Part shown: piece by piece, positions 1 to 64,000 of the stretch | How the letters are laid out: each line of letters starts with the position of its first letter | Numbering within the stretch: the first letter of the stretch is position 1 | Assembly: GCA_016873295.1 (NCBI GenBank) | Contig: VGXM01000006.1 | Coordinates: 44,525 to 108,524, forward strand | Length of the DNA stretch: 64,000 nucleotides | Direction: 5' to 3' | Source of the DNA: Phycisphaerae bacterium | GTDB taxonomy: Bacteria > Planctomycetota > Phycisphaerae > Phycisphaerales > UBA1924 | The notes under the pieces: generated by a model | Seen by the model: only the letters and a program-made list of their open reading frames with translations | Databases searched by the model: none | What the model was told of the DNA's origin: nothing | Translations under genes and position numbers: made by a program

Positions 1-205
1 GGTGGCTCTTGAACGCATCCGGAGCCTCTGCGAGGATCGTCATGACGAATGCGTTCGCGAAGGACGGGGTCACACGCTCGGCGGTGGTCGCGTCAATCGT
101 CACGAACTCATCCGCGCGGAGAGCCTCAAGAGCGCGCAACGCCATCTTCAGCCCTTCCGCGGCGGAGTTCAGTGTTCGCTCAAACTGGAGAGTGGCGCAA
201 TGCAT
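1..205 (-). CDS. hypothetical protein, 5' part only; the gene runs off the left edge of the window
   Basis: Manual translation of the minus strand from the ATG at complement 203-205 gives MHCATLQFERTLNSAAEGLKMALRALEALRADEFVTIDATTAERVTPSFANAFVMTILAEAPDAFKSH with no stop before the window edge. Composition is protein-like and GC3-rich. It is absent from the ORF track because it is truncated. Confidence 0.35.
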   Translation of the reverse strand, partial: MHCATLQFERTLNSAAEGLKMALRALEALRADEFVTIDATTAERVTPSFANAFVMTILAEAPDAFKSH

Positions 206-266
206 GGACCGTTCTCGCTACTCGCACATACGCGAGTATCGCGTTGATCGGTCGCCTTTGCAACCC

Positions 267-978
267 CTAACCTGAAAGAAACTGCACATCGACCAGGCAT
301 CCCGCGAATCTGGGCAGAACGGCATGAAAACTGGGGCCTTGTCCCGATGCGAAGCACCCATAGGCAGACCCGCTGAGGATCGTCAGAGTGCTTTTTCCGC
401 CTTCGCAGAATCGTCGCAGCTCGTAAAGCCCTACGCCGCTGTTCGGATCACCAAACCGGTTGCGACCGACCGTTCCGGTGACGCCCTCGATCGTCGCCTG
501 CTCGATCGCGTCCCTGTCGGAGGCGATCTGCGCATGTCTGGGGTTTTTCGACAGATGGCCGCGAATGGTCTGACCAAGGTCCAGGACCGCGATCTCAACC
601 GACTGGTTCCTTGGGAACGCCTGCCCCACGACCACGCACCCGATCGGCGATTCGGCGTGCGTCAACGCGTTGAGCACCAACTCATCGAGGTGGTTCGCGA
701 GTTCTCGCGAGACATTGACGGCGTAGTTCAAGTGACGAGCGAGGCCGTTGATCACCCGGTCGGCGAAGTCCCCGGCGGGGTGCCGCAGTTGATCGGCGAC
801 GATGGTCGAGTCGCGTGCCTCAGCCTCGCCCGATTGCACGCCCGTGAACCACCGATCGAGCCTGAGCCCGGTCAAGTAGTCCGCACAGCGTTGGTCGAGC
901 GGCGGGGCGAGGCTCGCTTGCCCATCGGCTTTGGCGCCGAGCGCAATCAAGCAGGCGATCGCGTAGGGCTTGAGCATG
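267..978 (-). CDS. hypothetical protein of about 237 aa, function not recognised
   Basis: This is the C-terminal, non-Arg-rich part of the 267..1799 minus ORF, starting at MLKPYAIACLIALG (ATG at complement 976-978). Third codon positions are strongly G/C-biased. The overlapping plus ORF 324..1091 is Arg/Asp/Gly-rich and looks antisense. Local GC is near 60%, lower than the rest of the window. Confidence 0.45.
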
Positions 979-1105
979 ACCGTCTGGGTGAGGTCGACTC
1001 GCGATGGCAGGGTCTGTTCGTGGGCGCCCGCCGCATGGAGCACGTCCCATGCCAGGCGCTCTCCGCGAAAGTCGCCCGCGTCCGCCTCTGATACGCGCAG
1101 CGAAG

Positions 1106-2713
1106 TCACACCAGGCGTTCCGCGAGGTAGCCCGTGACCTTGTCGAGGGCGATGCGTTCCTGCGCGCCGGTGTCGCGGTCGCGGACGGTGACGGTCTGGG
1201 CGGTGAGCGTCTCGCCGTCGATGGTGAAGCAGAAGGGGCACCCGGCCTCGTCCATGCGGGCGTAGCGTTTGCCGATGGACTGCTTGGGGTCGGTCTCGAT
1301 CAGGCCCGTGCGCCCGAAGCGGGCGAAGAGCTCGTCGTAGAGGCGTTCGGCGACCTCGGGCATGCCGTCCTTGTTGACGAGGGGAAACACCGCGGCCTTG
1401 ATGGGCGCGACGCGGGGGTGGAACTTGAGCAGCTCGGGGCTGGGGCGCGAGGGGTCCACGGTGTAGGCCTCGCAGATGAGGGCCAGGGCCCCGCGGTCGA
1501 GCCCCGCGGCGGGCTCGATGCAGTGCGGGATGTAGCGTTCGCCCTTGCGCGACCCGTTGGGCAGGAGGTCGCCCCGCTCCTGGTCGAAATAGTCGAGCTT
1601 GACCCTGGAGTGCTCCTGGTGCTGGGTGAGGTCGAAGCAGCCGCGGTGGGCGATGCCCTCCAGCTCGCCGAAGCCGGGCGCGGTGAAGGGGAAGCGGTAC
1701 TCGACGTCGCTGGTGCCGATGGAGTAGTGGGAGAGTTCGTCCTTGCCGTGCTCGCGGAGGACGAGGTTGTCGCCGGCCAGCCCGATGGACTTCCACCACT
1801 CCATGCGGAAGTCGCGCCAGAAGCGGTACCAGTCCTGGGACTCGTCGGGGTGGCAGAAGAACTCGAGCTCGGCCTGCTCGAACTCTCGGGAGCGGAAGGT
1901 GAAGTTGCGGGGCGTGACCTCGTTGCGGAAGGATCGCCCGGTGTTGCCGATGCCGAAGGGGACCTTGACGCGGGTGGAATCCACGACGTTCTTGAAGTGG
2001 ATGAAGATGCCCTGGGCGGTCTCGGGGCGGAGGAAGACCTTGCTCTCTTCGTTGAAGACCGCGCCGGTGTAGCTGAAGAACATCAGGTTGAACTGGCGCG
2101 GCTCAGTGAGCGAGCCCTTCTTGCCGGTGAATGGCGAGGGGATATCCGCGGCGTTCTCGCGGAGGAGCGGCACCGGCACGACACGCACGGACCAGGCCTG
2201 CATTCCTTGTCCGAAGTCCGCCTCGACAAGCCCGGCCTCCGCGTTGACCTGCCCGAGGTTGCGTATGCCGATGGTCTTGCGGAGTGACTTGTCCGAGGCA
2301 ATCTGCTCGACGGCCTCGCCGGTCGTTGACGCGACGACCGTGCATCGCGGCATGATCACGTCGGACCCACCCGCAAACAGCCCCGAGAGTTGGTCCGCGC
2401 GGAAGCGCTGTTTGGTCTCTTTGTCGTCCACCATCGGGTCGTTGAAGCCCGCGACGTGCCCGCTGGCCTCCCAGACCTTGGGGTGCTGGATGATGCAGGT
2501 TTCGAGGGGCACGCAGCGGACGCGTTCGCCGTCGGGTCCTTTGCGCCCCCAGGCGGGGTTCATGATCATGTCCTGCCACCAGGCGTCGCGGAGGTTCTTC
2601 TTGAGCTGGGCGCCCAGGGGCCCGTAGTCCCAGAAGCCGTTGATCCCGCCGTAGATGTCGCTGGCCTGGTAGACGAACCCGCGGCGCTTGCAGAGCGCCA
2701 TGATCGCGTCCAT
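1106..2713 (-). CDS. glyQS: glycine--tRNA ligase, class II dimeric GlyQS type
   Basis: The protein MDAIMALCKRRGFVYQASDIYGGINGFWDYGPLGAQLKKNLRDAWWQDM...FPFTAPGFGELEGIAHRGCFDLTQHQEH...PFCFTIDGETLTAQTVTVRDRDT is an unmistakable GlyRS. The ATG is at complement 2711-2713. The Ser/Thr/Pro/Ala-rich upstream extension of ORF 1106..3766 is rejected. Confidence 0.95.
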   Translation of the reverse strand: MDAIMALCKRRGFVYQASDIYGGINGFWDYGPLGAQLKKNLRDAWWQDMIMNPAWGRKGPDGERVRCVPLETCIIQHPKVWEASGHVAGFNDPMVDDKETKQRFRADQLSGLFAGGSDVIMPRCTVVASTTGEAVEQIASDKSLRKTIGIRNLGQVNAEAGLVEADFGQGMQAWSVRVVPVPLLRENAADIPSPFTGKKGSLTEPRQFNLMFFSYTGAVFNEESKVFLRPETAQGIFIHFKNVVDSTRVKVPFGIGNTGRSFRNEVTPRNFTFRSREFEQAELEFFCHPDESQDWYRFWRDFRMEWWKSIGLAGDNLVLREHGKDELSHYSIGTSDVEYRFPFTAPGFGELEGIAHRGCFDLTQHQEHSRVKLDYFDQERGDLLPNGSRKGERYIPHCIEPAAGLDRGALALICEAYTVDPSRPSPELLKFHPRVAPIKAAVFPLVNKDGMPEVAERLYDELFARFGRTGLIETDPKQSIGKRYARMDEAGCPFCFTIDGETLTAQTVTVRDRDTGAQERIALDKVTGYLAERLV

Positions 2714-2870
2714 GGATTTGGCGGGCGTGGTCACGGGTGCCTCCTGGGGTGGAGGCAAGGGTAGGGCCCGCGCGCGTCGGCTGAGCGCCTCGCGCACGAG
2801 CCCCGGGCGCGAGCCCGGGGTTCCTCGCGCCCGTGCGCCGGGCACCCCCCGCGGCGGGCTCGTCCGCGCG

Positions 2871-3992
2871 TCAGGGTTCGAGGCCGTCTTCGGGCTCGTC
2901 GGGCTCCGGCGTCCCCCACTGGTCCTTGGGGAGGTGCCGATGGTGGACGTGGATGACGCGGGCCAGTTGGCGTCCGAAGATGTCGCCGATGACGCGGAGG
3001 CCCTCGCGGTGCGTCTCGTTGAAGCCCGATCGGCGGTCGCGGAAGAGGACGATGACGGCGAGGGTCTCGTCGTCGTGCCGGCAGGCCAGGGCCGCCAGGG
3101 CCGACTCGCCCATCCAGTGGGCGTGGTCGCCCAGCTTGTCCTCCAGCGCCTCGGCGGACTCGAGGATCGTGACCTCGGTCTGCTTCTCGAAGCGCGGGGC
3201 CAGCACCGCGGCGAGGTGGTCGAGGAGCACCTCGGCGGTGTCCCGGGGCACGTCGTAGTTGACGTAGGCGCCCAGCGAATACTCGCCGCTGGAGGCGGGG
3301 AGGAAGATGGCGGCGTTGGTGGACCCGAGCTTGGCGAGCACGAACTCCAGCGTGGTGCGGAGGAGGCTCTCGACCTCGAGCTCCTGGCGGACCACCCCGG
3401 AGAACTCGCTGGCGAGCGTGACCTTGCCGAACTGGTCGGTGAGCTCCTTGTAGGCGTCGGCCAGGTCGGTGCAGAGCGAGCCGACCTGGCGCGAGACCTC
3501 CTGGCGGGCGCCGTTGAGCTGCTTGCAGAGTCGGCGGAGGCGGTCGAAGCGCTCGCGCCGGGCCTGGAGCTCGCGGGCCTTGCGCATCGCGGCGTCGAAG
3601 CGCTCGCGCAGGGCGTCGGCGGGGAGGGACGCGGGCCAGAAGTCGGAGACGCCGCTGCGCATGGCGTCGACCGCGGCGTCGAGCGTGGGGGACGGGGACG
3701 CGAGTACGCACACGAGGGCCAGGTCCAGGCGCGTCGCCGTTTCCGCCAGGTCGCAGCCCCGGGCATCGGTCAGCCTCTCGGCGGCGACCAGCAGGTTGAA
3801 CTCGCCGGCCCGGACCAGCCCCAGGGCCTCGGCGGCGCTCCAGGCGTGCGTGACCAACGCCCCGAACTGGGTGAACCGTCGGAGGAGCGTGTCGCGGGCG
3901 GGGGTGTCGAACCCGGCGAGGAGGACGCGGGGCGCGGTGAGCGAGATCGGGCCGGTCGTCGCGTCGGCGCGGGGCTGCTTGCGGCGTGGCAT
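2871..3992 (-). CDS. response regulator with N-terminal receiver domain and a C-terminal GAF-like sensory domain
   Basis: The receiver-like N-terminus is VLLAGFDTPARDTLLRRFTQFGALVTHAWSAAEALGLVRAGEFNLLVAAERLTDARGCDL...LVCVLASP. The gene sits 3 nt downstream of the histidine-kinase gene in the same orientation. Confidence 0.75.
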   Translation of the reverse strand: MPRRKQPRADATTGPISLTAPRVLLAGFDTPARDTLLRRFTQFGALVTHAWSAAEALGLVRAGEFNLLVAAERLTDARGCDLAETATRLDLALVCVLASPSPTLDAAVDAMRSGVSDFWPASLPADALRERFDAAMRKARELQARRERFDRLRRLCKQLNGARQEVSRQVGSLCTDLADAYKELTDQFGKVTLASEFSGVVRQELEVESLLRTTLEFVLAKLGSTNAAIFLPASSGEYSLGAYVNYDVPRDTAEVLLDHLAAVLAPRFEKQTEVTILESAEALEDKLGDHAHWMGESALAALACRHDDETLAVIVLFRDRRSGFNETHREGLRVIGDIFGRQLARVIHVHHRHLPKDQWGTPEPDEPEDGLEP

Positions 3993-3994
3993 CG

Positions 3995-6307
3995 TCAGGG
4001 CTCCGGGTCCGGCGCCAACGGGTTGGCCCGCCGCCGGTCCACCGGGACGACGCGGGGCACGGAGATGATGCCGACGGCTCCGCCCGACGGCGCGTTCTCG
4101 ATCGTCACCGTTCCCCCCAGCGACTCCACCATCCGCCGGGCCCGCGTCAGGCCCAGGCCCCGCTGGCGTCCCGCGGGCTTCTCGCTGAAGAACGCGTCGA
4201 ACCCGTGCCGACGCGCCCGCGGCGTGAGCCCCGGGCCGGTGTCGATCACCATGAACACCAGTCGGTCATCCACGGGGTCCGTTTGAGCCGTGATGCGCAC
4301 TCGGCACGAACCGTCCGCCTCCCGGGCGTTCACCACCAGCTCGGCGATCGCGATCGCCAGCAGTTCGGGGTCCTGTTCGGCCCGCGGCAAGCCCTCGGGG
4401 AGCTCCGTCTCGACGCGGGGGTCAGCGCCCAGGCGGGCCCGCGCCAGCTCCACGGCCCGCGCCACCGCTTCGCCCGGCGCGAACTCGCTGTGGAGCCCGG
4501 GCAACGGGTTGGACAGCACGTACAGCGTCGTCACCAGCTCGCTGATCTGCTCCCCCGCCTCCGAGATCGCGCGCAGGGCCTCGGCGTGCGGGCTCGCACG
4601 CAGTTCCTCCTGCAACTCCTGGCACCGCAGGCTGATCGTCGTCAGCGGGTTGTTCAGCTCGTGGGCCGCCCCCGACGCGAACTCGCCCAGGCGCGCCAGT
4701 GACTCGGCCTCGGTGATCCGCTCCTGGGAGAGCGCCAGTCGCCGCGAGGTGTGCGCGAGCGTGTCGTTGGTGCGGCGGGCGCTCTCCAGCGCCCACGCCG
4801 ACTGCAGCGCCGACGACCACAACGCCGCGACCTCGGGCGGCGGCGGGTCGGCACGCTCGGCGACCCACACGAGCGCCACCGCGGGCGTGCCGGGCTCGGC
4901 GCCGGGCGGCGTCAGCGACTCCAGGCGCAGGCGCCCCGGGCCGGCGTTGTCGCCGAGCTGGGACGCGACACGCGCGATCCGACCCAGCGCGTCGTCCGCC
5001 CCCGCGTCGCCGGCGTCCGGCGCCGGGATCGGCACGGCGCCCATCGGCAAGCCGCTGCGCGGGTGGAACCGCGCCAGCCGCCCGCTCCCGTCCGGGCCGT
5101 CCAGGCAGGCCACGCCCAGGAGGTCGGCGTCGAGGACGCGCGTCGCCGAGCGCGCGATGGCCTCGGCCAGTTGGGTGAGGGACTGCCCCACCGTCGTGGA
5201 CTGGACGAAGTCGCGGACGGCGTGGAGCGAGGCTTCCCGCTTGGAGGCCTCCCACGCGGCCCCGCGCAACTGGGCCGCCATCGAGGCCAGTTCGCCGTTG
5301 GCCGACACGATCGCCGACGTGAGCAACTGCGGGCTCGTGACGAGGTCGAGCCCCAGGGCGGCGACCCGGGCCGCGACCTCCTCGAAGAGGGGGACCGTGA
5401 GCTCGTCGAGAGTGCTGCCGGCGATGGACCAGGAACGGGCGATCGAGGAGAGGGAGGGCGGCGGGCTGAAGTCGCCCGACCACCCGAGGCGCAACGACCG
5501 GGCCAGGGCGTTGGCGAGGGTGACGGCGGAGATGAGCCCGCGGTGGGCGGTGTCGGGGATGGACGCCGCCGGACGCGAGTGCAGCCAGATCGAGTCGCGC
5601 AGCGACGCGTGGAGGCCCCAGTGTTCGGCCAGCCGCCGCCCGGCGCCGTGATGGTCGATGCCCAGGACCGCGCGCTCGACGTAGGCGGAGTCCTCGCGGC
5701 GTCGCTCGGCGAGCGCGAGCACCTTGCCGTAGGCGCGGGGCAGGACCGTGTCGAGCGCGAGCCGCCCCAGCCCGTGGAGCAGCCCGGCCATGTAGGCCTC
5801 GTCGGGGGTGACGCCCAGCCCGGGGAAACGCCCCGCGACCAGCTCCGCCGCGCACCCCACGCCGATGCTGTGGCGCCAGAAGCCGGTGCGGTCGAAGGCC
5901 GAGGCACGCTCGTCCTGGGCCGAGACCTCGCGGGCCAGCGACTCGTCCTCCGACCCGCCCCGTTCGAGCAGGTCGAAGATCTGGACGGAGAGGACGGCGG
6001 CCCGGACGGCGTCGAGCCCGAGCATGAGCACGGCCCGCCGCACCGTGCCCACGCGCGCTCCCAGCCCCTTGTCCGCCGCCCCGCACATCTTCAGGATCCG
6101 CGCCGCCTGGGCCGGGTCGGACTCGATGAGCCGGATGATCTCGTTGAGGTCCGCCTCACGGGCGCTGGTGATGGAGAGCAGCCGCGTCGCCACCGCCGGC
6201 AGCGTGGGCAGGTCGTCGACCCGCTGGAGGACGGCCTCGACGCGGCGGGCGCGCAGCTCTCCCCCGCGGGCGAGGGCTTGGTCGTGCTGGTGGTTCAGGA
6301 GGTTCAT
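3995..6307 (-). CDS. cytoplasmic sensor histidine kinase with HDOD, GAF-like, HisKA and HATPase_c domains
   Basis: The N-terminus MNLLNHQHD...VDDLPTLPAVATRLLSITSAREADLNEIIRLIESDPAQAARILKMCGA is an HDOD domain. The H-box is FASGAAHELNNPLTTI. The ATPase G-boxes are VIDTGPGL and GLGLT. The ATG is at complement 6305-6307; the upstream Arg-rich extension to 6991 is rejected. Confidence 0.85.
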   Translation of the reverse strand: MNLLNHQHDQALARGGELRARRVEAVLQRVDDLPTLPAVATRLLSITSAREADLNEIIRLIESDPAQAARILKMCGAADKGLGARVGTVRRAVLMLGLDAVRAAVLSVQIFDLLERGGSEDESLAREVSAQDERASAFDRTGFWRHSIGVGCAAELVAGRFPGLGVTPDEAYMAGLLHGLGRLALDTVLPRAYGKVLALAERRREDSAYVERAVLGIDHHGAGRRLAEHWGLHASLRDSIWLHSRPAASIPDTAHRGLISAVTLANALARSLRLGWSGDFSPPPSLSSIARSWSIAGSTLDELTVPLFEEVAARVAALGLDLVTSPQLLTSAIVSANGELASMAAQLRGAAWEASKREASLHAVRDFVQSTTVGQSLTQLAEAIARSATRVLDADLLGVACLDGPDGSGRLARFHPRSGLPMGAVPIPAPDAGDAGADDALGRIARVASQLGDNAGPGRLRLESLTPPGAEPGTPAVALVWVAERADPPPPEVAALWSSALQSAWALESARRTNDTLAHTSRRLALSQERITEAESLARLGEFASGAAHELNNPLTTISLRCQELQEELRASPHAEALRAISEAGEQISELVTTLYVLSNPLPGLHSEFAPGEAVARAVELARARLGADPRVETELPEGLPRAEQDPELLAIAIAELVVNAREADGSCRVRITAQTDPVDDRLVFMVIDTGPGLTPRARRHGFDAFFSEKPAGRQRGLGLTRARRMVESLGGTVTIENAPSGGAVGIISVPRVVPVDRRRANPLAPDPEP

Positions 6308-6330
6308 GCGTCGGGGCGGGGGGGCGGCAA

Positions 6331-6951
6331 CTACGCGATCGCGGTGCGGGCGGCGCCCATCCCCAGCAGGCCGCGCACGCGCTCCAGCAGGTGGTGGACG
6401 TCGAACGGCTTCTTGATGAACTCGTCGGCGCCGGCGTCGAGGAGCGACTGCACCTCCGCGCGATCGACGGCGCCCGACACGAACACGATCTTGACCGGGC
6501 CCAGCTCCGGGCGGGCCCGGATCCGCCGGCACACCGCCGTCCCGTTCACATCGGGCAGCATGTAGTCCAGAAGGACCAGGTGCGGGCGGAAGCTCTCGGT
6601 GAGCATCCCCGCTTCGTACCCCGTGCCCGCGACGCGGAGGTCGAAGCGGGGGTCGCGGGCGAGCAGCTCGGCGAGCGCGCCCGCGATCTGCGGGTCGTCG
6701 TCCACGATCAGGACGCGGCGCTTCCCGGGCCCCTCCAGGGCGTCGGTCGCGATCCCGTTGGCCCGCATGAAACAGATCAGCTCCTCGCGCGGGATCCGCC
6801 GGAACTTGGACCCCGGCACGCGGAACCCCCCCAGGCGACCCGAGTCGAAGCACCGGATGATGGTCTGCTGCGACACCTTGCACAGGGCCGCGGCCTCGCC
6901 CGTCGTGAAGACGCGCTTCTCGCTCGGCTCGCTGGGCGTGTCTTCGGACAT
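6331..6951 (-). CDS. response regulator with N-terminal MerR/excisionase-type helix-turn-helix and C-terminal receiver domain
   Basis: The HTH is FTTGEAAALCKVSQQTIIRCFDSGRLGGFRVPGSKFRRIPREELICFM. The receiver is RVLIVDDDPQIAGALAELL...LVLLDYMLPDVNGTAV...KIVFVSG. The start is ambiguous between the ATG at 6951 and the GTG at 6963. Confidence 0.8.
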   Translation of the reverse strand: MSEDTPSEPSEKRVFTTGEAAALCKVSQQTIIRCFDSGRLGGFRVPGSKFRRIPREELICFMRANGIATDALEGPGKRRVLIVDDDPQIAGALAELLARDPRFDLRVAGTGYEAGMLTESFRPHLVLLDYMLPDVNGTAVCRRIRARPELGPVKIVFVSGAVDRAEVQSLLDAGADEFIKKPFDVHHLLERVRGLLGMGAARTAIA

Positions 6952-7115
6952 GGCTGACCCCACGCCCCGGCCGCGCCTTCACAGGCGGCACCGACGGCGC
7001 AGGCGTCTATCGACCCCCAGAACCCCCGACTTCACGCCCAGCCCCGACCCGCCGCCCTCCCCACGCCCCCGGGCCCGCGTCGTGCGTCGGTTATCCGGCA
7101 CGGGCCGCGGCGGCC

Positions 7116-7829
7116 CTACGGGCGGCGGGCCCTGAGGGCCCTCCACTTCACCACCGCCTCAGGCTCGCGCGGGTAGAGGGGGTGGAGCGCCGCCGGGTCG
7201 CCCGGCGGCGACCCCGACGACAGGTCCAGCAGTGCCAGCGGGTCGAAGACGGGCGCGACCACCCGCATCCCCAGGTCGACCGCCCGCGCGCGCATGGGCT
7301 CGGGCAGGAACCGATCCGCGACCAGGCACCTCACGCTCAGCCCTTCCAGCCCGTCGCGGTCCAGGAGCGAGCCGGCACCCTCCGGTTCGTTCGGCGATCG
7401 GAAGCGCGTGACGAACGCGTCGTCGCCCTTGGAGGCCAGCGCGACCGCGAAGGGGCCCGGCTCGGTCACGCGGGCCGCGACCACGCGGGCGCTGGCGATC
7501 CCGACGACCCGGGCCCCGACCGACCAGGCGATGAACCGCCCCACCGTCACCGCGATCCGCAGGGCGGTGTACCCCCCGGGGCCGACCGACACCGCGACGA
7601 GCCCGAGTTCCGCCGGGCGGCGCCCGAGGCGCACGAAGAGGCGGTCGATGGCCGGCAACAGGTCGTCGTCGTGGGGCTTGGTGACATCGACGGGCTCGAC
7701 CCCCAGGGGCGCCACCCCACCCGCGTCGGCCAAGCCCAGCGCGACCCCCGCGCGGATGGGCTGGTCGGGCGTCCACGCCGACGGGTTGCTGGTCTCGATC
7801 GCGAGGATGAGCGGCTGGGCTGGGGGCAT
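7116..7829 (-). CDS. tsaB: tRNA threonylcarbamoyladenosine biosynthesis protein TsaB (YeaZ family)
   Basis: The N-terminus LILAIETSNPSAWTPDQPIRAGVALG...VAVSVGPGGYTALRIAVTVGRFIAW shows the inactive Kae1/YgjD-homolog signature. Confidence 0.85.
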   Translation of the reverse strand: MPPAQPLILAIETSNPSAWTPDQPIRAGVALGLADAGGVAPLGVEPVDVTKPHDDDLLPAIDRLFVRLGRRPAELGLVAVSVGPGGYTALRIAVTVGRFIAWSVGARVVGIASARVVAARVTEPGPFAVALASKGDDAFVTRFRSPNEPEGAGSLLDRDGLEGLSVRCLVADRFLPEPMRARAVDLGMRVVAPVFDPLALLDLSSGSPPGDPAALHPLYPREPEAVVKWRALRARRP

Positions 7830-8052
7830 CGTGGGCGGGCGAGGCCGGGGTCGGGTACGCTAGTGCCCTGATCCTGGGGCCGCCGCGTGCATCCCAGGAA
7901 TGACGCCGGACGGCTGGAGACCGCGCAGAGGGCCCCTCCGTGGGCGCGCGGAGCGGCAGGATCGGCGTGGGCTGGGCCTCCGCCGACAACCCCTCCCCGG
8001 CCCTCCCCCGGAGGGGGCGAAGCCGGCTCCCAGACTGCATGAGGAACGGACC

Positions 8053-8907
8053 ATGATCGATCGATCGACATGCGGCGTGGGTGTGGCGGCGGCCTTGGCG
8101 TGGGGCGCCCCGGCGATGGCGCAGGAACCGCCCGCGCTTGAGGCCAAGCCCGCGCCGTGGCGGTTGCAGGCCACGCCCGGCGCGTGGTACGTGGGCCTGG
8201 GCGGCGACCTGACCATGCCCGGCCCCTCGGGCGATGGCATCCCCTCGACCAACACCATGATGGACCTGATCGACATGGACCTCGACGGCCCGCGGCTGGC
8301 GCCGGCGTTGCGCGTCGACGCGCGCCTGGACCCCTGGCGCCTGACCGTCTCCGGCTTCTCGACGTCGGCGGAGAGCCGCTGGTCGGCCCCCTCGCCCCTG
8401 CTCTTCGGGACGCTCGCGATCGGCGCGGGCGAATCGGTCGAGAGCCAGATCGACTACGCCGGGCTCGAGTTCGCCCTCGGGTACCGGGTCTGGGAGAAGT
8501 CCACGGGCGTCAGCCCGGCGGGGCGCGTCAAGGCTCAGCCGTCGGCCACGGTCTTCGTCGGGGCCCGCCTGCACGACGTGGGCGTGCGCTCGACGCGGAC
8601 CCTGGGCCCGGTCACCGGCACGCAGGACGTGAACGAGGCCTTCGCCGAGCCCATCGCCGGGCTGCGGCTCGAGCTCGACGTCTACGAGCGGGCCACGCTC
8701 GACCTGCAGGTCGACGCCGGGACCTCGGGCGCCAGCACCTCGTGGAGCATCTGGGTCGGGTTTCAATACCGCCCTCTCGATTGGCTCGGGCTCTACGTTG
8801 GGTATCGACACCTCGGTTTTGACGTCAAGACCGGTTCGGGCTTGGATCGGTTCCGGTGGGAGGGGTCGGCGGCGGGCCTCGGCGCCGGGATGGTGCTGCG
8901 GTTCTGA
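8053..8907 (+). CDS. secreted or outer-membrane beta-barrel-like protein of unknown function
   Basis: The signal peptide is MIDRSTCGVGVAAALAWGAPAMAQEP. The rest alternates amphipathic beta-strand-like segments and ends in an aromatic residue (MVLRF). The RBS-like gaggaacgga lies just upstream of the ATG at 8053. The upstream part of ORF 7900..8907 is rejected. Confidence 0.6.
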   Translation: MIDRSTCGVGVAAALAWGAPAMAQEPPALEAKPAPWRLQATPGAWYVGLGGDLTMPGPSGDGIPSTNTMMDLIDMDLDGPRLAPALRVDARLDPWRLTVSGFSTSAESRWSAPSPLLFGTLAIGAGESVESQIDYAGLEFALGYRVWEKSTGVSPAGRVKAQPSATVFVGARLHDVGVRSTRTLGPVTGTQDVNEAFAEPIAGLRLELDVYERATLDLQVDAGTSGASTSWSIWVGFQYRPLDWLGLYVGYRHLGFDVKTGSGLDRFRWEGSAAGLGAGMVLRF

Positions 8908-9136
8908 GTCTGGCAGGCCCGGGGATCCGCCCAATCCGTGCGCCACACCGCCCGGGGGTGTTGACGCCGACGCCGGAATCGAAGATACTCCACGTTCGCA
9001 GGGAGTCGGATGCGACTAGTCTTGCGGGAGGTGGGGCGTGCCAAGGAACGCGACGTGCCGGGCAGCGCGGCGCATTCGGCGGGGCTTCCCATCGGACCCG
9101 CTCGACCACCAGGCCGGGCACTAGAGAGGGCGATGC

Positions 9137-9511
9137 ATGGGCACTCTCACGAAGAAGCAGTTGATCGAGAAGATCTCCGCGCGGACCAGGATCCCCCGGA
9201 CCGAGACGCGCCTGGTCGTCCAGGAGTTCCTCGACCAGATCATCCTCGAGCTCAAGCGCGGGCACCGCGTCGAGTTCCGCGACTTCGGCGTCTTCGAGGT
9301 GAGGATCCGGGGCGAACGCACCGCCCAGAACCCCAAGACCCTCGCCCAGGTCCGCGTGCCCGCCCGGCGCGCCGTCCGGTTCAAGATGGGTCGGCTCATG
9401 CGCGAGAGCGTCGCCACCGAGCCCAAGCCCGCCCCCGACGCCCGCGCCGACCACGCGCCGACGCCCGACGTCGTCACCGTGGGCACCCGGGCCGGGAAGT
9501 CCCGCGTCTAG
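9137..9511 (+). CDS. HU/IHF-family DNA-binding protein with an extended Pro/Ala-rich C-terminal tail
   Basis: The core MGTLTKKQLIEKISARTRIPRTETRLVVQEFLDQIILELKRGHRVEFRDFGVFEVRIRGERTAQNPKTLAQVRVPARRAVRFKMGRLM is a classic HU/IHF fold. It is followed by about 35 extra residues. Confidence 0.85.
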   Translation: MGTLTKKQLIEKISARTRIPRTETRLVVQEFLDQIILELKRGHRVEFRDFGVFEVRIRGERTAQNPKTLAQVRVPARRAVRFKMGRLMRESVATEPKPAPDARADHAPTPDVVTVGTRAGKSRV

Positions 9512-9514
9512 CCA

Positions 9515-10732
9515 TCAGTCGGTCAGGGCCGGCGCCGCCCGCGGGGCCGACGCGGTCAGCGCCAGCATGCGCTCCAGCGCGATCAGCGCCAGCCGCCGCG
9601 CCTCGGGGTGCACGCGGATGACGTTGACCTCCCTGGGCGAGCCGTCCCTGCTGAACGCGCCCGCCAGGTGATCAAGCACCCAGCACAGGTGGGGCTGGTC
9701 GATGCGGTACATGGTGGTGCACAGGCACTGGCAGTCGGAGAGGATGCGGACCGACACGCCCCGGGCCGCCGACTCGCGCGCCAGCCGCGCGACCAGGTTG
9801 TGCTCCGTCCCGATCGCCCAGCGCGACCCCGGCGCCGCCCCGCGCACGCTCCGGATGATGAACTCCGTCGACCCCGAGAGGTCCGCCCGGTCCACCACCT
9901 CCTTGCAGCACTCGGGGTGGACCAGGATGGTCGTCCGCGCGCGCTCGGGGTGGGCCGCGTCGTCGGCGCGGACCTGGTCGCAGTGCTCCGGGCGGAAGAG
10001 CTTGTGCACCGAGCAGTGCCCGGCCCACAGGACGACCCCGGCGTCGAGCACCTGCCGCGCCGTGGCCCCGCCCAGGGGCTCGCCCTTTCGCGCCAGCCTC
10101 GGGTCGTAGACGCACGAGCGCCGCTCCACGTCGATCCCCCGGGCCGCGGCGGTGTTCCGACCCAGGTGCTGGTCCGGCAGGAAGAGCACCTTGACGTCCT
10201 TGCCCCGCGAGAGGGCCCAGGCAAACGCCGCGTCCGCGTTGCTCGACGTGCAGCACGCCCCGCCACGCTCCCCCACGAACGCCTTCACCGCCGCCGTCGA
10301 GTTCACGTACGTGATCGGGACGATCTTGCCGGACCACCCCTGGTCCTTGAGCGACTCGTGCAGGCGGTCCCAGGCGTCGACGGCGTCGTCGTGGTGGGCC
10401 ATGTCTGCCATGCTGCACCCGGCGGACAGATCGGGCAGGATGACCTTCACGCTCTCGGGCGTGAGCATGTCCGCCGTCTCGGCCATGAAGTGCACGCCGC
10501 AGAACACCACCCAGCGCACGCCCCCGTCCCGGCATCGCTCGGCCGCGGCCTGCGAGAGCTTGAGTGAGTCGCCCGTGATGTCCGCGTGCCGGATGACCTC
10601 GTCCACCTGGTAGTGGTGCCCGAGGATCAGCAGGCGCTCGCCCAGCTCACGCTTGCGCGCCGCGATCCGCACCGCCAGCTCGCCCGGCGAGGCCTTCACG
10701 TAGCTCTCTGCGAGTGTCGGCTGCCACAGCAT
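9515..10732 (-). CDS. nadA: quinolinate synthase NadA
   Basis: Diagnostic segments are LLILGHHYQVDEVIRHADITGDSLKLS...VVFCGVHFMAETADML and three conserved Cys-containing segments. The ATG is at complement 10730-10732. Confidence 0.95.
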   Translation of the reverse strand: MLWQPTLAESYVKASPGELAVRIAARKRELGERLLILGHHYQVDEVIRHADITGDSLKLSQAAAERCRDGGVRWVVFCGVHFMAETADMLTPESVKVILPDLSAGCSMADMAHHDDAVDAWDRLHESLKDQGWSGKIVPITYVNSTAAVKAFVGERGGACCTSSNADAAFAWALSRGKDVKVLFLPDQHLGRNTAAARGIDVERRSCVYDPRLARKGEPLGGATARQVLDAGVVLWAGHCSVHKLFRPEHCDQVRADDAAHPERARTTILVHPECCKEVVDRADLSGSTEFIIRSVRGAAPGSRWAIGTEHNLVARLARESAARGVSVRILSDCQCLCTTMYRIDQPHLCWVLDHLAGAFSRDGSPREVNVIRVHPEARRLALIALERMLALTASAPRAAPALTD

Positions 10733-10784
10733 CGCAAGCCCCCGCGGCCCGCGACATCATAGGTTCCGCCTCGTGCCAACCCGT

Positions 10785-11120
10785 TCAGGCGGCCCGGGCC
10801 CGCGCGGTCAGCGGGCGCTCGAAGCGAACGGCGACGGTCCGACGGTCGCCCTCGGACTCCTTCACCCGCACGACCTCCGAACGCACCAGCGAGTCGCCCG
10901 GCAGCACGGGGCGGTCCGTCCACGCGATCACCACGTCGATGGCGTCGCCCGGGGCGGGCGGGCGCGGCGACTCGAACGTCACCAGCGCCCCACCCTCCGA
11001 TACGTCGGTCGTCCGCCCGGCCCAGAAGCGCAGGCTCGGGCGATGGAACATCTTGCAGGGGCGGTCGACCAGCTCGCGCGGGTGCCGGCGCCGGTCCGGC
11101 GCCTGGATGGTGGTGCTCAT
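10785..11120 (-). CDS. PilZ-domain protein, a putative c-di-GMP receptor
   Basis: The protein MSTTIQAPDRRRHPRELVDRPCKM...RTTDVSEGGALV carries the RxxxR and D/NxSxxG PilZ motifs. A GGAGG RBS lies upstream of the ATG at 11120. The N-terminal extension to 11225 is rejected. Confidence 0.7.
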   Translation of the reverse strand: MSTTIQAPDRRRHPRELVDRPCKMFHRPSLRFWAGRTTDVSEGGALVTFESPRPPAPGDAIDVVIAWTDRPVLPGDSLVRSEVVRVKESEGDRRTVAVRFERPLTARARAA

Positions 11121-11271
11121 GTCTGCCTCCTGAACGGGGGCGCCTCGGGCGCTCCCGTGGGTGCATCGACCGCGACGCCCACCGCCGACCGTCCGAGGCC
11201 CCAGAACCGCGCCCGACCGTTCCATCGGGATCGATCAAGCGGGCCGCACCATCGGCCGATAACACCGCCCG

Positions 11272-12348
11272 GTGGAGATCTCGGTGGTCATCCCGACGCG
11301 GAGGCGCGCCGCCAAGCTCGCGGCCTGCCTGGCCAGCCTGGCGGCCCAGGACATGCCCCGCGATCGCTTCGAGGTGCTCGTGGGGTTCGACGGCCCGGAC
11401 CCGGACGCCGCGGCCCGGGCGGGCGACGCTTGGCGTCACGCCGGCGGCGATCCCGCGTCGCTCCGCCTGTCCCAGTTCGACCGGGTCGGCTACCAGGCGG
11501 TGCGCAACCTGCTCCTGCCCGAGGTGCGGGGCCGGATTCTGCTCTCGACCAACGACGACGTGGTCGCCGATCGCTCGTTCGTGCGGACGCACGCGGCGGC
11601 CCACGCCGGGCGCTGCGCCATCGTCTCGGGCGACTCGCCCTGGCGGGTGCACCAGCCCGACCGCCTCTTCGACCGAATGATCCGCGAGACGTCCATGGTC
11701 TTCTTCCTCGACCGCATGGACGACACGGACCCGGCCCGCGACTGGGGCTTCCGGCACGCCTGGGGCCTCAACATGTCCACCCCCACCGACGCGGTGCGAG
11801 CGGTCGGCGGGTTCGTGGTGCTCCCCGGTCACTACGGCTACGAGGACACCGAGCTGGCCCACGCCCTCGCCGCCCGGTTCGGCGCCCCGGTGCTCTTCCG
11901 CCCGGAGGCCCGCGTGGAGCACGACCACCGCATGGAGCCGGAGGACTACCTCCAGCGCGAGTACCGCCTGGGGTTCGCCGCCGTCGGCCTGGCCCTCCAG
12001 CGCCCCGACTGCGCCCGCGCGATCTTCAACCGCGACATTCTGTCGAGCGACGAGATCGAGTACTCGAGGCAGTTCATCGCCCGCGAGCACCGCGGCGCCG
12101 CGGGCGCGCTCGCCGCCTTCGCGACCCTCGCCGACCTCCCCGCCTCCACGCTCGACGCCCCCCAGGGGCGGGCCCTGACCACGCTCCTCTACCAGCAGCA
12201 CCTGCCCCTGAAGCGCTGGTGCTGGCGGCGCGGGCTGCTCGACTCGTTCGAGGGGCGCGCCTGCGACCCCGCCCGCGCCCTCCAGTCCATCGCCGCCCCG
12301 CCCCCCCCTGCCCGCGACGCCGACCGCCACCGGCGCCGGTCGGCCTAG
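11272..12348 (+). CDS. glycosyltransferase family 2
   Basis: A GTG start gives VEISVVIPTRRRAAKLAACLASLAAQDMPRDRFEVLVGFDG...LSTNDDVV, a GT-A fold with the DxD region. Confidence 0.8.
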   Translation: MEISVVIPTRRRAAKLAACLASLAAQDMPRDRFEVLVGFDGPDPDAAARAGDAWRHAGGDPASLRLSQFDRVGYQAVRNLLLPEVRGRILLSTNDDVVADRSFVRTHAAAHAGRCAIVSGDSPWRVHQPDRLFDRMIRETSMVFFLDRMDDTDPARDWGFRHAWGLNMSTPTDAVRAVGGFVVLPGHYGYEDTELAHALAARFGAPVLFRPEARVEHDHRMEPEDYLQREYRLGFAAVGLALQRPDCARAIFNRDILSSDEIEYSRQFIAREHRGAAGALAAFATLADLPASTLDAPQGRALTTLLYQQHLPLKRWCWRRGLLDSFEGRACDPARALQSIAAPPPPARDADRHRRRSA

Positions 12349-12357
12349 AGGTCCCCC

Positions 12358-13050
12358 ATGCTCCTCGTCGTCTGCGGCATGCCGCGCTCGGCCTCGACGC
12401 TCCAGTACCAGCTCGTCAGCGAGATCGTCGAGCGCACGGGCGCCGGTCGCCGCCTGGGGTGGGACTGGCCCGCCGCGTCGCCCGGCATGGCCGACGCCCC
12501 GCGCCCCATGCACGTGGTCAAGGTGCACGAGCCCAACCCGTCCTTCGAGTCGCGCCTCGACCCGCGCTTCCTTCGGTACTTCTACACCTACCGCGACGTG
12601 CGCGACGCGGCGGCGTCGGTGGCGCAGTGGAAGGGCCCGGCCCACGGCACGCCCGAGGCCGCCGCCCAGTGGATCCGGTGGGCCGACCACTTCACCGGCC
12701 GCCCCGGCTCGCTGCGCTCTCGCTACGAGGACTGGACGCGGGACATCCCGGGCGAGATCCGGCGCGTCGAGTCGTTCCTGGGCCTTGCCCTTCCCGAGCC
12801 CGACCGCCGCTCGCTCGCCCAGACGCTCTCCATCGAGGGCCAGAAGGACCTGATCGAGCGCGAGCTGGTGTCGGCCGGGCGCGACCTGGACCCCCGCTCG
12901 CTGGTGTGGAAGCAGCAGATCCAGGACGCCCGCGTCGGCAAGTGGCGCACGTTCTTCGATCGGGCGACGCTCGACCGGTTCGACGCCCTCTGCGGCGAGT
13001 GGCTCGCCGCCCACGGCTACGAACGCTTCCGCGTGCCGCGCGTCGCCTGA
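12358..13050 (+). CDS. sulfotransferase-family protein
   Basis: MLLVVCGMPRSASTLQYQL matches the PAPS 5'-phosphosulfate-binding P-loop (PKSGTT-like). The length is about 230 aa. Confidence 0.7.
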   Translation: MLLVVCGMPRSASTLQYQLVSEIVERTGAGRRLGWDWPAASPGMADAPRPMHVVKVHEPNPSFESRLDPRFLRYFYTYRDVRDAAASVAQWKGPAHGTPEAAAQWIRWADHFTGRPGSLRSRYEDWTRDIPGEIRRVESFLGLALPEPDRRSLAQTLSIEGQKDLIERELVSAGRDLDPRSLVWKQQIQDARVGKWRTFFDRATLDRFDALCGEWLAAHGYERFRVPRVA

Positions 13051-13057
13051 CGATCCG

Positions 13058-14071
13058 TTACGCCGCGGCCCCGTACAGACGGACGACCTCGATCCCGCGC
13101 TCGCGCAGCGGAAGGCTCGCCTCCCACAGTTGTGCCTCATGGAAGTGTGACGAGAGGACCACGGCGTCAACGCCGAGCGATCCGGCGCGATCGGCGGAGA
13201 TGATCGGCACCCCCTGGAGCCGCGTGCCTTCCAGTGATGGGTCGTCGTCGAGGATGGCCACGGGCCGCGGCGGCATCACGCGCCCCGGCGCGAGCGCGGC
13301 GCGGGTGTGGCGCCCGGCGCCGTACAGCGCCACGCGCGCCCGCCCGCGCTGGACGCACTCGCAGATCGCTCGCGCCACGCGCGCGCGATAGCCGGCTTCG
13401 TAGGCGCGCTCGGGATCTTCACGCAGCCACTCCAGGGCCTCGGACCGCAACCACAGCCCGTCGACGCAGATCGTCTGATACTCCGCCCCCTGCACCCACA
13501 CTTCGTGCAGTTGGTGCAGCAGGAAGCCCCGGCTCCGCAGGTGCAGGTCGATCTCCGAGAACGTCGCCGCACCCGCGTACTCGGGCACCATCTGCGCCTC
13601 GGAGTTCACCGCCAGCGCCGTGCCGACCAGCCGTTCGGCGCCTCGGAGCACGTCGAGCTCCAGTCCCTGCACGTCGATCTTGATCAGGTCCGCACGGGGC
13701 ACGCCGGCATCCACGGCCCAGTCGTCGAGGCGGCGCACCGGCGCTTCGATCTCCTCCACCGTCTCGATCGCGCCGCCGTGGTAGGCCAACCCGCGCTCGC
13801 TCGGAGGCAGCACGCTCGAGAAGCGCGCGTCGCCCGTGACGCGGAACCGCGCCGTCCCGTTCGCGTTTCCCGCCGCCATGCGCACGGGCTGAATCGCGGG
13901 GCACTGGCGCGCCGCCCCCACAAGACCCGCGAACGACGCGGGTGTCGGCTCGAAGGCGTGGATCGTGGCGTGCGGGAACTGGCTCGCGATCCGGCGCGAC
14001 ACGTCCCCCACGTGGGCGCCCACGTCGAGCACGGTGATCGGGTGCGACCACTCGATCACGCGCTGCAGCAT
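13058..14071 (-). CDS. FkbM-family SAM-dependent methyltransferase with a C-terminal 95-aa module shared with the next two genes
   Basis: MLQRVIEWSHPITVLDVGAHVGDVSRRIASQFPHATIHAFEPTPASFAGL is the FkbM methyltransferase core. The C-terminal module is RARVALYGAGRHTR...ILDDDPSLEGTRLQGVPIIS...GVDAVVLSSHFHEAQLWE...GIEVVRLY. The ATG is at complement 14069-14071. The Arg-rich N-terminal extension of ORF 13058..14419 is rejected. Confidence 0.8.
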   Translation of the reverse strand: MLQRVIEWSHPITVLDVGAHVGDVSRRIASQFPHATIHAFEPTPASFAGLVGAARQCPAIQPVRMAAGNANGTARFRVTGDARFSSVLPPSERGLAYHGGAIETVEEIEAPVRRLDDWAVDAGVPRADLIKIDVQGLELDVLRGAERLVGTALAVNSEAQMVPEYAGAATFSEIDLHLRSRGFLLHQLHEVWVQGAEYQTICVDGLWLRSEALEWLREDPERAYEAGYRARVARAICECVQRGRARVALYGAGRHTRAALAPGRVMPPRPVAILDDDPSLEGTRLQGVPIISADRAGSLGVDAVVLSSHFHEAQLWEASLPLRERGIEVVRLYGAAA

Positions 14072-14118
14072 CGAGTACGCGTCGCGATGCAACTGGGGCA
14101 CGATCAGACTCCTCGCCG

Positions 14119-15567
14119 TCAGGCGGCCCTCTGCACCGCCCCCGGCGCGTACAGCCGAACGACTTCGACGCCGGCCCTCCGGAACGCCTCCGACCGACGC
14201 CAGAGCGCCTCCTCGTGCGCGTCCGACGAGAGCACCACTGCATCCAGCCCCATCCGCAGGGCTCGCTCCGCGGGCACGATCTCCACTCCGAACAGGCTCC
14301 CGCCGGCCCGCGCGGGGTCGTCGTCGATGATCCCCGCGATCGGCACCGGGCTCTCGCCGACCGCGGGTCCCAGGTCGCGCGTGTGAGCCCCCGCGCCATA
14401 CAGGGCGACGCGCCGGCATCCAACGCCCGCCAACCGCTGCAACGCCCGCGCCATGCGCTCGTTCTTCTCCGCGGCGTAGGGCCCGTACACGCGCATCACC
14501 TCGACGCGCCCGCCGTCAAAGAGCGGCCCGGTCGGGCGCCACGCCTCGATCTCCTGGGGCGGCGCCGCCACCAGCGCCGCGTCCGGGCCCAAAGCCGCCG
14601 CTTCGCTCTGCGTTACCACCGGGTATCCCCACAGACGGCTGCCGGCACGCCGGTCGTCGACAATGCACGCAATCTCCACCGGCGGCTCGCGGAGCGCCGC
14701 CGCCGCGCTGCGCGTGAACTCGCCCGCCCCGACCAGCGCGATCCGCCGCTTCCCGTGCTCGGCGCAGCGGGCCAGGGCCCGCTCCATGCTCGTGTTCCAG
14801 GCCTCGCGGGCACGCTCCTGCTCCAGCCACCATGCCATCCGCTTCTCCCACAGCCTCACCGGGTCGGCCAGGATCGGCTCGGGGTCGAAACGCCGATCGA
14901 CGCCCAAGGGCCCGTGCCCGGGGAACCCTCGCCACATCCTGGAGATGTACAGACGGCAGTCGTCGATGTCGCGCGCCTCGATCATCGAGCGCGATTCGTG
15001 CTGGGCCCGCTCGTCGGCTCCTCCCCGCCGGTAGTGGTCGTGAAAATGCGTGAGGTCAGGGCGGGTCCAGAGCGCGCCCAGGCACCGCGCGACCCAGTAC
15101 AACTCATAGTCGCCCCAGTTGTGGAAATACCCCCCCCACAGCGGGCCGCGCCCCCCATACATCGCGTCCACCCACCGCCGCCCGAGGAACGGGCTCCCGC
15201 AGTAATGACGCGCCCAGTTGTAGTCGTCGCCGTGGGGCTGCATCACGCCGAAACCGTCGGGGAATCGGGAGTAGAACTGCTCCGCCAGCTCCTGGGCGGT
15301 GTGACCCGGGTCGGGCTCCATGTCGTCACCGCCCGTCACGATGAGCGACGCCGACGCCGGCACGACCTCCTTGCAGAGCACGTTCACCGCGGTCGCCCAG
15401 CCCTCATACCGATCGCCGTGGACGACGACGTCGGCGTGAGGGCAGGCGAACCGCACCTTGTCCTGCAGGAGCGCTACGCGATAGCCGCGCTCCTTCCACT
15501 TCGGCAGCGTCTTGGCCGCCATGTCCGGGTACGCCGTCGGAATCGCCAGCCAGACCTCGTGCTCCAC
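14119..15567 (-). CDS. uncharacterised glycosyltransferase-like protein (paralog B) with two tandem copies of the shared C-terminal module
   Basis: A GTG start with GGAGG RBS gives VEHEVWLAIPTAYPDMAAKTLPKWKERGYRVALLQDKV...LIVTGGDDMEPDP...GVMQPHGDDY...GSPFLGRRWVDAMYGGRGPLWGGYFHNWGDYELYWVARCLGALW. It has 60-70% identity to the next gene. The two C-terminal module copies are RRIALVGAGEFTR...VDDRRAGSRLWGYPVV... and RRVALYGAGAHTR...IIDDDP...DAVVLSSDAHEEALW...GVEVVRLY. Confidence 0.7.
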   Translation of the reverse strand: MEHEVWLAIPTAYPDMAAKTLPKWKERGYRVALLQDKVRFACPHADVVVHGDRYEGWATAVNVLCKEVVPASASLIVTGGDDMEPDPGHTAQELAEQFYSRFPDGFGVMQPHGDDYNWARHYCGSPFLGRRWVDAMYGGRGPLWGGYFHNWGDYELYWVARCLGALWTRPDLTHFHDHYRRGGADERAQHESRSMIEARDIDDCRLYISRMWRGFPGHGPLGVDRRFDPEPILADPVRLWEKRMAWWLEQERAREAWNTSMERALARCAEHGKRRIALVGAGEFTRSAAAALREPPVEIACIVDDRRAGSRLWGYPVVTQSEAAALGPDAALVAAPPQEIEAWRPTGPLFDGGRVEVMRVYGPYAAEKNERMARALQRLAGVGCRRVALYGAGAHTRDLGPAVGESPVPIAGIIDDDPARAGGSLFGVEIVPAERALRMGLDAVVLSSDAHEEALWRRSEAFRRAGVEVVRLYAPGAVQRAA

Positions 15568-15575
15568 GCCGCCTC

Positions 15576-16691
15576 CTACGCCGCATCGCCGAACCACACG
15601 TCGCCCCGCCCGTCGTACATCCGCACCACGGGGATCCCCGCGTCGCGGAACACCGCGCTGTTGTCCCACAGCCGGGGCTCGATGCTGTTGGAGCTGAGCA
15701 CCACCGCCCCGGGCTGACGCCCCAGCGCTTCCTCGCGCGAGACGATCGGGTAGTTCCACAGGCGCGAGCCGTGCAGCCGCTCGTCGTCGTCGATGATGCA
15801 CTCCACCCGCACCGGCGGGTCGATCAGCACCGACCCCAGCCCGCGCGTGTGCTTCCCCGCCCCGTACAGCGCCACCCGCGCAAACCCCCGCGATCGGCAC
15901 CCCTCCAGCGCCTCCCGCGCCCGACCCGTCCACGAGCGGTTCAGCAGGTCCGACGCGTACAGGTTCACCCAGTGCGCCTCCGCCAGACGCGCCGTGTCCG
16001 CCTCCAGCGGCGACAGGTCCAGCGGCCGACCCCCCCCGATCGGCTCGTGACCGGGGAACCCCGTCCACGCACGCGACAGGTACAGCCGGCAGTCCGCCCG
16101 GTCACGCCCGTCGATCTTCGCCCTGAACTCCCCCTGCTCCCGCGGCAGGCGCGTGAAGTGCTCGTGATAATGCGACAGGTCCGCCCGCGACCACAGCGCC
16201 CCCATGCACCGGGCCACCCAGTAGATCTCGTTGTCGCACCAGTTGTGGTAGTAGCCGTCAAAGACCGGCCCACGACCGCCGTACATCGTGTCGATCCAGC
16301 GCCGACCGAAGAACGGACTGCCGCAGTAGTGCGGGGCCCGCAGGTACCCGTCGCCGTGCGGCTGCATCACCCCGAACCCGTCGGCGAATCGGGAATGGAA
16401 CTGCTCCGCCAGCTGCCCCGCCCAGTGGTTCGGATCGGGCCTCATGTCGTCGCCCCCGGTCACGACCAGCGACGCCGACCCCGGCACGACCTCCCTGCAC
16501 AGCCGGTTCACCGCCCAGGCCCACCCGCGGTAGTCGTCCACCCGCAGCACGCGGTCGGCCTCCGGGGCCTCGAACCGCACCCGGTCCTGCAGCAGCGCGA
16601 TCCGGTATCCCCGCTCCTTCCAGAGCGGCAGGTTCCGCCGGCACATCTCCGGCGACGCCGACGGGATCGCAAACCACACCTCGTGCCCCAA
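15576..16691 (-). CDS. uncharacterised glycosyltransferase-like protein (paralog C) with one copy of the shared C-terminal module
   Basis: A TTG start aligned to the GTG of paralog B gives (M)GHEVWFAIPSASPEMCRRNLPLWKERGYRIALLQDRV...LVVTGGDDMRPDP...GVMQPHGDGY...GSPFFGRRWIDTMYGGRGPVFDGYYHNWCDNEIYWVARCMGALW. The C-terminal module is ARVALYGAGKHTR...IIDDDERLHGSRLWNYPIVS...GAVVLSSNSIEPRLW...GIPVVRMY. Confidence 0.7.
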   Translation of the reverse strand: MGHEVWFAIPSASPEMCRRNLPLWKERGYRIALLQDRVRFEAPEADRVLRVDDYRGWAWAVNRLCREVVPGSASLVVTGGDDMRPDPNHWAGQLAEQFHSRFADGFGVMQPHGDGYLRAPHYCGSPFFGRRWIDTMYGGRGPVFDGYYHNWCDNEIYWVARCMGALWSRADLSHYHEHFTRLPREQGEFRAKIDGRDRADCRLYLSRAWTGFPGHEPIGGGRPLDLSPLEADTARLAEAHWVNLYASDLLNRSWTGRAREALEGCRSRGFARVALYGAGKHTRGLGSVLIDPPVRVECIIDDDERLHGSRLWNYPIVSREEALGRQPGAVVLSSNSIEPRLWDNSAVFRDAGIPVVRMYDGRGDVWFGDAA

Positions 16692-16866
16692 CGGACCCTC
16701 CGCGCAGTATCCCCCAACCCCCTATCGGCCTATCCCGCCGAACCCCTTGACCACACCCCCTCTCCTCCCGGAGTCCCGATCACGCCCCCCCCGGTGCTCT
16801 CCGGGGCGAGCGCCGCTGGTACCGCGGCTTGCTCGGGCTCGCGACGCGCGAAACGAAGTGCCCATC

Positions 16867-17051
16867 ATCAAGGCCCGACTCAGCGGCCGCTGTAAACCAG
16901 ACCGCCCGACTCTCTCCCGCCCGCCGAGAGTCTCGCCCCGAGAGGACCGCCGGGCCCCCGTTTCGCCAAGGGGTTGGCCCACACGCCGAACCACAGAGCG
17001 CTCTCGCGAGCGCGCCCCCTCCGCCCGCAGCGCGATTCCCCACGCGGTTTG
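16867..17051. repeat. copy 1 of a 185-bp direct repeat (R1), about 360 bp upstream of the tail-fibre-like gene
   Basis: catcaaggcccgactcagcggccgctgtaaaccagaccgcccgactctctcccgcccgccgagagtctcgcc...cgctctcgcgagcgcgc...acgcggtttg is near-identical (2-3 mismatches) to 19831..20016. It contains the perfect 12-bp palindrome cagcggccgctg, the hairpin gactctc-N11-gagagtc and the palindrome ctcgcgag. Weaker similarity extends to about 16849..17062. Confidence 0.85.
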
Positions 17052-17312
17052 ACGGGCTTCCCGCCGCCCCTCCGGGCCCCCGATCCGCAAACGAACAGGG
17101 CCGCGCCCCTTTGATGCGGCCCTTGAAGCTCCATATCCGCAACCACCGCAAGCCGTACGGGCGGCGGTTTCCGCGTTCTGCTGGCAAAGTGGCTGGTGAC
17201 GCGCAACAGCCGCCGGGCCCAAGGGGCAATAATGTGCAAGGCGCTACGAAGGACGGAGAGTACGCCACGAAACGCCCCGCCGCTCGTATGCTCGCGATAC
17301 GTGAAAAACGGC

Positions 17313-17341
17313 TTGACCAAAGCCCGCTATCATTGTAGACT
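17313..17341 (+). promoter_or_regulatory. candidate sigma70-type promoter for the tail-fibre-like gene
   Basis: TTGACC, a 17-bp spacer and TAGACT lie about 75 bp upstream of the ATG at 17415. This is a sequence-only guess. Confidence 0.25.
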
Positions 17342-17414
17342 GTTGTGTCCGCTTTGCCGCCAGGCCCGTCGTTGATTGGCCTGGGAAGAGGTCCGAACCA
17401 ACGGAGGTCATGCC

Positions 17415-19685
17415 ATGAAGCGGTTCATCGCCACGCTGGGCTTGGTATCCATTCTCTTCTCTGCAGACGGCGTGGCCCAGACACCCCTGGGAACGGGTTT
17501 CACGTACCAAGGGGAACTGAACAACGCCGGCAACCCCGCCAACGGGGCCTATGACCTGCGGTTCCGGCTCCTCAACGCCGCCGCGGGCGGAAGCCAGGTC
17601 GGCAATACCCTCTGCGCCGACAACGTTGCGGTGACCAACGGCCGCTTCACGGTTTCGCTGGACTTCGGCGCACAGTTCGCCGGGCAGCAGCGGTTCCTTG
17701 CCATCGAAGTTCGGGCCGACACGGGGCTCGACTGCTCCAACGCCGCCGGCTTCACCGCCCTCCTGCCTCTGCAGGAACTCAGCGCCGTCCCCAACGCCGC
17801 CTTCGCCCTCGCCGCCACCACGGCCACGACCGCGACCACCGCGAGCAACGCCACGCTGCTCAACGGGCAGGGGGCGTCCTTCTATCAGAACGCCTCCAAC
17901 CTCACGGCCGGCACACTCCCCGGTGGCCTGCTCAGCGGGATCTACTCCAGCCCCCTGACCTTCAGCAACGCGGGCAACGCTTTCACCGGGTCGTTCTCGG
18001 GCTCGGGCGCGGGTCTGACAGCCCTCAACGCCTCGAACCTGGGAACCGGAACGCTCGCCGACGCACGCCTCTCCACCAACGTCGCCCTGCTCAGTACCCC
18101 CCAGGCCTTCACCGCCGGCAAGACGTTCTCCGGGGGGCTTTCGACCAACGCCTTCACCCTGACCACGGGCGCGGCGGCGGGCAGCGTGCTCCGCTCCGAC
18201 GCGGGCGGCGCGGGGACCTGGCAGCCCCCTCCGCCCCCATCCGGCGCGGCGGGCGGCGGCCTGGCGGGGACGTATCCCAATCCCTCGATCGCCGCCGATG
18301 CGGTCCTGAGCGGGAACCTCGGTAGCGATCCCGCGTCGCTCGGAAGGGTCTCCGGGGGCGCGGTGTACACCAACGGCGATTTCGTGGGGATCGGCACCGC
18401 CACGGGCATCGGCGCCGCCCGCTTCGTGGTCAGCCAGAACACGGGCGGTTTCGGCGGGATGTATGTCAACACGTCGGCCGCAACGGGGTTGCCGTTCTAC
18501 GGCTACGCCCAGGGCGGCTCCATCGCCGCGTATCACTACCTCGACGGCGGGGAGGGCAACAAGTGGAAACTCATCAATGGCGGGGTCCGGATGACGGTGA
18601 CGAGCGGCGGCGATGTGGGCATTGGAACCACGAGCCCCACGTCCCGGCTTGACGTGGTTGGAAGCGGAGGGGACGCGTTGCTGGTCACCAACACCGGAAC
18701 CGGCCGCGGGGCCACCATCAACGCCCAGACCGGCACGGCGCTCTGGGCCAACACGACCAGCGGCATGGCGGGCGTCGATGCGCGCAACGCGAATCCATCG
18801 GGCATGGGGGTCTATGGCCTGGCCAGCGCGAGCACCGGCACGGCCTACGGGGTAGCGGGCCAGAGCCTCAGCGCGGGAGGGATTGGCGTCCTGGGCCACG
18901 CCAGCGCCGGCGGCGGTGAGACCTACGGCGTCGCGGGCCGGTGCGACAGCACCGGAGGGGCGGGCGTCTTCGGCCAGGTCACCGCCACGACCGGCGCCAA
19001 CTACGGCGTGTTCGGCCGGAGCGACAGCACGTCCGGGACCGGTGTCTACGGCGCGGCCTGGGCCAACAGCGGCACGATCTACGGCGTGCACGGCTACGCG
19101 AGCGCCTCCAGCGGCGGGTACGCTGTCTTCGCCAGCGGCCGATCCGGGGCCAGCGGCACCAAGTCGTTCCGCATCGACCACCCTGACGACCCCGAGAACA
19201 AGTACCTGCTCCATTACAGCACCGAGTCGCCCGAGATCCTCAACGCGTACTCGGGCACGATCGCCCTGGACGCCGCTGGCGGGGCCGTGGTCGAACTGCC
19301 GCGCTACTTCGCCAAGATCAACAGGAATCCGCGGTACACGCTCACCGCCGTGGGCGCTCCCATGCCGATGCTGCACGTGGCCGAGGAGATTGACGAGGCC
19401 GCGCTGATCTCAGGGGCCACGGCCGGACCCGCCGACGTGGCGCCCCTCTGCTCGTTCCGGATCGCGGGCGGAGCCCCCGGGCGCAAGGTCTCCTGGCGCG
19501 TCGAGGCGGTCCGCAACGACCGCTGGATCCAGCAGCACGGCGCGCCCGTCGAGGTCGAGAAGTCGGGCGCCGAGAAGGGCACGTACCAGCATCCGGACCT
19601 CTACGGCCGGCCCGCCACGGAGGGCATCGGGTTCCGTCCCAATCTCAGCGGTGGCAAGGCTCCGCCCAGCCCGGACCATCCGTAG
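17415..19685 (+). CDS. secreted glycine-rich tail-fibre-like surface protein (beta-helical repeat protein)
   Basis: An acggaggt RBS precedes the ATG. The signal peptide is MKRFIATLGLVSILFSADGVAQ. Long Gly/Ser/Thr/Ala/Asn repeat tracts include LTAGTLPGGLLSGIYSSPLTFSNAGNAFTGSFSGSGAGLTALNASNLGTGTLADARL. The segment VGIGTTSPTSRLDVVG is typical of phage tail-fibre-like proteins. Repeated YGVxG motifs occur (TAYGVAGQS, ETYGVAGRC, ANYGVFGRS, TIYGVHGYA). The C-terminal domain reads KSFRIDHPDDPENKYLLHYSTESPEILNAYSGT. The overlapping antisense ORF 17244..19376 is rejected. Confidence 0.8.
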   Translation: MKRFIATLGLVSILFSADGVAQTPLGTGFTYQGELNNAGNPANGAYDLRFRLLNAAAGGSQVGNTLCADNVAVTNGRFTVSLDFGAQFAGQQRFLAIEVRADTGLDCSNAAGFTALLPLQELSAVPNAAFALAATTATTATTASNATLLNGQGASFYQNASNLTAGTLPGGLLSGIYSSPLTFSNAGNAFTGSFSGSGAGLTALNASNLGTGTLADARLSTNVALLSTPQAFTAGKTFSGGLSTNAFTLTTGAAAGSVLRSDAGGAGTWQPPPPPSGAAGGGLAGTYPNPSIAADAVLSGNLGSDPASLGRVSGGAVYTNGDFVGIGTATGIGAARFVVSQNTGGFGGMYVNTSAATGLPFYGYAQGGSIAAYHYLDGGEGNKWKLINGGVRMTVTSGGDVGIGTTSPTSRLDVVGSGGDALLVTNTGTGRGATINAQTGTALWANTTSGMAGVDARNANPSGMGVYGLASASTGTAYGVAGQSLSAGGIGVLGHASAGGGETYGVAGRCDSTGGAGVFGQVTATTGANYGVFGRSDSTSGTGVYGAAWANSGTIYGVHGYASASSGGYAVFASGRSGASGTKSFRIDHPDDPENKYLLHYSTESPEILNAYSGTIALDAAGGAVVELPRYFAKINRNPRYTLTAVGAPMPMLHVAEEIDEAALISGATAGPADVAPLCSFRIAGGAPGRKVSWRVEAVRNDRWIQQHGAPVEVEKSGAEKGTYQHPDLYGRPATEGIGFRPNLSGGKAPPSPDHP

Positions 19686-19830
19686 CGGCCCGGGGCTCGC
19701 CCTCGATCGCGGTGCGACGGCAGAACTCAGCGACTTCGATGAGCATGGTGGTTCCAGTGCCGCATGGAGCTGGAGAAGCCCACCACTGTACGAACGCCCG
19801 CGCCCGAGCCGTTTCGAACGAACTGCCCGG

Positions 19831-20016
19831 CATCAAGGCCCGACTCAGCGGCCGCTGTAAACCAGACCGCCCGACTCTCTCCCGCCCGCCGAGAGTCTCG
19901 CCCCGAGAGGACCGCCGGGCCCCCGTTTCGCCAAGGGGTTGGCCCACACGCCGAACCACAGAGCGCTCTCGCGAGCGCGCCCCCTCCGCCCGCAGCGCGG
20001 TTTCCCACGCGGTTTG
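19831..20016. repeat. copy 2 of the 185-bp direct repeat (R2), immediately downstream of the tail-fibre-like gene and upstream of the CgeB-like glycosyltransferase
   Basis: Near-identical to 16867..17051. The two copies are 2964 bp apart in the same orientation. Confidence 0.85.
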
Positions 20017-20661
20017 CGGGGGGCTCCCGCGGGCCCTCATCCATGCGGGCAACTCTCGCCTGCACGACCTCTCAGGACGCGCCCCCGGCTCGGCTGGCGC
20101 ACGTGTTTGGCACCCCTCACAAGCCGCGAGGATGGTACAAACCCCCCGAAACTCCGATCCGGCGGGCCCCGCCGGGCCGATCCAACTCCGCAGCCCGTGT
20201 CCACTCCTCCCGCGCCAACCCGGCGTCTCGACGCCCCCGCGCTCCCAACGAGCCCCACGCGCGAGCGTGGGGACTCCGCGCCTGCCCCCCACTGCGCCTC
20301 TCCTGCCCCGTGGGCCGCGCTCCACCAGTCGCTGGCCCGCTGGCGCGCTGCCGCGACCGACGCCGACGCGCTCCTCGCCGCGGCCCAGGCGCTGACCAAC
20401 CTCGCCCTCACCACCGCCGCGCGCGACCACCTGGCCCTGCTCCCGCAACCCGGCGCCCCGCCTGATTCGAACGCCGCGCCGCCGGACGCGCCGATCCCCG
20501 CCGACCATCTCATCGCGACCGCCCAGGCCAACGCGCGCGCTCTCTCGGAACGCGGCGTCGAACTGTCCCTCCCTTTCGACGCCTGGCGGGCACGGCTCGC
20601 CCACACCTTCTTCTACCGGGCCGCCGACGGCAACGTCGTCAGGCGCAGGCTCCTGCCCGGC

Positions 20662-22650
20662 TTGCCCCCCTCCTGGTCGCGCTTCAACGACGACCTCGCC
20701 GCCGCCCAGAGCGTGCCGCTGGCCCTCGCCGACCCTTCCGACCCCATCGGGCGCGACGCCAAGCCCGTGATTCTCGAGGGCCTCGACCCACCCTGGCTCT
20801 TCGGGCGGGTCATGCGCCTCACGCCCCCCAGCCCCGCCGGCTACCAGCCCTGGGTCGTGCTCGTGCAGGCCGACCCGCTCCAGTTCCTCGACGGCCTGGC
20901 CCTCGCCGACCTGCGCACGGAACTGGCCGACCCGCGCCTGTCGGTCTTCGTGGGCCCGACCGCCGGCTCGGGCGTGCTGGCGTTCCTTCGAGCCCGTCTC
21001 GGCACGTCGATCCAGGCCACGCCCCTGCGCCTCCCCACCACCGCCGCCCGCACCAATCCGCCCCTCGAACAGGTCCTGACCCAGGCCCTGCGCGAGCAGG
21101 AGGCGGATCTGGCGTCCCTCCTGGCGCAGAACCGGCGCACCTACGCCGGTCGCGACGCCACGTGGTGGTCGCGGCGGTTCTCCGATCCGGGCTCGACGCC
21201 GCTGCGGGCCCTGATCCCGACGACGCGGTACTCCACCTTCGTGCGCCACTCGGCCCAGGACCTGGCCGCCGCCCTGCGGGAAGCCGGCTGGCGCGCCGAG
21301 GTCCTGGAGGAGCCCGACCCATCCAGCCAGCACTCCACCAACGGGTACGCCCGGGCCGTGCGCGCGCTGGAGCCCGACCTGGTGGTGCTGATCAACTACG
21401 AGCGGGTCACGGTGGCGCACGCGATGCCGGCGGAGACGCCCGTGCTGACCTGGGTACAGGACTCGCTGCCGCACCTCTTCGAGGGGCGGGCGGGCGGCCC
21501 GCTGGACCTGGTCGCCGGGTGCATCTCGGCGGGGGCGATGGAGGCGCGGGGGTATCGGCCCGGGCACGCGCGGGAGGCGCCGGTGCCGGCGCGGGCGGCG
21601 AAGTTCCACGTGGGACACGTCGACGCGAATGCGCGCGCGCGGCTGACGTGCGACGTCGCCTACGTCGGGCACCAGAGCCGGACGCCCGAGGAGTTCCTCC
21701 GGGCGGGGCTGGCGGCGGTGGGGGACGACCCGATCATGCACCGGGTGCTGGAGTCGCTGTACGTGCGCACGAGCGACGCCGCGGCCCGGGTGCTGGACGT
21801 GAACCTCTTCGACGCCCTGGCGGGGGCGGTGCACGGGGCGTGGTGGGCCGCGACGGGGGAGGCGCCCCCGGCGGAGCGGGCCCGGCGGCTGCTGTTCGGG
21901 CACGCGGTGCCGCTGGCGGACCGGCTCCTGAGGCACACCACGCTGGCGTGGGTCGCGGAGATCTGCCGTCGGCGGGGGTGGTCGTTCCACCTCTACGGGA
22001 CCGGGTGGGAGCGGCACCCGACGCTCTCGGCGTACGCGCGCGGGGCGGTGGAGCACGGGGAGGAGCTGCGTGGCGCGTATTCGTGCGCGCGGGCGCACGT
22101 GCACGTCTCGTCGACGGCGATGGCGCACCAGCGGGTGTTCGAGTGCGCCCTGTCGGGGGGGCTCCCGCTGTGCCGGCTGGCGCTGCCGGAGCTGCAGCAA
22201 TGGTCGCTGGTCGGGGCGTGGTGGGCGATGGAGCGCGCGGGGACGCGGCCCCGGCACGACCGCGAGGCGTTCCCCACGCTGGCGGTCGCCGACTCGCCCG
22301 AACTGATGATGGCGACGCGGGTGCGCCAGCTCGTGCGGGGCGGCGAGGCGCCCGCGGTGGTCGATCCGAACACCTGGCCCGGGTGGCTGCGGGCGGCCCT
22401 GCGGCGCGACGACCCTCCCGACCGGAGGGTGATGGCGGCATGGGTGATCGGGGACCTGTCCGAATCGTGCTTCTGGGACCGGGCGAGCCTGGAGGCCCGG
22501 CTGGAGAGGGCGGTGACGCGCCCGGAGTGGCGCGACGACCTGTCGCGGGGGATCGCGGAGCGGGCGTGCACGGCCGAGGCGTTCGCGCGGTCGATCCCGG
22601 GGTGGGTGGCGCGGGCCTTCCACGCGGGGACGGCGGCGGCGGCGGCGTAG
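20662..22650 (+). CDS. CgeB-like (DUF3880 plus Glyco_trans_1_2-type) glycosyltransferase; the start is uncertain
   Basis: The C-terminal region ...PVLTWVQDSLPHLFEGR...DVAYVGHQSRTPEEFL...LYGTGWERHPTLSAYARGAVEHGEELRGAYSCARAHVHVSSTAMAHQRVFECALSGGLPLC resembles CgeB/spore-maturation-type GT1-like domains. The frame is open back to 19939 but overlaps repeat R2. The first canonical in-frame start after a protein-like stretch is TTG 20662 (GTG 20713 and ATG 20809 also possible). The protein-like sequence from about 20290 may indicate an unusual start or a frameshift. Confidence 0.55.
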   Translation: MPPSWSRFNDDLAAAQSVPLALADPSDPIGRDAKPVILEGLDPPWLFGRVMRLTPPSPAGYQPWVVLVQADPLQFLDGLALADLRTELADPRLSVFVGPTAGSGVLAFLRARLGTSIQATPLRLPTTAARTNPPLEQVLTQALREQEADLASLLAQNRRTYAGRDATWWSRRFSDPGSTPLRALIPTTRYSTFVRHSAQDLAAALREAGWRAEVLEEPDPSSQHSTNGYARAVRALEPDLVVLINYERVTVAHAMPAETPVLTWVQDSLPHLFEGRAGGPLDLVAGCISAGAMEARGYRPGHAREAPVPARAAKFHVGHVDANARARLTCDVAYVGHQSRTPEEFLRAGLAAVGDDPIMHRVLESLYVRTSDAAARVLDVNLFDALAGAVHGAWWAATGEAPPAERARRLLFGHAVPLADRLLRHTTLAWVAEICRRRGWSFHLYGTGWERHPTLSAYARGAVEHGEELRGAYSCARAHVHVSSTAMAHQRVFECALSGGLPLCRLALPELQQWSLVGAWWAMERAGTRPRHDREAFPTLAVADSPELMMATRVRQLVRGGEAPAVVDPNTWPGWLRAALRRDDPPDRRVMAAWVIGDLSESCFWDRASLEARLERAVTRPEWRDDLSRGIAERACTAEAFARSIPGWVARAFHAGTAAAAA

Positions 22651-22716
22651 ATCGCGGTGGAAGCGGGGCCTGAAAGGCCCCGCCCCGGTCTGCAAGGTCC
22701 CGGCCCGGATGAGTCG

Positions 22717-24372
22717 ATGGAGGGTGCGATGGCGGTCGGCGGCAAGATCGTGGACCTTCCGACGCTCTTGGAGCGGCGCGAGTCGCTGCGGGCGCGGGGG
22801 CTGCGCCTGGTGCAGTGCCACGGGTGCTTCGACATCGTGCATCCCGGGCACATCCGCTATCTGCGCTACGCGCGGGGGCTGGGCGACGTGCTGCTCGTCT
22901 CGATCACGGGCGACCGGGAGATGGTCAAGGGGACGGGCCGCCCGCTGATCCCGGAGGAGCTGCGGGCCGAGAACCTGGCGGCCCTGGACTGCGTGGACTG
23001 GGTGTACGTGGAGCCGCGTCCGACGGCGGTAGAGCTGCTGGCGCGGGTGCGCCCGGACGTGTACGTCAAGGGGCGGGAGTACGAGTTCAACGACGACCCG
23101 CGGTTCCGGGCGGAGCGGCGCGAGGTGGAGGGCGCGGGCGGCAGGGTGGTGTTCAGCTCGGGGGACGTGGTGTTCAGCTCGTCGGCGCTGATCGCGGCCC
23201 TGGAGCACTCGGCGGACCCGTACCAGCAGCGGCTGCGGCAACTGCACGCGTCGCCCGACCTGGAGGCGTCGCGGCTGGACGCGCTGCTGGCGTCGTGCCG
23301 GGGCCGGCGCCTCGTGGTGGTGGGCGAGACCATCAACGACACCTACGTCTTCTGCGACCGCCCCGAGGTCGCGGGCGAGAGCCCGATCATGACGCTGCGG
23401 CCCGTGGAGGCCAGGCGCTACGACGGCGGGGCGGCGGTGATCGCCCGGCACGCGGCGGCCTTGGGGGCCAGCCCCGTGCTGGTGACGGCCCTTCCCGACG
23501 GCCCGGAGCGGAGCGATGCCGAGGCCTTCGCCGGGCGGATGCGGGCCCAGGGCGTCGAGGTGCGGTCGATCGACGCGGGGGAGCGGATCCCCGAGAAGCA
23601 GCGCCTGCTGGTGGGGGCGCAGAAGGTGATGAAGCTGGACCTGTTCCGCCCCTACGCGCTGGACGCGGCCCTGCAGGACCGGTTCGTCGGGCTGGCGGTG
23701 GAGGCGGCCGGGAGCGGGTGCGACGCGGCGATCCTGGCCGACTTCGGGCTCGGGCTCTTCTCGACCGCGCTCGTGGAGCGGATGTGCGCGACGCTCCGTC
23801 CCCTGGCCCGCACGCTCTCGGCGGACGTCTCCGGTCGGCGTTCGAGCCTGCTCTCGATGCGGGGCGTGGACCTGGTGTGCCCGACGGAGGGGGAGCTGCG
23901 CGACGCGACCCAGTGCTTCGACGAGAGCATCCCGGCGGCGGTGGTGTCGCTCCTGGCGCGGACGGGCGCGAAGCGCGCGATCGTGACGCTGGGCTCGGAC
24001 GGGCTGCTGGCGTGCGAGCCCGCGGGCGCGCCCCTCGCCGCCTCCGATGCGCCCACGGCGCCCGACACCGGCGCGTTCGTCTCGCGGCTGCGGAGCGAGC
24101 ACGTCCCGGCCCTGGCGCCGCTGGCGCTGGACCCGCTGGGGTGCGGCGACGCGCTGCTGACGGTGGCGACGCTGGCGCTCTCGGGCGGGGGGTCGACGCT
24201 GGGCGCGGCGTACCTGGGCGCCGCCGCCGCCGCCGTGCAGGTCCAGCGGCTGGGCAACGGCGCCGTCTCGGCTTCGGACCTGCGCCAGTTGATGGCCCGC
24301 GTGCGCGAGGCGCGCCTGGCGTTCGTGAGCGAGGCGGAGGCCAGGCCGCGTCGGCGGTCGGCGGCGGGATAG
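22717..24372 (+). CDS. bifunctional sugar-1-phosphate nucleotidyltransferase and PfkB-family sugar kinase (HldE/RfaE-like, domain order reversed)
   Basis: The N-terminal part LVQCHGCFDIVHPGHIRYLRYARGLGDVLLVSITGDREMVKGTGRPLIPEELRAENLAALDCVDWVYV is a cytidylyltransferase-like HxGH domain (RfaE domain II). The C-terminal part RLVVVGETINDTYVFCD...DPLGCGDALL is a ribokinase/PfkB domain (RfaE domain I). Alternative starts are 22657 and 22729. Confidence 0.8.
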   Translation: MEGAMAVGGKIVDLPTLLERRESLRARGLRLVQCHGCFDIVHPGHIRYLRYARGLGDVLLVSITGDREMVKGTGRPLIPEELRAENLAALDCVDWVYVEPRPTAVELLARVRPDVYVKGREYEFNDDPRFRAERREVEGAGGRVVFSSGDVVFSSSALIAALEHSADPYQQRLRQLHASPDLEASRLDALLASCRGRRLVVVGETINDTYVFCDRPEVAGESPIMTLRPVEARRYDGGAAVIARHAAALGASPVLVTALPDGPERSDAEAFAGRMRAQGVEVRSIDAGERIPEKQRLLVGAQKVMKLDLFRPYALDAALQDRFVGLAVEAAGSGCDAAILADFGLGLFSTALVERMCATLRPLARTLSADVSGRRSSLLSMRGVDLVCPTEGELRDATQCFDESIPAAVVSLLARTGAKRAIVTLGSDGLLACEPAGAPLAASDAPTAPDTGAFVSRLRSEHVPALAPLALDPLGCGDALLTVATLALSGGGSTLGAAYLGAAAAAVQVQRLGNGAVSASDLRQLMARVREARLAFVSEAEARPRRRSAAG

Positions 24373-24628
24373 GGGCGGGATGGGGGAGGGTGAGGAGTGC
24401 CTTCTGCGAGGCCGGTCTTCACCACGGAGCACACGGAGAGCACAGAGGAAGAAGACTCTTGAGTTCAAGGCATCCCGAACTTCGCGTTTGCGTGGCGTCG
24501 GGTCATGGCCGGGTCCTGGGATGGCCTCCGCACGGGCGGGAAACCCGTGGGAGCGGGGGGCGGAGAGCTGGGACACCGCCCGGAGGCCGGTGCCGCCGAG
24601 CGGTGGGGGATCGCATGCGGGGGCCGCG

Positions 24629-25708
24629 ATGATCACGTACGTCATTCCGACCCGAGACCGTCACGGGCGCCTGTCGGCGACGCTGGACGCGATCTCGGCG
24701 CTGGGGCGGCAGCGCGACGCGGAGGTCATCGTCGTCGACAACGCGTCGGCGGAGGCGGTCGTGGCCCCGGTGCGGCTGGCGTCGGGCGTGCCCGTGCGGG
24801 TCATCCGGCTGGGGCGGAACCTCGGGGCGGCGGCCCGCAACGTGGGCGTGCGGCACGCGGCGGGCGACTGGGCGGTGATGCTGGACGATGACTCGTACCC
24901 GCTGGACCTGGGGTTCGTCGGCGGGCTGCGCGGGGCGCCGGCGGAGGTGGCGGCGGTGTCGGCGGACATCCGGCTCTCGGGCGGGCGCGAGCAGGGCGGG
25001 CTGCCCGAGGTGTTCATCGGGTGCGGCGTGGCGATCCGCGTGCCCGTGTTCATCGCGCTGCGGGGCTACGACGCGGCGTTCGACTACTACGCCGAGGAAT
25101 ACGACCTGGCGGCCCGCATGCTCCTGGCGGGGTACCGCGTGGCGTTCGACCCGGCGTTCCGCGTGGAGCACGCCAAGGTGGCGCAGGGACGCGACATGGG
25201 GACGATCCTGTCGCGGCTGGTCCGCAACAGCGGGTGGGTGATCCAGCGGTACGCCCCGGCGGGGGAGCGGCGTGCCACGCTCCGCGCCCTGCGGCGGCGG
25301 TACCTCGCCATCGCGCGCAAGGAGTCGGCGGGGGCCGGGTGGGGCCGAGGGGCGATCGAGCTGCGGGCCACCATTCGGGGTCAGGTCCGCCGGGAGATGC
25401 CGCGGGGGCTGTGGGATCGCTTCACGGGCCTTTTCCACGCGCGCGAGGCGTTGCAGGCCGCGTTCCGCCGATCGCCGTTCCGAACCGCGACGCTGGTCGA
25501 TCCGGGGAAGAACCAGGAACTGGTGGCGCTGGCGCTGGCGGAGCTGGGCGTGAGGGTGGTCGCCGGGGACGCCGAGGCCCTGGTCATCGGGACGCTCTCG
25601 CCCGGGCCCATGCTCGATGCGCTGGAGCGCCGGGCGGGGTCGGGCGCGCGCGTCGTGGCCCCGTGGGGCGTCGCGGAGGCGATGGGCCCGGCCCGGCGCG
25701 CGGCCTGA
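24629..25708 (+). CDS. glycosyltransferase family 2
   Basis: MITYVIPTRDRHGRLSATLDAISALGRQRDAEVIVVDNASAE...AVMLDDDSYP is a GT-A fold with DxD. The ATG is at 24629. The upstream part of ORF 24380..25708 is rejected. Confidence 0.85.
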   Translation: MITYVIPTRDRHGRLSATLDAISALGRQRDAEVIVVDNASAEAVVAPVRLASGVPVRVIRLGRNLGAAARNVGVRHAAGDWAVMLDDDSYPLDLGFVGGLRGAPAEVAAVSADIRLSGGREQGGLPEVFIGCGVAIRVPVFIALRGYDAAFDYYAEEYDLAARMLLAGYRVAFDPAFRVEHAKVAQGRDMGTILSRLVRNSGWVIQRYAPAGERRATLRALRRRYLAIARKESAGAGWGRGAIELRATIRGQVRREMPRGLWDRFTGLFHAREALQAAFRRSPFRTATLVDPGKNQELVALALAELGVRVVAGDAEALVIGTLSPGPMLDALERRAGSGARVVAPWGVAEAMGPARRAA

Positions 25709-25833
25709 TTCGAACCACGGACATGACCGTCCCACGACGGTCGGGGCTCCGACCGACAGTCGTGCCCGAAGACACCACTGTGCCCCGAGCGGCACAGTCG
25801 TGGCACGGGTTGTGGCACGCCATTCTGGCCGTA

Positions 25834-26201
25834 GTGCGAGTCGGAAGAACGTGCACCAGGGCGCCGGCGGGCGCCGCGGGTGCCACGGGCGATCCGCCCG
25901 GCGGATCGCCCGTGCCGGCCGTTCGGACGGGCCTCGAACAGCCGCACGGGTCATCGGGCGAAGCGCCCGATGACCCGTGGCACCCGGAGCGCCCCGTCCA
26001 CGGACTTCCAGCTCGCGTCACTCGTCGTGCGAGTCGGAAGAACGTGCACCAAGGCGCCGGCGGGCGCCGCGGGTGCCACGGGCGATCCGCCTTGCGGATC
26101 GCCCGTGCCGGAGTCCGGACGGGCGTTGAACAGCCGCACGGGTCATCGGGCGAAGCGCCCGATGACCCGTGGCACCCGGAGCGCTCCGTTCACGGACTTC
26201 C
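25834..26201 (+). repeat. two tandem copies (A1 25834-26009, A2 26027-26201) of a 176-bp hairpin-rich REP/MITE-like element
   Basis: The unit is gtgcgagtcggaagaacgtgcacc...cacgggcgatccgcc-cgg-cggatcgcccgtg (14-bp perfect stem)...cacgggtcatcgggcg-aag-cgcccgatgacccgtg (16-bp perfect stem)...cggacttcc. The termini form short inverted repeats (gagtcggaag / cggacttcc). The copies lie about 125 bp downstream of the plus-strand GT2 gene, in its orientation. Confidence 0.85.
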
Positions 26202-26230
26202 GGCGCACGCCACGAGCCCGCGGCCCCCGC

Positions 26231-27109
26231 TCAACGCCCGCGGGCAATCCCGTGCAGCGCGATCCCCGCGGCGACCACGACGTTGAGCGAATCGACGCCG
26301 GGCGTCATGGCGATCCGCGCGCGAAGGGCGCAGGCCGCCAGCGCACCCTCGCTCAGCCCCGGGCCCTCCGATCCCAGCACCAGCGCCCAGCGCCGTCCCG
26401 GCGCGATGTGGACCTCGCCCAGGTCCACCCCGCCCGCGGGGGACAGGGCCAGCGTGTCGAACCCGGCGTCGGCGAGCAGCGACAGCGACCCGGGCCAGGG
26501 GTCCAGCGTCGCGAACGGCACACGCAGCGCGTGCCCGATCGACACCCGCACCGCCTTGCGGTACAGCGGGTCGCAGCAGCCGGGGGAGAGAAGCACCGGG
26601 GTGCCGGGCGGCGCCAGCGCGGCGACGCATCGGAAGACGCCGCCGACGTTGTCGTGGTTGGTCAGATCTTCGAGAACGACCGCCCCGGGAGCGTCGCGGA
26701 GGAGCGTGTCGGCGGACGCCGGCGGCAGCCGCCAACCCAGCGCCAGCACCCCCCGGTGCACGTGGAACCCGACGATCGAGTCGAGCACCGCCTGCGGCGC
26801 GACGTACACGGGCGTGCCCGGCGGGAGCGAATCGAGCCCGCCACGCAGGGCGCCGACGCGGGCCTCGGCGACCAGCACAGAGTGCACCGGGAACCGCGAG
26901 CGGAGCAGTTCGAGGACGACCAGGGCCCCCTCGGCCACGAACAGGTCGGCGCGGTCGGGCGCGTGGGCCTGAGCCCTGAGGTCGCGGTCCTTGAGGTTGG
27001 CGAACCCGGCCAGGGCCGCGCGGTGGTCGGGGTCGTCCAGGGAGGCGACGCGGATGAGGCGCACGGGGGAGGGTACTCGGCCCCGGACCGAGGCACGATC
27101 CGGGAACAC
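26231..27109 (-). CDS. TrmH/SpoU-family RNA 2'-O-methyltransferase
   Basis: SPOUT motifs are present: LEDLTNHDNVGGVFRCVAALA, LVLGSEGPGLS and VDSLNVVVAAGIALH. The start may be the GTG at 27064 (VRLIRVASLDDP) rather than 27109. Confidence 0.85.
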   Translation of the reverse strand: MFPDRASVRGRVPSPVRLIRVASLDDPDHRAALAGFANLKDRDLRAQAHAPDRADLFVAEGALVVLELLRSRFPVHSVLVAEARVGALRGGLDSLPPGTPVYVAPQAVLDSIVGFHVHRGVLALGWRLPPASADTLLRDAPGAVVLEDLTNHDNVGGVFRCVAALAPPGTPVLLSPGCCDPLYRKAVRVSIGHALRVPFATLDPWPGSLSLLADAGFDTLALSPAGGVDLGEVHIAPGRRWALVLGSEGPGLSEGALAACALRARIAMTPGVDSLNVVVAAGIALHGIARGR

Positions 27110-27180
27110 ACGCGGTGGGGCGCGGCGACCCTACGCTCGCGCGTCGGGCTCGTCGGGAGGCACGCAAGCGGAGGTCGGGC

Positions 27181-28059
27181 ATGGAATGGTGGCAGGCGGT
27201 GGTTCTGGGGATCGTCGAGGGCGTCACCGAGTACCTGCCCATCAGCTCGACCGGGCACCTCGTGATCACCGCCGACCTGCTCGGGCTCAAGACGCCGGAG
27301 AAGCAGGCCGCGGTCGACGCCTTCAGCATCGCCGTGCAGGGCGGCGCCATCCTCGCGGTGCTCACGCTCTACTGGGGGCGTGTGCGGCACATGGTCCGCG
27401 GCGTGTTCGGGAAGGACGCCACGGGGCTCCGCCTCCTCGTCAATCTCTTCCTCGCCTTCCTCCCAGCGGCCATCATCGGGCTGGCGGTGCACGGGTGGGT
27501 CGAGGCCCACCTGATGGCCACCGGGCCCGTGGCCCTGGCCCTGGTGGTGGGCGGCGCGTACATGATGGGCATCGACCAGCTCCGGCAGGGGCGGTTCGGG
27601 CTGCCGCCCGCCGACGCGCGCGGCAAGGGCATCGACGACCTCACGCCCCTCAACGCCCTGACGATCGGGCTCCTCCAGTGCATCGCCATGTGGCCCGGCA
27701 CCAGCCGCAGCATGATGACGATCACGGGGGGCATGCTCGTGGGGCTCAGGCCCCGGGCGGCGGCGGAGTTCAGCTTCCTGCTCGGGCTGCCCACGCTGGG
27801 GGCCGCGGCGGCCTACGCGGTCGCCAAGAACCTCTACCGCGCCCTGGCCAACGACGAACCCAGCATGTTCGAGGTGCTGGGCGCGCCCAACATCATCATC
27901 GGGCTGGCGGTCGCGACCCTCTCGGCGGCCCTGGCCGTCCGATGGCTCGTCGCGTTCCTCAACCGCCACGGATTGTCGGCGTTCGGATGGTACCGCCTGG
28001 CCCTGGCGGCCCTGCTCGTCGTGCTCAGCATCGGCGGGTTCGTGAAGGTGGCGGGGTAA
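27181..28059 (+). CDS. uppP: undecaprenyl-diphosphatase UppP (BacA)
   Basis: MEWWQAVVLGIVEGVTEYLPISSTGHLVI...FSFLLGLPTLGAAAAY is an 8-TM BacA. The ATG at 27181 has a ggagg RBS. The upstream extension of ORF 27115..28059 is rejected. Confidence 0.9.
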   Translation: MEWWQAVVLGIVEGVTEYLPISSTGHLVITADLLGLKTPEKQAAVDAFSIAVQGGAILAVLTLYWGRVRHMVRGVFGKDATGLRLLVNLFLAFLPAAIIGLAVHGWVEAHLMATGPVALALVVGGAYMMGIDQLRQGRFGLPPADARGKGIDDLTPLNALTIGLLQCIAMWPGTSRSMMTITGGMLVGLRPRAAAEFSFLLGLPTLGAAAAYAVAKNLYRALANDEPSMFEVLGAPNIIIGLAVATLSAALAVRWLVAFLNRHGLSAFGWYRLALAALLVVLSIGGFVKVAG

Positions 28060-28349
28060 CGGCGAATGCCGCGAGATCCCGAGGCGCCGACGAGCGACGC
28101 GTCTCGACCCGCCGACTCTTCGGAGCCTCCTTCAGCGTTCCGGCGCCGTCAGGCGCGGGGCCCATCCGGGCGGAGCCCGCGGATCCGCGGGACGCCCTCG
28201 CCGACGATGATCAACCGCCGCTCCACCGCCGAACGCTTCTCGAAGTTGGCGGCGGGCCCGGCGTAGTCCACGCCGCGCGTCATCGACGCGACGCCCCGGG
28301 CGGGGCGGTCGGGCCTAAGAGGCGTCGGCCGAGGGTAGTGGCGCGAGTC

Positions 28350-28717
28350 GGAAGTCCGTGGACGGATGCGCTCCGGGTGCCACGGGTCATCGGGCGCTTC
28401 GCCCGATGACCCGTGCGGCTGTCCGAGGCCCGTCCGGACGCCGGCACGCGCGACCGCCGGGCGGATCGCCCGTGGCACCCGCGGCGTCCGCCGGCGCCTT
28501 GGTGCACGTTCTTCCGACTCGCGCCACGAGTGGTGTGTGTCGGAAGTCCGTGGACGGATGCGCTCCGGGTGCCACGGGTCATCGGGCGCTTCGCCCGATG
28601 ACCCGTGCCGCCGTTCGACGCCCGTCCGGACGCCGGCACGGGCGAGCCGCCGGGCGGCTCGCCCGTGGCACCCGCGGCGTCCGCCGGCGCCTTGGTGCAC
28701 GTTCTTCCGACTCGCGC

Positions 28718-28718
<1 letters not shown>
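28350..28718 (-). repeat. two tandem copies (B1 28350-28527, B2 28542-28718) of the REP/MITE-like element, reverse-complemented on the plus strand, directly downstream of asnS
   Basis: This is the reverse complement of the 25834-26201 unit: ggaagtccgtggacgg...cacgggtcatcgggcgcttcgcccgatgacccgtg...cgggcggatcgcccgtggcacc...ggtgcacgttcttccgactcgcgcc. The last base of B2 is the first base of the asnS stop codon (cta at 28718-28720). Confidence 0.85.
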
Positions 28719-30223
<1,505 letters not shown>

Positions 30224-30272
30224 CGCGCACCTCCTGGGAGGGTCGATGGTAAGGGGCCTGGCGGTGTGTGTC

Positions 30273-30493
30273 GGAAGTCCGTGGACGGATGCGCCCCGGG
30301 TGCCACGGGTCATCGGGCGCTTCGCCCGTGACCCGTGCGTCCCGGGTGCCACGGGTCATCGGGCGCTTCGCCCGTGACCCGTGCGGGTCGGGTGTCGGGA
30401 TCAGGGCGGCACGGGCGACCGCCGGGCGGATCGCCCGTGGCACCCGCAGCGCCCGCCGGCGCCCTTGCGCACGCTCTTCCGACTCACGCCACT
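30273..30493 (-). repeat. one copy (C) of the REP/MITE-like element with an internally duplicated hairpin arm, between the asnS start and the DUF1559 gene stop
   Basis: ggaagtccgtggacggatgcgccccgggtgccacgggtcatcgggcgcttcgcccgtgacccgtgcg is followed by a second copy of the cccgggtgccacgggtcatcgggcgcttcgcccgtgacccgtgcg arm, then ...cgggcggatcgcccgtggcacc...cttccgactcacgccac. It ends at the stop codon of the 30492..31403 gene (cta at 30492-30494). Confidence 0.8.
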
Positions 30494-31403
30494 ATCGCGG
30501 GTTGTTCATCCACCCATAGGGCTGGGACAGCGAGAACCGCCACTGCCGGTCCGAGACCCCGTACCAGGTCCCGCCGCCGAGGTTGGCGTACAGGTCGTTG
30601 GCCTCGAAGTCCGCGGCGGGGTTGCGGACCGGCTCGTTCCTGTCCGCCGGCGCCTTGAAGAGCATCGAGGACCCGTCGAGGAACACCACGTGCCCGCCCC
30701 GGGCGTGCCGCTGCGTCACCTGGTCTTCGTTCCCGAACATCCCGTCCCGGTAGAGCTGGTTCCAGATGTACGTGCTCTCCTCGAAGAAGAGCGGGATGGC
30801 GTGCAGCGTCACCGAACCGGCCGGCAGCGCGGTCAGCGCGGGGCCGCCGTTGAACGCCGTCGGCGGGATGTACGCCACCCGCGTCTGGGCCCCAAGCAGC
30901 AGGCCCTCGGTCTCGTCAAAGAAGGTGTAGTCGAACTCGACCCCCCTCCGGCTCGACCAGATGCTCGTGTATTCGACCCCGTCGGCCCGCTGGCGCTTGT
31001 TCGTCGGGCACTCCGCGATGTAGTGGGCGTTCTCGACGTACCGGAACAGGAACCCCGGCAGCCGCTGCCCGTTCTCGACGATCTGGGCCCACATCGCCAC
31101 GTCCGTCGGGGGCGGGGCCCCGGGCGGCGGGTTGGTCTCCGGCTGCCAGTACCGCGTCCCGTCGGGCCAGCGCGTGCGGTGCGTCACGGGCCAGATCCGG
31201 TCCTTGTAGTCCGCCGCGTACTGGGTCGCCGCCAGCCCGAACTGCCTGACGTTCGACAGGCACCGGACCTGCCGCCCGGCCTCCCGGGCCCGGCCCAGGG
31301 CCGGCAGCAGGATCCCGATGAGCAGCGCGATCACCGCGATCACCACCAGCAGCTCGATGAGCGTGAAGCCGCGGGGCGGAACCTGGGGGGCGCGTGCCTT
31401 CAT
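30492..31403 (-). CDS. prepilin-type N-terminal cleavage/methylation domain protein (DUF1559 family, Planctomycete-type)
   Basis: [63 protein letters not shown] has a class III signal/pilin-like N-terminus. The C-terminal segment [12 protein letters not shown] is typical of DUF1559. The ATG is at complement 31401-31403. Confidence 0.85.
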
Positions 31404-31594
31404 CGTCGATCCCCGGGGGGGCTGCCCCGGACGTCCCTTCCCTGTAGGATACCGCCGAATGCCAGCCGATCGATGCCCGCCAACCCGGAAAGGGGGGCGA
31501 ATGCAACTGGGACTCCGTAGTCTCGAATGAGTGATCGGACGGACCGTCAACCGGGCCCGCGCCGCGGCGGGCTCACCGCATGGAGAGATAGGCC

Positions 31595-33244
31595 ATGTCC
31601 ATCGTGGTGCTCATTGTCGGGGTTGCCATCGCGCTCCTCCTTCTGGCGTCGATCCCCAGGGCCCCGGACCCGCGCCTGCGGGGGGCGGCCGCGCTGGGCG
31701 CCGCCCTCGTCCTCGTCACCTCCATCGCCCTCTCCTCCATCCGCTACGTCAGCCCCGAGGAGGTGGGCATCGTCGCCAAGAACGCCCTGGGGCCCAGCCT
31801 CAAGGAAGGGCGGATCATCGCGACCGCCGGCGAGATGGGCATCCAGGCCGACGTGCTCGCGCCCGGGTGGCACTTCTGGTACTGGCCCGTGATCTACGAC
31901 GTGCGCACGGTCCCGCTGGTCGAGGTCAAGGCCGACGAGATCGGGATCCTCGAGGCCCGCGACGGCCTGCCCCTCCCCGAAGGACAGGTCTTCGCCGAGC
32001 CCTGGGACGACGCCGCCACGCGCGACATGCTCGACGCACGCCACTTCCTCACCACGGGCAAGGGCCAGAAGGGCGCCCAGGCGACCGTGCTCACCGCGGG
32101 CAAGTACCGCATCAACACCGAGCTGTTCAAGGTCGCCAACGTCAAGGTCACCGAGATCCTGCCGGGCGAGGTCGGCGTCCTCAAGGCCAACTTCGGCACC
32201 CCGCCGACCCTGTTCGTCGTCGGGGTCGCCCACGAGCACGCCCCAGGCCGGGCCGAGCCCTCGGAGCCCGACGCCTCCGACCGCCGCCTCCGGCTCGCCA
32301 GGCCCGGCGAGATGGGGGTGCGCGCCGACGTGCTCCAGCCCGGCAAGTACCCCGTCAACACCAACGCCTTCAAGGTCGTCGAGGTCTGGACCACCCAGAT
32401 GATCGCCCACTACACCCAGGACTCCGCCGCCAACCCCACCTCCACCGGCGCCGGCATGCAGGAGGAACGCGAGATCGTGGTCCGCACCAGCGACGGCTTC
32501 ACCTTCCCCGTCGACGTGCGCATCGAGTACCACGTCAAGCCCGAGAACGCGCCCATCGTCGTCGCCAGGCTGGGCGACGACGAGGGCGAGCGCTTCCGCA
32601 ACCAGCTCAACTCCGCCGTCCGCGCCACCTTCCGAAACGCCGCCGAGGGCGTCAAGGCCCTCGACTACGTCCAGCAGCGCTCCCAGCAGGAGCAACTCGC
32701 CGTCCGCCAACTCGCCCAGGACATGGCGCCCTTCGGCGTGACCGTCACCGCCGTCCGCATCGGCAACGTGGGCGACGAGAAGACGCTGGGCGCCCTGCTC
32801 AAGACCCAGACCGACCGCGAGATCGCCAAGCAGGAGCAGATCACCTTCCAGGAGCAGCAGCGGGCCGCCGAGCAGAAGAAGGAACTGACGCGCGTCACGC
32901 AGGAGGCCGAGGAGGAGAAGCGCCTCGCCACCGCCGCCTACGCCGTCAAGATCGCCGACGAGGAGAAGCGCCGCAGGATCATCGACGCCGGCGCCGAGGC
33001 CGAGGCCATCACCATCCGCGCCAAGGCCCAGAGCGACGCCTACCGCCTCATCGCCGACCAGATCGGAAAGGGCAACGCCGCCCTCGTCGAACTCCTCAAG
33101 ATCGTCGGCGAACGCAACATCCAGATCACCCCCCGCGTCATGATCACCGGCGCCGCCCAGCCCGGCGGCGAAACCACCGCCCTCATCGGCACCATGCTCG
33201 ACACCATGATCTCCCGCGAGGAGGAAAAGCCCGCCCCGCGCTGA
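31595..33244 (+). CDS. flotillin-like SPFH/band-7 family membrane protein
   Basis: An N-terminal TM segment is followed by an SPFH domain and a long EA-rich coiled coil ([35 protein letters not shown]...). A ggagag RBS precedes the ATG. Confidence 0.85.
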
Positions 33245-33457
33245 GCCGCGCACCCCTTCAGGGGGGGCACGGAGGGGTTGGCGATCAACACCGCCCCCCT
33301 CAAGGCACGCCAGTTCCACCCCCTCCCGAGCCGACGGCGCCAGCCGTCGGTCGGGCGCGCGGGGCGCCACGCTCCGACCGCCGGCGCGGTCGGGCCCGAA
33401 TGCAGCGGAGACCGCGCCCCCCGGCGCGTAGGCTTGCGCCCCGAGGAGGCCCGCGCG

Positions 33458-33829
33458 ATGTTCGACAACCTCAAGGCCATGGGCGCCGTCGCCGGGCTGC
33501 TCAGGAACCAGGACAAGCTCAAGGCCTCCGCCGAGCGCGTGCGGGCACGCCTGGCCCAGGCCCGCGTCGAGGGCCAGTCCGGCGGCGGGGCCGTCCACGC
33601 CACCGTCGACGGGCAACTCAAGGTGGTCTCGATCGTCCTCTCGCCCGCGCTGGCGGCGGGGCTCGCCGACGCGCCCTCGCGCGAGCGGGCCGGGGCCCTG
33701 GTTGCCCAGGCCGTCAACTCCGCCACCGAGCGCGCGCGGCTGCTCATCGCCCAGGAGGTCTCGCGCGAGGCCGACGAGCTCGGACTCCCCCCCGAGATGC
33801 TCCAGGGCCTGCGGGGGCTCATGCCGTGA
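33458..33829 (+). CDS. ybaB: YbaB/EbfC-family nucleoid-associated protein
   Basis: MFDNLKAMGAVAGLLRNQDKLKASAERVRARLAQARVEGQSGGGAVHATVDGQLKVVSIVLSPAL. A gaggagg RBS lies 8 nt upstream of the ATG at 33458. Confidence 0.85.
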   Translation: MFDNLKAMGAVAGLLRNQDKLKASAERVRARLAQARVEGQSGGGAVHATVDGQLKVVSIVLSPALAAGLADAPSRERAGALVAQAVNSATERARLLIAQEVSREADELGLPPEMLQGLRGLMP

Positions 33830-34590
33830 GCGCCCGGCCCCGGGCGGCGGTCTGGCCCCTCCGCGGCGGGCCGCCGACGATCACGCTCGATCGCTCCATC
33901 GCGCCCATCGACGACCCCGCCGTCGAGGCCGAGTGGGCGAACCTGTGCGCCCGGAACCCGCGCCTGTACGACGGGCCCATCCTCTCCGTCCACGAGTGGG
34001 ACGAGCGGGCCCGCCGCGTCCGCTGCCGCGTGCTGGGGTACCGGCACCTGGCGGTGCGCGAACGCGTCCCCAACCCCGCGGAACTGCTCTCGATCCTGGG
34101 CGTCACCCTGTGCGCCGATGGCGACGGGCGCGAGCACGTGCTGCTGGGTCGCAGGGGCGCGGGCGTGCGCATCTATGAGGGGATGTGGGAGCTGGCCCCG
34201 GCGGGCGGGATCGAGGTGCCGCCCGAGGGCGTCGACGCCATCACCCACGCCTCCCTGCTGGACCAGCTGGCGCAGGAGTTCCGCGAGGAGGTCTCGCCCA
34301 TGCTCGCGCCCGACGCCGCCCGCGCGGGCGAGGCGGCGGCGCGGGACGCCCCGATCGTCGCCCTCGTGCGCGACCCGCTCGCGTTCAGCCTGGACATGGC
34401 GGCGGTGATCCGGCTCCCGGTCGGGCTCGAGAACGCCGCCCCCGTGCGCACCGCTGCGCCCGGCGCCTGGGAGTACAGCGAGGTGCGCTGGATCCCGCGG
34501 GAGGAGGTCGCGGCCTTCGAGGCGCGGGAGCCCGTGATCCCCGCGACGCGCTCGCTCTTGCGGGTGCTGGGGTGGGTTCCGATCGCGTAG
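33826..34590 (+). CDS. NUDIX-family hydrolase (putative)
   Basis: The GTG start overlaps the ybaB stop (gtga). LYDGPILSVHEWDE...HVLLGRRGAGVRIYEGMWELAPAGGIEVPPEGVDAITHASLLDQLAQEFREEV resembles a NUDIX fold with a degenerate Nudix box. This is the real tail of the spurious 31531..34590 ORF. Confidence 0.55.
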   Translation: MSARPRAAVWPLRGGPPTITLDRSIAPIDDPAVEAEWANLCARNPRLYDGPILSVHEWDERARRVRCRVLGYRHLAVRERVPNPAELLSILGVTLCADGDGREHVLLGRRGAGVRIYEGMWELAPAGGIEVPPEGVDAITHASLLDQLAQEFREEVSPMLAPDAARAGEAAARDAPIVALVRDPLAFSLDMAAVIRLPVGLENAAPVRTAAPGAWEYSEVRWIPREEVAAFEAREPVIPATRSLLRVLGWVPIA

Positions 34591-34653
34591 GCGCGGCGCA
34601 CTGCGGGGGCGATCCCGGGGTTCGGCGCGGACTTCTCGTCCCGGGCGTTTCGA

Positions 34654-34974
34654 TCAGGCGGGGCGCCACCAGCCCGATTCCGTGTCCTTGGAGAGCGTGC
34701 CCGCCGCCTGGCGGATGCAGCGGGCGCAGATGCGGGCGTCGGGGTGGGCGGGGCTGGCCCAGTGGTTGTCCGGGCGCGCCTCGAGGCACATGGTGCAGCG
34801 GGCGCCGGCGTCTCCCTGAGCGGGGTTGACGACCGTGGCGTAGGCGGTAGTGAGGCACGGGCCGCAGATCAGGCTGCCCTGGTGCCCCTCGACCATGGGA
34901 CGATCGGTCGCCCAGTGGCGTCGGCAGAAGTCGCAGACGAAGAACTCGTTGCCGGTCCTGGTCGGGTCGTGCAT
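34654..34974 (-). CDS. small protein with two tandem ClpX-type C4 zinc-finger motifs
   Basis: MHDPTRTGNEFFVCDFCRRHWATDRPMVEGHQGSLICGPCL...ARCTMCLEARPDNHWASPAHPDARICARCI has two C-x2-C...C-x2-C units resembling the ClpX N-terminal zinc-binding domain. The ATG is at complement 34972-34974. The stop of the downstream gene is 5 nt away. Confidence 0.55.
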   Translation of the reverse strand: MHDPTRTGNEFFVCDFCRRHWATDRPMVEGHQGSLICGPCLTTAYATVVNPAQGDAGARCTMCLEARPDNHWASPAHPDARICARCIRQAAGTLSKDTESGWWRPA

Positions 34975-34979
34975 GGGGG

Positions 34980-36908
34980 CTAAACGGGGGCGGGGCGGGC
35001 TCGGACGCTGACCGGCGGCGCCGCCGGCAGGAGCTGGTGGTGGGCGATGGTGCGGTAGACGGGGCAGCGGTCGAGGAGCTCGGCGTGCGACCCCTGGTCG
35101 ACGATGCGCCCCTGGTCGAGCACGACGATGCGGTCGGCGGACATGACGGTGCTGAGGCGGTGGGCGACGATGAGGCAGGTCCGCCCGTGGGCGAAGTCGG
35201 CGAGGGCGGCGGCGATGTGGGCCTCGGAGTCGGCGTCGATCATGCTCGTGGCCTCGTCGAGCAGGAGGATGGCCGGGTCGCGCAGGATCGCGCGGGCGAT
35301 CGCGACGCGCTGGCGCTGCCCGCCCGAGAGGGTCAGGCCCTGCTCGCCCACGGGCGAGTCGTAGGCGGCGGGGAGGGCGGCGATGAAGTCGTGGGCGTGG
35401 GCCTGGCGGGCGGCGCGCTCGACCTGGTCCTTCGAGGCGCCCCCCGAGCCGTAGGCGATGTTCCCCCGGATGGTGCCGGCGAAGAGGACCGTCTCCTGCG
35501 TCACCACGCCGATCTGGCGCCGGAGGGAGCGGATGTTGAAGTCGCGGATGTCCCGCCCGTCGACGAGGACGCGCCCGGCGTCGGGGTCGAAGAGGCGGGG
35601 GATGAGGCTCAGGAGCGTGGTCTTGCCCGAGCCGTTGGGCCCGACGAACGCGACGACCTCGCCCTGGCGGACCGAGACGGAGACGTCGCGGAGGGCGGGC
35701 GCGTGCGCGTTGGGGTAGGTGAAGGTGACGCCCTGCACCTGGATGGACTGGCGGTGTCGGGGCAGCCTGGGCAGGGCGCGGTCGTGCCCGGGCTCGGGCT
35801 GGAGGCTCACGACCTGGACGATGCGGTCGGCGGCGCCCGCCGAGGCCTGGATGTCGTTGAGGATGCCGGCCAGGGGCTTGAGGCTGGCGCCGGCGACGCC
35901 CAGGGCCCCCACGGCGAGGATGAAGTCGCCCTTGTCGAGCAGCCCGTCGAGGATGGGCTTGGCGACCAGGAGCACGAGCGTGCCCAGGGCCAGGAGCGTG
36001 AGCAGCTCGACCAGGGGGCTGGCCAGGGCCCGGGCGGTGCGGACGCGGAGCAGCTCGCGCATGACCTGCCTGTTCATGCGGTGGAAGCGGCCGGCCTCGT
36101 AGCGCTCGGTGGCATAGGCCTTGACGACGCGGAGCCCCTGGAGGGCCTCGGCGGCGGCGGTGAGCAGGCGGGCCTGGGACTCCAGGGCCGCCCGGCTGGC
36201 ACGCCGGATCCGCTTGCCCAGCTTGCGGATGACCACCGCGATGACCGGCCCGACGAGGAGCGCGATGAGCGTCACGCGCCACTCGATGACCAGGGCGGCG
36301 GCGAGCGCGGCGACGCCCTTGAGCGTCTGCGAGACGCCCTTGGAGAGCAGGGCGTTGAACCCGTTCTGGAGCTGGGACGTGTCGTTGACGACGCGGCTGA
36401 CGATGTCGGTGGCGCCCGTCGGCCCGCCCACCACGCTGCGGAGCGGCAGGCGGAGCACGCGGTGGAAGACCTCGCGCCGGACGGAGGTGATGGCGCGGGC
36501 CACGACCGTGAGCGAGAGGTAGGCGTGCAGGACGTTGGCGACGGCGCCGAAGGTCGCCAGGAGCGCCAGCCCGCCCATGACGACCACCATGGCGGTGTAC
36601 GGGCCTTCCGGAAGCGCGGCGAGGCGCTCGGGCGTGAGCACCGCGCCGACCACGGGCCAGCCGGTCGCGGGCCGCAGGAGCGCGGCGAGCCCGACGCGCT
36701 CGCCCAGGATCTGGCGGAGGACGGGCTCGACGGCGAGCAGGCCGGCGCCGAGGGACCCGGCGGAGAAGAGGGCGAAGCCGGCGGCACCGGCGAGCGTGCC
36801 CGGGTAGCGCGTCATGCGCCGCGCCAGCGACCAGAAGGGAGAGTATCGGCCCCGGCGCGGAGAGGAGGGACGGGGGGAAGGGGGCTGGGGCGCCGGGGGC
36901 TGGGTCAC
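34980..36908 (-). CDS. ABC transporter, fused permease and ATPase (MsbA/lipid-exporter-like)
   Basis: Six predicted TM helices are followed by Walker A GPNGSGKTTL, signature [14 protein letters not shown] and Walker B ILLLDEATS. The start coordinate follows the ORF track; my own base count near 36900 was off by one. Confidence 0.9.
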   Translation of the reverse strand: MTQPPAPQPPSPRPSSPRRGRYSPFWSLARRMTRYPGTLAGAAGFALFSAGSLGAGLLAVEPVLRQILGERVGLAALLRPATGWPVVGAVLTPERLAALPEGPYTAMVVVMGGLALLATFGAVANVLHAYLSLTVVARAITSVRREVFHRVLRLPLRSVVGGPTGATDIVSRVVNDTSQLQNGFNALLSKGVSQTLKGVAALAAALVIEWRVTLIALLVGPVIAVVIRKLGKRIRRASRAALESQARLLTAAAEALQGLRVVKAYATERYEAGRFHRMNRQVMRELLRVRTARALASPLVELLTLLALGTLVLLVAKPILDGLLDKGDFILAVGALGVAGASLKPLAGILNDIQASAGAADRIVQVVSLQPEPGHDRALPRLPRHRQSIQVQGVTFTYPNAHAPALRDVSVSVRQGEVVAFVGPNGSGKTTLLSLIPRLFDPDAGRVLVDGRDIRDFNIRSLRRQIGVVTQETVLFAGTIRGNIAYGSGGASKDQVERAARQAHAHDFIAALPAAYDSPVGEQGLTLSGGQRQRVAIARAILRDPAILLLDEATSMIDADSEAHIAAALADFAHGRTCLIVAHRLSTVMSADRIVVLDQGRIVDQGSHAELLDRCPVYRTIAHHQLLPAAPPVSVRARPAPV

Positions 36909-39121
36909 GGGTTGGTGAAGCCCGGGTTATTGAGCCGGAAGATGTCGCCGGTGTTCTGCCCGTAGGTTTGGAAGAGCACGCCGTTGATCCGGTCGTAGCG
37001 CGTGAGCTGGGCGACGGCGCCGGCGGTGATGGACTGCCCACGGAAGGAGTTGGTGTAGTTGATGGTCATGGCGTAGTCGTGGTACTGCGGGCCGCGCCGG
37101 AGCTGGGTCCTCAGTTCGCGGATGGCGCCGGTGAGGATCTGGACGCGGGAGTAGGGCTTGAGGGCGTAGGAGCGGGTGGTGACCTCGGTGCCGTCGGCGA
37201 AGGTGAAGGTGAGGGTGAAGGCGAGCTTGAAGTCCCAGCTGCGGTAGGGGCTCCAGACGGTGAGGACCTCGAGGGAGCGGCTGTCCGACGAGCCGATGCG
37301 TCGCGGGTCGACGAAGCCGCCGGCGAAGATCGTGCCCCGCCCGACCTCGCTCTGGAAGGGGATCAGGCTGCCGATGAGCTGCTGGGCGGCGGGAGCGCGT
37401 GGGTCGCGGTACTGCTCGGTGCGGAAGGCGACGGCGACGGGCTGGTCGGAGGCGTAGCGGACGGTGAAGCGGGCGCCGGGGGTGGCGATCCGGCGCGTGG
37501 TGTCGCGGGTGAGCGGGTAGTCGAGCCGGCCCCACCCCGGGACGCGGACGATGATCTCGCTGAATCCGTGGCGCGAGCGCAGGTCGGTGCGGATGAACTG
37601 GACGACGACTTGGGCCTGCCGGGCGGTGCTGTTGACGAAGCTCAGGGCCGAGTCGAACCCGCGGCCGGTCAGGGCGCTGGAGAGCACGCCCTCGGTGAGC
37701 CCCGCGTTGGGCACGCCCAGGGCCATCCAGCCGGGGGTCGCGCTGTAGCCGGGGTCGATCGGGAGGTCCCAGTCGGCGACGGAGGCGGCGATGGTGGCGC
37801 TGCTCACGATGCGGACCGACACGGGCTCGAACCCGCCCACCAGGTCGGAGATCAGCAGCGATCCCTTGCGGTGCCCCTCGACCGTCCGCCCGATCGTGAT
37901 GGGGATCCCGTTGTTCTGGTAGACCTCGATCGTGAGGACGGAGTCCTCGGGCGAGAGGTTCTGCCAGTGGATGCGCTCGACCGACAGGCTGTTGCGCTCG
38001 ACGTAGGGGAAGGCCCAGGCGCGGAGCTCGCCGTCGTCGTAGCGGAAGGGGCGGAAGAGCGAGACGACCGCCCGGGAGCCGAAGTCCTCGCGGGTCCACG
38101 TGGCGGCGACGGGGAGCGTGTTGGCGCCGGTGGCGCCGGACTCGACGTAGATCGAGTACTCGGCGTCCGGGCGGACCAGGGCGCTCGAGAGATCCTCGAA
38201 GTCGCTGACCACGAGCACCGTGGACGAGCGGGCGTCGAGCGTGCCCGTGGCGACGACCCTGTCGCGCAGCCCCGTCGCGTAGCGAACCACGACCTGGTAC
38301 GCGGCCTGGGTCGCGTTGGGGTTGGTCAGGCGCAGGGTTTCGACCGCGGTCGTGCCGGCGCGGCCGTCGGGGAACATCAGGACCTGCCCGTAGAACGCGG
38401 CGATGTCCGCGGGCTTGATGACCTCCGCGTTCACGAGTTGGACCAGCCCGCCACGCTGCACGTCGTTGGGGTCGAAGCGGCTGGTCACGGGCACCTCGCC
38501 CATGGCGCCGTGCTGGGGCCCCGCGAAGAAGGGGTTGGAGACGAGGTTCTCGATGTCGAGCCCGGCGATGGCCTGGACCACGCTCCACCCCGCGACGACG
38601 CGCCCGAACACCGTGTACCCGCCGCCGGACGTGTTCAGGCTGGGGTTGTCGACGAGGTTGATGAAGAACTGGCTGGTGGCCGAGTTCAGCTCGCTGGAGC
38701 GGGCCATCGCCACGGTCCGGGCCAGGTTGGCGCGCCCCGTCTCCTCGCGCACGATGGGCGGGTCGAGCTCGATGGACTGGAGCTTCTGGGCGCGGTCGCC
38801 CCGGTAGCTGAACCCGCCGCCCTGGATCACGAAGTTCGTGACCGAGCGATGGAAGAACGTCTCGTCGAGCCGACCCGACGTGACATAGTTGAGGAAGTTG
38901 GCGATGGTGATGGGGGCGGCGGCGTTGAAGAGCTCGACGTCGATCGTTCCCATGTTGGTCTCGAGACGCACCACCGAGTTCAGCGTGTTCTCGAGGTCCT
39001 GGAGCTGGGGCAGGGGCGACGGGGCCAGCACCAGCCGCTGCTCCAACGCCTCGAACGTGGGCGGCGTGCGGTCGGTGCGGGTGACGGGCTCGGTCCGATC
39101 CGTGGTCCGACGAAAGAGCAT
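36905..39121 (-). CDS. large secreted protein with an N-terminal cyclophilin-type peptidyl-prolyl isomerase domain and about 550 aa of unknown domains
   Basis: MLFRRTTDRTEPVTRTDRTPPTFEALEQRLVLAP carries the Planctomycete F-E-A-L-E-x-R-x-L-L motif. The cyclophilin core is NMGTIDVELFNAAAPITIANFLNYVTSGRLDETFFHRSVTNFVIQGGGF. The ATG is at complement 39119-39121. Confidence 0.8.
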   Translation of the reverse strand: MLFRRTTDRTEPVTRTDRTPPTFEALEQRLVLAPSPLPQLQDLENTLNSVVRLETNMGTIDVELFNAAAPITIANFLNYVTSGRLDETFFHRSVTNFVIQGGGFSYRGDRAQKLQSIELDPPIVREETGRANLARTVAMARSSELNSATSQFFINLVDNPSLNTSGGGYTVFGRVVAGWSVVQAIAGLDIENLVSNPFFAGPQHGAMGEVPVTSRFDPNDVQRGGLVQLVNAEVIKPADIAAFYGQVLMFPDGRAGTTAVETLRLTNPNATQAAYQVVVRYATGLRDRVVATGTLDARSSTVLVVSDFEDLSSALVRPDAEYSIYVESGATGANTLPVAATWTREDFGSRAVVSLFRPFRYDDGELRAWAFPYVERNSLSVERIHWQNLSPEDSVLTIEVYQNNGIPITIGRTVEGHRKGSLLISDLVGGFEPVSVRIVSSATIAASVADWDLPIDPGYSATPGWMALGVPNAGLTEGVLSSALTGRGFDSALSFVNSTARQAQVVVQFIRTDLRSRHGFSEIIVRVPGWGRLDYPLTRDTTRRIATPGARFTVRYASDQPVAVAFRTEQYRDPRAPAAQQLIGSLIPFQSEVGRGTIFAGGFVDPRRIGSSDSRSLEVLTVWSPYRSWDFKLAFTLTFTFADGTEVTTRSYALKPYSRVQILTGAIRELRTQLRRGPQYHDYAMTINYTNSFRGQSITAGAVAQLTRYDRINGVLFQTYGQNTGDIFRLNNPGFTNP

Positions 39122-39326
39122 CCCAGCCTCCTGGTGCGGCGCGCGGCCGCGGGTCGTGGTCCGGCGATCGTAAGTCGGGCATCGCACGCCCGTTGGGCCC
39201 GCGTACGGTCCACCCGGTCACACCCGGGTCTCCATCCGCCTTCGACCCTCCATCGGATCGGCCGGATGCCCCGGATCGGCGGAAGATCGACGAAGACCGA
39301 TCCGCGCCCCGATCATTACCCGAACT

Positions 39327-39833
39327 TCATTCATTGCGGGGGCGGGTGCGGAGGATCGCCTCCAGGAGCGACCGCCACTCGGCGTAGCGGTAGGGCACCG
39401 CGTGGGTGTCGTGGAGCGTGCGCAATGGCGCGAGCATGCGCTCGGAGAGGTCCTGCTGCCACGCCGTCGCCGAGCGGTCGCAGAAGTAGATCCGGCACGT
39501 GAGCGGCTTGGTCGCGTGGATCGTGCAGAGGTTGGCGGCTTGGAAGGGGCACCCGCCGGCGGCGCGGGCGGCCTCGACCTGTGGGAGCGACAGGGCGCGG
39601 GGGGCGGGCGTCGGCGGGGGGCGGGCGAGCGCGTAGGCGGCCTCGAGCCCCGTGACGTAGAGCCGGTGCCCGGCCCGCTCGAAGTTGCAGCACCGCCCCG
39701 AGGCCCAGCACGCCGGGCCGCGACGCTCGACCTCGTCGGCGACGGCGGCGAAGAGACGCTCGAGGTCCGCAACCACCGCGGGGGCCTGGGCCGCCTCGAA
39801 CCAGCGCCGGATGATCGTGGGGTCGTCGCGCAC
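39327..39833 (-). CDS. YkgJ-family cysteine-cluster protein (UPF0153)
   Basis: The Cys motifs are CWASGRCCNFERAGHRLYVTGLE...CPFQAANLCTIHATKPLTCRIYFC. Confidence 0.7.
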   Translation of the reverse strand: MRDDPTIIRRWFEAAQAPAVVADLERLFAAVADEVERRGPACWASGRCCNFERAGHRLYVTGLEAAYALARPPPTPAPRALSLPQVEAARAAGGCPFQAANLCTIHATKPLTCRIYFCDRSATAWQQDLSERMLAPLRTLHDTHAVPYRYAEWRSLLEAILRTRPRNE

Positions 39834-39851
39834 GGCGCGGCTCCGGCGGGC

Positions 39852-40460
39852 TCAGTCGCGGCAGGCGATGCGGACGCGCTCGAGCAGGTCACGGGCCGAG
39901 TCGCCGGCCTGGCGCGAGCGCTCGTGGGCGTCCACGGCCTCGGGGGCGGGCAGCCCCTTGCTGTTGATCCACACGTTCCAGTTGCTGGCGCGGACAGCGG
40001 CCTCGGCCAGCTCGGCGGCCAACCCCAGGTCGGACCGGAGATGGCGGTTGGTGATCGGCCCCAGCGTGTCCATGAGGCGGAGCAGGTCGACGCAGGCGGC
40101 GGCGACGGCCTCGGGGATCTGCACGCAGGCCCGGAGCGCGGGCGCGTGCTCCGCCGCCCGCCGCGGGTCGGTCTCCGGCAGGCGCGAGAGCTCGTTGCAC
40201 AGCCCGTACGCGGCGGCGTCCTCGTCGGCCAGGCGCAGCATCAGCGCGCGGGCCCGCTCGAGCCGGGCACGGGCGTCCTCGAGGGCCGGCGCGTGCGGGG
40301 CCAGGCTCTTCTTGCCCAGCGAGAAGCTGACGACCATCCCGGCAAGGGCGGCGGCCAGGGCGCCGACGGCGGACGCCACCGCCCCGCCCCCGGGCGTCGG
40401 GGTCTTGGCGGCGACCTGCTCCAGGAGCGTGCCGAAGGGGACGGCGGCCAGTGAGGTCAT
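39852..40460 (-). CDS. cyclodeaminase/cyclohydrolase-family protein (formiminotransferase-cyclodeaminase C-domain-like)
   Basis: LEQVAAKTPTPGGGAVASAVGALAAALAGMVVSFSLGKK is the characteristic FTCD_C N-terminal helix. Confidence 0.75.
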   Translation of the reverse strand: MTSLAAVPFGTLLEQVAAKTPTPGGGAVASAVGALAAALAGMVVSFSLGKKSLAPHAPALEDARARLERARALMLRLADEDAAAYGLCNELSRLPETDPRRAAEHAPALRACVQIPEAVAAACVDLLRLMDTLGPITNRHLRSDLGLAAELAEAAVRASNWNVWINSKGLPAPEAVDAHERSRQAGDSARDLLERVRIACRD

Positions 40461-40505
40461 GCGTGAGGGTATCGGGGGCCCGGGCGCCGGGTTCTACAGT
40501 CGGGC

Positions 40506-42005
40506 ATGTGGATCGCGACCCTGTCGTTGCTGATCGCCCTGGGGCAGCCCGAGCCGACGACGCCCCCCGGACTCCCGCCGCCCCCGGCGCCCGTCGCGGC
40601 GGAGGTCGAGTGGGCGGTGGTGACGCGGGCCGACCTGGTCGCGGCCTCCACGCGCTTCGAACGCATCTACCGCGCGCTGACGGACCGACAGGCCCGGGCC
40701 CGGGAGGCCAACCGGGCCTTCGACGTGGCGACGGCGTCGTTCCTGGGCGGCAGGATGAACGACGCGATCCGGGCGCTGCGGACCGGCGCGGACGCGCTGG
40801 CGGCCGAGGGCGAGGCGTCGCCGGCGCAGGCCCTGGCCTCGTCGCTACGGGTGACGGTCGAGCCGGCGGTGTACGGGCGCGCGATGTCGCGGGCGCCGCG
40901 CCTGGCGATCGAGCAGTGGTACGGGCCCGAGTCGCCGGCCCGCGTCACGCTCGGCGTGAGCCTGCTCCCGATCGACGCCCTGGAGCCGCTGACCCTGGCC
41001 GTCGACGTGGCGTACACGCCCGGCACGCCCGTGAGCATGAGCGTGCCGCTGGACGCGGGCGCGTGGCTGGGCAAGGCGTCGGGGGCGTACCTGGTGTCGG
41101 TGGGCGTGGGCGAACAGTCCGACCCCGGGCCGCTCTTCTTCTGCGTGCTCAGCGAGCCGGCCGGCCAGACGCTCCACGCCCTCAAGCCCAGGATCGACGC
41201 GCTGAACGCCGGGGCCGCCCTGAGCCCGTCGGCCCTGGCCACGCTCCGAGGCACGTGGAGCCTGCTCGGCGGCGGCGTCAACCCGCAGGAGTCGGCGAGC
41301 TTCATGACGCCCATGAGCACGCGCGCCGACACGCTGGCGGCGGAGGTCACGCTCGCGGAGGGCAAGGTCAGCCCGTTCGCGGGGCGGGCGGGGATGACCT
41401 GGCGCCTGCTGGACTCCGGGGGGAGACTGGTCCCCTATGTCACGCACGTGCCGGTGGGGCGGACGGGCGCCATGCCGGTGGTCGTCGCCTTCCACGGGAC
41501 GGGTGGGGACGAGTACTCGTTCCAGGTGGTGCACGGGGACGGGGAGCTGCGCCGGCAGGCCGACGCGCGCGGGTTCATCGCGGTCAGCCCGCGGGCCGAG
41601 GCGTTCATCGGCAACCCCGACCTGTTCGACGCGCTGCTCCGCGAGGTGGCCCGGGACTACGCGATCGACCGCGCTCGGGTGTACGTGCTCGGGCACTCGA
41701 CGGGGGCGGCGGCGGCCAGCGCGCTGGCGGCGGCGCGGCCGGACTCGCTCGCGGCGGCGGTGTGCCTCGCCGGGGGCGATTCCCTCCGCGGCGAGCGCGT
41801 GGCGCCGACCCTGGTCATCGCCGGGCAGTTCGACCCGATCATCCCGCCGGCGCGCCTGAAGGTGGCGGCGGAGCAGGCACGGGCCGCGGGCGCGCCCGTG
41901 GAGTACCGCGAGGCGCCCGGGCAGGGGCACGCGCTGATCGTGGGCGACCTGCTGGGCGAGGCCCTCGACTGGTTGTGGGGGCGGAGGTTGAACGCCAGGC
42001 CGTGA
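40506..42005 (+). CDS. secreted alpha/beta-hydrolase (esterase/depolymerase-like) with an N-terminal non-catalytic domain
   Basis: A signal peptide is present. The C-terminal part PVVVAFHGTGGDEYSF...VYVLGHSTGAAAASALAA...PVEYREAPGQGHAL has a GHSxG nucleophile elbow. Confidence 0.75.
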   Translation: MWIATLSLLIALGQPEPTTPPGLPPPPAPVAAEVEWAVVTRADLVAASTRFERIYRALTDRQARAREANRAFDVATASFLGGRMNDAIRALRTGADALAAEGEASPAQALASSLRVTVEPAVYGRAMSRAPRLAIEQWYGPESPARVTLGVSLLPIDALEPLTLAVDVAYTPGTPVSMSVPLDAGAWLGKASGAYLVSVGVGEQSDPGPLFFCVLSEPAGQTLHALKPRIDALNAGAALSPSALATLRGTWSLLGGGVNPQESASFMTPMSTRADTLAAEVTLAEGKVSPFAGRAGMTWRLLDSGGRLVPYVTHVPVGRTGAMPVVVAFHGTGGDEYSFQVVHGDGELRRQADARGFIAVSPRAEAFIGNPDLFDALLREVARDYAIDRARVYVLGHSTGAAAASALAAARPDSLAAAVCLAGGDSLRGERVAPTLVIAGQFDPIIPPARLKVAAEQARAAGAPVEYREAPGQGHALIVGDLLGEALDWLWGRRLNARP

Positions 42006-42032
42006 ACGCGGCCTCTCCTACGATCGCCCAGC

Positions 42033-42119
42033 CGGTGGGGTGGCCGAGCGGTTGATGGCACCGGTCTTGAAAACCGGTTTGGGCGCAAGTCCAACGTGGG
42101 TTCGAATCCCACCCCCACC
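42033..42119 (+). tRNA. tRNA-Ser (anticodon TGA)
   Basis: Manual fold: acceptor ggtgggg/ccccacc; D-arm gcc-gagcggttgat-ggc; anticodon stem ccggt/accgg with loop cttgaaa; long variable arm; T-arm gtggg-ttcgaat-cccac; discriminator g. The CCA is not encoded. Confidence 0.85.
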
Positions 42120-42264
42120 GCTTCCCGGCGCGGAGTTCACAGACCCGTGCCGCTCGCGAGCGATGGCGCGCCTTCGCCGCCTTGCATCCGGCGCGTCGGG
42201 GATGGACGACCCTGGGGCGCGGGTCGGGCCCCGGCCAAGCGCGGGAGGCCCGCAACGGCGAACT

Positions 42265-42729
42265 TCAGCCCCGCGCCCTGAGCAGGTCACGGATCTCCGT
42301 GAGCAGCGCCACGTCGGCGGGCGGCGCCGGGGGCGGGCCCGCCTCCTTCTCCTTCTCGAACCGCCTCCTGGCGATGTTGAACGCCTTGACGACCAGGAAG
42401 ATGCAGAACGCCAGGATCATGAAGTTGAGCGTGATGGTGATGAAGTTGCCCCACGCGATCACCGGGCCCAACTCGCGGGCCTTGTCCAGCCCCGGGACCG
42501 CCTGACCGGCCTGGGCGGCGGCGGCCACCGCGTCGGCCCCCTTCCGTGACAGCGGGACGTACTGGTTCGAGAAGTCCACGCTGCCGGCGATCCCGATCAC
42601 GGGCATGATCACGTCCTTGATCATCGACTGCACGATCCCGCCGAACGCGCCGCCGATGATGACGGCGACGGCCAGGTCGAGCACGTTGCCCCGCAGGGCG
42701 AAGTCGCGGAACTCCTTGAGCATTCCCAT
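42265..42729 (-). CDS. mscL: large-conductance mechanosensitive channel MscL
   Basis: MGMLKEFRDFALRGNVLDLAVAVIIGGAFGGIVQSMIKDVIMP is near-identical in pattern to E. coli MscL. Confidence 0.9.
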   Translation of the reverse strand: MGMLKEFRDFALRGNVLDLAVAVIIGGAFGGIVQSMIKDVIMPVIGIAGSVDFSNQYVPLSRKGADAVAAAAQAGQAVPGLDKARELGPVIAWGNFITITLNFMILAFCIFLVVKAFNIARRRFEKEKEAGPPPAPPADVALLTEIRDLLRARG

Positions 42730-42853
42730 CGAGCGTTCTCCTTTCATGGGGTCGAGCACGCCCACTCCCGGCGTGCCTGGGGATCGATCGGGGTTTCCGT
42801 CGCGGACTCCTCCTCCGGGCGTGGCCATGCGGAGCGCGGGCGATCGCGCCCCG

Positions 42854-43714
42854 TCAGAAGCTCCATCCGAGCAGCAGGAAGTAGTCGACGTCGTTCTTCT
42901 TGCGCCCCGGGCCCGGGGTGGCGTCGTAGCGGTCCTCCACGCCCAGGCGCAGCGTCATGTTGGCCTCCGGATCGACGAGGACCTCCCACCCGGCCTTGGC
43001 GACCAGGCGGTAGTCGTCGGTGTCCTTGAGGGAGGGGTAGGCGTCGAACGAGGCGAAGAGCCGCTGGCGCTCGGTGAGGCGGTGGTTGAAGTCGGCGCCG
43101 AGGTTGAGCTCGGGGGTGAACTCGTTGTCGCTCCCGCCGATCTCGCGCGACCCGCCGACGCCCAGGCGCGCGACCAGCGTGGTGCGCCCGTCCTTGACCG
43201 GCGAGTAACCCAGGCCGACGACGCCCGACAGGCGCCACGTCCAGTCCTGGAACTCGTCGTACTCGCCCTTGCCCTGGGCGTAGACGCTCCAGCGCGAGCG
43301 GTCGACGGCCCAGTCGTTGCGGAGGCCGACCTCGCCCCTGGACTTGCTCTTCTGCCCGTCGCTCGTGCCGTAGGCATAGTGAGACGCGAACGCGGTCTTC
43401 ATGCGCTCGGTGTCGCGGGTGAGCGACAGCGCGGCCCGGAGGTTGAGCGTCTCGGAGTTGCCCGCCGACCCGTTGATCCCTCCCTCGATCGACCCCTTCC
43501 AACTCTCGACGAACGAACGCGGCGGGGGCGGTTCCGGGGGCGGTTCCGGGGGCGGTTCCGGGGGCGGTTCCGGGGGTGCTTCCGGGGGTGTCTGCGGCGG
43601 CGCGGCCAGGGCGAACGCGGCGGGGGCCTGGACCAGGACCGGGCGGGCCTCGTGGGCCAGCGCACCGGTCGGCACGACCATCGCGGCCAAGGGCAGGATC
43701 GAGCGGGTGAGCAT
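42854..43714 (-). CDS. DUF481-family (YdiY-like) outer-membrane beta-barrel protein with a Pro-Glu-rich linker
   Basis: The signal peptide is MLTRSILPLAAMVVPTGALA. It is followed by the repeat PPEAPPEPPPEPPPEPPPEPPPP, a beta-barrel-like C-terminus and a terminal aromatic residue (LGWSF). The ATG is at complement 43712-43714. The Arg-rich extension to 45199 is rejected. Confidence 0.75.
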   Translation of the reverse strand: MLTRSILPLAAMVVPTGALAHEARPVLVQAPAAFALAAPPQTPPEAPPEPPPEPPPEPPPEPPPPRSFVESWKGSIEGGINGSAGNSETLNLRAALSLTRDTERMKTAFASHYAYGTSDGQKSKSRGEVGLRNDWAVDRSRWSVYAQGKGEYDEFQDWTWRLSGVVGLGYSPVKDGRTTLVARLGVGGSREIGGSDNEFTPELNLGADFNHRLTERQRLFASFDAYPSLKDTDDYRLVAKAGWEVLVDPEANMTLRLGVEDRYDATPGPGRKKNDVDYFLLLGWSF

Positions 43715-43791
43715 CGTGGGAATCCGAGCGGGCGCGTGGCGGTCGGCCCCGGGCGACGGGGAATATACCGCGCCCACGCCGCCGCGTCCCC

Positions 43792-45714
43792 TCACCCCCG
43801 CGCGACCAGCCGCTCGGCACGGATCAGCTCCGCCACCGACCACGCCTGGAACGGGCACCCGGCGGGGCGTCGCGGCGGGTCGGCGTCGAAGACCTCCGAC
43901 ACGTGACCCAGCCCCGCCTCGCCGACGTGGGCCCGCAGCCCCGCCAGCATCGCGCCGGCCTCCTCCAGCGACGCCGGCGCGCCGCCCGCGACGCGAAGGT
44001 GGGCCTCGACGAATGCCCCCATGAGCCACGGCCACACCGTGCCCTGGTGGTACGCCCCGTCGCGCGAGCGCTGATCGCCCTGGTAGCGGGGCTGGTACGA
44101 AGGGTGGCCCGGGTCGAGCGTGCGCAGGCCCAGGGGCGTCCAGAGCCGCTCGCGCACCGTGCGCACCACCGACGCCGCTCGCGCCCCCGTCAGCAGCGGC
44201 ACCGGCAGCCCCCCCACCGCCAGCACCTGGTTGGGGCGCACGGCGTCGTCGACGGCGCCGCGGCGGTGGTCGGCGTCGACCACGTCGAAGAGGCACCCCA
44301 GGGCCGCGTTCCAGAAGCGCGCGTTGAACGCTTCCGTCGCGGACCGCGCGGCCTCGGCCCGTGCCGGGCTCCACCGCGCCGCCACCGACAGCGCGTTGAC
44401 CCAGAGGGCCTGAATCTCGACGGGCTTGCCGATGCGGGGCGTGACGACCCACTCGCCGCACTTGGCGTCCATCCACGTCAGTTGCACCCCCGGCTCGCCC
44501 GCGGCCACCAGCCCGTCCCCGTCCACGCGGATGGCGTGGCGCGTGCCGGCGGCGTACCCGTCGAGGATCGCGTCGACCGCGGACCGCAGCCGATCGCGGT
44601 CGCGCGCGTCCAGCGACCCCGCCGCCAGGTCCATGTACTCCCCCGCCGCGACGACGTACCACAGCGACGCGTCCACCGAGTTGTACTCGGGCGCCTCGCC
44701 CGCGTCGGGGAAGCGGTTGGGGAGCATGCCGCGGCTCACGTGCCCGGCCCACTCGACCAGGATGGCGCGGGCCTCGTCCAGCCGCCCCGTCGCCAGGCAC
44801 AGCCCGCGCAAGGCGATGAACGTGTCCCGCCCCCAGTCGCCGAACCACGGATACCCGGCGATGACCGTCAGGCCCGAGTCGCGCCGGACGATGTAATGGT
44901 CGGCGGCGCGGGCGAGCGCGTCGGCGCCGAACCGCCCGCGCCGAACCCGCTCGCGCTCCGCCGCGGCGTCCCAGGCGGGCGCCGGGTCGCCGACCGGCTC
45001 CTCCGTCGAGAGGGCCATCACCGCCGGGCCGCTCAGCAGGTCGAACTCGAACCCGCCGGGCGAGGCCAGGTCCTCCACCGATTCCAGGCCGCGCGCGGCT
45101 TCCTCGTCGAGCTGGAAGGCGCGGAACCACTCGGGGGCGTGCCGATAGGCGCCCGACGAGGCCGCGATGACGGCGGGGAGCGCCGCGTAGGGACGCCATC
45201 GGACCACGCCGCGCCCCTCGCCCGCCTCCGCGCCGAAGTCAAACGCCGGGTTCTCGCGGTGGACGTGGTGGAGGGGCGACCCGCCCAGGAGCGGGCGGAC
45301 CCGCAGCCGGGCGACCTGCCCGTGCTCGGGCGCGCCCCCGAGCGTCCAGCGCAGCCAGCACGCCCGGCGGTGGCGCTCCAGGAACAGCTCGCAGGTGAGC
45401 CGGTGCCCCGAGGGGAGCCGGTAGCGCCACGTGGGCCACGGATCATGCCGGAAGTCCGCCAGGTGCGACGGGCCCACGGGGTGGACATGCCCGCCCCGGT
45501 AGCGGTGCGGCGTGAGCCAGACCGAGCCACGCTCGGTCTCGACCCACGCCTCCAGGTCCTTGACCAGGGCCACGCGCTCGGCGGGGGGGCGCAACGCGAC
45601 GGTCAGGATCGCGTGGTAGGAGCGCGTGCGCACGCCCGACGCGGTGCCCATGGCGAACCCGCCCAGGCCATCGGTCTCGAGCCACTCGCGCGACTCGTCG
45701 GGGGAGAGGGGCAT
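43792..45714 (-). CDS. glycogen-debranching enzyme family protein (amylo-alpha-1,6-glucosidase-type)
   Basis: MPLSPDESREWLETDGLGGFAMGTASGVRTRSYHAIL...LTVIAGYPWFGDWGRDTFIALRGLCLATGRLDEARAIL...YHQGTVWPWLMGAFVEAHL has GDE_N and GDE_C hallmarks. The ATG is at complement 45712-45714. The upstream 630-codon extension of ORF 43792..47604 is rejected. Confidence 0.8.
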   Translation of the reverse strand: MPLSPDESREWLETDGLGGFAMGTASGVRTRSYHAILTVALRPPAERVALVKDLEAWVETERGSVWLTPHRYRGGHVHPVGPSHLADFRHDPWPTWRYRLPSGHRLTCELFLERHRRACWLRWTLGGAPEHGQVARLRVRPLLGGSPLHHVHRENPAFDFGAEAGEGRGVVRWRPYAALPAVIAASSGAYRHAPEWFRAFQLDEEAARGLESVEDLASPGGFEFDLLSGPAVMALSTEEPVGDPAPAWDAAAERERVRRGRFGADALARAADHYIVRRDSGLTVIAGYPWFGDWGRDTFIALRGLCLATGRLDEARAILVEWAGHVSRGMLPNRFPDAGEAPEYNSVDASLWYVVAAGEYMDLAAGSLDARDRDRLRSAVDAILDGYAAGTRHAIRVDGDGLVAAGEPGVQLTWMDAKCGEWVVTPRIGKPVEIQALWVNALSVAARWSPARAEAARSATEAFNARFWNAALGCLFDVVDADHRRGAVDDAVRPNQVLAVGGLPVPLLTGARAASVVRTVRERLWTPLGLRTLDPGHPSYQPRYQGDQRSRDGAYHQGTVWPWLMGAFVEAHLRVAGGAPASLEEAGAMLAGLRAHVGEAGLGHVSEVFDADPPRRPAGCPFQAWSVAELIRAERLVARG

Positions 45715-45770
45715 CGCGGGCTCCGGCGCCCGGGCGTCGGGCGGCGGCAGTGTACCGCGACCGGGGCGGG

Positions 45771-48695
45771 CTACGCGGCCCGGCGGCCGGCGCCGCCCGA
45801 CGCGAGCCACCCGCCGACCAGGTTGAGCAGGGCCTGCCTCGGGATCGGCTTGCTGGCGTAGTCGTCGCACCCGGCGAGGGACGCGGCGCCGCGATCCTCG
45901 GCCGTGGCCCGGGCGCTCAGCGCGACGATGGGGGCGCGGAACCCCCCGGCACGCAGCCGGCGCGTCGCCTCCAGCCCGTCCATCTCGGGCATCTGCATGT
46001 CGATGAGGACCAGGTCGAAGGGCGCGCCGTCGGCGCGGGCGGCGTCGACGCGCCCCAGCGCCTGCCGCCCCGTGTCGGCCCCCTCCACCGTCAACCCCGC
46101 CGAGCGGAGCTGGTGCACGAGCAGGCGCTGAATGTCCGGCGAGTCCTCGACGACCAGCACGCGGCCCGAGAGCGCCCCCACGGGGATCACGGCCTGCGGC
46201 GCCGCGGCCGTCGGCTCCGCGCACGCCCGGAACGGCAGGGAGAGCGTGAAGCACGACCCTTCCCCGGGCTTGCTCGTGACTTCGATCGCGCCGCCCAGCA
46301 GTTCGGCCAGCCTCCGCGAGATCGCCAGCCCGAGCCCGGTGCCGCCGAAGCGGCGCGTCGTCGAGGCGTCCGCCTGGCTGAAGGGCGCGAACAGGCGCCC
46401 GACCTCGTCCGGGTTCATGCCGATGCCCGTGTCGCTCACGGCGAACCGGAGGCGGCCTTCCCTGAGCCCCACGTCGACGCGCACGCCCCCGCGGCTCGTG
46501 AACTTGACGGCGTTGCCGACGAGGTTGAACAGGATCTGCCGCAGCCGCGTGGGGTCCGTGATCGCGGCGGCGGGACAGTCCGGCGCGACGCGGATCTCGA
46601 AGGCGATCCCCTTGCCGCGGGCGATGGGCCCCAACACCACGTCCAGCCCGCGAACGATCGCCCCCGGATCGCACACGATCCGCTCGGCGTCCATCCGCCC
46701 CGCCTCGATCTTCGAGAAGTCGAGGACGTCGTTGACGAGGTCCAGCAGGTGGTCGGCGTTGGCGTGCACCGTCCGTGCATGACGGGCGACCTCGTCGCGG
46801 GGCGTGCCGGGGTCGGCGAGCAACTCGGCGAACCCGAGGATCGCGGTCAGGGGCGTGCGGATCTCGTGGCTCATGTGCGCCAGGAACCCGTCCTTGGCCC
46901 GGCTCGATGCCTCCGCCGCCGCCTTGGCCTGCCTCAGCTCCGACTCCATCGCCCTCTGGTCCGTCACGTCGCGGGCCACGGCGTAGATGCGCCGCGACCC
47001 GATCGGCAACGCGGGCGCGTTCCAGCTGAACCACCGATACTCCCCGCCCGCGGACCGGTACCGGTTCTCGAACCCCACCACGGCACAACCCCCCGCCAGG
47101 TGCGACATCTGATCCATCGTGGCCTCGCGGTCGTCGGGGTGGACCAGGTCGAGGAAGGGCCGGCTCAGGAGCGCCTCCTCGGTGAGCCCCAGCGTGCGGA
47201 CGAACGCCCGGTTGACGCGAGTGAAGTACCCGTCGAGGCTCGCCACGCACATCATGTCGATCGACATCTCGAAGGACCGGTCGCGGTCCTGCTCGGCCTC
47301 GCGCCGCTCCGTGACGTCGATCCCGCAGGCCACGTACCCCGCGAACCCGCCCCCCCCGTCCTTGCGAGGCTCGCCCCGGACCATGAACCAGCGGTACGCC
47401 CCGTTCGCCGAGCGGATGCGGCACTCGACCTGGAACGAGGCGCCCGCGCCGTGGGCCCGCCGGAACTCGGCGTCGCACGGGGCCTCGTCGTCCGGGTGGA
47501 TCCCCGCGATCCAGGGGAGGCTCCCGCCCGGATCGCCCACGCCCACCAGCGCGGTCCACGCGGCGTTGCGGAACTCCGTGCGCCCGTGCCGATCGACGAG
47601 CCACACCAGCGCGGGCAGCCCGTCGGTCATGTCACGCAGGAGCGCCTCGTTCTCGGCGATCCGCTCGTTCGAAGACTCGAGCGCCCCGAGCGTCGCGTTG
47701 AACGCGTGGGCCAGGCGCGCCAGCTCGTCGCCGCCCCGGACCGCGACGCGCCGCGAAGGCTCGCCCGACCGACCGATCGCCTCGACCTCACGCCCGATCC
47801 GCTCCAGGCGACGCAGGACCAGCACCCTCAGGACCAACAGCGTCGCGGCGATCGAACCGATGGCGGCGACCGCCAGCACCAGCCGGATGTGCCCGATGGT
47901 GCGCCGCGCCTCGGTCGCGACCAGCCGCCGATGCACCACCTCGAGCCGGAAACGCGGCTGGCCGTGGATGTCCACCATCACCTCGCGGCCACGGACCATC
48001 AGGTCGCTGATCGGAGTCACGACGCACGCGCCGCCCGAGGCGTCCGCCCCGGCCCGCTCCCCGCCCCCAAGCGGCTCGATGTGGGCCCGCAGAAGCAGCG
48101 ACTTCGAGAGCGAGGCGAGGAACGCCCGGTCGAGGCGCACGCCGAACACGATCGCGCCCCGGTCGCCGCCGGCGCCCGCCGAGGGACGCACCGCGCGCGC
48201 CGCGATCAGGAAAGCGTGGTCGCCGACGCTCACGAGCCCGTGCCTGGGTCCGTCGGCGCCCACCGACACCAGCCAGCGCGCCTCCTGCGCGAGCAGGTCT
48301 CCGATCTCATCCGGGACGCCGGCCGCCAGCGCCCGATCGGGCCCCGGCACGCCGCACCAGCGCACCGCTCCGGCCTCGTCCACCAGCGCCAGGAACCCCA
48401 GGCCCAGGTCCGCGATCGTGGTCCCGGACAGGTGCTGCTCCACGAACGACCCGCTCGGATCGCGCAGGAACTCGTAGGTCTCGCCCCACACCGCCCAGTC
48501 GCTCAGCTTGGCGGCCAGGTGCCGGCCCTCGTTCTGAACCGCGCGGCGGACACGCTCGACGTTCATCTCGACGCGCTCGCGCTCGACGCCGCCGAACCCC
48601 CGCTCGATCGAGCGCGCCACGGCGCAGTAGAGCCCGGCGAGCAGCACCGCCAGCAGCAACCCCACCACCACCGCGGTCTTTCGCTGCAGGTTCAT
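45771..48695 (-). CDS. hybrid sensor histidine kinase/response regulator with CHASE4-like periplasmic domain, PAS domains, HisKA, HATPase_c and C-terminal receiver
   Basis: An N-terminal TM segment (MNLQRKTAVVVGLLLAVLLAGLYC) precedes a CHASE4-like segment and a second TM segment. Two PAS domains follow. The H-box is AHMSHEIRTPLTAILGFAELL. The ATPase boxes are NLVGNAVKFT, DTGIGM and GGTGLGLAI. The receiver is RVLVVEDSPDIQRLLVHQL...LVLIDMQMPEMDGLEATRRLR. The ATG is at complement 48693-48695. Confidence 0.85.
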   Translation of the reverse strand: MNLQRKTAVVVGLLLAVLLAGLYCAVARSIERGFGGVERERVEMNVERVRRAVQNEGRHLAAKLSDWAVWGETYEFLRDPSGSFVEQHLSGTTIADLGLGFLALVDEAGAVRWCGVPGPDRALAAGVPDEIGDLLAQEARWLVSVGADGPRHGLVSVGDHAFLIAARAVRPSAGAGGDRGAIVFGVRLDRAFLASLSKSLLLRAHIEPLGGGERAGADASGGACVVTPISDLMVRGREVMVDIHGQPRFRLEVVHRRLVATEARRTIGHIRLVLAVAAIGSIAATLLVLRVLVLRRLERIGREVEAIGRSGEPSRRVAVRGGDELARLAHAFNATLGALESSNERIAENEALLRDMTDGLPALVWLVDRHGRTEFRNAAWTALVGVGDPGGSLPWIAGIHPDDEAPCDAEFRRAHGAGASFQVECRIRSANGAYRWFMVRGEPRKDGGGGFAGYVACGIDVTERREAEQDRDRSFEMSIDMMCVASLDGYFTRVNRAFVRTLGLTEEALLSRPFLDLVHPDDREATMDQMSHLAGGCAVVGFENRYRSAGGEYRWFSWNAPALPIGSRRIYAVARDVTDQRAMESELRQAKAAAEASSRAKDGFLAHMSHEIRTPLTAILGFAELLADPGTPRDEVARHARTVHANADHLLDLVNDVLDFSKIEAGRMDAERIVCDPGAIVRGLDVVLGPIARGKGIAFEIRVAPDCPAAAITDPTRLRQILFNLVGNAVKFTSRGGVRVDVGLREGRLRFAVSDTGIGMNPDEVGRLFAPFSQADASTTRRFGGTGLGLAISRRLAELLGGAIEVTSKPGEGSCFTLSLPFRACAEPTAAAPQAVIPVGALSGRVLVVEDSPDIQRLLVHQLRSAGLTVEGADTGRQALGRVDAARADGAPFDLVLIDMQMPEMDGLEATRRLRAGGFRAPIVALSARATAEDRGAASLAGCDDYASKPIPRQALLNLVGGWLASGGAGRRAA

Positions 48696-48852
48696 TCGCC
48701 CACGCCGCTCCGTTACCGGGCCCACGCGCCCTCTTGCCGACTGGCGGGTCACTATCGAAACGCCGACGCCCCCAATGCAGCCACGCCGCGACATCCCCGG
48801 ATCGCGGGACGCGACGGCCCATACAGGCAACCCCGCAGGGCCGGGAATCGTG

Positions 48853-50526
48853 CTACCGGGAATTGCCTCTCGGCTCGATGCGCTCCGGCGGGGTCGGGGC
48901 GTCGCCGGGAGGAGCCGCCGGCGGCTCGAACTCCACCCGCGCCGACCCCAGCAGCGTCCCCGTGGAAAACGCCAGGTCCACCTGGGCGATCTGGTAGTCG
49001 GCCAGGGCCCGGATCTCCTGGAGCTGGGCGTCGGCCAGGCTGGCCGCCGCGTCCAGCACGTCCGTGCTCGTGCGCACGCCCACGTCGAACTGGCGCTGCT
49101 CGGCCTCCAGCAGCCGAGTCGTAAGGACCACCGACTGGCGGGCCGCCACGATCCGCTGCCACGAGGCGTCGATCTGGTCGATCGCCTGGAGGACCTCCTG
49201 GGTGATCGCCTGGCGCCGGGCGTCCCGCGTCGAGAGACGCTGCATGCGCCGGAGCATGGATTCTCGGACCCGCGCCCTGGCCGCCTCGTTCCCGATCGGC
49301 ACCTCGGCGTTGAGACCCAGTTCCCAGTCCTCGAAACGGTTGCCCTCGACCTGGCGGAAGCTGTCCTGCGTGCTCGCCCCCAGCCCGTTGATCCGGTACA
49401 CGTACTCGAGCGAGAGCAGGGGAAGGGCCTGGTTGCGGTTGACGGCGATGGTCGCGGCGTCGGCGGCCAGGCGCAGCTCCAGCTCCAGCAACTCCATGCG
49501 GTTGCCGACGGCGTCGGCGATCAAGCGGTCGCGGTCGAACTCATACTCCACCGGATCGGGCGGGGAGGAGGGCAGCACCATCGTGCGCGTGTCGATCGTC
49601 AGCCCGGGCAGGTTGACGATGCGCTTGAGCTCGCGCTGCTGCGTCAGCACCCCGTTCTCGGCCAGGATGATCGACTCCAGCCGCTGGGCCACGCCCGCCT
49701 GGGCCCGGACCAGCTCGACCTCGGCGGCCTGTCCCGCCTTGACGCGCCGCTCGGCCCGCCCTTCCTGCTCGCGGGCCAGCTCGTACTGGCGCTGCGAGAC
49801 GTCGAGGGCCTGGCGGGCCGCGACCAGGCGCCAGTAGGCCCGATCGACCGCCGCCAGTTGCCGGATGACTTCGAGCTTGGTCTGGGCCTCGCTGGCCTGC
49901 CGGTTGTACCCGGCGATGCGGATGGGGGCGGTGCTGGTGCGTCGCCCGGCGTTGCGGAGCAGGGGGTGGCTGATCGAGAACTGCAGGTCGGTCGAGAAGG
50001 CGGGGTTGAGCGTCGAGAAGCGGTTGTTGTTCTCCGCCCGGCTGAGGGGGAGGTTGACGCTGGCCGACCCGCCCGTCCGCAGCGGGATGCGCACGCCCGG
50101 CTCGATCGACAGCACCTGGTTCTGGGCCGACGCCAGCTCCGATGCGGTGGGCTGGTTGAGGTCGAGGGAGCGGGCCCGGAGCGTGAAGGCCGACTCGAAG
50201 CGGGCCTCCTCCACGCGGACCTGCTCGGCGGCGATGGACGGGCCGACCAGCGCGACCTTCAGGTCGAGGTTGTGGGCCAGGGCGCTGGCGCGGGCCTCCT
50301 CGAGGGTCAGGGCGTGCGATTCCACGCCCTCGAAGCGGCCCTTGAGCGGGGGCGGCTCGGGCGAGGCGGGCTTGCGGTAGGGGGCGAAGTCGGCGTTGGC
50401 GACGGCGCGGAGGCGTTCCGCCGGGACGCGCTGGGCGAAGTCCTCGGGGCGGGCGACGAAGGGGTTGGCGCACCCCGCGGCGAGCAGGAGGCAACCCGCC
50501 GACACCGACACCAGCGATCTGTTCAT
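48853..50526 (-). CDS. TolC-family outer-membrane efflux protein (lipoprotein-type signal)
   Basis: MNRSLVSVSAGCLLLAAGCANP has a lipobox. Two TolC-type repeat halves with coiled-coil segments follow. The ATG is at complement 50524-50526. Confidence 0.85.
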   Translation of the reverse strand: MNRSLVSVSAGCLLLAAGCANPFVARPEDFAQRVPAERLRAVANADFAPYRKPASPEPPPLKGRFEGVESHALTLEEARASALAHNLDLKVALVGPSIAAEQVRVEEARFESAFTLRARSLDLNQPTASELASAQNQVLSIEPGVRIPLRTGGSASVNLPLSRAENNNRFSTLNPAFSTDLQFSISHPLLRNAGRRTSTAPIRIAGYNRQASEAQTKLEVIRQLAAVDRAYWRLVAARQALDVSQRQYELAREQEGRAERRVKAGQAAEVELVRAQAGVAQRLESIILAENGVLTQQRELKRIVNLPGLTIDTRTMVLPSSPPDPVEYEFDRDRLIADAVGNRMELLELELRLAADAATIAVNRNQALPLLSLEYVYRINGLGASTQDSFRQVEGNRFEDWELGLNAEVPIGNEAARARVRESMLRRMQRLSTRDARRQAITQEVLQAIDQIDASWQRIVAARQSVVLTTRLLEAEQRQFDVGVRTSTDVLDAAASLADAQLQEIRALADYQIAQVDLAFSTGTLLGSARVEFEPPAAPPGDAPTPPERIEPRGNSR

Positions 50527-50543
50527 GCGCTCGGGCTCCTGCG

Positions 50544-51782
50544 CTACTCGTGGCGCAGCGCGTCGATGGGGTTGAGGCGTGCGGCCTTGATGGCGGGGAA
50601 CATGCCGAAGATCACGCCCGTCGCCGCCGCGAACGCCGCCGACACCACGATCGCCCACATGGGGGTCTGGGCGGCTTCGAGGGGGGAGTCCTTGGCCATG
50701 CGCATGGCCAGGACGGCGCCGTTGCCGAGCAGGAGCCCGACGCCGGCGCCGACCAGGCAGAGGACGACGGCCTCGACGAGGAACTGGATGAGGATGACGC
50801 CCGGTCGTGCCCCGACGGCCTTGCGGAGCCCGATCTCGCGGGTGCGCTCGCTGACGGAGACGAGCATGATGTTCATGATGCCGATGCCGCCGACCAGGAG
50901 GGAGATGCCCACGACGGCCCCCGCGCCGACGGTGATGGCGCCGGCGACCTTCTTGAACTGCTCGATGACCTGCTCGATGGCCTCGACGCCGAAGGTGTCG
51001 GGCTCGTCGGGCTTGAGGTGCCTCACGCGCCGCAGGTAGGTGCCGATCTCGACCTTGGCGTCCGCGAAGAGCTCGGGGGACCGGGTGGTGGCGATGGCGA
51101 ACATGCGGGGCTCGGGGCGCATCATCTCGCCCGTGCGGAAGGGGATAATGAGCTCGCTCTGGGCCTCGTTGCCGCCGAACATGGGGCTGACGGCCTTGGT
51201 CTCGACGACGCCCACGATGAGGAAGCGGCGCCCGTCCAGGAGCAGGAAGTCGCCCGTGGGGTCGGCGTCGAGCCCGAGCTCGTCGATGGCCTTGTCGTTG
51301 ACGAGGCAGACCTGTCGGCGTTCCTCCTCGTCCAGCGGCGCGAGCGGGCGCCCCTTGAGGGCGAAGCGCTGCTCGATCTCGTGCCAGGAGGGGCGCACGC
51401 CCTGCACGGGCACGCCCGGGCGGACGCGGTCGCCGAACTGCACGGTGGTGTTGAGCATCATCACGGGCGTGATGCGCTCGAGGGAGGGGCTGAACTGGGC
51501 GATGCCGTCGATCTGGGCGGTCGTCAGGCGGAGCTGGCGGAAGGAGTAGCGGTCGCGCATGTTGGGAGGCATGCGCGGGAAGACCCAGACCTTGTTGGCG
51601 CCGAAGGTGGCGAACTGGTCGAGGACGAAGGTCTTGAGCCCGGTCATGGCCCCCACGATGATGATGACCGCCGCCACCGCGATGATGATGCCCAGGGTCG
51701 TGAGCATGGCCCGGACCTTGTTGGCCCAGATCTGGGCCAGGGCCAGCACCACCGTCTGGATGAGCACGCGGATGAACATCAC
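50544..51782 (-). CDS. ABC transporter permease, FtsX/MacB family
   Basis: An N-terminal TM segment, a large periplasmic domain and a C-terminal 3-TM FtsX domain ([31 protein letters not shown]) are present. It overlaps the upstream ATPase gene by 4 nt. Confidence 0.9.
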
Positions 51783-52567
51783 GGCGCGGCCCCCGGGGCG
51801 GCCCGCCCGGCGTCGCGCTGGGCCGTCTCCAGCGCCCGGCGCACGTAGTCCTGGTGGGTCGGGTCCTCCTCGGTGGGGTGGTCGCTCATGACCACCCCGT
51901 CGCGCAGGCGGATGATCCGCCCGGCGTTGCCCGCGATGTCCTCCTCGTGCGTGACCATGATGATGGTCTGCCCCTCGGCGTGGAGCTGGCGGAAGAGCCC
52001 GATGATCTCGTCGCCGGTCTTGCTGTCGAGGTTGCCCGTGGGTTCGTCGGCCAGGATGATGGCGGGCTCATTGACCAGGGCCCGCGCGATGGCGACTCGC
52101 TGGCGCTGCCCGCCCGAGAGCTGGTTGGGGCGGTGCTTCATGCGGTCGGCGAGGCCCACCCGCTCCAGCGCCCGCCGAGCCCGGGCCCCCGTCCCCACCC
52201 AGTAACGCCGGCTGTAGATCAGCGGCAGCTGGACGTTCTTCAACGCCGTGGCCCGCGGCAGCAACTCGAAACTCTGGAACACGAACCCGATCAGGTCGTT
52301 GCGGACGCCCGACAGCTCGCCCACGCTCATGCGGTGCGTGGGGCGACCGGCCAACTCGTACACGCCCCTGGTGGGCTGGTCGAGGCACCCCAGCACGTTG
52401 AGCAGCGTGCTCTTGCCGGAGCCCGAGGCGCCCATGATGGCGACGAACTCGTTGCGTCGGATCTCGAGGCTCATGCCGCGAAGCGCGTGCACCTTCTCGG
52501 CGCCGATGCGGTAGACCTTGTGCAGGTCGGCGATGCGGATGATGAGGGGGTGCTGCGGGGCGACCAT
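51779..52567 (-). CDS. ABC transporter ATP-binding protein, MacB/LolD type
   Basis: Walker A is [10 protein letters not shown]. The signature is [15 protein letters not shown]. Walker B is [11 protein letters not shown]. Confidence 0.9.
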
Positions 52568-52582
52568 GGGCTTGCTCCGCGG

Positions 52583-53962
52583 CTAACCCTGTCCCGCGGG
52601 CCTGTCGGCCCCGCCGGCGGTGCGCTCGCCCTTCTTCTCGGCGGGCTTGAGGTCCTCGTCCTCGACGCGCTGGTCGTGCTTGAGCGACGCGAGCGTCTTG
52701 AAGGGACCGACGACGATGCGGACGCCCTCGTCGAGCCCGGCCCGGACCACCGTGTGCGTCAGGTCGCTGGCCCCCACGTCCACCGGGCGGGCCACCGTCT
52801 TGCCGCCCTCGAAGACGAAGACCACGCGCACGAATCGCTTGTTGCGGTCGACGAACGCCGCCCGCTCGACCAGCTCGCGGGGCAGGTCGTCGATGTTGCG
52901 GTCCTGCACGGCCTGGCTGGGGACCTTCACCGTGCTCTCGAAGGTCTCCACGGCGACGTCGGCGTTGGCGGTCATCCCGGAGCGCAGGAGCATGTGCTCG
53001 GGCTTCTCGAGGAGGATCTCGCTCTCGAAATAGGCGGTGCCGTCGCGGTCCACCTCGCGCTTGAGCCCCACCCGGTCCACGCGCCCGCCCACGGGCAGGT
53101 CGGGGAACGAGTTGACGAACACCTTGGCCCGCTGCCCCTCCTTGACCTTGGCGACGTTGGCCTCGTCGACGCGGGCCTTGAGGAGCATGACCGACAGGTC
53201 CGCGATCTCCATGATGACCGAGGCCGGGTTGTTGAGCGTGCCGACGACGACCAGCTCGCCCACCTCGGCGTTCAGGCGCGTGATCACGCCGTCGAACGGC
53301 GCGTTGACGATCGTGTTCGACAGGTCCTTCTCGGCCCGCTGGATGTTGGCCTCGGCGATGGCGATGGCGAACTGGGCCGAGCGGAGGTTGGCCTCGCCCC
53401 GCGCGAACTCGGTCTCGGCCTCGTCGAGCTGGGCCCGGGGGATGTCCTTGCTGGCGAAGAGCTCGCGGGCCCGCCCCAGCTCGGTGGTGAGGCGGGCGAA
53501 CTCGGCCTTGGCGCGGTCGAGCTGGGCGATCTGGCTCTTGTGGTTGGCCTGGGCGCTGGCGAGGGCGGCCTGAAGGTCGCGGTCGTCGAGGCGCAGCACC
53601 ACGTCCCCCTTGCGCACCAGCTCGTTGTCGCGGAAGGGGATCTCGATGATCCGGGCCGAGACCTGGGCCGAGATCTCGACCTTGGTCTTGGGCTCGATCT
53701 GACCCGGCGCCGACACCGTCCGGGTCAGCTCGCCCTTCTCCACCGCCGCCAGCCGGACGTAGGTCGGCTTGAGCGACGGGTCGAACATCTTCCGGACTTC
53801 ATCGATGGCGCCGGAGGAATAGGCCCAGTAGCCGCCGCCCAGAAGGGCCGCCAGCAGGAAGACCGCCAGTCCCAAGAGCCACTTCCACAAGGCTCGGTCC
53901 CTCCAGGCGCGTCGCGGGGCTGTCGGCGTGGCCCCGGGCGGGCTCGGGCCGCCCGACCCCAA
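52583..53962 (-). CDS. efflux transporter periplasmic adaptor subunit (MacA/HlyD family)
   Basis: An N-terminal TM anchor is followed by coiled-coil, lipoyl-like and beta-barrel segments typical of membrane-fusion proteins. It is the first gene of the macA-macB-tolC operon. Confidence 0.85.
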   Translation of the reverse strand: MGSGGPSPPGATPTAPRRAWRDRALWKWLLGLAVFLLAALLGGGYWAYSSGAIDEVRKMFDPSLKPTYVRLAAVEKGELTRTVSAPGQIEPKTKVEISAQVSARIIEIPFRDNELVRKGDVVLRLDDRDLQAALASAQANHKSQIAQLDRAKAEFARLTTELGRARELFASKDIPRAQLDEAETEFARGEANLRSAQFAIAIAEANIQRAEKDLSNTIVNAPFDGVITRLNAEVGELVVVGTLNNPASVIMEIADLSVMLLKARVDEANVAKVKEGQRAKVFVNSFPDLPVGGRVDRVGLKREVDRDGTAYFESEILLEKPEHMLLRSGMTANADVAVETFESTVKVPSQAVQDRNIDDLPRELVERAAFVDRNKRFVRVVFVFEGGKTVARPVDVGASDLTHTVVRAGLDEGVRIVVGPFKTLASLKHDQRVEDEDLKPAEKKGERTAGGADRPAGQG

Positions 53963-54055
53963 CGCCGCATTCCCTTGGCTTTGGGGATCGCCTCTCCCCG
54001 GTTTCGATCCCCTTGACGGCGCACCCTCCCCGCCCAGCCCGCGGGGGACGGAATG

Positions 54056-55069
54056 CTAGCCCGCGGCGGGGTCGCGGCCCGATGGCGTCGCGGGCTTGCC
54101 CAGTTCGCGGGCGGTGAAGAGCGTCCCCGTCGAATCCCGCTGCCACGTGTGGGCCGGGCCGTGCCGGGCCTCGTAGAAGGTCCACAGCTCGAACCAGTAG
54201 CTGCGGAAGGCGTGGTCCTTGAAGCGGGCGTAGCGCGTCCGCAAGCGGCGCATGATCGACTCGCCCGAGCCGCGCATCTTCAGCACCGTGCGCCCGTGCC
54301 GCACGCTCTCGGTGTCGAGCGCCAGGCGCGAGTAGCGCCCCAGGAGCTGCATGACGTTCCCCGCGGCGTAGGGGCCGATGCCGGGCAGGTCGAGCAGCGC
54401 GTCGAACACCTCGTCGTCGCCGATCGCGGGGTCCTCGAGGCGGGCGAATCGCCCCGGCTCGTCGCGGAACAGGCGGGCCAGCTCGATGATCCGCGCGTCG
54501 CGGTAGCCCACGCGGCAGCGGGCCCGCAGGAGGTCCGGCGACGCCGCGGCGACGTCGGCGGGCGCGGGGAAGGCGTGCGTCAGCCCGCTGCCCGCCTCCT
54601 CGGCTCCCGCCCGGGCCCCCAGCACCTCGCACAGCCGCCGGTTCATGACCACCGTGCCGGGCCAGGTCACGTTGCAACTGGTCACGGTCTTGATCACGTC
54701 CTCGAAGAGCGTGGGCGAGCGGAACAGCCGCCCCCGCCCCGACTTCCTGAAGCGCCGATCGAGGCGGTGGAACCGGGCGATCTCCTCGGCGGGTTCGTCC
54801 AGCCGCAGCATCCGGCGGGCCTGGCGCTCCAGGTCGGCGCGGGCGGGCCGACCGATCGGGGCGGCCGGTTCGACGCGCAGGGGCGCGCCGGGGCCCTTGG
54901 GCTGGGTGATCCGCGCGAGCACGCCGCGGCCCGCGACCGCGAACACGCGCCAGAGGCTCCGCGTCTGTGGGTGCCAGTGGTTCGGGGCGAGCAGGAAGTA
55001 GCCGTAGGAGCAGGCGTCCCGGACCAGGTCGTAGTCCGTCGGCGTCTTGAGGGTCATCCGGGTCGGCAC
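54056..55069 (-). CDS. HhH-GPD superfamily DNA glycosylase (AlkA/OGG-like)
   Basis: The helix-hairpin-helix Gly/Pro-rich loop is FDALLDLPGIGPYAAGNVMQLL, and a catalytic Asp region follows. The start is GTG 55069 or ATG 55057. Confidence 0.7.
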   Translation of the reverse strand: MPTRMTLKTPTDYDLVRDACSYGYFLLAPNHWHPQTRSLWRVFAVAGRGVLARITQPKGPGAPLRVEPAAPIGRPARADLERQARRMLRLDEPAEEIARFHRLDRRFRKSGRGRLFRSPTLFEDVIKTVTSCNVTWPGTVVMNRRLCEVLGARAGAEEAGSGLTHAFPAPADVAAASPDLLRARCRVGYRDARIIELARLFRDEPGRFARLEDPAIGDDEVFDALLDLPGIGPYAAGNVMQLLGRYSRLALDTESVRHGRTVLKMRGSGESIMRRLRTRYARFKDHAFRSYWFELWTFYEARHGPAHTWQRDSTGTLFTARELGKPATPSGRDPAAG

Positions 55070-55128
55070 GCGGGTTCAACGTAGGCGCCGGAGGGGCGCC
55101 CGAAGGCTCGGGGGCCCGGCGGGGTGGA

Positions 55129-55230
55129 ATGCTCCCTGCCCTGAGGAAGCACGCCGATCGCGGCCCCGCACGGGCCACGGGCCACGCGCCGGATGGCCCG
55201 TGGCACCCGCACCGCGCCGATTACACTTGC
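55129..55230. repeat. degenerate fragment related to the REP/MITE-like element
   Basis: ggatggcccgtggcacccgcaccgcgccg matches about 18 of 20 bases of gcggatcgcccgtggcacccgcggcg from the element. It lies in the divergent region between the glycosylase and pdxA. Confidence 0.3.
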
Positions 55231-55232
55231 CC

Positions 55233-56228
55233 GTGCCCCCCACCATCGCCATCTCCATGGGCGACCCCGGCGGCATCGGCCCGGAGGTCCTCGTCAAGGC
55301 CCTGGCCGACCCGGCCCGCCAATCCCGCGCCCGCTGGGTCATCCTCGGCTGCGACGCGCCCCTGGGCCTCGCCGCCGAGCGCGCGAGCATCGCGCCGTTC
55401 TGGCGCGGCTCGGTGGCGTCGGTCGCGCTCGTCGCCGACGACGACCCGCGGACGCAGGACCCCTTCCCCGCGAGCGCCAATCCGCGTGCCGGCGCCCTCT
55501 CCTTCGAATGGGTGCGCGAGGCGATCCGGCGCGCGACGCTGCCAGGGTCGGACGCCGACCGCGCCGACGCCCTCGTCACCGGGCCCATCTCCAAGCACGC
55601 CTGGACGCTCGCGGGGCACGGCGCGTACCCGGGCCATACCGAGTTGCTCGCGGACGCCTTCGGGCTGCTGGGGCCGACGCCGGGGCGCTTCGGCATGATG
55701 TTCCACACGCCGCGGCTGAACGTCATCCTGGCGACGGCCCACATGCCGCTGTCGCGCGTCGGCGCCTCGCTCACGATCGGCACGATCCATGACAGGATCG
55801 CGCTCGGGCACGAGGCCTGCCGACGCCTGGGCGTCGAGCGCCCCCGCATCGCCGTGTGCGGCCTCAACCCGCACGCGGGCGAGGGCGGGCTGCTCGGCAC
55901 CGAGGAGCCCGACGTCATCACGCCGGCGATCGAGGCCGCCCGCGAGGAGGGCTTCGACGCCTCGGGCCCGCACCCGGGCGACACGGTCTTCAACGCGGCG
56001 ATCGAGGGGCGCTACGACCTCGTCGTCGCCATGTACCACGACCAGGGGCTGATCCCCGTCAAGCTCCTCGACCGCGACCGGGGCGTGAACATGACCGTCG
56101 GGCTGCCGGTCCCCCGCACGAGCCCCGACCACGGCACGGCGTTCGACATCGCCGGGACCAACGCCGCCAACCCGGGCAGCATGGCGGCGGCCCTGGACCT
56201 GGCGGTGCGCCTGGCCCAAGCCCGATAA
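55233..56228 (+). CDS. pdxA: 4-hydroxythreonine-4-phosphate dehydrogenase PdxA
   Basis: (V)PPTIAISMGDPGGIGPEVLVKAL aligns to the E. coli PdxA N-terminus. GLNPHAGEGG and the His/metal-site residues are present. A GTG start at 55233 is chosen over the longer ORF from 55047. Confidence 0.85.
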   Translation: MPPTIAISMGDPGGIGPEVLVKALADPARQSRARWVILGCDAPLGLAAERASIAPFWRGSVASVALVADDDPRTQDPFPASANPRAGALSFEWVREAIRRATLPGSDADRADALVTGPISKHAWTLAGHGAYPGHTELLADAFGLLGPTPGRFGMMFHTPRLNVILATAHMPLSRVGASLTIGTIHDRIALGHEACRRLGVERPRIAVCGLNPHAGEGGLLGTEEPDVITPAIEAAREEGFDASGPHPGDTVFNAAIEGRYDLVVAMYHDQGLIPVKLLDRDRGVNMTVGLPVPRTSPDHGTAFDIAGTNAANPGSMAAALDLAVRLAQAR

Positions 56229-56237
56229 GCTGACCCC

Positions 56238-57827
56238 ATGCGCACGATCCTCCTCGCGGCTCTGCTCGCCGCCCCGGCCCTGGCCCAGCACGATCTCCGC
56301 ACGGTCGCCGAGCGCACCGACTTCCGCGGCACGGCCCTGCACGCCGAGGTCGTGGCGTTGCTCGACGCCCTCGCCGCCGCCGATCCGCGCGCCACGCGCC
56401 ACTCGCTGGGCACCTCCACGAAGGGGCTCGACATCCCCGTGCTCGTCCTGGCCGACCCGCCCGTGCGCTCCGCCGACGAGGCCCGGGCCCAGGTCGAGAA
56501 GGGCAAGATCCTCGTCTTTGCCATCGGCAACATCCACGGCGGCGAGGTCTGCGGCAAGGAGGCCCTGCCCATGTACGCCCGCGCCGTCCTCGCGGGTGAG
56601 CACCCCGGGCTTCTCGACCGCGTCCTCCTCGCCATCGCCCCCATCTACAACTGCGACGGCAACGAGCAGGTCTCCCCCGACAACCGCCCCGGACAGGTCG
56701 GCCCCGAGCTGGGCATGGGCAAGCGCGAGAACGGGCAGGGGCTCGACCTCAACCGCGACTTCGTCAAGCTCGAAGCCCCGGAGACCCGGGGCCTGGTCCG
56801 CTTCCTCAACGAGTGGAACCCCCACCTCTTCATCGACACCCACACCACCAACGGCTCGCACCACCGCTTCACCATGACCTACGGCACCGCCAAGTCCCTC
56901 GCCGGCGACGACGCCCTCCGCGCCTTCGCCCGCGAGCGCTTCGTCCCCGGGCTGTCCGCGGCGTACACCGGGGCCAGCGGCGAGCCCGCGTTCTGGTACG
57001 GCTCCTTCGGCGACGGGGTCTTCAACGCCAGCGTGGGCGACCGCACCACCTGGGGAACCTACCCCGCCGAGGCCCGCTTCGGCACCACCTACGTCGGCCT
57101 GCGCGGGCGCCTCAGCCTGCTCACCGAGGCCTACAGCTACGCGCCCTACCGCGAGCGGGTGCTGCGCACGCTCGACATGGTCCACGCCGCCGTGGGCTGG
57201 TGCGCCGAGAACGCCGACGAGGTCAGGCGCGTCTGCGCCCAGGCCGACGACCGGGCCCGCTCGGCGCCGCGCGACCGCGTCGTCATCCGCGCGCGCCCCG
57301 TCCCCTGCCCGGGCGAGCACACCATCCTCGGGTTCGAGGAGGAGGTCCGCGACGGGCGGGCCATCAACACCGGCGTCCACCGCGACTACGCCGTGCGCCT
57401 CCTCGACTGCCTCGACCCCGAAACGGCCGTCGAGCGCCCCCGCGGCTACACGCTCCCCCGCGACGAGAGGCTCCAGCCCGTGATCGAGACGCTCCGGCTC
57501 CACGGCGTGCGCGTGACCGAGGTCGCCGCCGACATGACCGTGCCGGGCGAGCGCTCGGTGGTGACCAAGGCCACCCCCGCCAGCCGCGCCTTCCAGGGGC
57601 ACGTCCTCGTCCGCGTCGAGACCGACACGGTCGCCGAGCCGATCCGGCTTTCCAAGGGCGACTGGTACGTCACCACGGCCCAGCCCCTGGGCAACCTCGT
57701 CGTCTACCTCCTCGAACCCCGATCCGAGGACGGGCTGGCGACCTGGAACTTCTTCGACCCCTGGCTCACCCCGGGCGAGACCTTCCCCGCCCGGCGCGTC
57801 ACGGGCCCCTCGACGCTCTCCGGCTGA
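56238..57827 (+). CDS. secreted M14-family zinc carboxypeptidase
   Basis: The signal peptide is MRTILLAALLAAPALA. Motifs ILVFAIGNIHGGEVCGKEA (HxxE zinc site) and IDTHTTNGSHHRFTM are present. Confidence 0.8.
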   Translation: MRTILLAALLAAPALAQHDLRTVAERTDFRGTALHAEVVALLDALAAADPRATRHSLGTSTKGLDIPVLVLADPPVRSADEARAQVEKGKILVFAIGNIHGGEVCGKEALPMYARAVLAGEHPGLLDRVLLAIAPIYNCDGNEQVSPDNRPGQVGPELGMGKRENGQGLDLNRDFVKLEAPETRGLVRFLNEWNPHLFIDTHTTNGSHHRFTMTYGTAKSLAGDDALRAFARERFVPGLSAAYTGASGEPAFWYGSFGDGVFNASVGDRTTWGTYPAEARFGTTYVGLRGRLSLLTEAYSYAPYRERVLRTLDMVHAAVGWCAENADEVRRVCAQADDRARSAPRDRVVIRARPVPCPGEHTILGFEEEVRDGRAINTGVHRDYAVRLLDCLDPETAVERPRGYTLPRDERLQPVIETLRLHGVRVTEVAADMTVPGERSVVTKATPASRAFQGHVLVRVETDTVAEPIRLSKGDWYVTTAQPLGNLVVYLLEPRSEDGLATWNFFDPWLTPGETFPARRVTGPSTLSG

Positions 57828-57882
57828 CGCCCGGGATGCGCAAGCCCGTGAGCCAATCCCGGGATCCGCCCCACCCATCGCC

Positions 57883-59187
57883 TCAGGCGGGCAGCGGGAA
57901 CCGATGGCACAGGTGCCTGATCTGCTCGACGACGCCCGCGCTCTCGATCGCCAGTTCGTGGGATCCGCGCAGCCCCGCCGAGACCACGCGGTCGATGAGC
58001 CCCGCGACGACGCCCATCTCCGCCTCGCCCATGCCTCGGGTCGTGAGCGCGGGCGTGCCCAGGCGGACGCCGCTGGTCAGCTTGGGCGGGCGCGGGTCCT
58101 GCGGCACGCCGTTCTTGTTGCAGACGATCCCCGCGCCCTCCAGCCACTTCTCGGCGTCGGCGCCGGTGAGCTGCTCGCTCTTGCGGCGGAGGTCGACGAG
58201 CATGAGGTGCGTGTCGGTGCCGCCGGTGGTGATCCGGTAGCCGCGCTCCGCCAGGGCCCCGACCAGGGCCCGCGCGTTGGTCACGATCCGCCCGCTGTAT
58301 TCCTTGAACTCGGGCTTGAGGGCCTCGCCGAACGCGACCGCCTTGGCCGCGATGGTGTTCATCAGCGGCCCGCCCAGCACGCCCGGGAAGACCGCGCGGT
58401 CGATCTTCCTGGCCATCTCCTCGTCGTTGCACAGGATCATCCCGCCCCGGGGCCCGCGGAGCGTCTTGTGCGTCGTGGTGGTCACGACGTGGCAGTGCGG
58501 GAAGGGCGAGGGGTGCACGCCCGTCGCCACCAGCCCCGCGATGTGGGCGATGTCGGCGTGCAGGATCGCCCCGCACCTGTCCGCCACCCGGCGGAAGCGG
58601 GCGAAGTCGATCACGCGGGGATACGCCGAGTACCCGCACATGATGAGCTTGGGCTTGGCCCGCACGCAGATCTTCTCCATCGCGTCGTAATCGATCCGCT
58701 CGAACTCCGGGCTCGACGCGTCGTAGACCAGCGGGTAGTGCACGGGCTTGAACCACTTGCCGGACATGTTCACCTTGAGCCCGTGCGTCAGGTGCCCGCC
58801 GTCGGCCAGCACCAGGCTCGCGAAGGTGTCGCCCGGGTCCAAGAGGGCCAGGAAGAGGGCCTGGTTGGCGGTGGCGCCCGAGTGAGGCTGGACGTTGGCG
58901 AAGGCGCAGTTGAAGAGCTGCCTGGCCCGGTGCCGCGCGATCTCCTCGATCTGGTCGTAGAACCCGCACCCGCCGTAGTACCGCGCGCCGGGGTACCCCT
59001 CCGCGTACTTGTTGGTCAGGCACGTGCCCATCGCCGCCATGACCGCGCCGGAGGCGTGGTTCTCGCTGGCGATCAGTTCGAGCGTCTCGGCCTGCCGCCG
59101 GGCCTCCTGGCGGACGAGCGAGGCGACCTGCGGATCGCGGTGATCGAGCAGGGAGTGAACCGTCTGCGCCAGGACATCGTGTGCCAT
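57883..59187 (-). CDS. glyA: serine hydroxymethyltransferase
   Basis: LELIASENHASGAVMAAMGTCLTNKYAEGYPGARYYGGC...VTTTTHKTLRGPRGGMIL shows the PLP-lysine region and overall SHMT identity. Confidence 0.95.
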   Translation of the reverse strand: MAHDVLAQTVHSLLDHRDPQVASLVRQEARRQAETLELIASENHASGAVMAAMGTCLTNKYAEGYPGARYYGGCGFYDQIEEIARHRARQLFNCAFANVQPHSGATANQALFLALLDPGDTFASLVLADGGHLTHGLKVNMSGKWFKPVHYPLVYDASSPEFERIDYDAMEKICVRAKPKLIMCGYSAYPRVIDFARFRRVADRCGAILHADIAHIAGLVATGVHPSPFPHCHVVTTTTHKTLRGPRGGMILCNDEEMARKIDRAVFPGVLGGPLMNTIAAKAVAFGEALKPEFKEYSGRIVTNARALVGALAERGYRITTGGTDTHLMLVDLRRKSEQLTGADAEKWLEGAGIVCNKNGVPQDPRPPKLTSGVRLGTPALTTRGMGEAEMGVVAGLIDRVVSAGLRGSHELAIESAGVVEQIRHLCHRFPLPA

Positions 59188-59214
59188 GCCCGGAGGGTAT
59201 CCGGAAACGAGCGC

Positions 59215-60159
59215 CTAGGGCTCGATCAGGACGCGCACGCACGCGGGGTCCGCCGCCACCCGCGCCGCCGATTCCCCCTCCGACAGCCTGAATCGCCGGC
59301 CGATCAGGCTCACCACGTCGACCCCGGCGGTCAACGCCTCCAGCCCGCCCGCGATCCGCCCGCCCCGGCAGCCCAGCACCGTCAGTTCGTGCTCCGTCAC
59401 CGCCGCCGCGTCCAGGCCCGGGGGCCCGCCCTCGGGCGACGCCGCCAGCACCACGGTGCCGCGCGGCCTGACGAACCGCGTCGCCAGGTCGATCATCCGG
59501 GGAAGCCCCGAGCACTCGAAGACCAGCTCCTGGTCCTGGCGTCGCCCGGTCTCACCGATGAGCCGATGCTTGATCCCCCACTTCTCGCACAGTTCGAGCC
59601 GGCCCGGGCGATCACCCAGCAGCCGCACCGAGGCGTTCCGCCGCGCCATGACCTGCGCGCACAGCAGCGCCAGGCACCCGTCGCCCAGCACCGTCACGTA
59701 CGTGCGCCCCTCGACCCGCGCCATCCCCGCCGCGTGCACCGCGTGCGAGAGGGGCTCCGCGAACACCGCCACCTCATCCCCCACCCCCTTGGGCACCTCC
59801 GCGAGATTGCGCACGGGCACGGCGACTCGCTCGGCGGCCCCCCCGTCACACCCCATCCGCCCCAGCACGCGCCGCCCGGCGCAGTGGTTGGACAGCCCCG
59901 ACCGGCACCGTTCGCACCTGCCGCACGCGATCAGGGCCGACGCGACGACGCGACGACCGACCCACGCCTCCTCGCGCGCCCCGTCCGCCACGCGCTCGAC
60001 GACGCCCACGAACTCCCTCCCGGGGATGCCCTCGCCCCGCCCCGGCACGTCGCCCCCGCCCAGCGCGCAGCGCAGCACCCGCACCAGCGCCTCGCCCGCG
60101 CGCAGCGTCGGCTCCGGACACTCGGCGTCGAATCGCGCCGTCCCCGCGTTGACTCGCAT
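59215..60159 (-). CDS. zinc-dependent medium-chain alcohol dehydrogenase family protein (threonine/sorbitol dehydrogenase-like)
   Basis: MRVNAGTARFDAECPEPTLRAGEALVRV is followed by the structural-zinc Cys cluster CGRCERCRSGLSNHC and a Rossmann segment VTVLGDGCLALL. The ATG is at complement 60157-60159. The upstream extension is rejected. Confidence 0.8.
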   Translation of the reverse strand: MRVNAGTARFDAECPEPTLRAGEALVRVLRCALGGGDVPGRGEGIPGREFVGVVERVADGAREEAWVGRRVVASALIACGRCERCRSGLSNHCAGRRVLGRMGCDGGAAERVAVPVRNLAEVPKGVGDEVAVFAEPLSHAVHAAGMARVEGRTYVTVLGDGCLALLCAQVMARRNASVRLLGDRPGRLELCEKWGIKHRLIGETGRRQDQELVFECSGLPRMIDLATRFVRPRGTVVLAASPEGGPPGLDAAAVTEHELTVLGCRGGRIAGGLEALTAGVDVVSLIGRRFRLSEGESAARVAADPACVRVLIEP

Positions 60160-60399
60160 GGCTCGCAGGCCCGGGCCTCCACCGGGGACAGAGCCCCGCG
60201 GGAGCTCATCGGCGCGGTCGGGCGGTCGCCACGCCCCCCCCGCGATGCGCCCCTTGCGCGCGGACGGGCTGGTCCGGCCGGGAGAGGCGTGAACGTCCGA
60301 GAGCCACGCCCCGGGCGCCACGGGCCAACGGGCGCCCCGCTCGTGACCCGTGACGGCTCCGGCATGCTCCCCCAGGTCGGGAAGCACGCAGCCCCGCGC

Positions 60400-61194
60400 T
60401 TACCGTGGCGCGCCGGGCGGCGGCAGGCCCGCGGGGGTCAACGACGGCTCGTTGGGCGGGGGCGGGACGAACGGCAGGCGCTCGTACCACCTCTTCTTGC
60501 GGCTGAACGCCGGGTAGGTAAAGACGCTGCGCCCCGCGAACGCCGCGCCCCCGGCCCCGCGGTACCAGTCGAGCCAGGCGCGGGCGTCGCCGCCCAGGTC
60601 CTGCCCGGTGAGCGTCCGCAGCGAGGCCTGCGTGGCCCCGTTCACCGCCAGGTGCGGGTCGCCCAGGGCCGCGATGAGCGCCTCGACGACCCGGGGCTCG
60701 GCGTACTGCCCCAGGGCCGTCGCCGCCTCCGTGCGCACCGAAGCGTCCAACTCCTCGTCCTCCTTGAGCAGGGCCAGGAGCGGCTCGACCGCGGCGGGGC
60801 TGTGCAGGCGCTGCAGCCCGCGGGCCGCCTCCCAGCGCACGAGCCGGTCCGAGTCCCCCAGCGCCGTGACCAGGATCCGGGCGTGCTCGGGGCGACCGTG
60901 GTTGGCCAGGGCCCGCAGCGCGACCGCGCGCACGCCCGCGTCCGGGTCGTCGGCGTTGTCGACGAAGAGCGCGATGTAGGGCGCCTCGCCCGCGAAGGGC
61001 GCGGTGGAGAGCAGCCGGGTACCCCGGAAGCGCAGGTCGGCGTCGTACTCGTCCGTCGCCATGCGGGCCGCCTCCTCGGGCGTGGGCGGCGCGAACATCG
61101 CGAAGATGCTCTCGGCCCCGGGGCGCATGCGGTCCGAGGCGCACCCCGCGAGGAACACCGCCATCGCCATCGTCACCGGACGCATCGGCTTCAT
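60400..61194 (-). CDS. HEAT-repeat (PBS-lyase-type) lipoprotein
   Basis: A lipobox is present in MAMAVFLAGC. Repeated DxxVRxxAAxALG HEAT-like units follow (VRAVALRALANHG, VRWEAARGLQRL, VRTEAATALGQY). Confidence 0.7.
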   Translation of the reverse strand: MKPMRPVTMAMAVFLAGCASDRMRPGAESIFAMFAPPTPEEAARMATDEYDADLRFRGTRLLSTAPFAGEAPYIALFVDNADDPDAGVRAVALRALANHGRPEHARILVTALGDSDRLVRWEAARGLQRLHSPAAVEPLLALLKEDEELDASVRTEAATALGQYAEPRVVEALIAALGDPHLAVNGATQASLRTLTGQDLGGDARAWLDWYRGAGGAAFAGRSVFTYPAFSRKKRWYERLPFVPPPPNEPSLTPAGLPPPGAPR

Positions 61195-61219
61195 GGGCGG
61201 GAGTATAAGGATGGCCCGC

Positions 61220-61936
61220 TCAGGCGTGGTCCGGACCGGCGTGCGTGCCGGTCAGCCCGGGCGGGGGCTTGATGATCTCGCGCAGCACCAGGGCCTTGCG
61301 CCAGTCCGCCGCCGAGCGGGGCACGAACCGCGTCTTGACCGGCGCGCGCACGGGCGCCTCGATCGGCACGTCGGGCACCAGGCGGTGGGCGAACGACTCG
61401 CCCTCCGGGTGCTCCGAGACGTCGTGCGCCGGAGGCACGTGCTTGGGCTTGGCGTCGGCTGAGGCCTGGTGGGCCGGGCGGGGCTGGGGCGGACGCGCCG
61501 TCGGCTGGGCCGCTCGCGCCGGTCGGGCCGCGGACGGGCGACGCACGACCCGAGGCACGGGCTGAGCGACCGTCGCCGGGATCGGCACGCGCCCGGGCGT
61601 CCCCGCCGTGGGCGCCCGCACGACGACCGGGCCCGGCCCTTCCTGCTGTTGTCGCGCCTGCGCCCGTCGGCGGAGTTCCTGCAGCTGCGCCTGGCGCCGG
61701 GCCGCGATCTCGCGCAGGCGGGCCTCCTGCTCCGTCATGGGCGGGCCCGCCGGGCCGCCCAGCGCCGGGTCCTTGCCCGTGCGCAGGAGCTCGCTCCGCC
61801 GGCGCTCGACCTCCTCGATGGCCCGCTTCTTGGCCGCCTGTTCCTGGAGCTTGCGCACGACCCACCCGATCGCGGAGAAGCCCACGATCATCGCGACCAC
61901 CAACAGGTTGACCCACTGCTGCGTGCTCAGGTTCAT
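61220..61936 (-). CDS. membrane-anchored hypothetical protein with coiled-coil and Pro/Arg-rich regions
   Basis: An N-terminal TM segment (WVNLLVVAMIVGFSAIGWVV) precedes a charged coiled coil (KLQEQAAKKRAIEEVERRRSELLR) and a Pro-rich low-complexity tail. Confidence 0.5.
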   Translation of the reverse strand: MNLSTQQWVNLLVVAMIVGFSAIGWVVRKLQEQAAKKRAIEEVERRRSELLRTGKDPALGGPAGPPMTEQEARLREIAARRQAQLQELRRRAQARQQQEGPGPVVVRAPTAGTPGRVPIPATVAQPVPRVVRRPSAARPARAAQPTARPPQPRPAHQASADAKPKHVPPAHDVSEHPEGESFAHRLVPDVPIEAPVRAPVKTRFVPRSAADWRKALVLREIIKPPPGLTGTHAGPDHA

Positions 61937-61957
61937 CGACCGAACCTCCGCCTGATC

Positions 61958-62740
61958 CTATCGCCCGGCGTCGTCGGCGACGAGCACCGGACGCCCCGGG
62001 TCGCCCAGGCTCCGGAACGCGATGGAGAAGACGCCCGAGAGCAGCCCGGGGCGGAGCACCTCCGACGCGGCCCCGCACGCGGCCACCGTCCCGCCCTCGT
62101 GCAGCACGAGCACGCGGTCGGCCAGCCGACCCGCCGCCGCGAAATCGTGCAGCACCACCGCGACCGCCAGCCCCTCGCCCGCCAACCCGCGCATGACGGC
62201 GCACGCCTGGGCGACGTGCCTCGGGTCCATCGCCGAGAAGGGCTCGTCGGCGAGCAGGACGCGCGTGCCGCCCGGGCGGTCGCGGTCCAGTTGGGCCAGG
62301 GCCCGGGCGAACATCACCCGCTGCTGCTGCCCCGCCGACAGCTCGTCGAACGCCGACGACGCCAGGGCCGCGACCTCCATCCGTTCCATGGCCCGGCCGA
62401 CGGCCCGGTCGTCGCGCTCGCCCCCGAGCGAGTAGCGCCCGAACCGCACCACCTGCCCCGCGGCGAACGAGAACGCCACGCCCCCGCGCTGGCTGACATA
62501 GGCGATGCGTTCGGCCCGCGTGGTCGCCGGCATGCCCGCGACCGGCTCGCCATCGAGCGTGACCTGGCCCGCGTCGGGCGCGAGCAGCCCGGCCAAGAGG
62601 CGCACGAGCGTGGACTTGCCCGCGCCGTTGGGCCCGATGATCGCCGTCACCGACCCCGGCTCGATCGACGCCGACACGTCCGTCAGGACGGTCCTCCCCG
62701 CCCGGTACCCGAACCGCACGCCCTGGGCCCGCAACGCCAT
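61958..62740 (-). CDS. ABC transporter ATP-binding protein (iron/hemin-importer FecE/HmuV-like); no permease in the window
   Basis: MALRAQGVRFGYRAGRTVLTDVSASIEPGSVTAIIGPNGAGKSTL...LSAGQQQRVMFARALAQ...LLADEPFSAMD. The ATG is at complement 62738-62740. The 300-codon N-terminal extension is rejected. Confidence 0.85.
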   Translation of the reverse strand: MALRAQGVRFGYRAGRTVLTDVSASIEPGSVTAIIGPNGAGKSTLVRLLAGLLAPDAGQVTLDGEPVAGMPATTRAERIAYVSQRGGVAFSFAAGQVVRFGRYSLGGERDDRAVGRAMERMEVAALASSAFDELSAGQQQRVMFARALAQLDRDRPGGTRVLLADEPFSAMDPRHVAQACAVMRGLAGEGLAVAVVLHDFAAAGRLADRVLVLHEGGTVAACGAASEVLRPGLLSGVFSIAFRSLGDPGRPVLVADDAGR

Positions 62741-62884
62741 GCACGAGGCTAAGCCCCGTGGGCCAGTCAGCCCAGTGGGACCGGCCTCTGGCCGGTGTGT
62801 CTGCCGCTCGCCCACGGCGCCCCGGACCGGCCCGAGGCCGGTCCCACCGATCGCGCGATACGCTTGGGCCGACAGGGAGGCCGC

Positions 62885-63877
62885 ATGACCCAAGCCCAGC
62901 AGACCGTCGCACTCACCGGCGCCGCCGGGTTCGTGGGCCGCACGCTCACGCGCGAGTTGCTCAGGCGCGGCAAGCGCGTGCGGGCCCTGGTCCGCGACCG
63001 CGGGCGGGCCGCCCGGGAGCTGCCCTCGCGCGACCCCGGGCTGACGCTGGTCGCGGGCGACGCCCTGGACGGACACTCGCCGGCCGAGCTGGTCGCCGGG
63101 GCCGACGCCTGCGTCAACCTGATCGGGATCATCCGCCAGGAGCCGGGCGGGCGCACGTTCGCCGAGGTCCACACCGAGGCGACGCGGGTCCTCGTGCGGG
63201 CGTGCGTGGCGTCGAACACGGCGCGCCGGTTCGTGCAGATGTCGGCCCTGGGCGTCTCCGGCGACGGCGAGTGCGAGTACCGCCGGACCAAGTGGGCCGC
63301 CGAGCAGGCCGTCCGCGCCTCCGGGCTCGACTGGACCATCTTCCGCCCCAGCCTGATCCACGGCCCGTCGGGCGACCTCATGCAGATGGCGGCGGAGTGG
63401 GCCTCGGGGCAGAGCCCGCCGTACTTCTTCATGCCCTACTTCACCCGCTGGGAGCACGACGAGCGCGTGCCCGCGGGCCCGACGCGGGCGATCACGCCCA
63501 AGGTGCAGCCCGTGGCGGTCGAGGACGTGGCCGCCGCCCTCGCCGAGTGCCTCGACCGCCCGGAGACCGTCGGCGAGATCTACCCGCTGGTCGGGCCCGA
63601 GACGCTGACCTGGCCCCGCCTGCTCACGCTGGTCCGCGACCACGTGCCGGGGAGCAACCGGCGCCTGGTGCCCTGGGGGATCCCGAGCGAGGCGGCGGCG
63701 CGCGTCGCCGGGGCCGCCCGGGTCGCGGGCCTAAGCGGGCTGCTGCCCTTCGACCGCGGCATGGCGGTGATGGGCGGGCAGGACTCGACGGCGAGCGTGG
63801 ACAAGGTGCGGGCGGAGCTGGGCATCGACCCGCGCCCCTTCACGCCGACGTTCCTCGCCTACGCCTCGCGCGTCTAG
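62885..63877 (+). CDS. NAD(P)-binding SDR-family/NmrA-like oxidoreductase (complex-I NDUFA9-like)
   Basis: MTQAQQTVALTGAAGFVGRTLTRELLRRGKRVRALVRD shows the GxxGxxG Rossmann motif. A gggagg RBS precedes the ATG at 62885. Confidence 0.8.
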   Translation: MTQAQQTVALTGAAGFVGRTLTRELLRRGKRVRALVRDRGRAARELPSRDPGLTLVAGDALDGHSPAELVAGADACVNLIGIIRQEPGGRTFAEVHTEATRVLVRACVASNTARRFVQMSALGVSGDGECEYRRTKWAAEQAVRASGLDWTIFRPSLIHGPSGDLMQMAAEWASGQSPPYFFMPYFTRWEHDERVPAGPTRAITPKVQPVAVEDVAAALAECLDRPETVGEIYPLVGPETLTWPRLLTLVRDHVPGSNRRLVPWGIPSEAAARVAGAARVAGLSGLLPFDRGMAVMGGQDSTASVDKVRAELGIDPRPFTPTFLAYASRV

Positions 63878-63918
63878 AGCGTGTCATGCACTTTCGCCGA
63901 AGCGCCCGATGATTGGGC

Positions 63919-64000
63919 ATGGCAAGGAAGCCGTACCCGACGGACGTCACGGATGACGAATGGGCGTTTGTGGCCCCATACCTGACCCTGATGCGTGAGG
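63919..64000 (+). mobile_element. 5' end of an IS5/IS1182-type (DUF4096 N-terminus) transposase gene, truncated by the window edge
   Basis: MARKPYPTDVTDDEWAFVAPYLTLMRE matches the conserved N-terminus of IS5-family transposases (Y-x-[ST]-D-[LV]-[ST]-D-x-E-W-x-x-[IV]-x-P-x-L). Confidence 0.6.

What the first reader, a model, noticed from the sequence alone, without database searches (positions are those of the whole stretch)
13058..16691. A 95-aa C-terminal module shared four times by three consecutive enzymes of different catalytic type
The FkbM methyltransferase and the two GT-like paralogs all end in a conserved module with the pattern [AI]L[YV]GAG-x-[HF]TR...[IV][IV]DDD[PE]...G-x-x-[LW]-x-G-x-P[IV][IV]...G-x-DA[VA]V[LA]SS...E-x-x-LW...G[IV]-x-VVR[LM]Y. 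Paralog B carries two tandem copies. The GAGxxTR start resembles the nucleotide- or CoA-binding N-domain of NeuD/PglD-type sugar acyltransferases. A common appended module on a methyltransferase and on glycosyltransferases suggests a shared docking, oligomerisation or cofactor-binding function that assembles these enzymes into one complex. The N-terminal catalytic domain of the two paralogs (motifs VTGGDDM-x-PDP, GVMQPHGD, HNW-x-D-x-E-[IL]YWVARC) is itself not recognisable to me as a known CAZy family.
Basis: seen in the sequence. Interest (0 to 1): 0.7.

Follow-up and report, generated by a model that had tools for sequence, protein, structure and literature searches.

The report
Shared nucleotide-binding-like module on glycan-tailoring enzymes
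Three neighbouring sugar-modifying enzymes of a Phycisphaerae bacterium really do share a ~110-residue tail, but it is a divergent copy of a known small nucleotide-binding domain (the PglD N-terminal type) found on thousands of glycan enzymes, so it is a useful annotation, not a new kind of biology.

Summary
Three tightly packed minus-strand genes carry exactly four copies of one ~110-aa module. The genes are GT-like paralog A (15576-16691), paralog B (14119-15567) and an FkbM methyltransferase (13058-14101). The copies are 37-53% identical, with pairwise E-values of 1e-20 to 2e-28. The fusions are genuine: coding signal is continuous across the junctions, and the same fusions recur in more than 100 protein clusters from independent assemblies.

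A profile search finds 5039 clusters carrying the module on GT2, GT4, several methyltransferase families, radical SAM and deacetylase enzymes, in one to four copies. The best-conserved residues (GAGxHT, DD, SS) sit where PglD-type enzymes hold UDP.

The most likely role is binding a nucleotide or the NDP of a nucleotide-sugar. Docking or dimerisation is not excluded.

The parts
15576..16691 (-). Paralog A gene (371 aa, TTG start): GT-A glycosyltransferase-like domain plus one module
   Evidence: ORF list. GC3 is 0.83-1.0 throughout. The protein is 100% identical to P0003, an NCBI Phycisphaerae MAG hypothetical protein.
16029..16691 (-). GT-A fold catalytic domain of paralog A (residues 1-221; GDD motif at 80-82)
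15606..15938 (-). Module copy A (residues 252-362 of paralog A)
   Evidence: Module HMM E = 1.2e-46. Four-way alignment A1.
14119..15567 (-). Paralog B gene (482 aa, GTG start 8 nt after the stop codon of A): GT-A domain plus two tandem modules
   Evidence: GC3 rises to above 0.9 at 15573, and GGAGG lies upstream of the GTG. 54% identical to A.
14905..15567 (-). GT-A fold catalytic domain of paralog B
   Evidence: N-domain HMM E = 3.4e-103.
14461..14802 (-). Module copy B1 (residues 256-369 of B). It is degenerate at the conserved loop positions (GAGEF, DDRR, VAAPP).
   Evidence: Module HMM E = 8.6e-37. Register and motifs are shown.
14128..14469 (-). Module copy B2 (residues 367-480 of B), with canonical motifs
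   Evidence: Module HMM E = 6.7e-45. 53% identical to the FkbM copy and 50% to copy A.
13058..14101 (-). FkbM-family methyltransferase gene (347 aa, GTG start 17 nt after the stop codon of B) plus one module
   Evidence: P0123 is 100% identical at 347 aa. GAGGAG lies upstream of the GTG. PF05050 E = 2.6e-22 and TIGR01444 E = 2e-28.
13061..13396 (-). Module copy F (last 112 residues of the FkbM protein)
11272..13050 (+). Context: GT2 glycosyltransferase (11272-12348) and sulfotransferase (12358-13050), convergent with the operon
   Evidence: Pfam PF00535 E = 3.3e-10 and PF00685 E = 6.7e-11.
19939..25708 (+). Context: 903-aa protein with a Glyco_trans_1_2 hit, an HldE-like sugar kinase/nucleotidyltransferase, and a GT2. 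These are conserved partners of the module-bearing genes in related loci.
   Evidence: Pfam scan. The same gene types lie next to the GT-A-module and FkbM-module genes in L001, L002, L004, L005 and L006.

Best explanation
The shared tail is a divergent member of a known small Rossmann-like nucleotide-binding domain superfamily. That superfamily includes the PglD/NeuD N-terminal domain, the cytoplasmic accessory domain of WbaP and PglF (PF13727), and the C-terminal domain of sugar C-methyltransferases. The module is a mobile accessory domain that evolution has attached to many cytoplasmic glycan-building enzymes.

In this conserved Phycisphaerae envelope-glycan operon it sits on two GT-A glycosyltransferases and on an FkbM O-methyltransferase. 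The catalytic domains do the chemistry. The module most likely binds a nucleotide: the NDP part of a nucleotide-sugar or nucleotide-linked intermediate, or a free nucleotide. It would use the glycine-rich GAGxHT loop after strand 1, the Asp-Asp pair after strand 2 and the Ser-Ser pair after strand 4. This is the way PglD-type enzymes hold UDP.

This would give successive enzymes of one pathway a common substrate handle or a common nucleotide signal. Self-association of the module, as in WbaP, may occur in addition.

Shown here: homology, fold, positions of the conserved residues, promiscuous architectures and conserved synteny. Inferred: ligand binding, the identity of the ligand, and whether the bound nucleotide is a substrate or a regulator.
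For: Fold and homology:
- The AlphaFold2 model has pLDDT 91.3 and five beta-alpha units.
- Foldseek gives the same set plus Rex, KijD1, MtmC, PerB and WbaP.
- Profile against PDB sequences: 3nkl E = 1.8e-5 and 2py6 N-domain E = 0.02.
- Pfam PglD_N is passed by close relatives: P0247 at 44.7 bits, P0276 at 43.2 bits, P0243 at 32.9 bits, against a cut-off of 23.4. Methyltransf_14 is matched at up to E = 2.8e-18.

Conservation:
- Across 193 module copies from 150 clusters, the most conserved polar residues are G26 (0.97), G28 (0.96), H30 (0.87), T31 (0.87), D50 (0.91), D51 (0.86), S82 (0.88), E87 (0.85) and Y108 (0.91).
- All of them lie directly after strands 1, 2, 4 and 5.

Experimental precedent:
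[quoted passage not shown] - The isolated WbaP domain is stabilised by UMP, UDP and UTP (PMC10942596).

Distribution:
- 5039 clusters match at E <= 1e-3. Partners include GT4, GT2, FkbM, class I methyltransferases, Methyltransf_24, radical SAM and a polysaccharide deacetylase. All are glycan or nucleotide-sugar enzymes.
- Catalytic domains also occur without the module, as standalone GT-A proteins of 220-265 aa and FkbM proteins of about 250 aa. The module is therefore an add-on.
- Copies linked to GT-A and copies linked to FkbM are as similar to each other as copies within each class. This implies one shared constraint.
- An HldE-like nucleotide-sugar synthase is conserved in the locus.
Against: - No ligand binding was measured or modelled.
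- The window copies fall just below the Pfam PglD_N threshold (22.4 bits against 23.4) and give no PF13727 hit in the local Pfam copy.
- GT-A and FkbM domains already have their own donor or cofactor sites. A second nucleotide site therefore needs a nucleotide-linked acceptor or an allosteric role, and neither is demonstrated.
- In tandem arrays one copy has often lost the loop residues. This fits a structural or dimerising role at least as well as a ligand-binding one.
- In WbaP the related domain also makes most of the dimer contacts.
- The same fold binds NAD(H) in Rex and CoA in succinyl-CoA synthetase, so the ligand class is not fixed by the fold alone.
Confidence: 0.5

Rival explanations
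1. Docking or oligomerisation module. The modules pair with each other, within or between chains, and so bring the two glycosyltransferases and the methyltransferase into one complex. Nucleotide binding would be absent or secondary.
For: - Every related locus examined encodes two to four module-bearing enzymes side by side: GT-A, FkbM, GT4, a GDSL-like protein and an unknown protein.
- One protein (P0243) fuses GT-A-module-FkbM-module in a single chain, a Rosetta-stone sign that the two enzymes work together.
- Tandem copies are common (37 of 150 top hits have at least two copies), and one copy is often degenerate, as expected when a dimerising domain is duplicated.
- Modules on different partners are equally similar to each other.
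- The related WbaP domain carries most of the dimer interface (PMC10942596).
Against: - The strongest conservation is in the canonical ligand loops of the fold, not on exposed helices.
- WbaP dimerises mainly through a beta-hairpin insertion, and the module model shows no such hairpin.
Confidence: 0.2
2. Allosteric nucleotide sensor. As proposed for the WbaP accessory domain, the module binds the nucleotide by-product of glycosyl transfer (UMP, UDP, GDP or ADP) or a nucleotide-sugar pool. It then tunes the attached catalytic domain, so that all enzymes of the pathway respond to one signal.
For: - The closest sequence-level match among solved structures is 3nkl (E = 1.8e-5), and it is also the top Foldseek hit.
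- The WbaP domain binds uridine nucleotides, and UMP inhibits WbaP with an IC50 of 4.1 uM.
- This role explains why enzymes with complete active sites of their own carry an extra nucleotide-type domain, and why the module is optional.
Against: - In the other characterised relatives (PglD, PerB, VioB, TcaB9, KijD1) the domain forms part of the substrate site, not a remote regulatory site.
- No kinetic data exist for any member of this subfamily.
Confidence: 0.2
3. Artefact. The apparent fusions come from frameshifts, gene-calling errors or a mis-assembled tandem duplication, and the module is really a separate small gene.
For: A few short module-only proteins exist in the databases (111-155 aa). 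Several of them may be fragments.
Against: - GC3 is continuous across all junctions, and no stop codons interrupt the reading frames.
- About 100 clusters of GT-A-module proteins and about 37 clusters of FkbM-module proteins come from independent assemblies.
- B1 and B2 are only 42% identical and share no nucleotide similarity.
- Other GT-A-module-module proteins exist.
Confidence: 0.01

Closest known systems
PglD / NeuD / PerB / VioB N-terminal domain (Pfam PF17836, PglD_N)
   Same: - It has the same small Rossmann-like fold and the same register of motifs: a YGA(G/S)xH loop after strand 1 and an Asp-Asp pair after strand 2.
- Those residues hold the UDP or other NDP of the sugar substrate in the crystal structures.
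- Close relatives of the module pass the Pfam cut-off.
   Different: - Here the domain is C-terminal, or internal and tandem, and it is attached to GT-A, FkbM and many other enzymes, not N-terminal to a left-handed beta-helix acetyltransferase.
- The window copies score just under the cut-off.
- The module has an extra N-terminal helix and conserved SS, ExxLW and RLY motifs.
C-terminal domain of sugar C-3'-methyltransferases TcaB9, KijD1 and MtmC (Pfam PF08484, Methyltransf_14)
   Same: - The match covers the N-terminal helix as well.
- It is a nucleotide-sugar-handling accessory domain fused C-terminally to a SAM methyltransferase, which is the same logic as FkbM plus module.
- From my own knowledge, not verified here, this domain provides most of the dTDP-sugar binding.
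   Different: - Sequence identity is 14-17%.
- The window copies are sub-threshold (16.4 bits against 23.5).
- The partner methyltransferase is a different family, and there is no zinc-binding N-domain.
Cytoplasmic accessory domain of WbaP-type phosphoglycosyl transferases and PglF/WbpM dehydratases (PF13727; PDB 3nkl, 8t53)
   Same: - It is the best sequence-level PDB match (3nkl, E = 1.8e-5, 24% identity).
- It is an accessory domain on glycan-pathway enzymes.
- It has been shown experimentally to bind uridine nucleotides and to contribute to dimerisation.
   Different: - Those proteins are membrane-anchored, and the domain follows a four-helix transmembrane bundle. The window proteins have no hydrophobic segment.
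- No beta-hairpin swap element is seen in the module model.
- No PF13727 hit was returned.
FkbM methyltransferase structure 2py6 (Methylobacillus flagellatus, structural genomics)
   Different: The domain order is reversed, with the module N-terminal (the same order is seen in P0292). No functional study was found.
GT-A fold glycosyltransferases (GT2-like; WrtF, DPMS, SpsA)
   Different: Identity to any solved GT is only 8-16%. There is no Pfam or NCBIfam match. The named homologues are all from Phycisphaerae or other Planctomycetota.

Membership tests
Pfam PF17836 PglD_N | Score at or above the curated gathering cut-off (23.4 bits) | tested here: inconclusive
   The best window score is 22.4 bits (E = 1.8e-4, paralog B); copy A and copy F give no hit. 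Relatives found with the module profile pass: 44.7, 43.2 and 32.9 bits.
Pfam PF17836 PglD_N | Small parallel beta-sheet Rossmann-like fold | tested here: met
   [not shown]
Pfam PF17836 PglD_N | Nucleotide-contact residues: Gly-rich loop with Ser/His after strand 1, and an Asp-Asp pair after strand 2 | tested here: met
   GAGxHT and DD are conserved at 0.86-0.97 across 193 copies. The corresponding residues are Ser13, His15, Asp35 and Asp36 in PglD (PMC8040287). The register comes from the Pfam match to profile positions 1-49.
Pfam PF17836 PglD_N | Position N-terminal to a left-handed beta-helix acyltransferase domain | tested here: not met
   Here the domain is C-terminal to GT-A or FkbM domains. 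No hexapeptide-repeat domain is detected.
Pfam PF08484 Methyltransf_14 (C-methyltransferase C-terminal domain) | Score at or above the cut-off (23.5 bits), and fold match to TcaB9 | tested here: inconclusive
   [not shown]
PF13727 / WbaP-PglF accessory domain | Sequence-profile match, and uridine-nucleotide binding | tested here: inconclusive
   The profile hits 3nkl at E = 1.8e-5, and 3nkl is the top Foldseek hit. No PF13727 hit was returned by hmmscan at E <= 1. Nucleotide binding is not testable with these tools.
Pfam PF22674 C2185-like_N | Pfam hit on the module region | not testable with these tools
   This family is listed in the precomputed annotation of many homologues, some of them without a weak mark. 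hmmscan against the local Pfam copy never returned it. Score and cut-off could therefore not be checked.
GT-A fold glycosyltransferases | GT-A fold with an acidic DxD-type motif after strand 4 | tested here: met
   [not shown]
Pfam Glycos_transf_2 (GT2) or any other curated GT family | Profile match | tested here: not met
   No Pfam or NCBIfam family matches the N-domain at E <= 1. No PDB sequence match either.
FkbM methyltransferase family (PF05050 / TIGR01444) | Profile match above the cut-off | tested here: met
   80.2 bits against a cut-off of 22.7, and 99.7 bits against 37.7.

The most novel reading that the evidence does not exclude
In PVC-group bacteria the module could be a pathway 'address tag'. 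Every tailoring enzyme of one envelope glycan (glycosyltransferases, methyltransferases, esterase-like proteins) would carry the same domain. The domain would either hold a common nucleotide-anchored intermediate, so that the glycan is built and decorated while still on a nucleotide, or plug the enzymes into a shared scaffold. The conserved 800-900-aa protein next to them is a candidate scaffold. The arrangement would be analogous to docking domains in polyketide assembly lines.
Probability: 0.12. Interest if true: 0.65.

Novelty: new member of a known kind. Interest (0 to 1): 0.35.

Why it matters
The result gives a usable annotation for a domain left blank or sub-threshold in hundreds of Planctomycetota/Phycisphaerae 'hypothetical proteins'. 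These are GT-A glycosyltransferases and FkbM methyltransferases carrying a PglD_N-type nucleotide-binding accessory domain.

It also shows that this small domain is far more promiscuous than its Pfam name suggests. It is found on GT2, GT4, GT-A, several methyltransferase families, radical SAM and deacetylase enzymes, often in tandem inside 1000-2000-aa multi-enzyme proteins.

If the ligand were identified, it would help to work out the substrates of a conserved but uncharacterised envelope-glycan locus of Phycisphaerae. It would also flag the GT-A N-domain as a candidate new glycosyltransferase family.

It does not reveal a new kind of mechanism.

Tried and rejected
- Searching the 5.8-billion-protein word-indexed database with the four-copy module profile gave only 2 hits, because of the word prefilter. 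The exhaustive representative search was needed to see the real spread.
- PDB sequence search with the N-domain found nothing meaningful.
- phmmer of an intermediate module (P0247 copy 1) against PDB sequences, meant to obtain a residue-level alignment to PglD or PerB, found nothing useful.
- The AlphaFold-database fold library was not available, so the nearest predicted structures to the N-domain were not surveyed.
- The TcaB9 structure paper could not be retrieved. The role of its C-terminal domain is therefore cited from my own knowledge and from PDB entry titles only.
- Literature searches for 'C2185', '2PY6 + FkbM' and Phycisphaerae glycan genes gave nothing relevant.
- Rejected: frameshift or assembly artefact.
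- Rejected: a full NAD-dependent dehydrogenase. The module is only about 110 aa and has no catalytic C-terminal half.
- Rejected: partner-specific module subfamilies, or a recent copy from the neighbouring gene. The GT-A-linked and FkbM-linked profiles score all copies about equally, and nucleotide similarity between copies is at most 71% over about 100 nt.


Full report
**Source and gene structure**

The window has about 72% G+C. Paralog A is 100% identical to a hypothetical protein of a Phycisphaerae metagenome-assembled genome (P0003).

Third-codon-position GC and start-site context define three tightly packed minus-strand genes:
- Paralog A: 15576-16691, 371 aa, TTG start.
- Paralog B: 14119-15567, 482 aa. 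Its GTG start lies just downstream of a GGAGG and 8 nt after the stop codon of A.
- FkbM-family methyltransferase: 13058-14101, 347 aa. Its GTG start lies downstream of a GAGGAG and 17 nt after the stop codon of B. The protein is identical to database protein P0123.

The longer ORFs that the ORF list gives for B and FkbM include 5' stretches with non-coding GC3 values. None of the three proteins has a hydrophobic segment; the maximum 19-residue Kyte-Doolittle mean is 1.4 or lower. They are therefore soluble cytoplasmic enzymes.

**Checking the observation**

The four proposed module copies align with 25 invariant columns. Pairwise BLASTP gives 37-53% identity and E = 1e-20 to 2e-28.

An HMM built from 46 module sequences finds exactly these four copies in the six-frame translation of the whole window, with E = 4e-40 to 1e-46. 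An HMM of the paralog N-domain finds exactly two copies. Paralogs A and B are 54% identical over 361 residues. The FkbM domain is confirmed.

Three refinements apply. The gene starts differ from the longest ORFs, as given above. The module is about 110 aa, because a conserved N-terminal helix belongs to it. The first copy in B has lost several of the otherwise conserved residues.

**Artefact test**

- GC3 stays at 0.8-1.0 through every junction between a catalytic domain and a module.
- The tandem copies in B are 42% identical at protein level and have no detectable nucleotide similarity. They are old, not an assembly duplication.
- About 100 clusters of GT-A-module proteins (360-387 aa) and about 37 clusters of FkbM-module proteins come from independent NCBI, JGI, ENA and Logan assemblies.

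The fusions are genuine.

**What the module is**

Direct Pfam and NCBIfam scans of the window proteins give only sub-threshold matches: PglD_N at 22.4 bits against a cut-off of 23.4, Methyltransf_14 at 16.4 bits against 23.5, and the NeuD family N-terminus at E = 2e-7.

An AlphaFold2 model of the FkbM copy, made with a 46-sequence alignment, is confident (pLDDT 91.3). It shows an N-terminal helix followed by five beta-alpha units.

- The succinyl-CoA synthetase CoA-binding domain.
- Rex.
- VioB.

Foldseek returns the same families plus KijD1, MtmC, PerB and WbaP. A sequence profile of the module hits 3nkl at E = 1.8e-5 and the N-terminal domain of 2py6 at E = 0.02.

The module is thus a divergent member of a known superfamily of small Rossmann-like nucleotide- or CoA-binding domains that accompany nucleotide-sugar enzymes.

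**How widespread it is**

The exhaustive profile search of 1.84 billion representative proteins finds 5039 clusters at E <= 1e-3, 1291 at E <= 1e-10 and 100 at E <= 1e-30. The proteins are 111-2006 aa long and carry one to four copies at N-terminal, internal or C-terminal positions.

I classified the top 150 with my own HMMs:

| Architecture | Count |
|---|---|
| Module plus other, unclassified sequence | 70 |
| FkbM-module | 25 |
| Module-module (plus other sequence) | 24 |
| GT-A-module | 16 |
| GT-A-module-module | 6 |
| GT-A-module-FkbM-module (P0243, 740 aa) | 1 |

Pfam scans of 77 of these proteins show the partner domains:

| Partner domain | Proteins |
|---|---|
| GT4 / GT1 | 15 |
| Class I methyltransferases | 9 |
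| FkbM | 8 |
| GT2 | 7 |
| Methyltransf_24 | 5 |
| Radical SAM | 3 |
| Polysaccharide deacetylase | 1 |

In seven of the 77 the module itself passes PglD_N (best E = 2e-11). In five it matches Methyltransf_14 (best E = 3e-18). Large proteins such as P0255 (2006 aa: three modules, two GT2, one GT4 and a methyltransferase) use the module between catalytic units. Named members are from Phycisphaerales, other Planctomycetota and Lentisphaeraceae.

Precomputed annotation also lists Pfam PF22674 ('C2185-like_N') on many homologues. hmmscan against the local Pfam copy never returned that family, so I could not test it.

**Conserved residues and mechanism**

Across 193 module copies from those 150 clusters, the most conserved polar positions (numbered on the FkbM copy) are G26, G28, H30 and T31 (the GAGxHT loop after strand 1), D50 and D51 (after strand 2), S82 and S83 (after strand 4), E87, and Y108 (after strand 5). 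All of them line the C-terminal edge of the parallel sheet, which is the usual ligand crevice of this fold.

[quoted passage not shown] Uracil and ribose are held by the Asp-Asp pair (Asp35/Asp36 in PglD) and by the loop Ser. His15 of PglD lies next to the sugar (PMC8040287). The Pfam match puts the window's GAGxH and DD motifs in the same register (profile positions 1-49).

For the related WbaP accessory domain, the isolated domain is stabilised by UMP, UDP and UTP, UMP inhibits the enzyme, and the domain also carries most of the dimer contacts (PMC10942596).

I therefore consider nucleotide binding the most likely molecular function (about 0.7 when the substrate-handle and allosteric versions are summed). 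The substrate-handle version is slightly preferred, because it is what the better-characterised relatives do. Which nucleotide is bound cannot be told from sequence. An HldE-like sugar kinase/nucleotidyltransferase is conserved in the locus, so an ADP- or other NDP-activated sugar is available there.

**Evidence bearing on the docking idea**

The module-bearing genes cluster together:

| Locus | Module-bearing genes |
|---|---|
| L002 (Phycisphaeraceae) | GT-A-module, GT-A-module, FkbM-module, FkbM-module |
| L004 | GT-A-module, GT-A-module, FkbM-module |
| L005 | FkbM-module, GT-A-module, GDSL-like-module |
| L006 | GT-A-module, FkbM-module, unknown 371-aa protein with module |
| L001 | GT-A-module, GT4-module |

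Most of these loci also contain a protein of about 800-900 aa with a weak Glyco_trans_1_2 hit, a GT2 and often the HldE-like gene. L006 shares the NadA-PilZ flank with the window.

The P0243 fusion shows that the GT-A and FkbM enzymes are functionally coupled. Profiles built separately from GT-A-linked and from FkbM-linked modules score the window copies about equally, and each copy's nearest neighbours are a mix of both classes. The modules are therefore under one shared constraint whatever their partner.

Tandem copies are frequent, and one copy has often lost the loop residues. All of this fits a common ligand or a common protein partner equally well. It does not discriminate between the two, so docking or dimerisation stays a live rival at about 0.2.

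**The paralog N-domain**

G80 and D82 are invariant and D81 nearly so, directly after strand 4, which is where the DxD motif lies in GT-A enzymes. Other conserved positions include Q110, P111, S125, P126, D153, E155, H176, H178 and R207.

No Pfam, NCBIfam or PDB sequence match exists. The family has about 300 clusters, and all named members are Phycisphaerae or other Planctomycetota. It also occurs without the module as proteins of 220-265 aa.

**Comparison with what is known, and verdict**

The module works like, and is homologous to, the PglD_N, PF13727 and Methyltransf_14-C family of nucleotide-handling accessory domains. A solved structure (2py6) already shows an FkbM enzyme carrying such a domain, in the opposite order.

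What is new is descriptive:
- This subfamily is appended C-terminally, and in tandem, to GT-A and FkbM enzymes.
- It is conserved in a Phycisphaerae envelope-glycan locus.
- It has a very broad range of partner domains.
- It accompanies an unclassified GT-A family.

I found no publication on this in the library searched. I rate it a new member of a known kind and of moderate-to-low interest (0.35). The finding is real and useful for annotation, but not surprising to a specialist in glycan biosynthesis. The most novel reading not excluded is a pathway-wide address or handle domain that organises assembly on a nucleotide-linked intermediate or on a scaffold. I give that about 12% probability.

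Noticed in passing
window 22657-24372 (+); L004 16104-17750; L006 17363-18985: A bifunctional HldE-like protein has its domains in reversed order: the cytidylyltransferase-like domain is N-terminal and the PfkB sugar kinase is C-terminal. It is conserved next to the module-bearing genes in related Phycisphaerae loci.
   Followed up: partly
window 19939-22650 (+); L001 7440-9854; L002 11090-13492; L005 11201-13594; L006 14621-17152: A protein of about 800-900 aa, with only a weak Glyco_trans_1_2 hit in its C-terminal third, is conserved beside the GT-A-module and FkbM-module genes. Most of its length is unannotated.
   Followed up: partly
window 17376-19685 (+): A 769-aa protein has a signal-peptide-like N-terminus, Gly/Thr/Ala-rich repeats and no Pfam hit. 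It lies between the two halves of the glycan cluster in the window. It was not seen at that position in the related loci.
   Followed up: no
window 9515-11225 (-); L006 6876-8482: The quinolinate synthase NadA and a small PilZ-domain protein flank the cluster in both the window and locus L006. The locus therefore occupies a syntenic chromosomal position in different Phycisphaerae.
   Followed up: partly
L001 13801-15312; L005 10149-11216; L006 11476-12591: In related loci the same module sits at the C-terminus of a GT4 glycosyltransferase, of a GDSL-lipase-like protein, and of an unannotated 371-aa protein.
   Followed up: partly
protein P0243 (740 aa, Logan contig of 8279 bp): A single polypeptide has the architecture GT-A-module-FkbM-module. 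It is in effect a fusion of a paralog-A-type gene and the FkbM gene.
   Followed up: partly
window 12358-13050 (+): A sulfotransferase-domain gene ends 8 nt from the convergent FkbM gene. It was not seen in the five related loci examined, which suggests a lineage-specific sulfation step.
   Followed up: no
window 10696-13391 and 13307-16895, both strands: Very long ORFs (up to 872 aa) overlap the real genes on the opposite strand or in other frames. They are by-products of the 72% G+C content; their GC3 is 0.4-0.6.
   Followed up: yes

Follow-up and report, generated by a model that had tools for sequence, protein, structure and literature searches.

The closest described system is the wzy locus of Salmonella Typhimurium, where 113-bp direct repeats delimit a 2558-bp deletion whose circular form has been shown experimentally (PMC12074656). 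Excision of wzy requires a repeat, leaves one copy of it behind, yields a circle and is reversible (PMC12074656). The locus described here lies in a 64-kb window, the whole stretch of DNA that was analysed, and shares the outline of wzy: one cell-surface-related gene, of ~2.5–3 kb, is found between long, identical or nearly identical non-coding repeats of the same orientation, which lack internal symmetry, have no adjoining recombinase and are bordered by unrelated chromosomal genes on either side. The two differ in that excision, the circle and the single-repeat empty allele have been seen in Salmonella, whereas the present case is known from its sequence alone. Moreover, the repeat (R) is longer here (186 nt versus 113 bp) and has mismatches, the cargo gene, X, encodes a secreted tail-fibre-like protein instead of an O-antigen polymerase, and the host is an uncultured Phycisphaerae bacterium.

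The repeat–gene–repeat architecture is also shared with the type II AUDs of Streptomyces and the Haemophilus influenzae cap locus between IS1016 copies, in which a unit bounded by direct repeats can undergo RecA-dependent tandem amplification or deletion. Their repeats measure 0.8–2 kb or are coding IS, whereas R is a 186-nt non-coding unit. Integron cassettes are likewise single-gene units between same-orientation repeats (attC, ~60–140 nt), but at the present locus the R''/R' consensus and a stable single-strand hairpin are missing, the window shows no integron integrase, the X cassette has its own promoter-like site and a long leader, and R is longer than a usual attC. Repeats of the REP/BIME or MITE type resemble R in being non-coding, ~200 nt long and intergenic, and R differs from them in occurring as two copies at one insert, without strong hairpins, inverted ends or target duplications. 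Finally, defence systems are often found in integration hotspots of the chromosome or in variable islets with conserved core genes on either side. The present site is similar in its conserved flanks and differing cargo, which is the tail-fibre-like gene here, a PARIS/Septu-like ATPase pair in the relative L006 and nothing in the relative L008. Descriptions of such islets usually mention no long direct repeats at the ends, whereas the single-gene insert found here is framed by them.

The reading favoured here, with a probability of about 0.6, is that the two copies, R1 and R2, form the direct-repeat ends of a lineage-specific 3.2-kb insert and represent a local duplication tied to the insertion that may render X excisable or amplifiable. 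The features of the locus are the following:

15576–16691, minus strand: flanking gene of a glycan-modification cluster, 371 aa, no named family, divergent from the insert
16692–16827, no strand: conserved flank on the left, lying upstream of the minus-strand gene (BLAST and alignment with L006)
16828–20020, no strand: whole lineage-specific insert, comprising R1, leader, X, tail and R2 (BLAST and alignments against L006 and L008)
16866–17051, plus strand: R1, upstream copy of the 186-nt direct repeat (repeat search, MAFFT, self-BLAST, GC3 frame plot)
17073–17414, plus strand: leader of X, with stem-loop, sigma-70-like site and ribosome-binding site
17415–19685, plus strand: gene X, 756 aa, signal peptide, tail-fibre-like (family and structure searches)
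19686–19816, plus strand: tail from the X stop codon to R2, 131 nt of unique sequence
19831–20016, plus strand: R2, downstream copy of the direct repeat (as for R1, and also in JGI contig L003)
20021–20196, no strand: conserved flank on the right, lying upstream of the glycosyltransferase gene and common to L006
20197–22650, plus strand: flanking glycosyltransferase (Glyco_trans_1_2, CgeB-like), 817 aa as called in L003 and L004

The repeat pair and gene X

R1 and R2 are 186 nt long, lie in the same orientation at a spacing of 2965 bp and differ by 2 mismatches (MAFFT; self-BLAST E 1e-94). An identical core of 169 nt (16866–17034 = 19831–19999) is followed by mismatches at 17035 (A/G) and 17038 (C/T), and then by identity up to 17051/20016. 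Weaker in-register similarity reaches 16852–17072 and 19817–20038, with 11 of 14 positions matching at the degraded left edge (to 16852) and 15 of 22, with one gap, at the degraded right edge (to 17072). Beyond these edges, free local alignment of 100 nt per side was no better than that of shuffles, and the alignments are suggestive of a similarity that goes past the core only as in-register stretches adjoining it. A preliminary description of this DNA had reported near-identical direct repeats, with coordinates that proved correct to 1 nt. Its view that they are non-coding is upheld by the frame plot, since no GC periodicity at the third codon position appears in 16700–17400 or 19690–20250.

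Motif search located CAGCGGCCGCTG at 16881 in R1 and 19846 in R2, and the hairpin motif GACTCTC-N11-GAGAGTC at 16908 and 19873, respectively; the further motif CTCGCGAG, named in the preliminary description, is also present in the repeat. Within the window, the search for the repeat motifs returned these two copies only, plus a match to the 12-mer with 1 mismatch at 52220. R had been called rich in dyad symmetry on account of such motifs. They do exist, but in no excess over composition, the fold z-scores against shuffled sequences being −0.14 (plus-strand RNA), −1.0 (minus-strand RNA) and +0.64 (DNA). The intergenic DNA had also been taken to be otherwise unique, which is wrong: self-BLAST revealed a second family (S), a dispersed intergenic repeat of ~192 nt with five copies at 25830–30492 and a fold z of −7.05.

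The leader of X has a GC content of 63%, as compared with 73% for the window. The stem-loop GGGCCGC...GCGGCCC and the TTGACC-17-TAGACT site previously noticed 3' of R1 are both present, at 17099–17123 and 17313–17341; the latter is the only sigma-70-like site of the region, and a ribosome-binding site (GGAGG) lies at 17403–17407. From the end of R1 to the ATG of X at 17415 there are 363 nt, whereas only ~180 nt separate the end of R2 from the GTG of the glycosyltransferase gene at 20197, the start called in independent assemblies, so that the distance of ~350–600 bp to a plus-strand gene earlier ascribed to both copies holds for R1 and fails for R2.

X belongs to a large family that is multi-copy in Phycisphaerae and also occurs in other phyla, with no match to a Pfam, NCBIfam, PHROGs or PADLOC family. 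Its C-terminal domain also occurs in viral proteins and, in its fold, weakly resembles phage tail fibres. The overall quality of the AF2 model is low (pLDDT 53), and it has only weak matches in the PDB, the best being an R-pyocin fibre (E 0.026), while a sequence search of the PDB returned nothing. The notion that genes of the X family are generally framed by non-coding direct repeats was rejected. In a self-BLAST survey of all loci, with repeat identities judged by eye from sequence and ORF listing, flanking repeats were found at four loci and are of other kinds: they look like reverse-complement 5S rRNA genes in L028, resemble a REP-like hairpin element in L050, appear to be coding paralogues in L068 and seem to be overlapping contig ends in L071.

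Search for RNA, coding and dispersed-element signals in R

R1 and R2 each precede a plus-strand gene and share one orientation, and a perfect 169-nt core beside degraded edges could also stem from selection. R might accordingly be a duplicated cis-regulatory leader, or an sRNA gene present twice, placing X and the glycosyltransferase under common control, as the preliminary description had proposed in part. However, R has no Rfam match, either in the whole window at gathering score or in 16650–17450 at E<=1, and its RNA folds no better than shuffles on either strand. No promoter-like site lies within R, the sole sigma-70-like site of the region falling outside the repeat, 74 nt before the start codon of X. 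The distances to the two genes are unequal, as given above, and the glycosyltransferase orthologue of L006 retains a conserved 175-nt upstream region that has no R. Nor is there R-like sequence beside X homologues at other genome loci (0 of 79) or near the X paralogue on another contig of the same MAG (~5 kb). A role of R as RNA gene or regulatory leader is not supported by these sequence comparisons, and shared control through R is judged quite unlikely.

Protein-coding origins fared no better. Six-frame translation of R, as one concatenated query against 5.8 billion protein clusters, gave no match at E<=0.01, and the possibility raised beforehand that the unit is the 3' end of a duplicated gene thus found no protein counterpart in any frame. 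R as the IS of a composite or pseudo-compound transposon was also discarded, given its 186 nt, its lack of coding periodicity and the same six-frame result.

A survey of other genomes for the unit, suggested in the preliminary description, yielded neither an RNA family nor a homologue in collections or related loci. Self-BLAST found no third copy in the 64-kb window, BLASTN and nhmmer found no homologue in the fetched loci (1.57 Mb), nothing was retrieved from plasmids or phages by distant BLASTN, and no close relatives turned up among metagenome contigs when sought via the glycosyltransferase. An exact 23-nt pattern of R had 0 matches in genome, metagenome and viral contig collections, which is weak evidence, because contig L003, which contains the 23-mer, is absent from the metagenome collection.

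These data also bear on whether R is a MITE- or REP-like element, small, dispersed and either mobile or repetitive, with two copies flanking X by chance or forming a composite with it. The genome does harbor another dispersed intergenic family of similar unit length, S, and it was inspected over about 70 kb only. Nevertheless, R has just two copies within the window and the paralogue region and no match in any collection, terminal inverted repeats and a target-site duplication are absent (by eye), and R shows no hairpin excess (fold z ~0) in contrast to S. Both copies, besides, end one insert, which is improbable for independent insertions of a rare element. A dispersed element is therefore considered highly improbable.

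The insert and its site in related genomes

The insert (~3.2 kb), whose only gene is X, separates two genes of a cell-envelope glycan cluster that are transcribed divergently. The close relative L006 has both flanks, being 89% identical over the left flank and gene end (BLAST, 16600–16835) and 93% identical on the right (20020–20300). Homology breaks at ~16827 and restarts at ~20021–20024, so that the left boundary of the insert falls 24–38 nt outside R1 and the right boundary at the end of R2. Between the same flanks, L006 carries an unrelated PARIS/Septu-like defence (ATPase) gene pair, with neither flanking repeats nor R. The more distant relatives L008, L160 and L162 have no insert upstream of the glycosyltransferase, the sites of L160 and L162 being compact. 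As relatives have no insert or another cargo, R1–X–R2 is best seen as one lineage-specific insert with the repeats as its ends, and on these comparisons the insertion spot is a variable intergenic site of the Phycisphaerae chromosome. None of the four relatives has any copy of R at the site, and X is missing there too. Since these empty or alternative sites are without a single R copy, R as scar or target of excision stays a candidate only.

It could be argued that R1 and R2 are att-like sites of a site-specific recombinase encoded elsewhere, and the flank junction a dedicated cassette-exchange site. In that sense, two unrelated cargos, R–X–R and the defence pair of L006, have nearly the same insertion boundaries, and the repeats lie at, or a few tens of nt from, the ends of the insert. 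Yet no integrase, transposase or resolvase is encoded among the 30 Pfam-scanned genes of the window, the L006 insert lacks repeats, and no tRNA or tmRNA target is found at the insert, the nearest tRNA (Rfam) being at 42034. Furthermore, the attC R''/R' consensus motifs in the right order are absent (by eye), R has no single-strand hairpin stability, as reflected in its DNA fold z, and 186 nt of identity far exceeds known core sites. Site-specific recombination is consequently regarded as unlikely. Inverted ends, a target duplication and an attC signature were not found at the insert either. Two specific forms were rejected: an integrase-mobilised island with attL/attR, on account of the single-gene content, the lack of a recombinase in those 30 genes and the distant tRNA, and an integron cassette, in view of the lack of RYYYAAC/GTTRRRY boxes in inverse order (by eye), the fold z of +0.64 and the missing integrase.

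A bolder proposal is that the flank junction could be a dedicated exchange site for unrelated, self-promoted cargos, with R as the recombination handle in a new system that either needs no recombinase or acts in trans. Neither a recombinase gene nor a known att site was found near the junction. This proposal is doubtful; if true, a population could reversibly drop and regain a phage-receptor-like surface protein.

Assembly support and recombination between the repeats

An independent JGI contig, L003, has the same arrangement at 99.98% identity; it begins inside R1 and runs through X, R2 and the glycosyltransferase gene, while the path from left flank through R1 into X comes from the window's own assembly alone. 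Neither a deletion or circle junction nor an amplification showed up in the Logan short-read contigs. Each of them breaks off after 30 nt of R, the length to be expected with k=31, and because contigs of the same population break in R, a single-R allele or heterogeneity would be invisible to these data. The linear order might therefore be in part an assembly choice, the truth being a one-R chromosome plus a 2965-bp circle, or a tandem (R–X)n array. The breaks at k=31 reflect a de Bruijn graph that loops through R, assemblers usually go through such repeat loops once, and the start of the JGI contig inside R1 fits the same picture. However, tail, R2 and right flank are joined in two independent assemblies (window and L003), a 2965-bp circle without a replication gene would not persist, and an integrated single copy would account equally well for the differences between the copies at both repeat edges, which makes such a misassembly very unlikely.

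According to the favoured reading of an insertion-linked duplication, the repeat would have arisen with the insertion, either when a circular R+X molecule entered a resident R through a single crossover or by a duplication produced during insertion. The identity profile, in which a perfect 169-nt core is accompanied by a pair of neighbouring mismatches close to one edge and by decay at both edges, points to a very recent event or ongoing gene conversion between the copies. With 186-nt repeats at a spacing of 2965 bp, RecA-type recombination would release X as a circle of 2965 bp, one R staying behind, and unequal exchange between the copies would amplify X. We infer that the role of R is mechanical rather than regulatory. 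A population could then lose or regain X, which encodes a secreted tail-fibre-like protein, as with wzy in Salmonella.

That the repeats could serve as recombination substrates for the loss of the 2.96-kb cassette had been put forward in the preliminary description. The architecture is sound, and the proposal is strengthened by the coincidence of the R1-through-R2 segment with a lineage-specific insert; the "phase variation" attached to it stays conditional, since deletion alone is one-way and re-integration of the circle or re-acquisition of X, a putative step, would be required.

If the repeats are merely an insertion scar, the locus is an ordinary structural polymorphism. If recombination at R removes or amplifies X, it would be a second, phylogenetically remote case of repeat-mediated on/off excision of the wzy type, in an uncultured freshwater Phycisphaerae and affecting a secreted tail-fibre-like protein within a surface-glycan cluster. 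The PARIS/Septu-like defence pair found at this position in a sister lineage marks the spot as a small hotspot of traits with a possible bearing on phage interaction, which is useful for mapping defence and surface-variation islets in Planctomycetota.

The repeat unit and its sequence character

The direct repeat is real, as reading of the sequence from 16500 to 20700, repeat finding, pairwise alignment and a BLAST search of the window (GC 72.8%) against itself (E 1e-94) are concordant. The region comprises the following features.

16828-20020, insert, between a minus-strand gene on its left and the plus-strand gene of a CgeB-like glycosyltransferase on its right
16866-17051, R1, first copy of the repeat unit R
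17415-19685, plus strand, X, the gene bracketed by the two copies
19831-20016, R2, second copy of R, in direct orientation

The two copies share an identical core of 169 nt (16866-17034 and 19831-19999), differ at 17035 (A/G) and 17038 (C/T), and are identical again up to 17051/20016. R is thus 186 nt long, 2 of them differing, and the copies are spaced by 2965 bp. Degraded in-register similarity extends to the left of the core (11/14 matches, 16852-16865, with the copy-specific bases AT/GG at 16864-16865) and to the right of R (15/22 matches with one gap, 17052-17072); in the next 100 nt on either side, free local alignment is no better than for shuffles. For 17415-19685 and the genes on either side, third-position GC frame plots reveal a strong coding periodicity, which is absent from 16700-17400 and 19690-20250; therefore, both copies are non-coding. 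The possibility that the unit is the 3' end of a duplicated gene was examined with its concatenated six-frame translation, which matched no protein among 5.8 billion protein clusters, so that R is not the end of such a gene.

It had been suggested that the repeats could be duplicated regulatory leaders or a small RNA gene present twice. The palindromes on which the claim of dyad symmetry was based are indeed present, but R as a whole is no more stably folded than its dinucleotide shuffles (as RNA, z -0.14 and -1.0; as DNA, +0.64), and no Rfam family was hit either at gathering score or at E<=1, which leaves the RNA gene or leader reading unsupported. The preliminary description also placed both copies about 350 bp upstream of a plus-strand gene. 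This holds for R1, whose end lies 363 nt from the ATG of X, but not for R2, which ends only ~180 nt before the glycosyltransferase start given by independent gene calls (GTG 20197). That start is itself uncertain (20134-20260): an in-frame ATG at 20134 competes with the GTG, coding periodicity is visible only from ~20260, and in L008, a more distant related locus, the gene call begins far downstream of sequence still alignable to the N-terminal region in the window.

Against a dispersed element stands the lack of any match to R, beyond R1 and R2, in every search. BLASTN and nhmmer found none across 1.57 Mb of fetched loci, and distant BLASTN with R1 and the leader of X (17073-17414) found none in plasmids or phages. 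The 23-nt core pattern of R had 0 exact matches in genome, metagenome and viral contigs, which is weak evidence, since a JGI contig with the pattern is itself outside that metagenome collection. No R occurs in the vicinity of the X paralogue of the same MAG, and X homologues elsewhere do not as a rule lie between non-coding direct repeats.

The intergenic DNA of the window is not otherwise unique, as had been stated, because a second family, S, with a unit of ~192 nt, is also repeated in it.

25830-26213, plus strand, S tandem pair of two units (25830-26021, 26022-26213)
28337-28718, minus strand, S tandem pair of two units (28337-28528, 28529-28718)
30263-30492, minus strand, S single copy
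55165-55219 and 60307-60362, S fragments

The S unit has an RNA fold z of -7.05, several near-perfect hairpins and no Rfam match. Its copies lie mostly between gene ends, the two inverted double copies bracketing the SpoU methylase and BacA genes (26231-28059), and S looks like a REP/BIME-like element or a bidirectional terminator. Long direct repeats also occur in X-homologue loci of other Phycisphaerales. Those of L028 (172-345/9420-9593) look by eye like reverse-complement 5S rRNA genes, and those of L050 (1816-1936/12581-12701) like a GTGCCAC...GTGGCAC hairpin element, similar in style to S.

The bracketed gene and its neighbours

X (protein MBM4107900.1 of the Phycisphaerae MAG) encodes 756 aa with a signal peptide, and is preceded by a GGAGG site and, 74 nt upstream, by a sigma-70-like site (17313-17341) that is unique in the region. 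It has no family in Pfam, NCBIfam, PHROGs or PADLOC, and belongs to a large group of 859 database proteins at E<=0.001, often several per contig and mostly from Phycisphaerae, while its C-terminal domain is found in many phyla and in 70 IMG/VR viral contigs. This domain, formed by the last 150 residues (motif FRIDHPxDPENKYL), has no Pfam model; it was surveyed in loci L009-L087 and L090-L159, its hosts including Phycisphaerae, Armatimonadota, Bacteroidota, Chlorobiaceae and Anaerolineae, as well as one Methanoregulaceae MAG with three loci, and giant-virus MAGs being among the viral contigs. Overall, the AF2 model of X is of poor quality (pLDDT 53), its N- and C-terminal domains being predicted confidently. 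Its matches are to predicted phage tail-fibre-like proteins (best E 2e-7) and, at a weak level only, to solved structures (R-pyocin fibre, E 0.026), a pattern that makes the designation tail-fibre-like plausible but weakly based.

The neighbours of X form a glycan-modification cluster encoding an FkbM methyltransferase, two paralogous unknowns, the CgeB-like glycosyltransferase, an HldE-like kinase/adenylyltransferase and a GT2, with PilZ, GT2 and sulfotransferase genes further left. Directly left of the insert lie two neighbouring minus-strand genes for proteins of 382 and 371 aa, of unknown family. They are tandem paralogues, 72% identical in nucleotides between 14909-15595 and 16042-16719, an arrangement kept in L008. 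No integrase or transposase was found among the 30 Pfam-scanned window genes.

A variable intergenic site

Related loci were found via glycosyltransferase orthologues, whose contigs were then fetched. In the closest relative, L006 (74% protein identity), DNA identity is 89% in the match that takes in the left flank and 93% in that with the right flank, and the alignment runs up to ~16827 and again from ~20021-20024. Between the flanks, L006 carries 2.3 kb of lower-GC DNA (470-2795 of L006, Logan SRR25998717 contig) with neither R nor flanking repeats. This cargo has an upstream region of its own, which contains TTGACA, and encodes two proteins: an ABC-type ATPase with matches to the AriA and PtuA models, and a partner of 338 aa whose match to AriAB is weak. 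The pair is a candidate defence system of two genes, at the place where the window has R1-X-R2. L008 (68% protein identity) keeps the entire left-hand cluster, and there a divergent 378-aa gene adjoins the glycosyltransferase, without X and without R; in the more distant L160 and L162, the divergent intergenic region preceding the glycosyltransferase is compact. On these flank alignments and the differing content of the four loci, the stretch from R1 through R2 is a single insert, specific to this lineage, at an intergenic site of variable content, with its left boundary 24-38 nt before R1 and its right one at the end of R2.

Evidence also stands against integron-type or integrase-type sites at R1 and R2. 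With this reading, the RNA or leader reading and the dispersed element all disfavoured, the reading left is that orphan non-coding DNA was duplicated locally, with one copy at each end of an inserted single-gene cassette.

Recombination between the copies

A JGI contig from another sample (L003), 99.98% identical over 12.8 kb, begins within R1 and extends across X and R2 and through the glycosyltransferase gene. In Logan data of three runs, X and each of the two flanks are on separate contigs, whose ends lie exactly 30 nt inside the sequence common to both copies or 30 nt short of the first base that tells them apart; this is the k=31 graph behaviour for a two-copy repeat, and thus confirms that the repeat is real, such contigs being uninformative either way on deletion, circular or tandem forms. 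In two samples the X contig (L002, the Logan SRR7985589 contig, equal to window 17072-19860) starts at 17072, where 17005 was expected from the R1/R2 mismatches. This position is the exact end of the degraded extension of the repeat, which suggests a polymorphism or an alternative junction at 17071/17072 in those two populations.

In its identity profile, R combines a perfect core with degraded edges and, close to one of these, a cluster of two mismatches. Such a profile is consistent with a duplication of very recent date or, more probably, with gene conversion involving both copies, which, if real, would mean that they recombine. The arrangement could have originated from a circular R+X molecule by a single crossover with a resident R, or from a duplication made during insertion. 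RecA-dependent recombination acts between direct repeats longer than ~100 nt, and hence RecA-type exchange between R1 and R2 could either amplify the 2965-bp unit or excise it in circular form, with one R left behind.

The nearest parallel on record is the wzy locus of Salmonella Typhimurium, in which two perfect 113-bp direct repeats give rise to a 2558-bp deletion (PMC12074656). Excision there is repeat-dependent, with a detectable circular form, wzy being deleted in ~1 cell in 500, and an O-antigen-specific phage selected the deleted form (PMC12074656). Neither at that locus (PMC12074656) nor at R1-X-R2 were a recombinase or known att features found.

As judged from sequence, R1 and R2 would be a structurally well-founded recombination substrate, a reading strengthened by where the insert ends and by how the content of the site varies among relatives; that in a sister lineage this site carries a PARIS/Septu-like defence pair is an added point.
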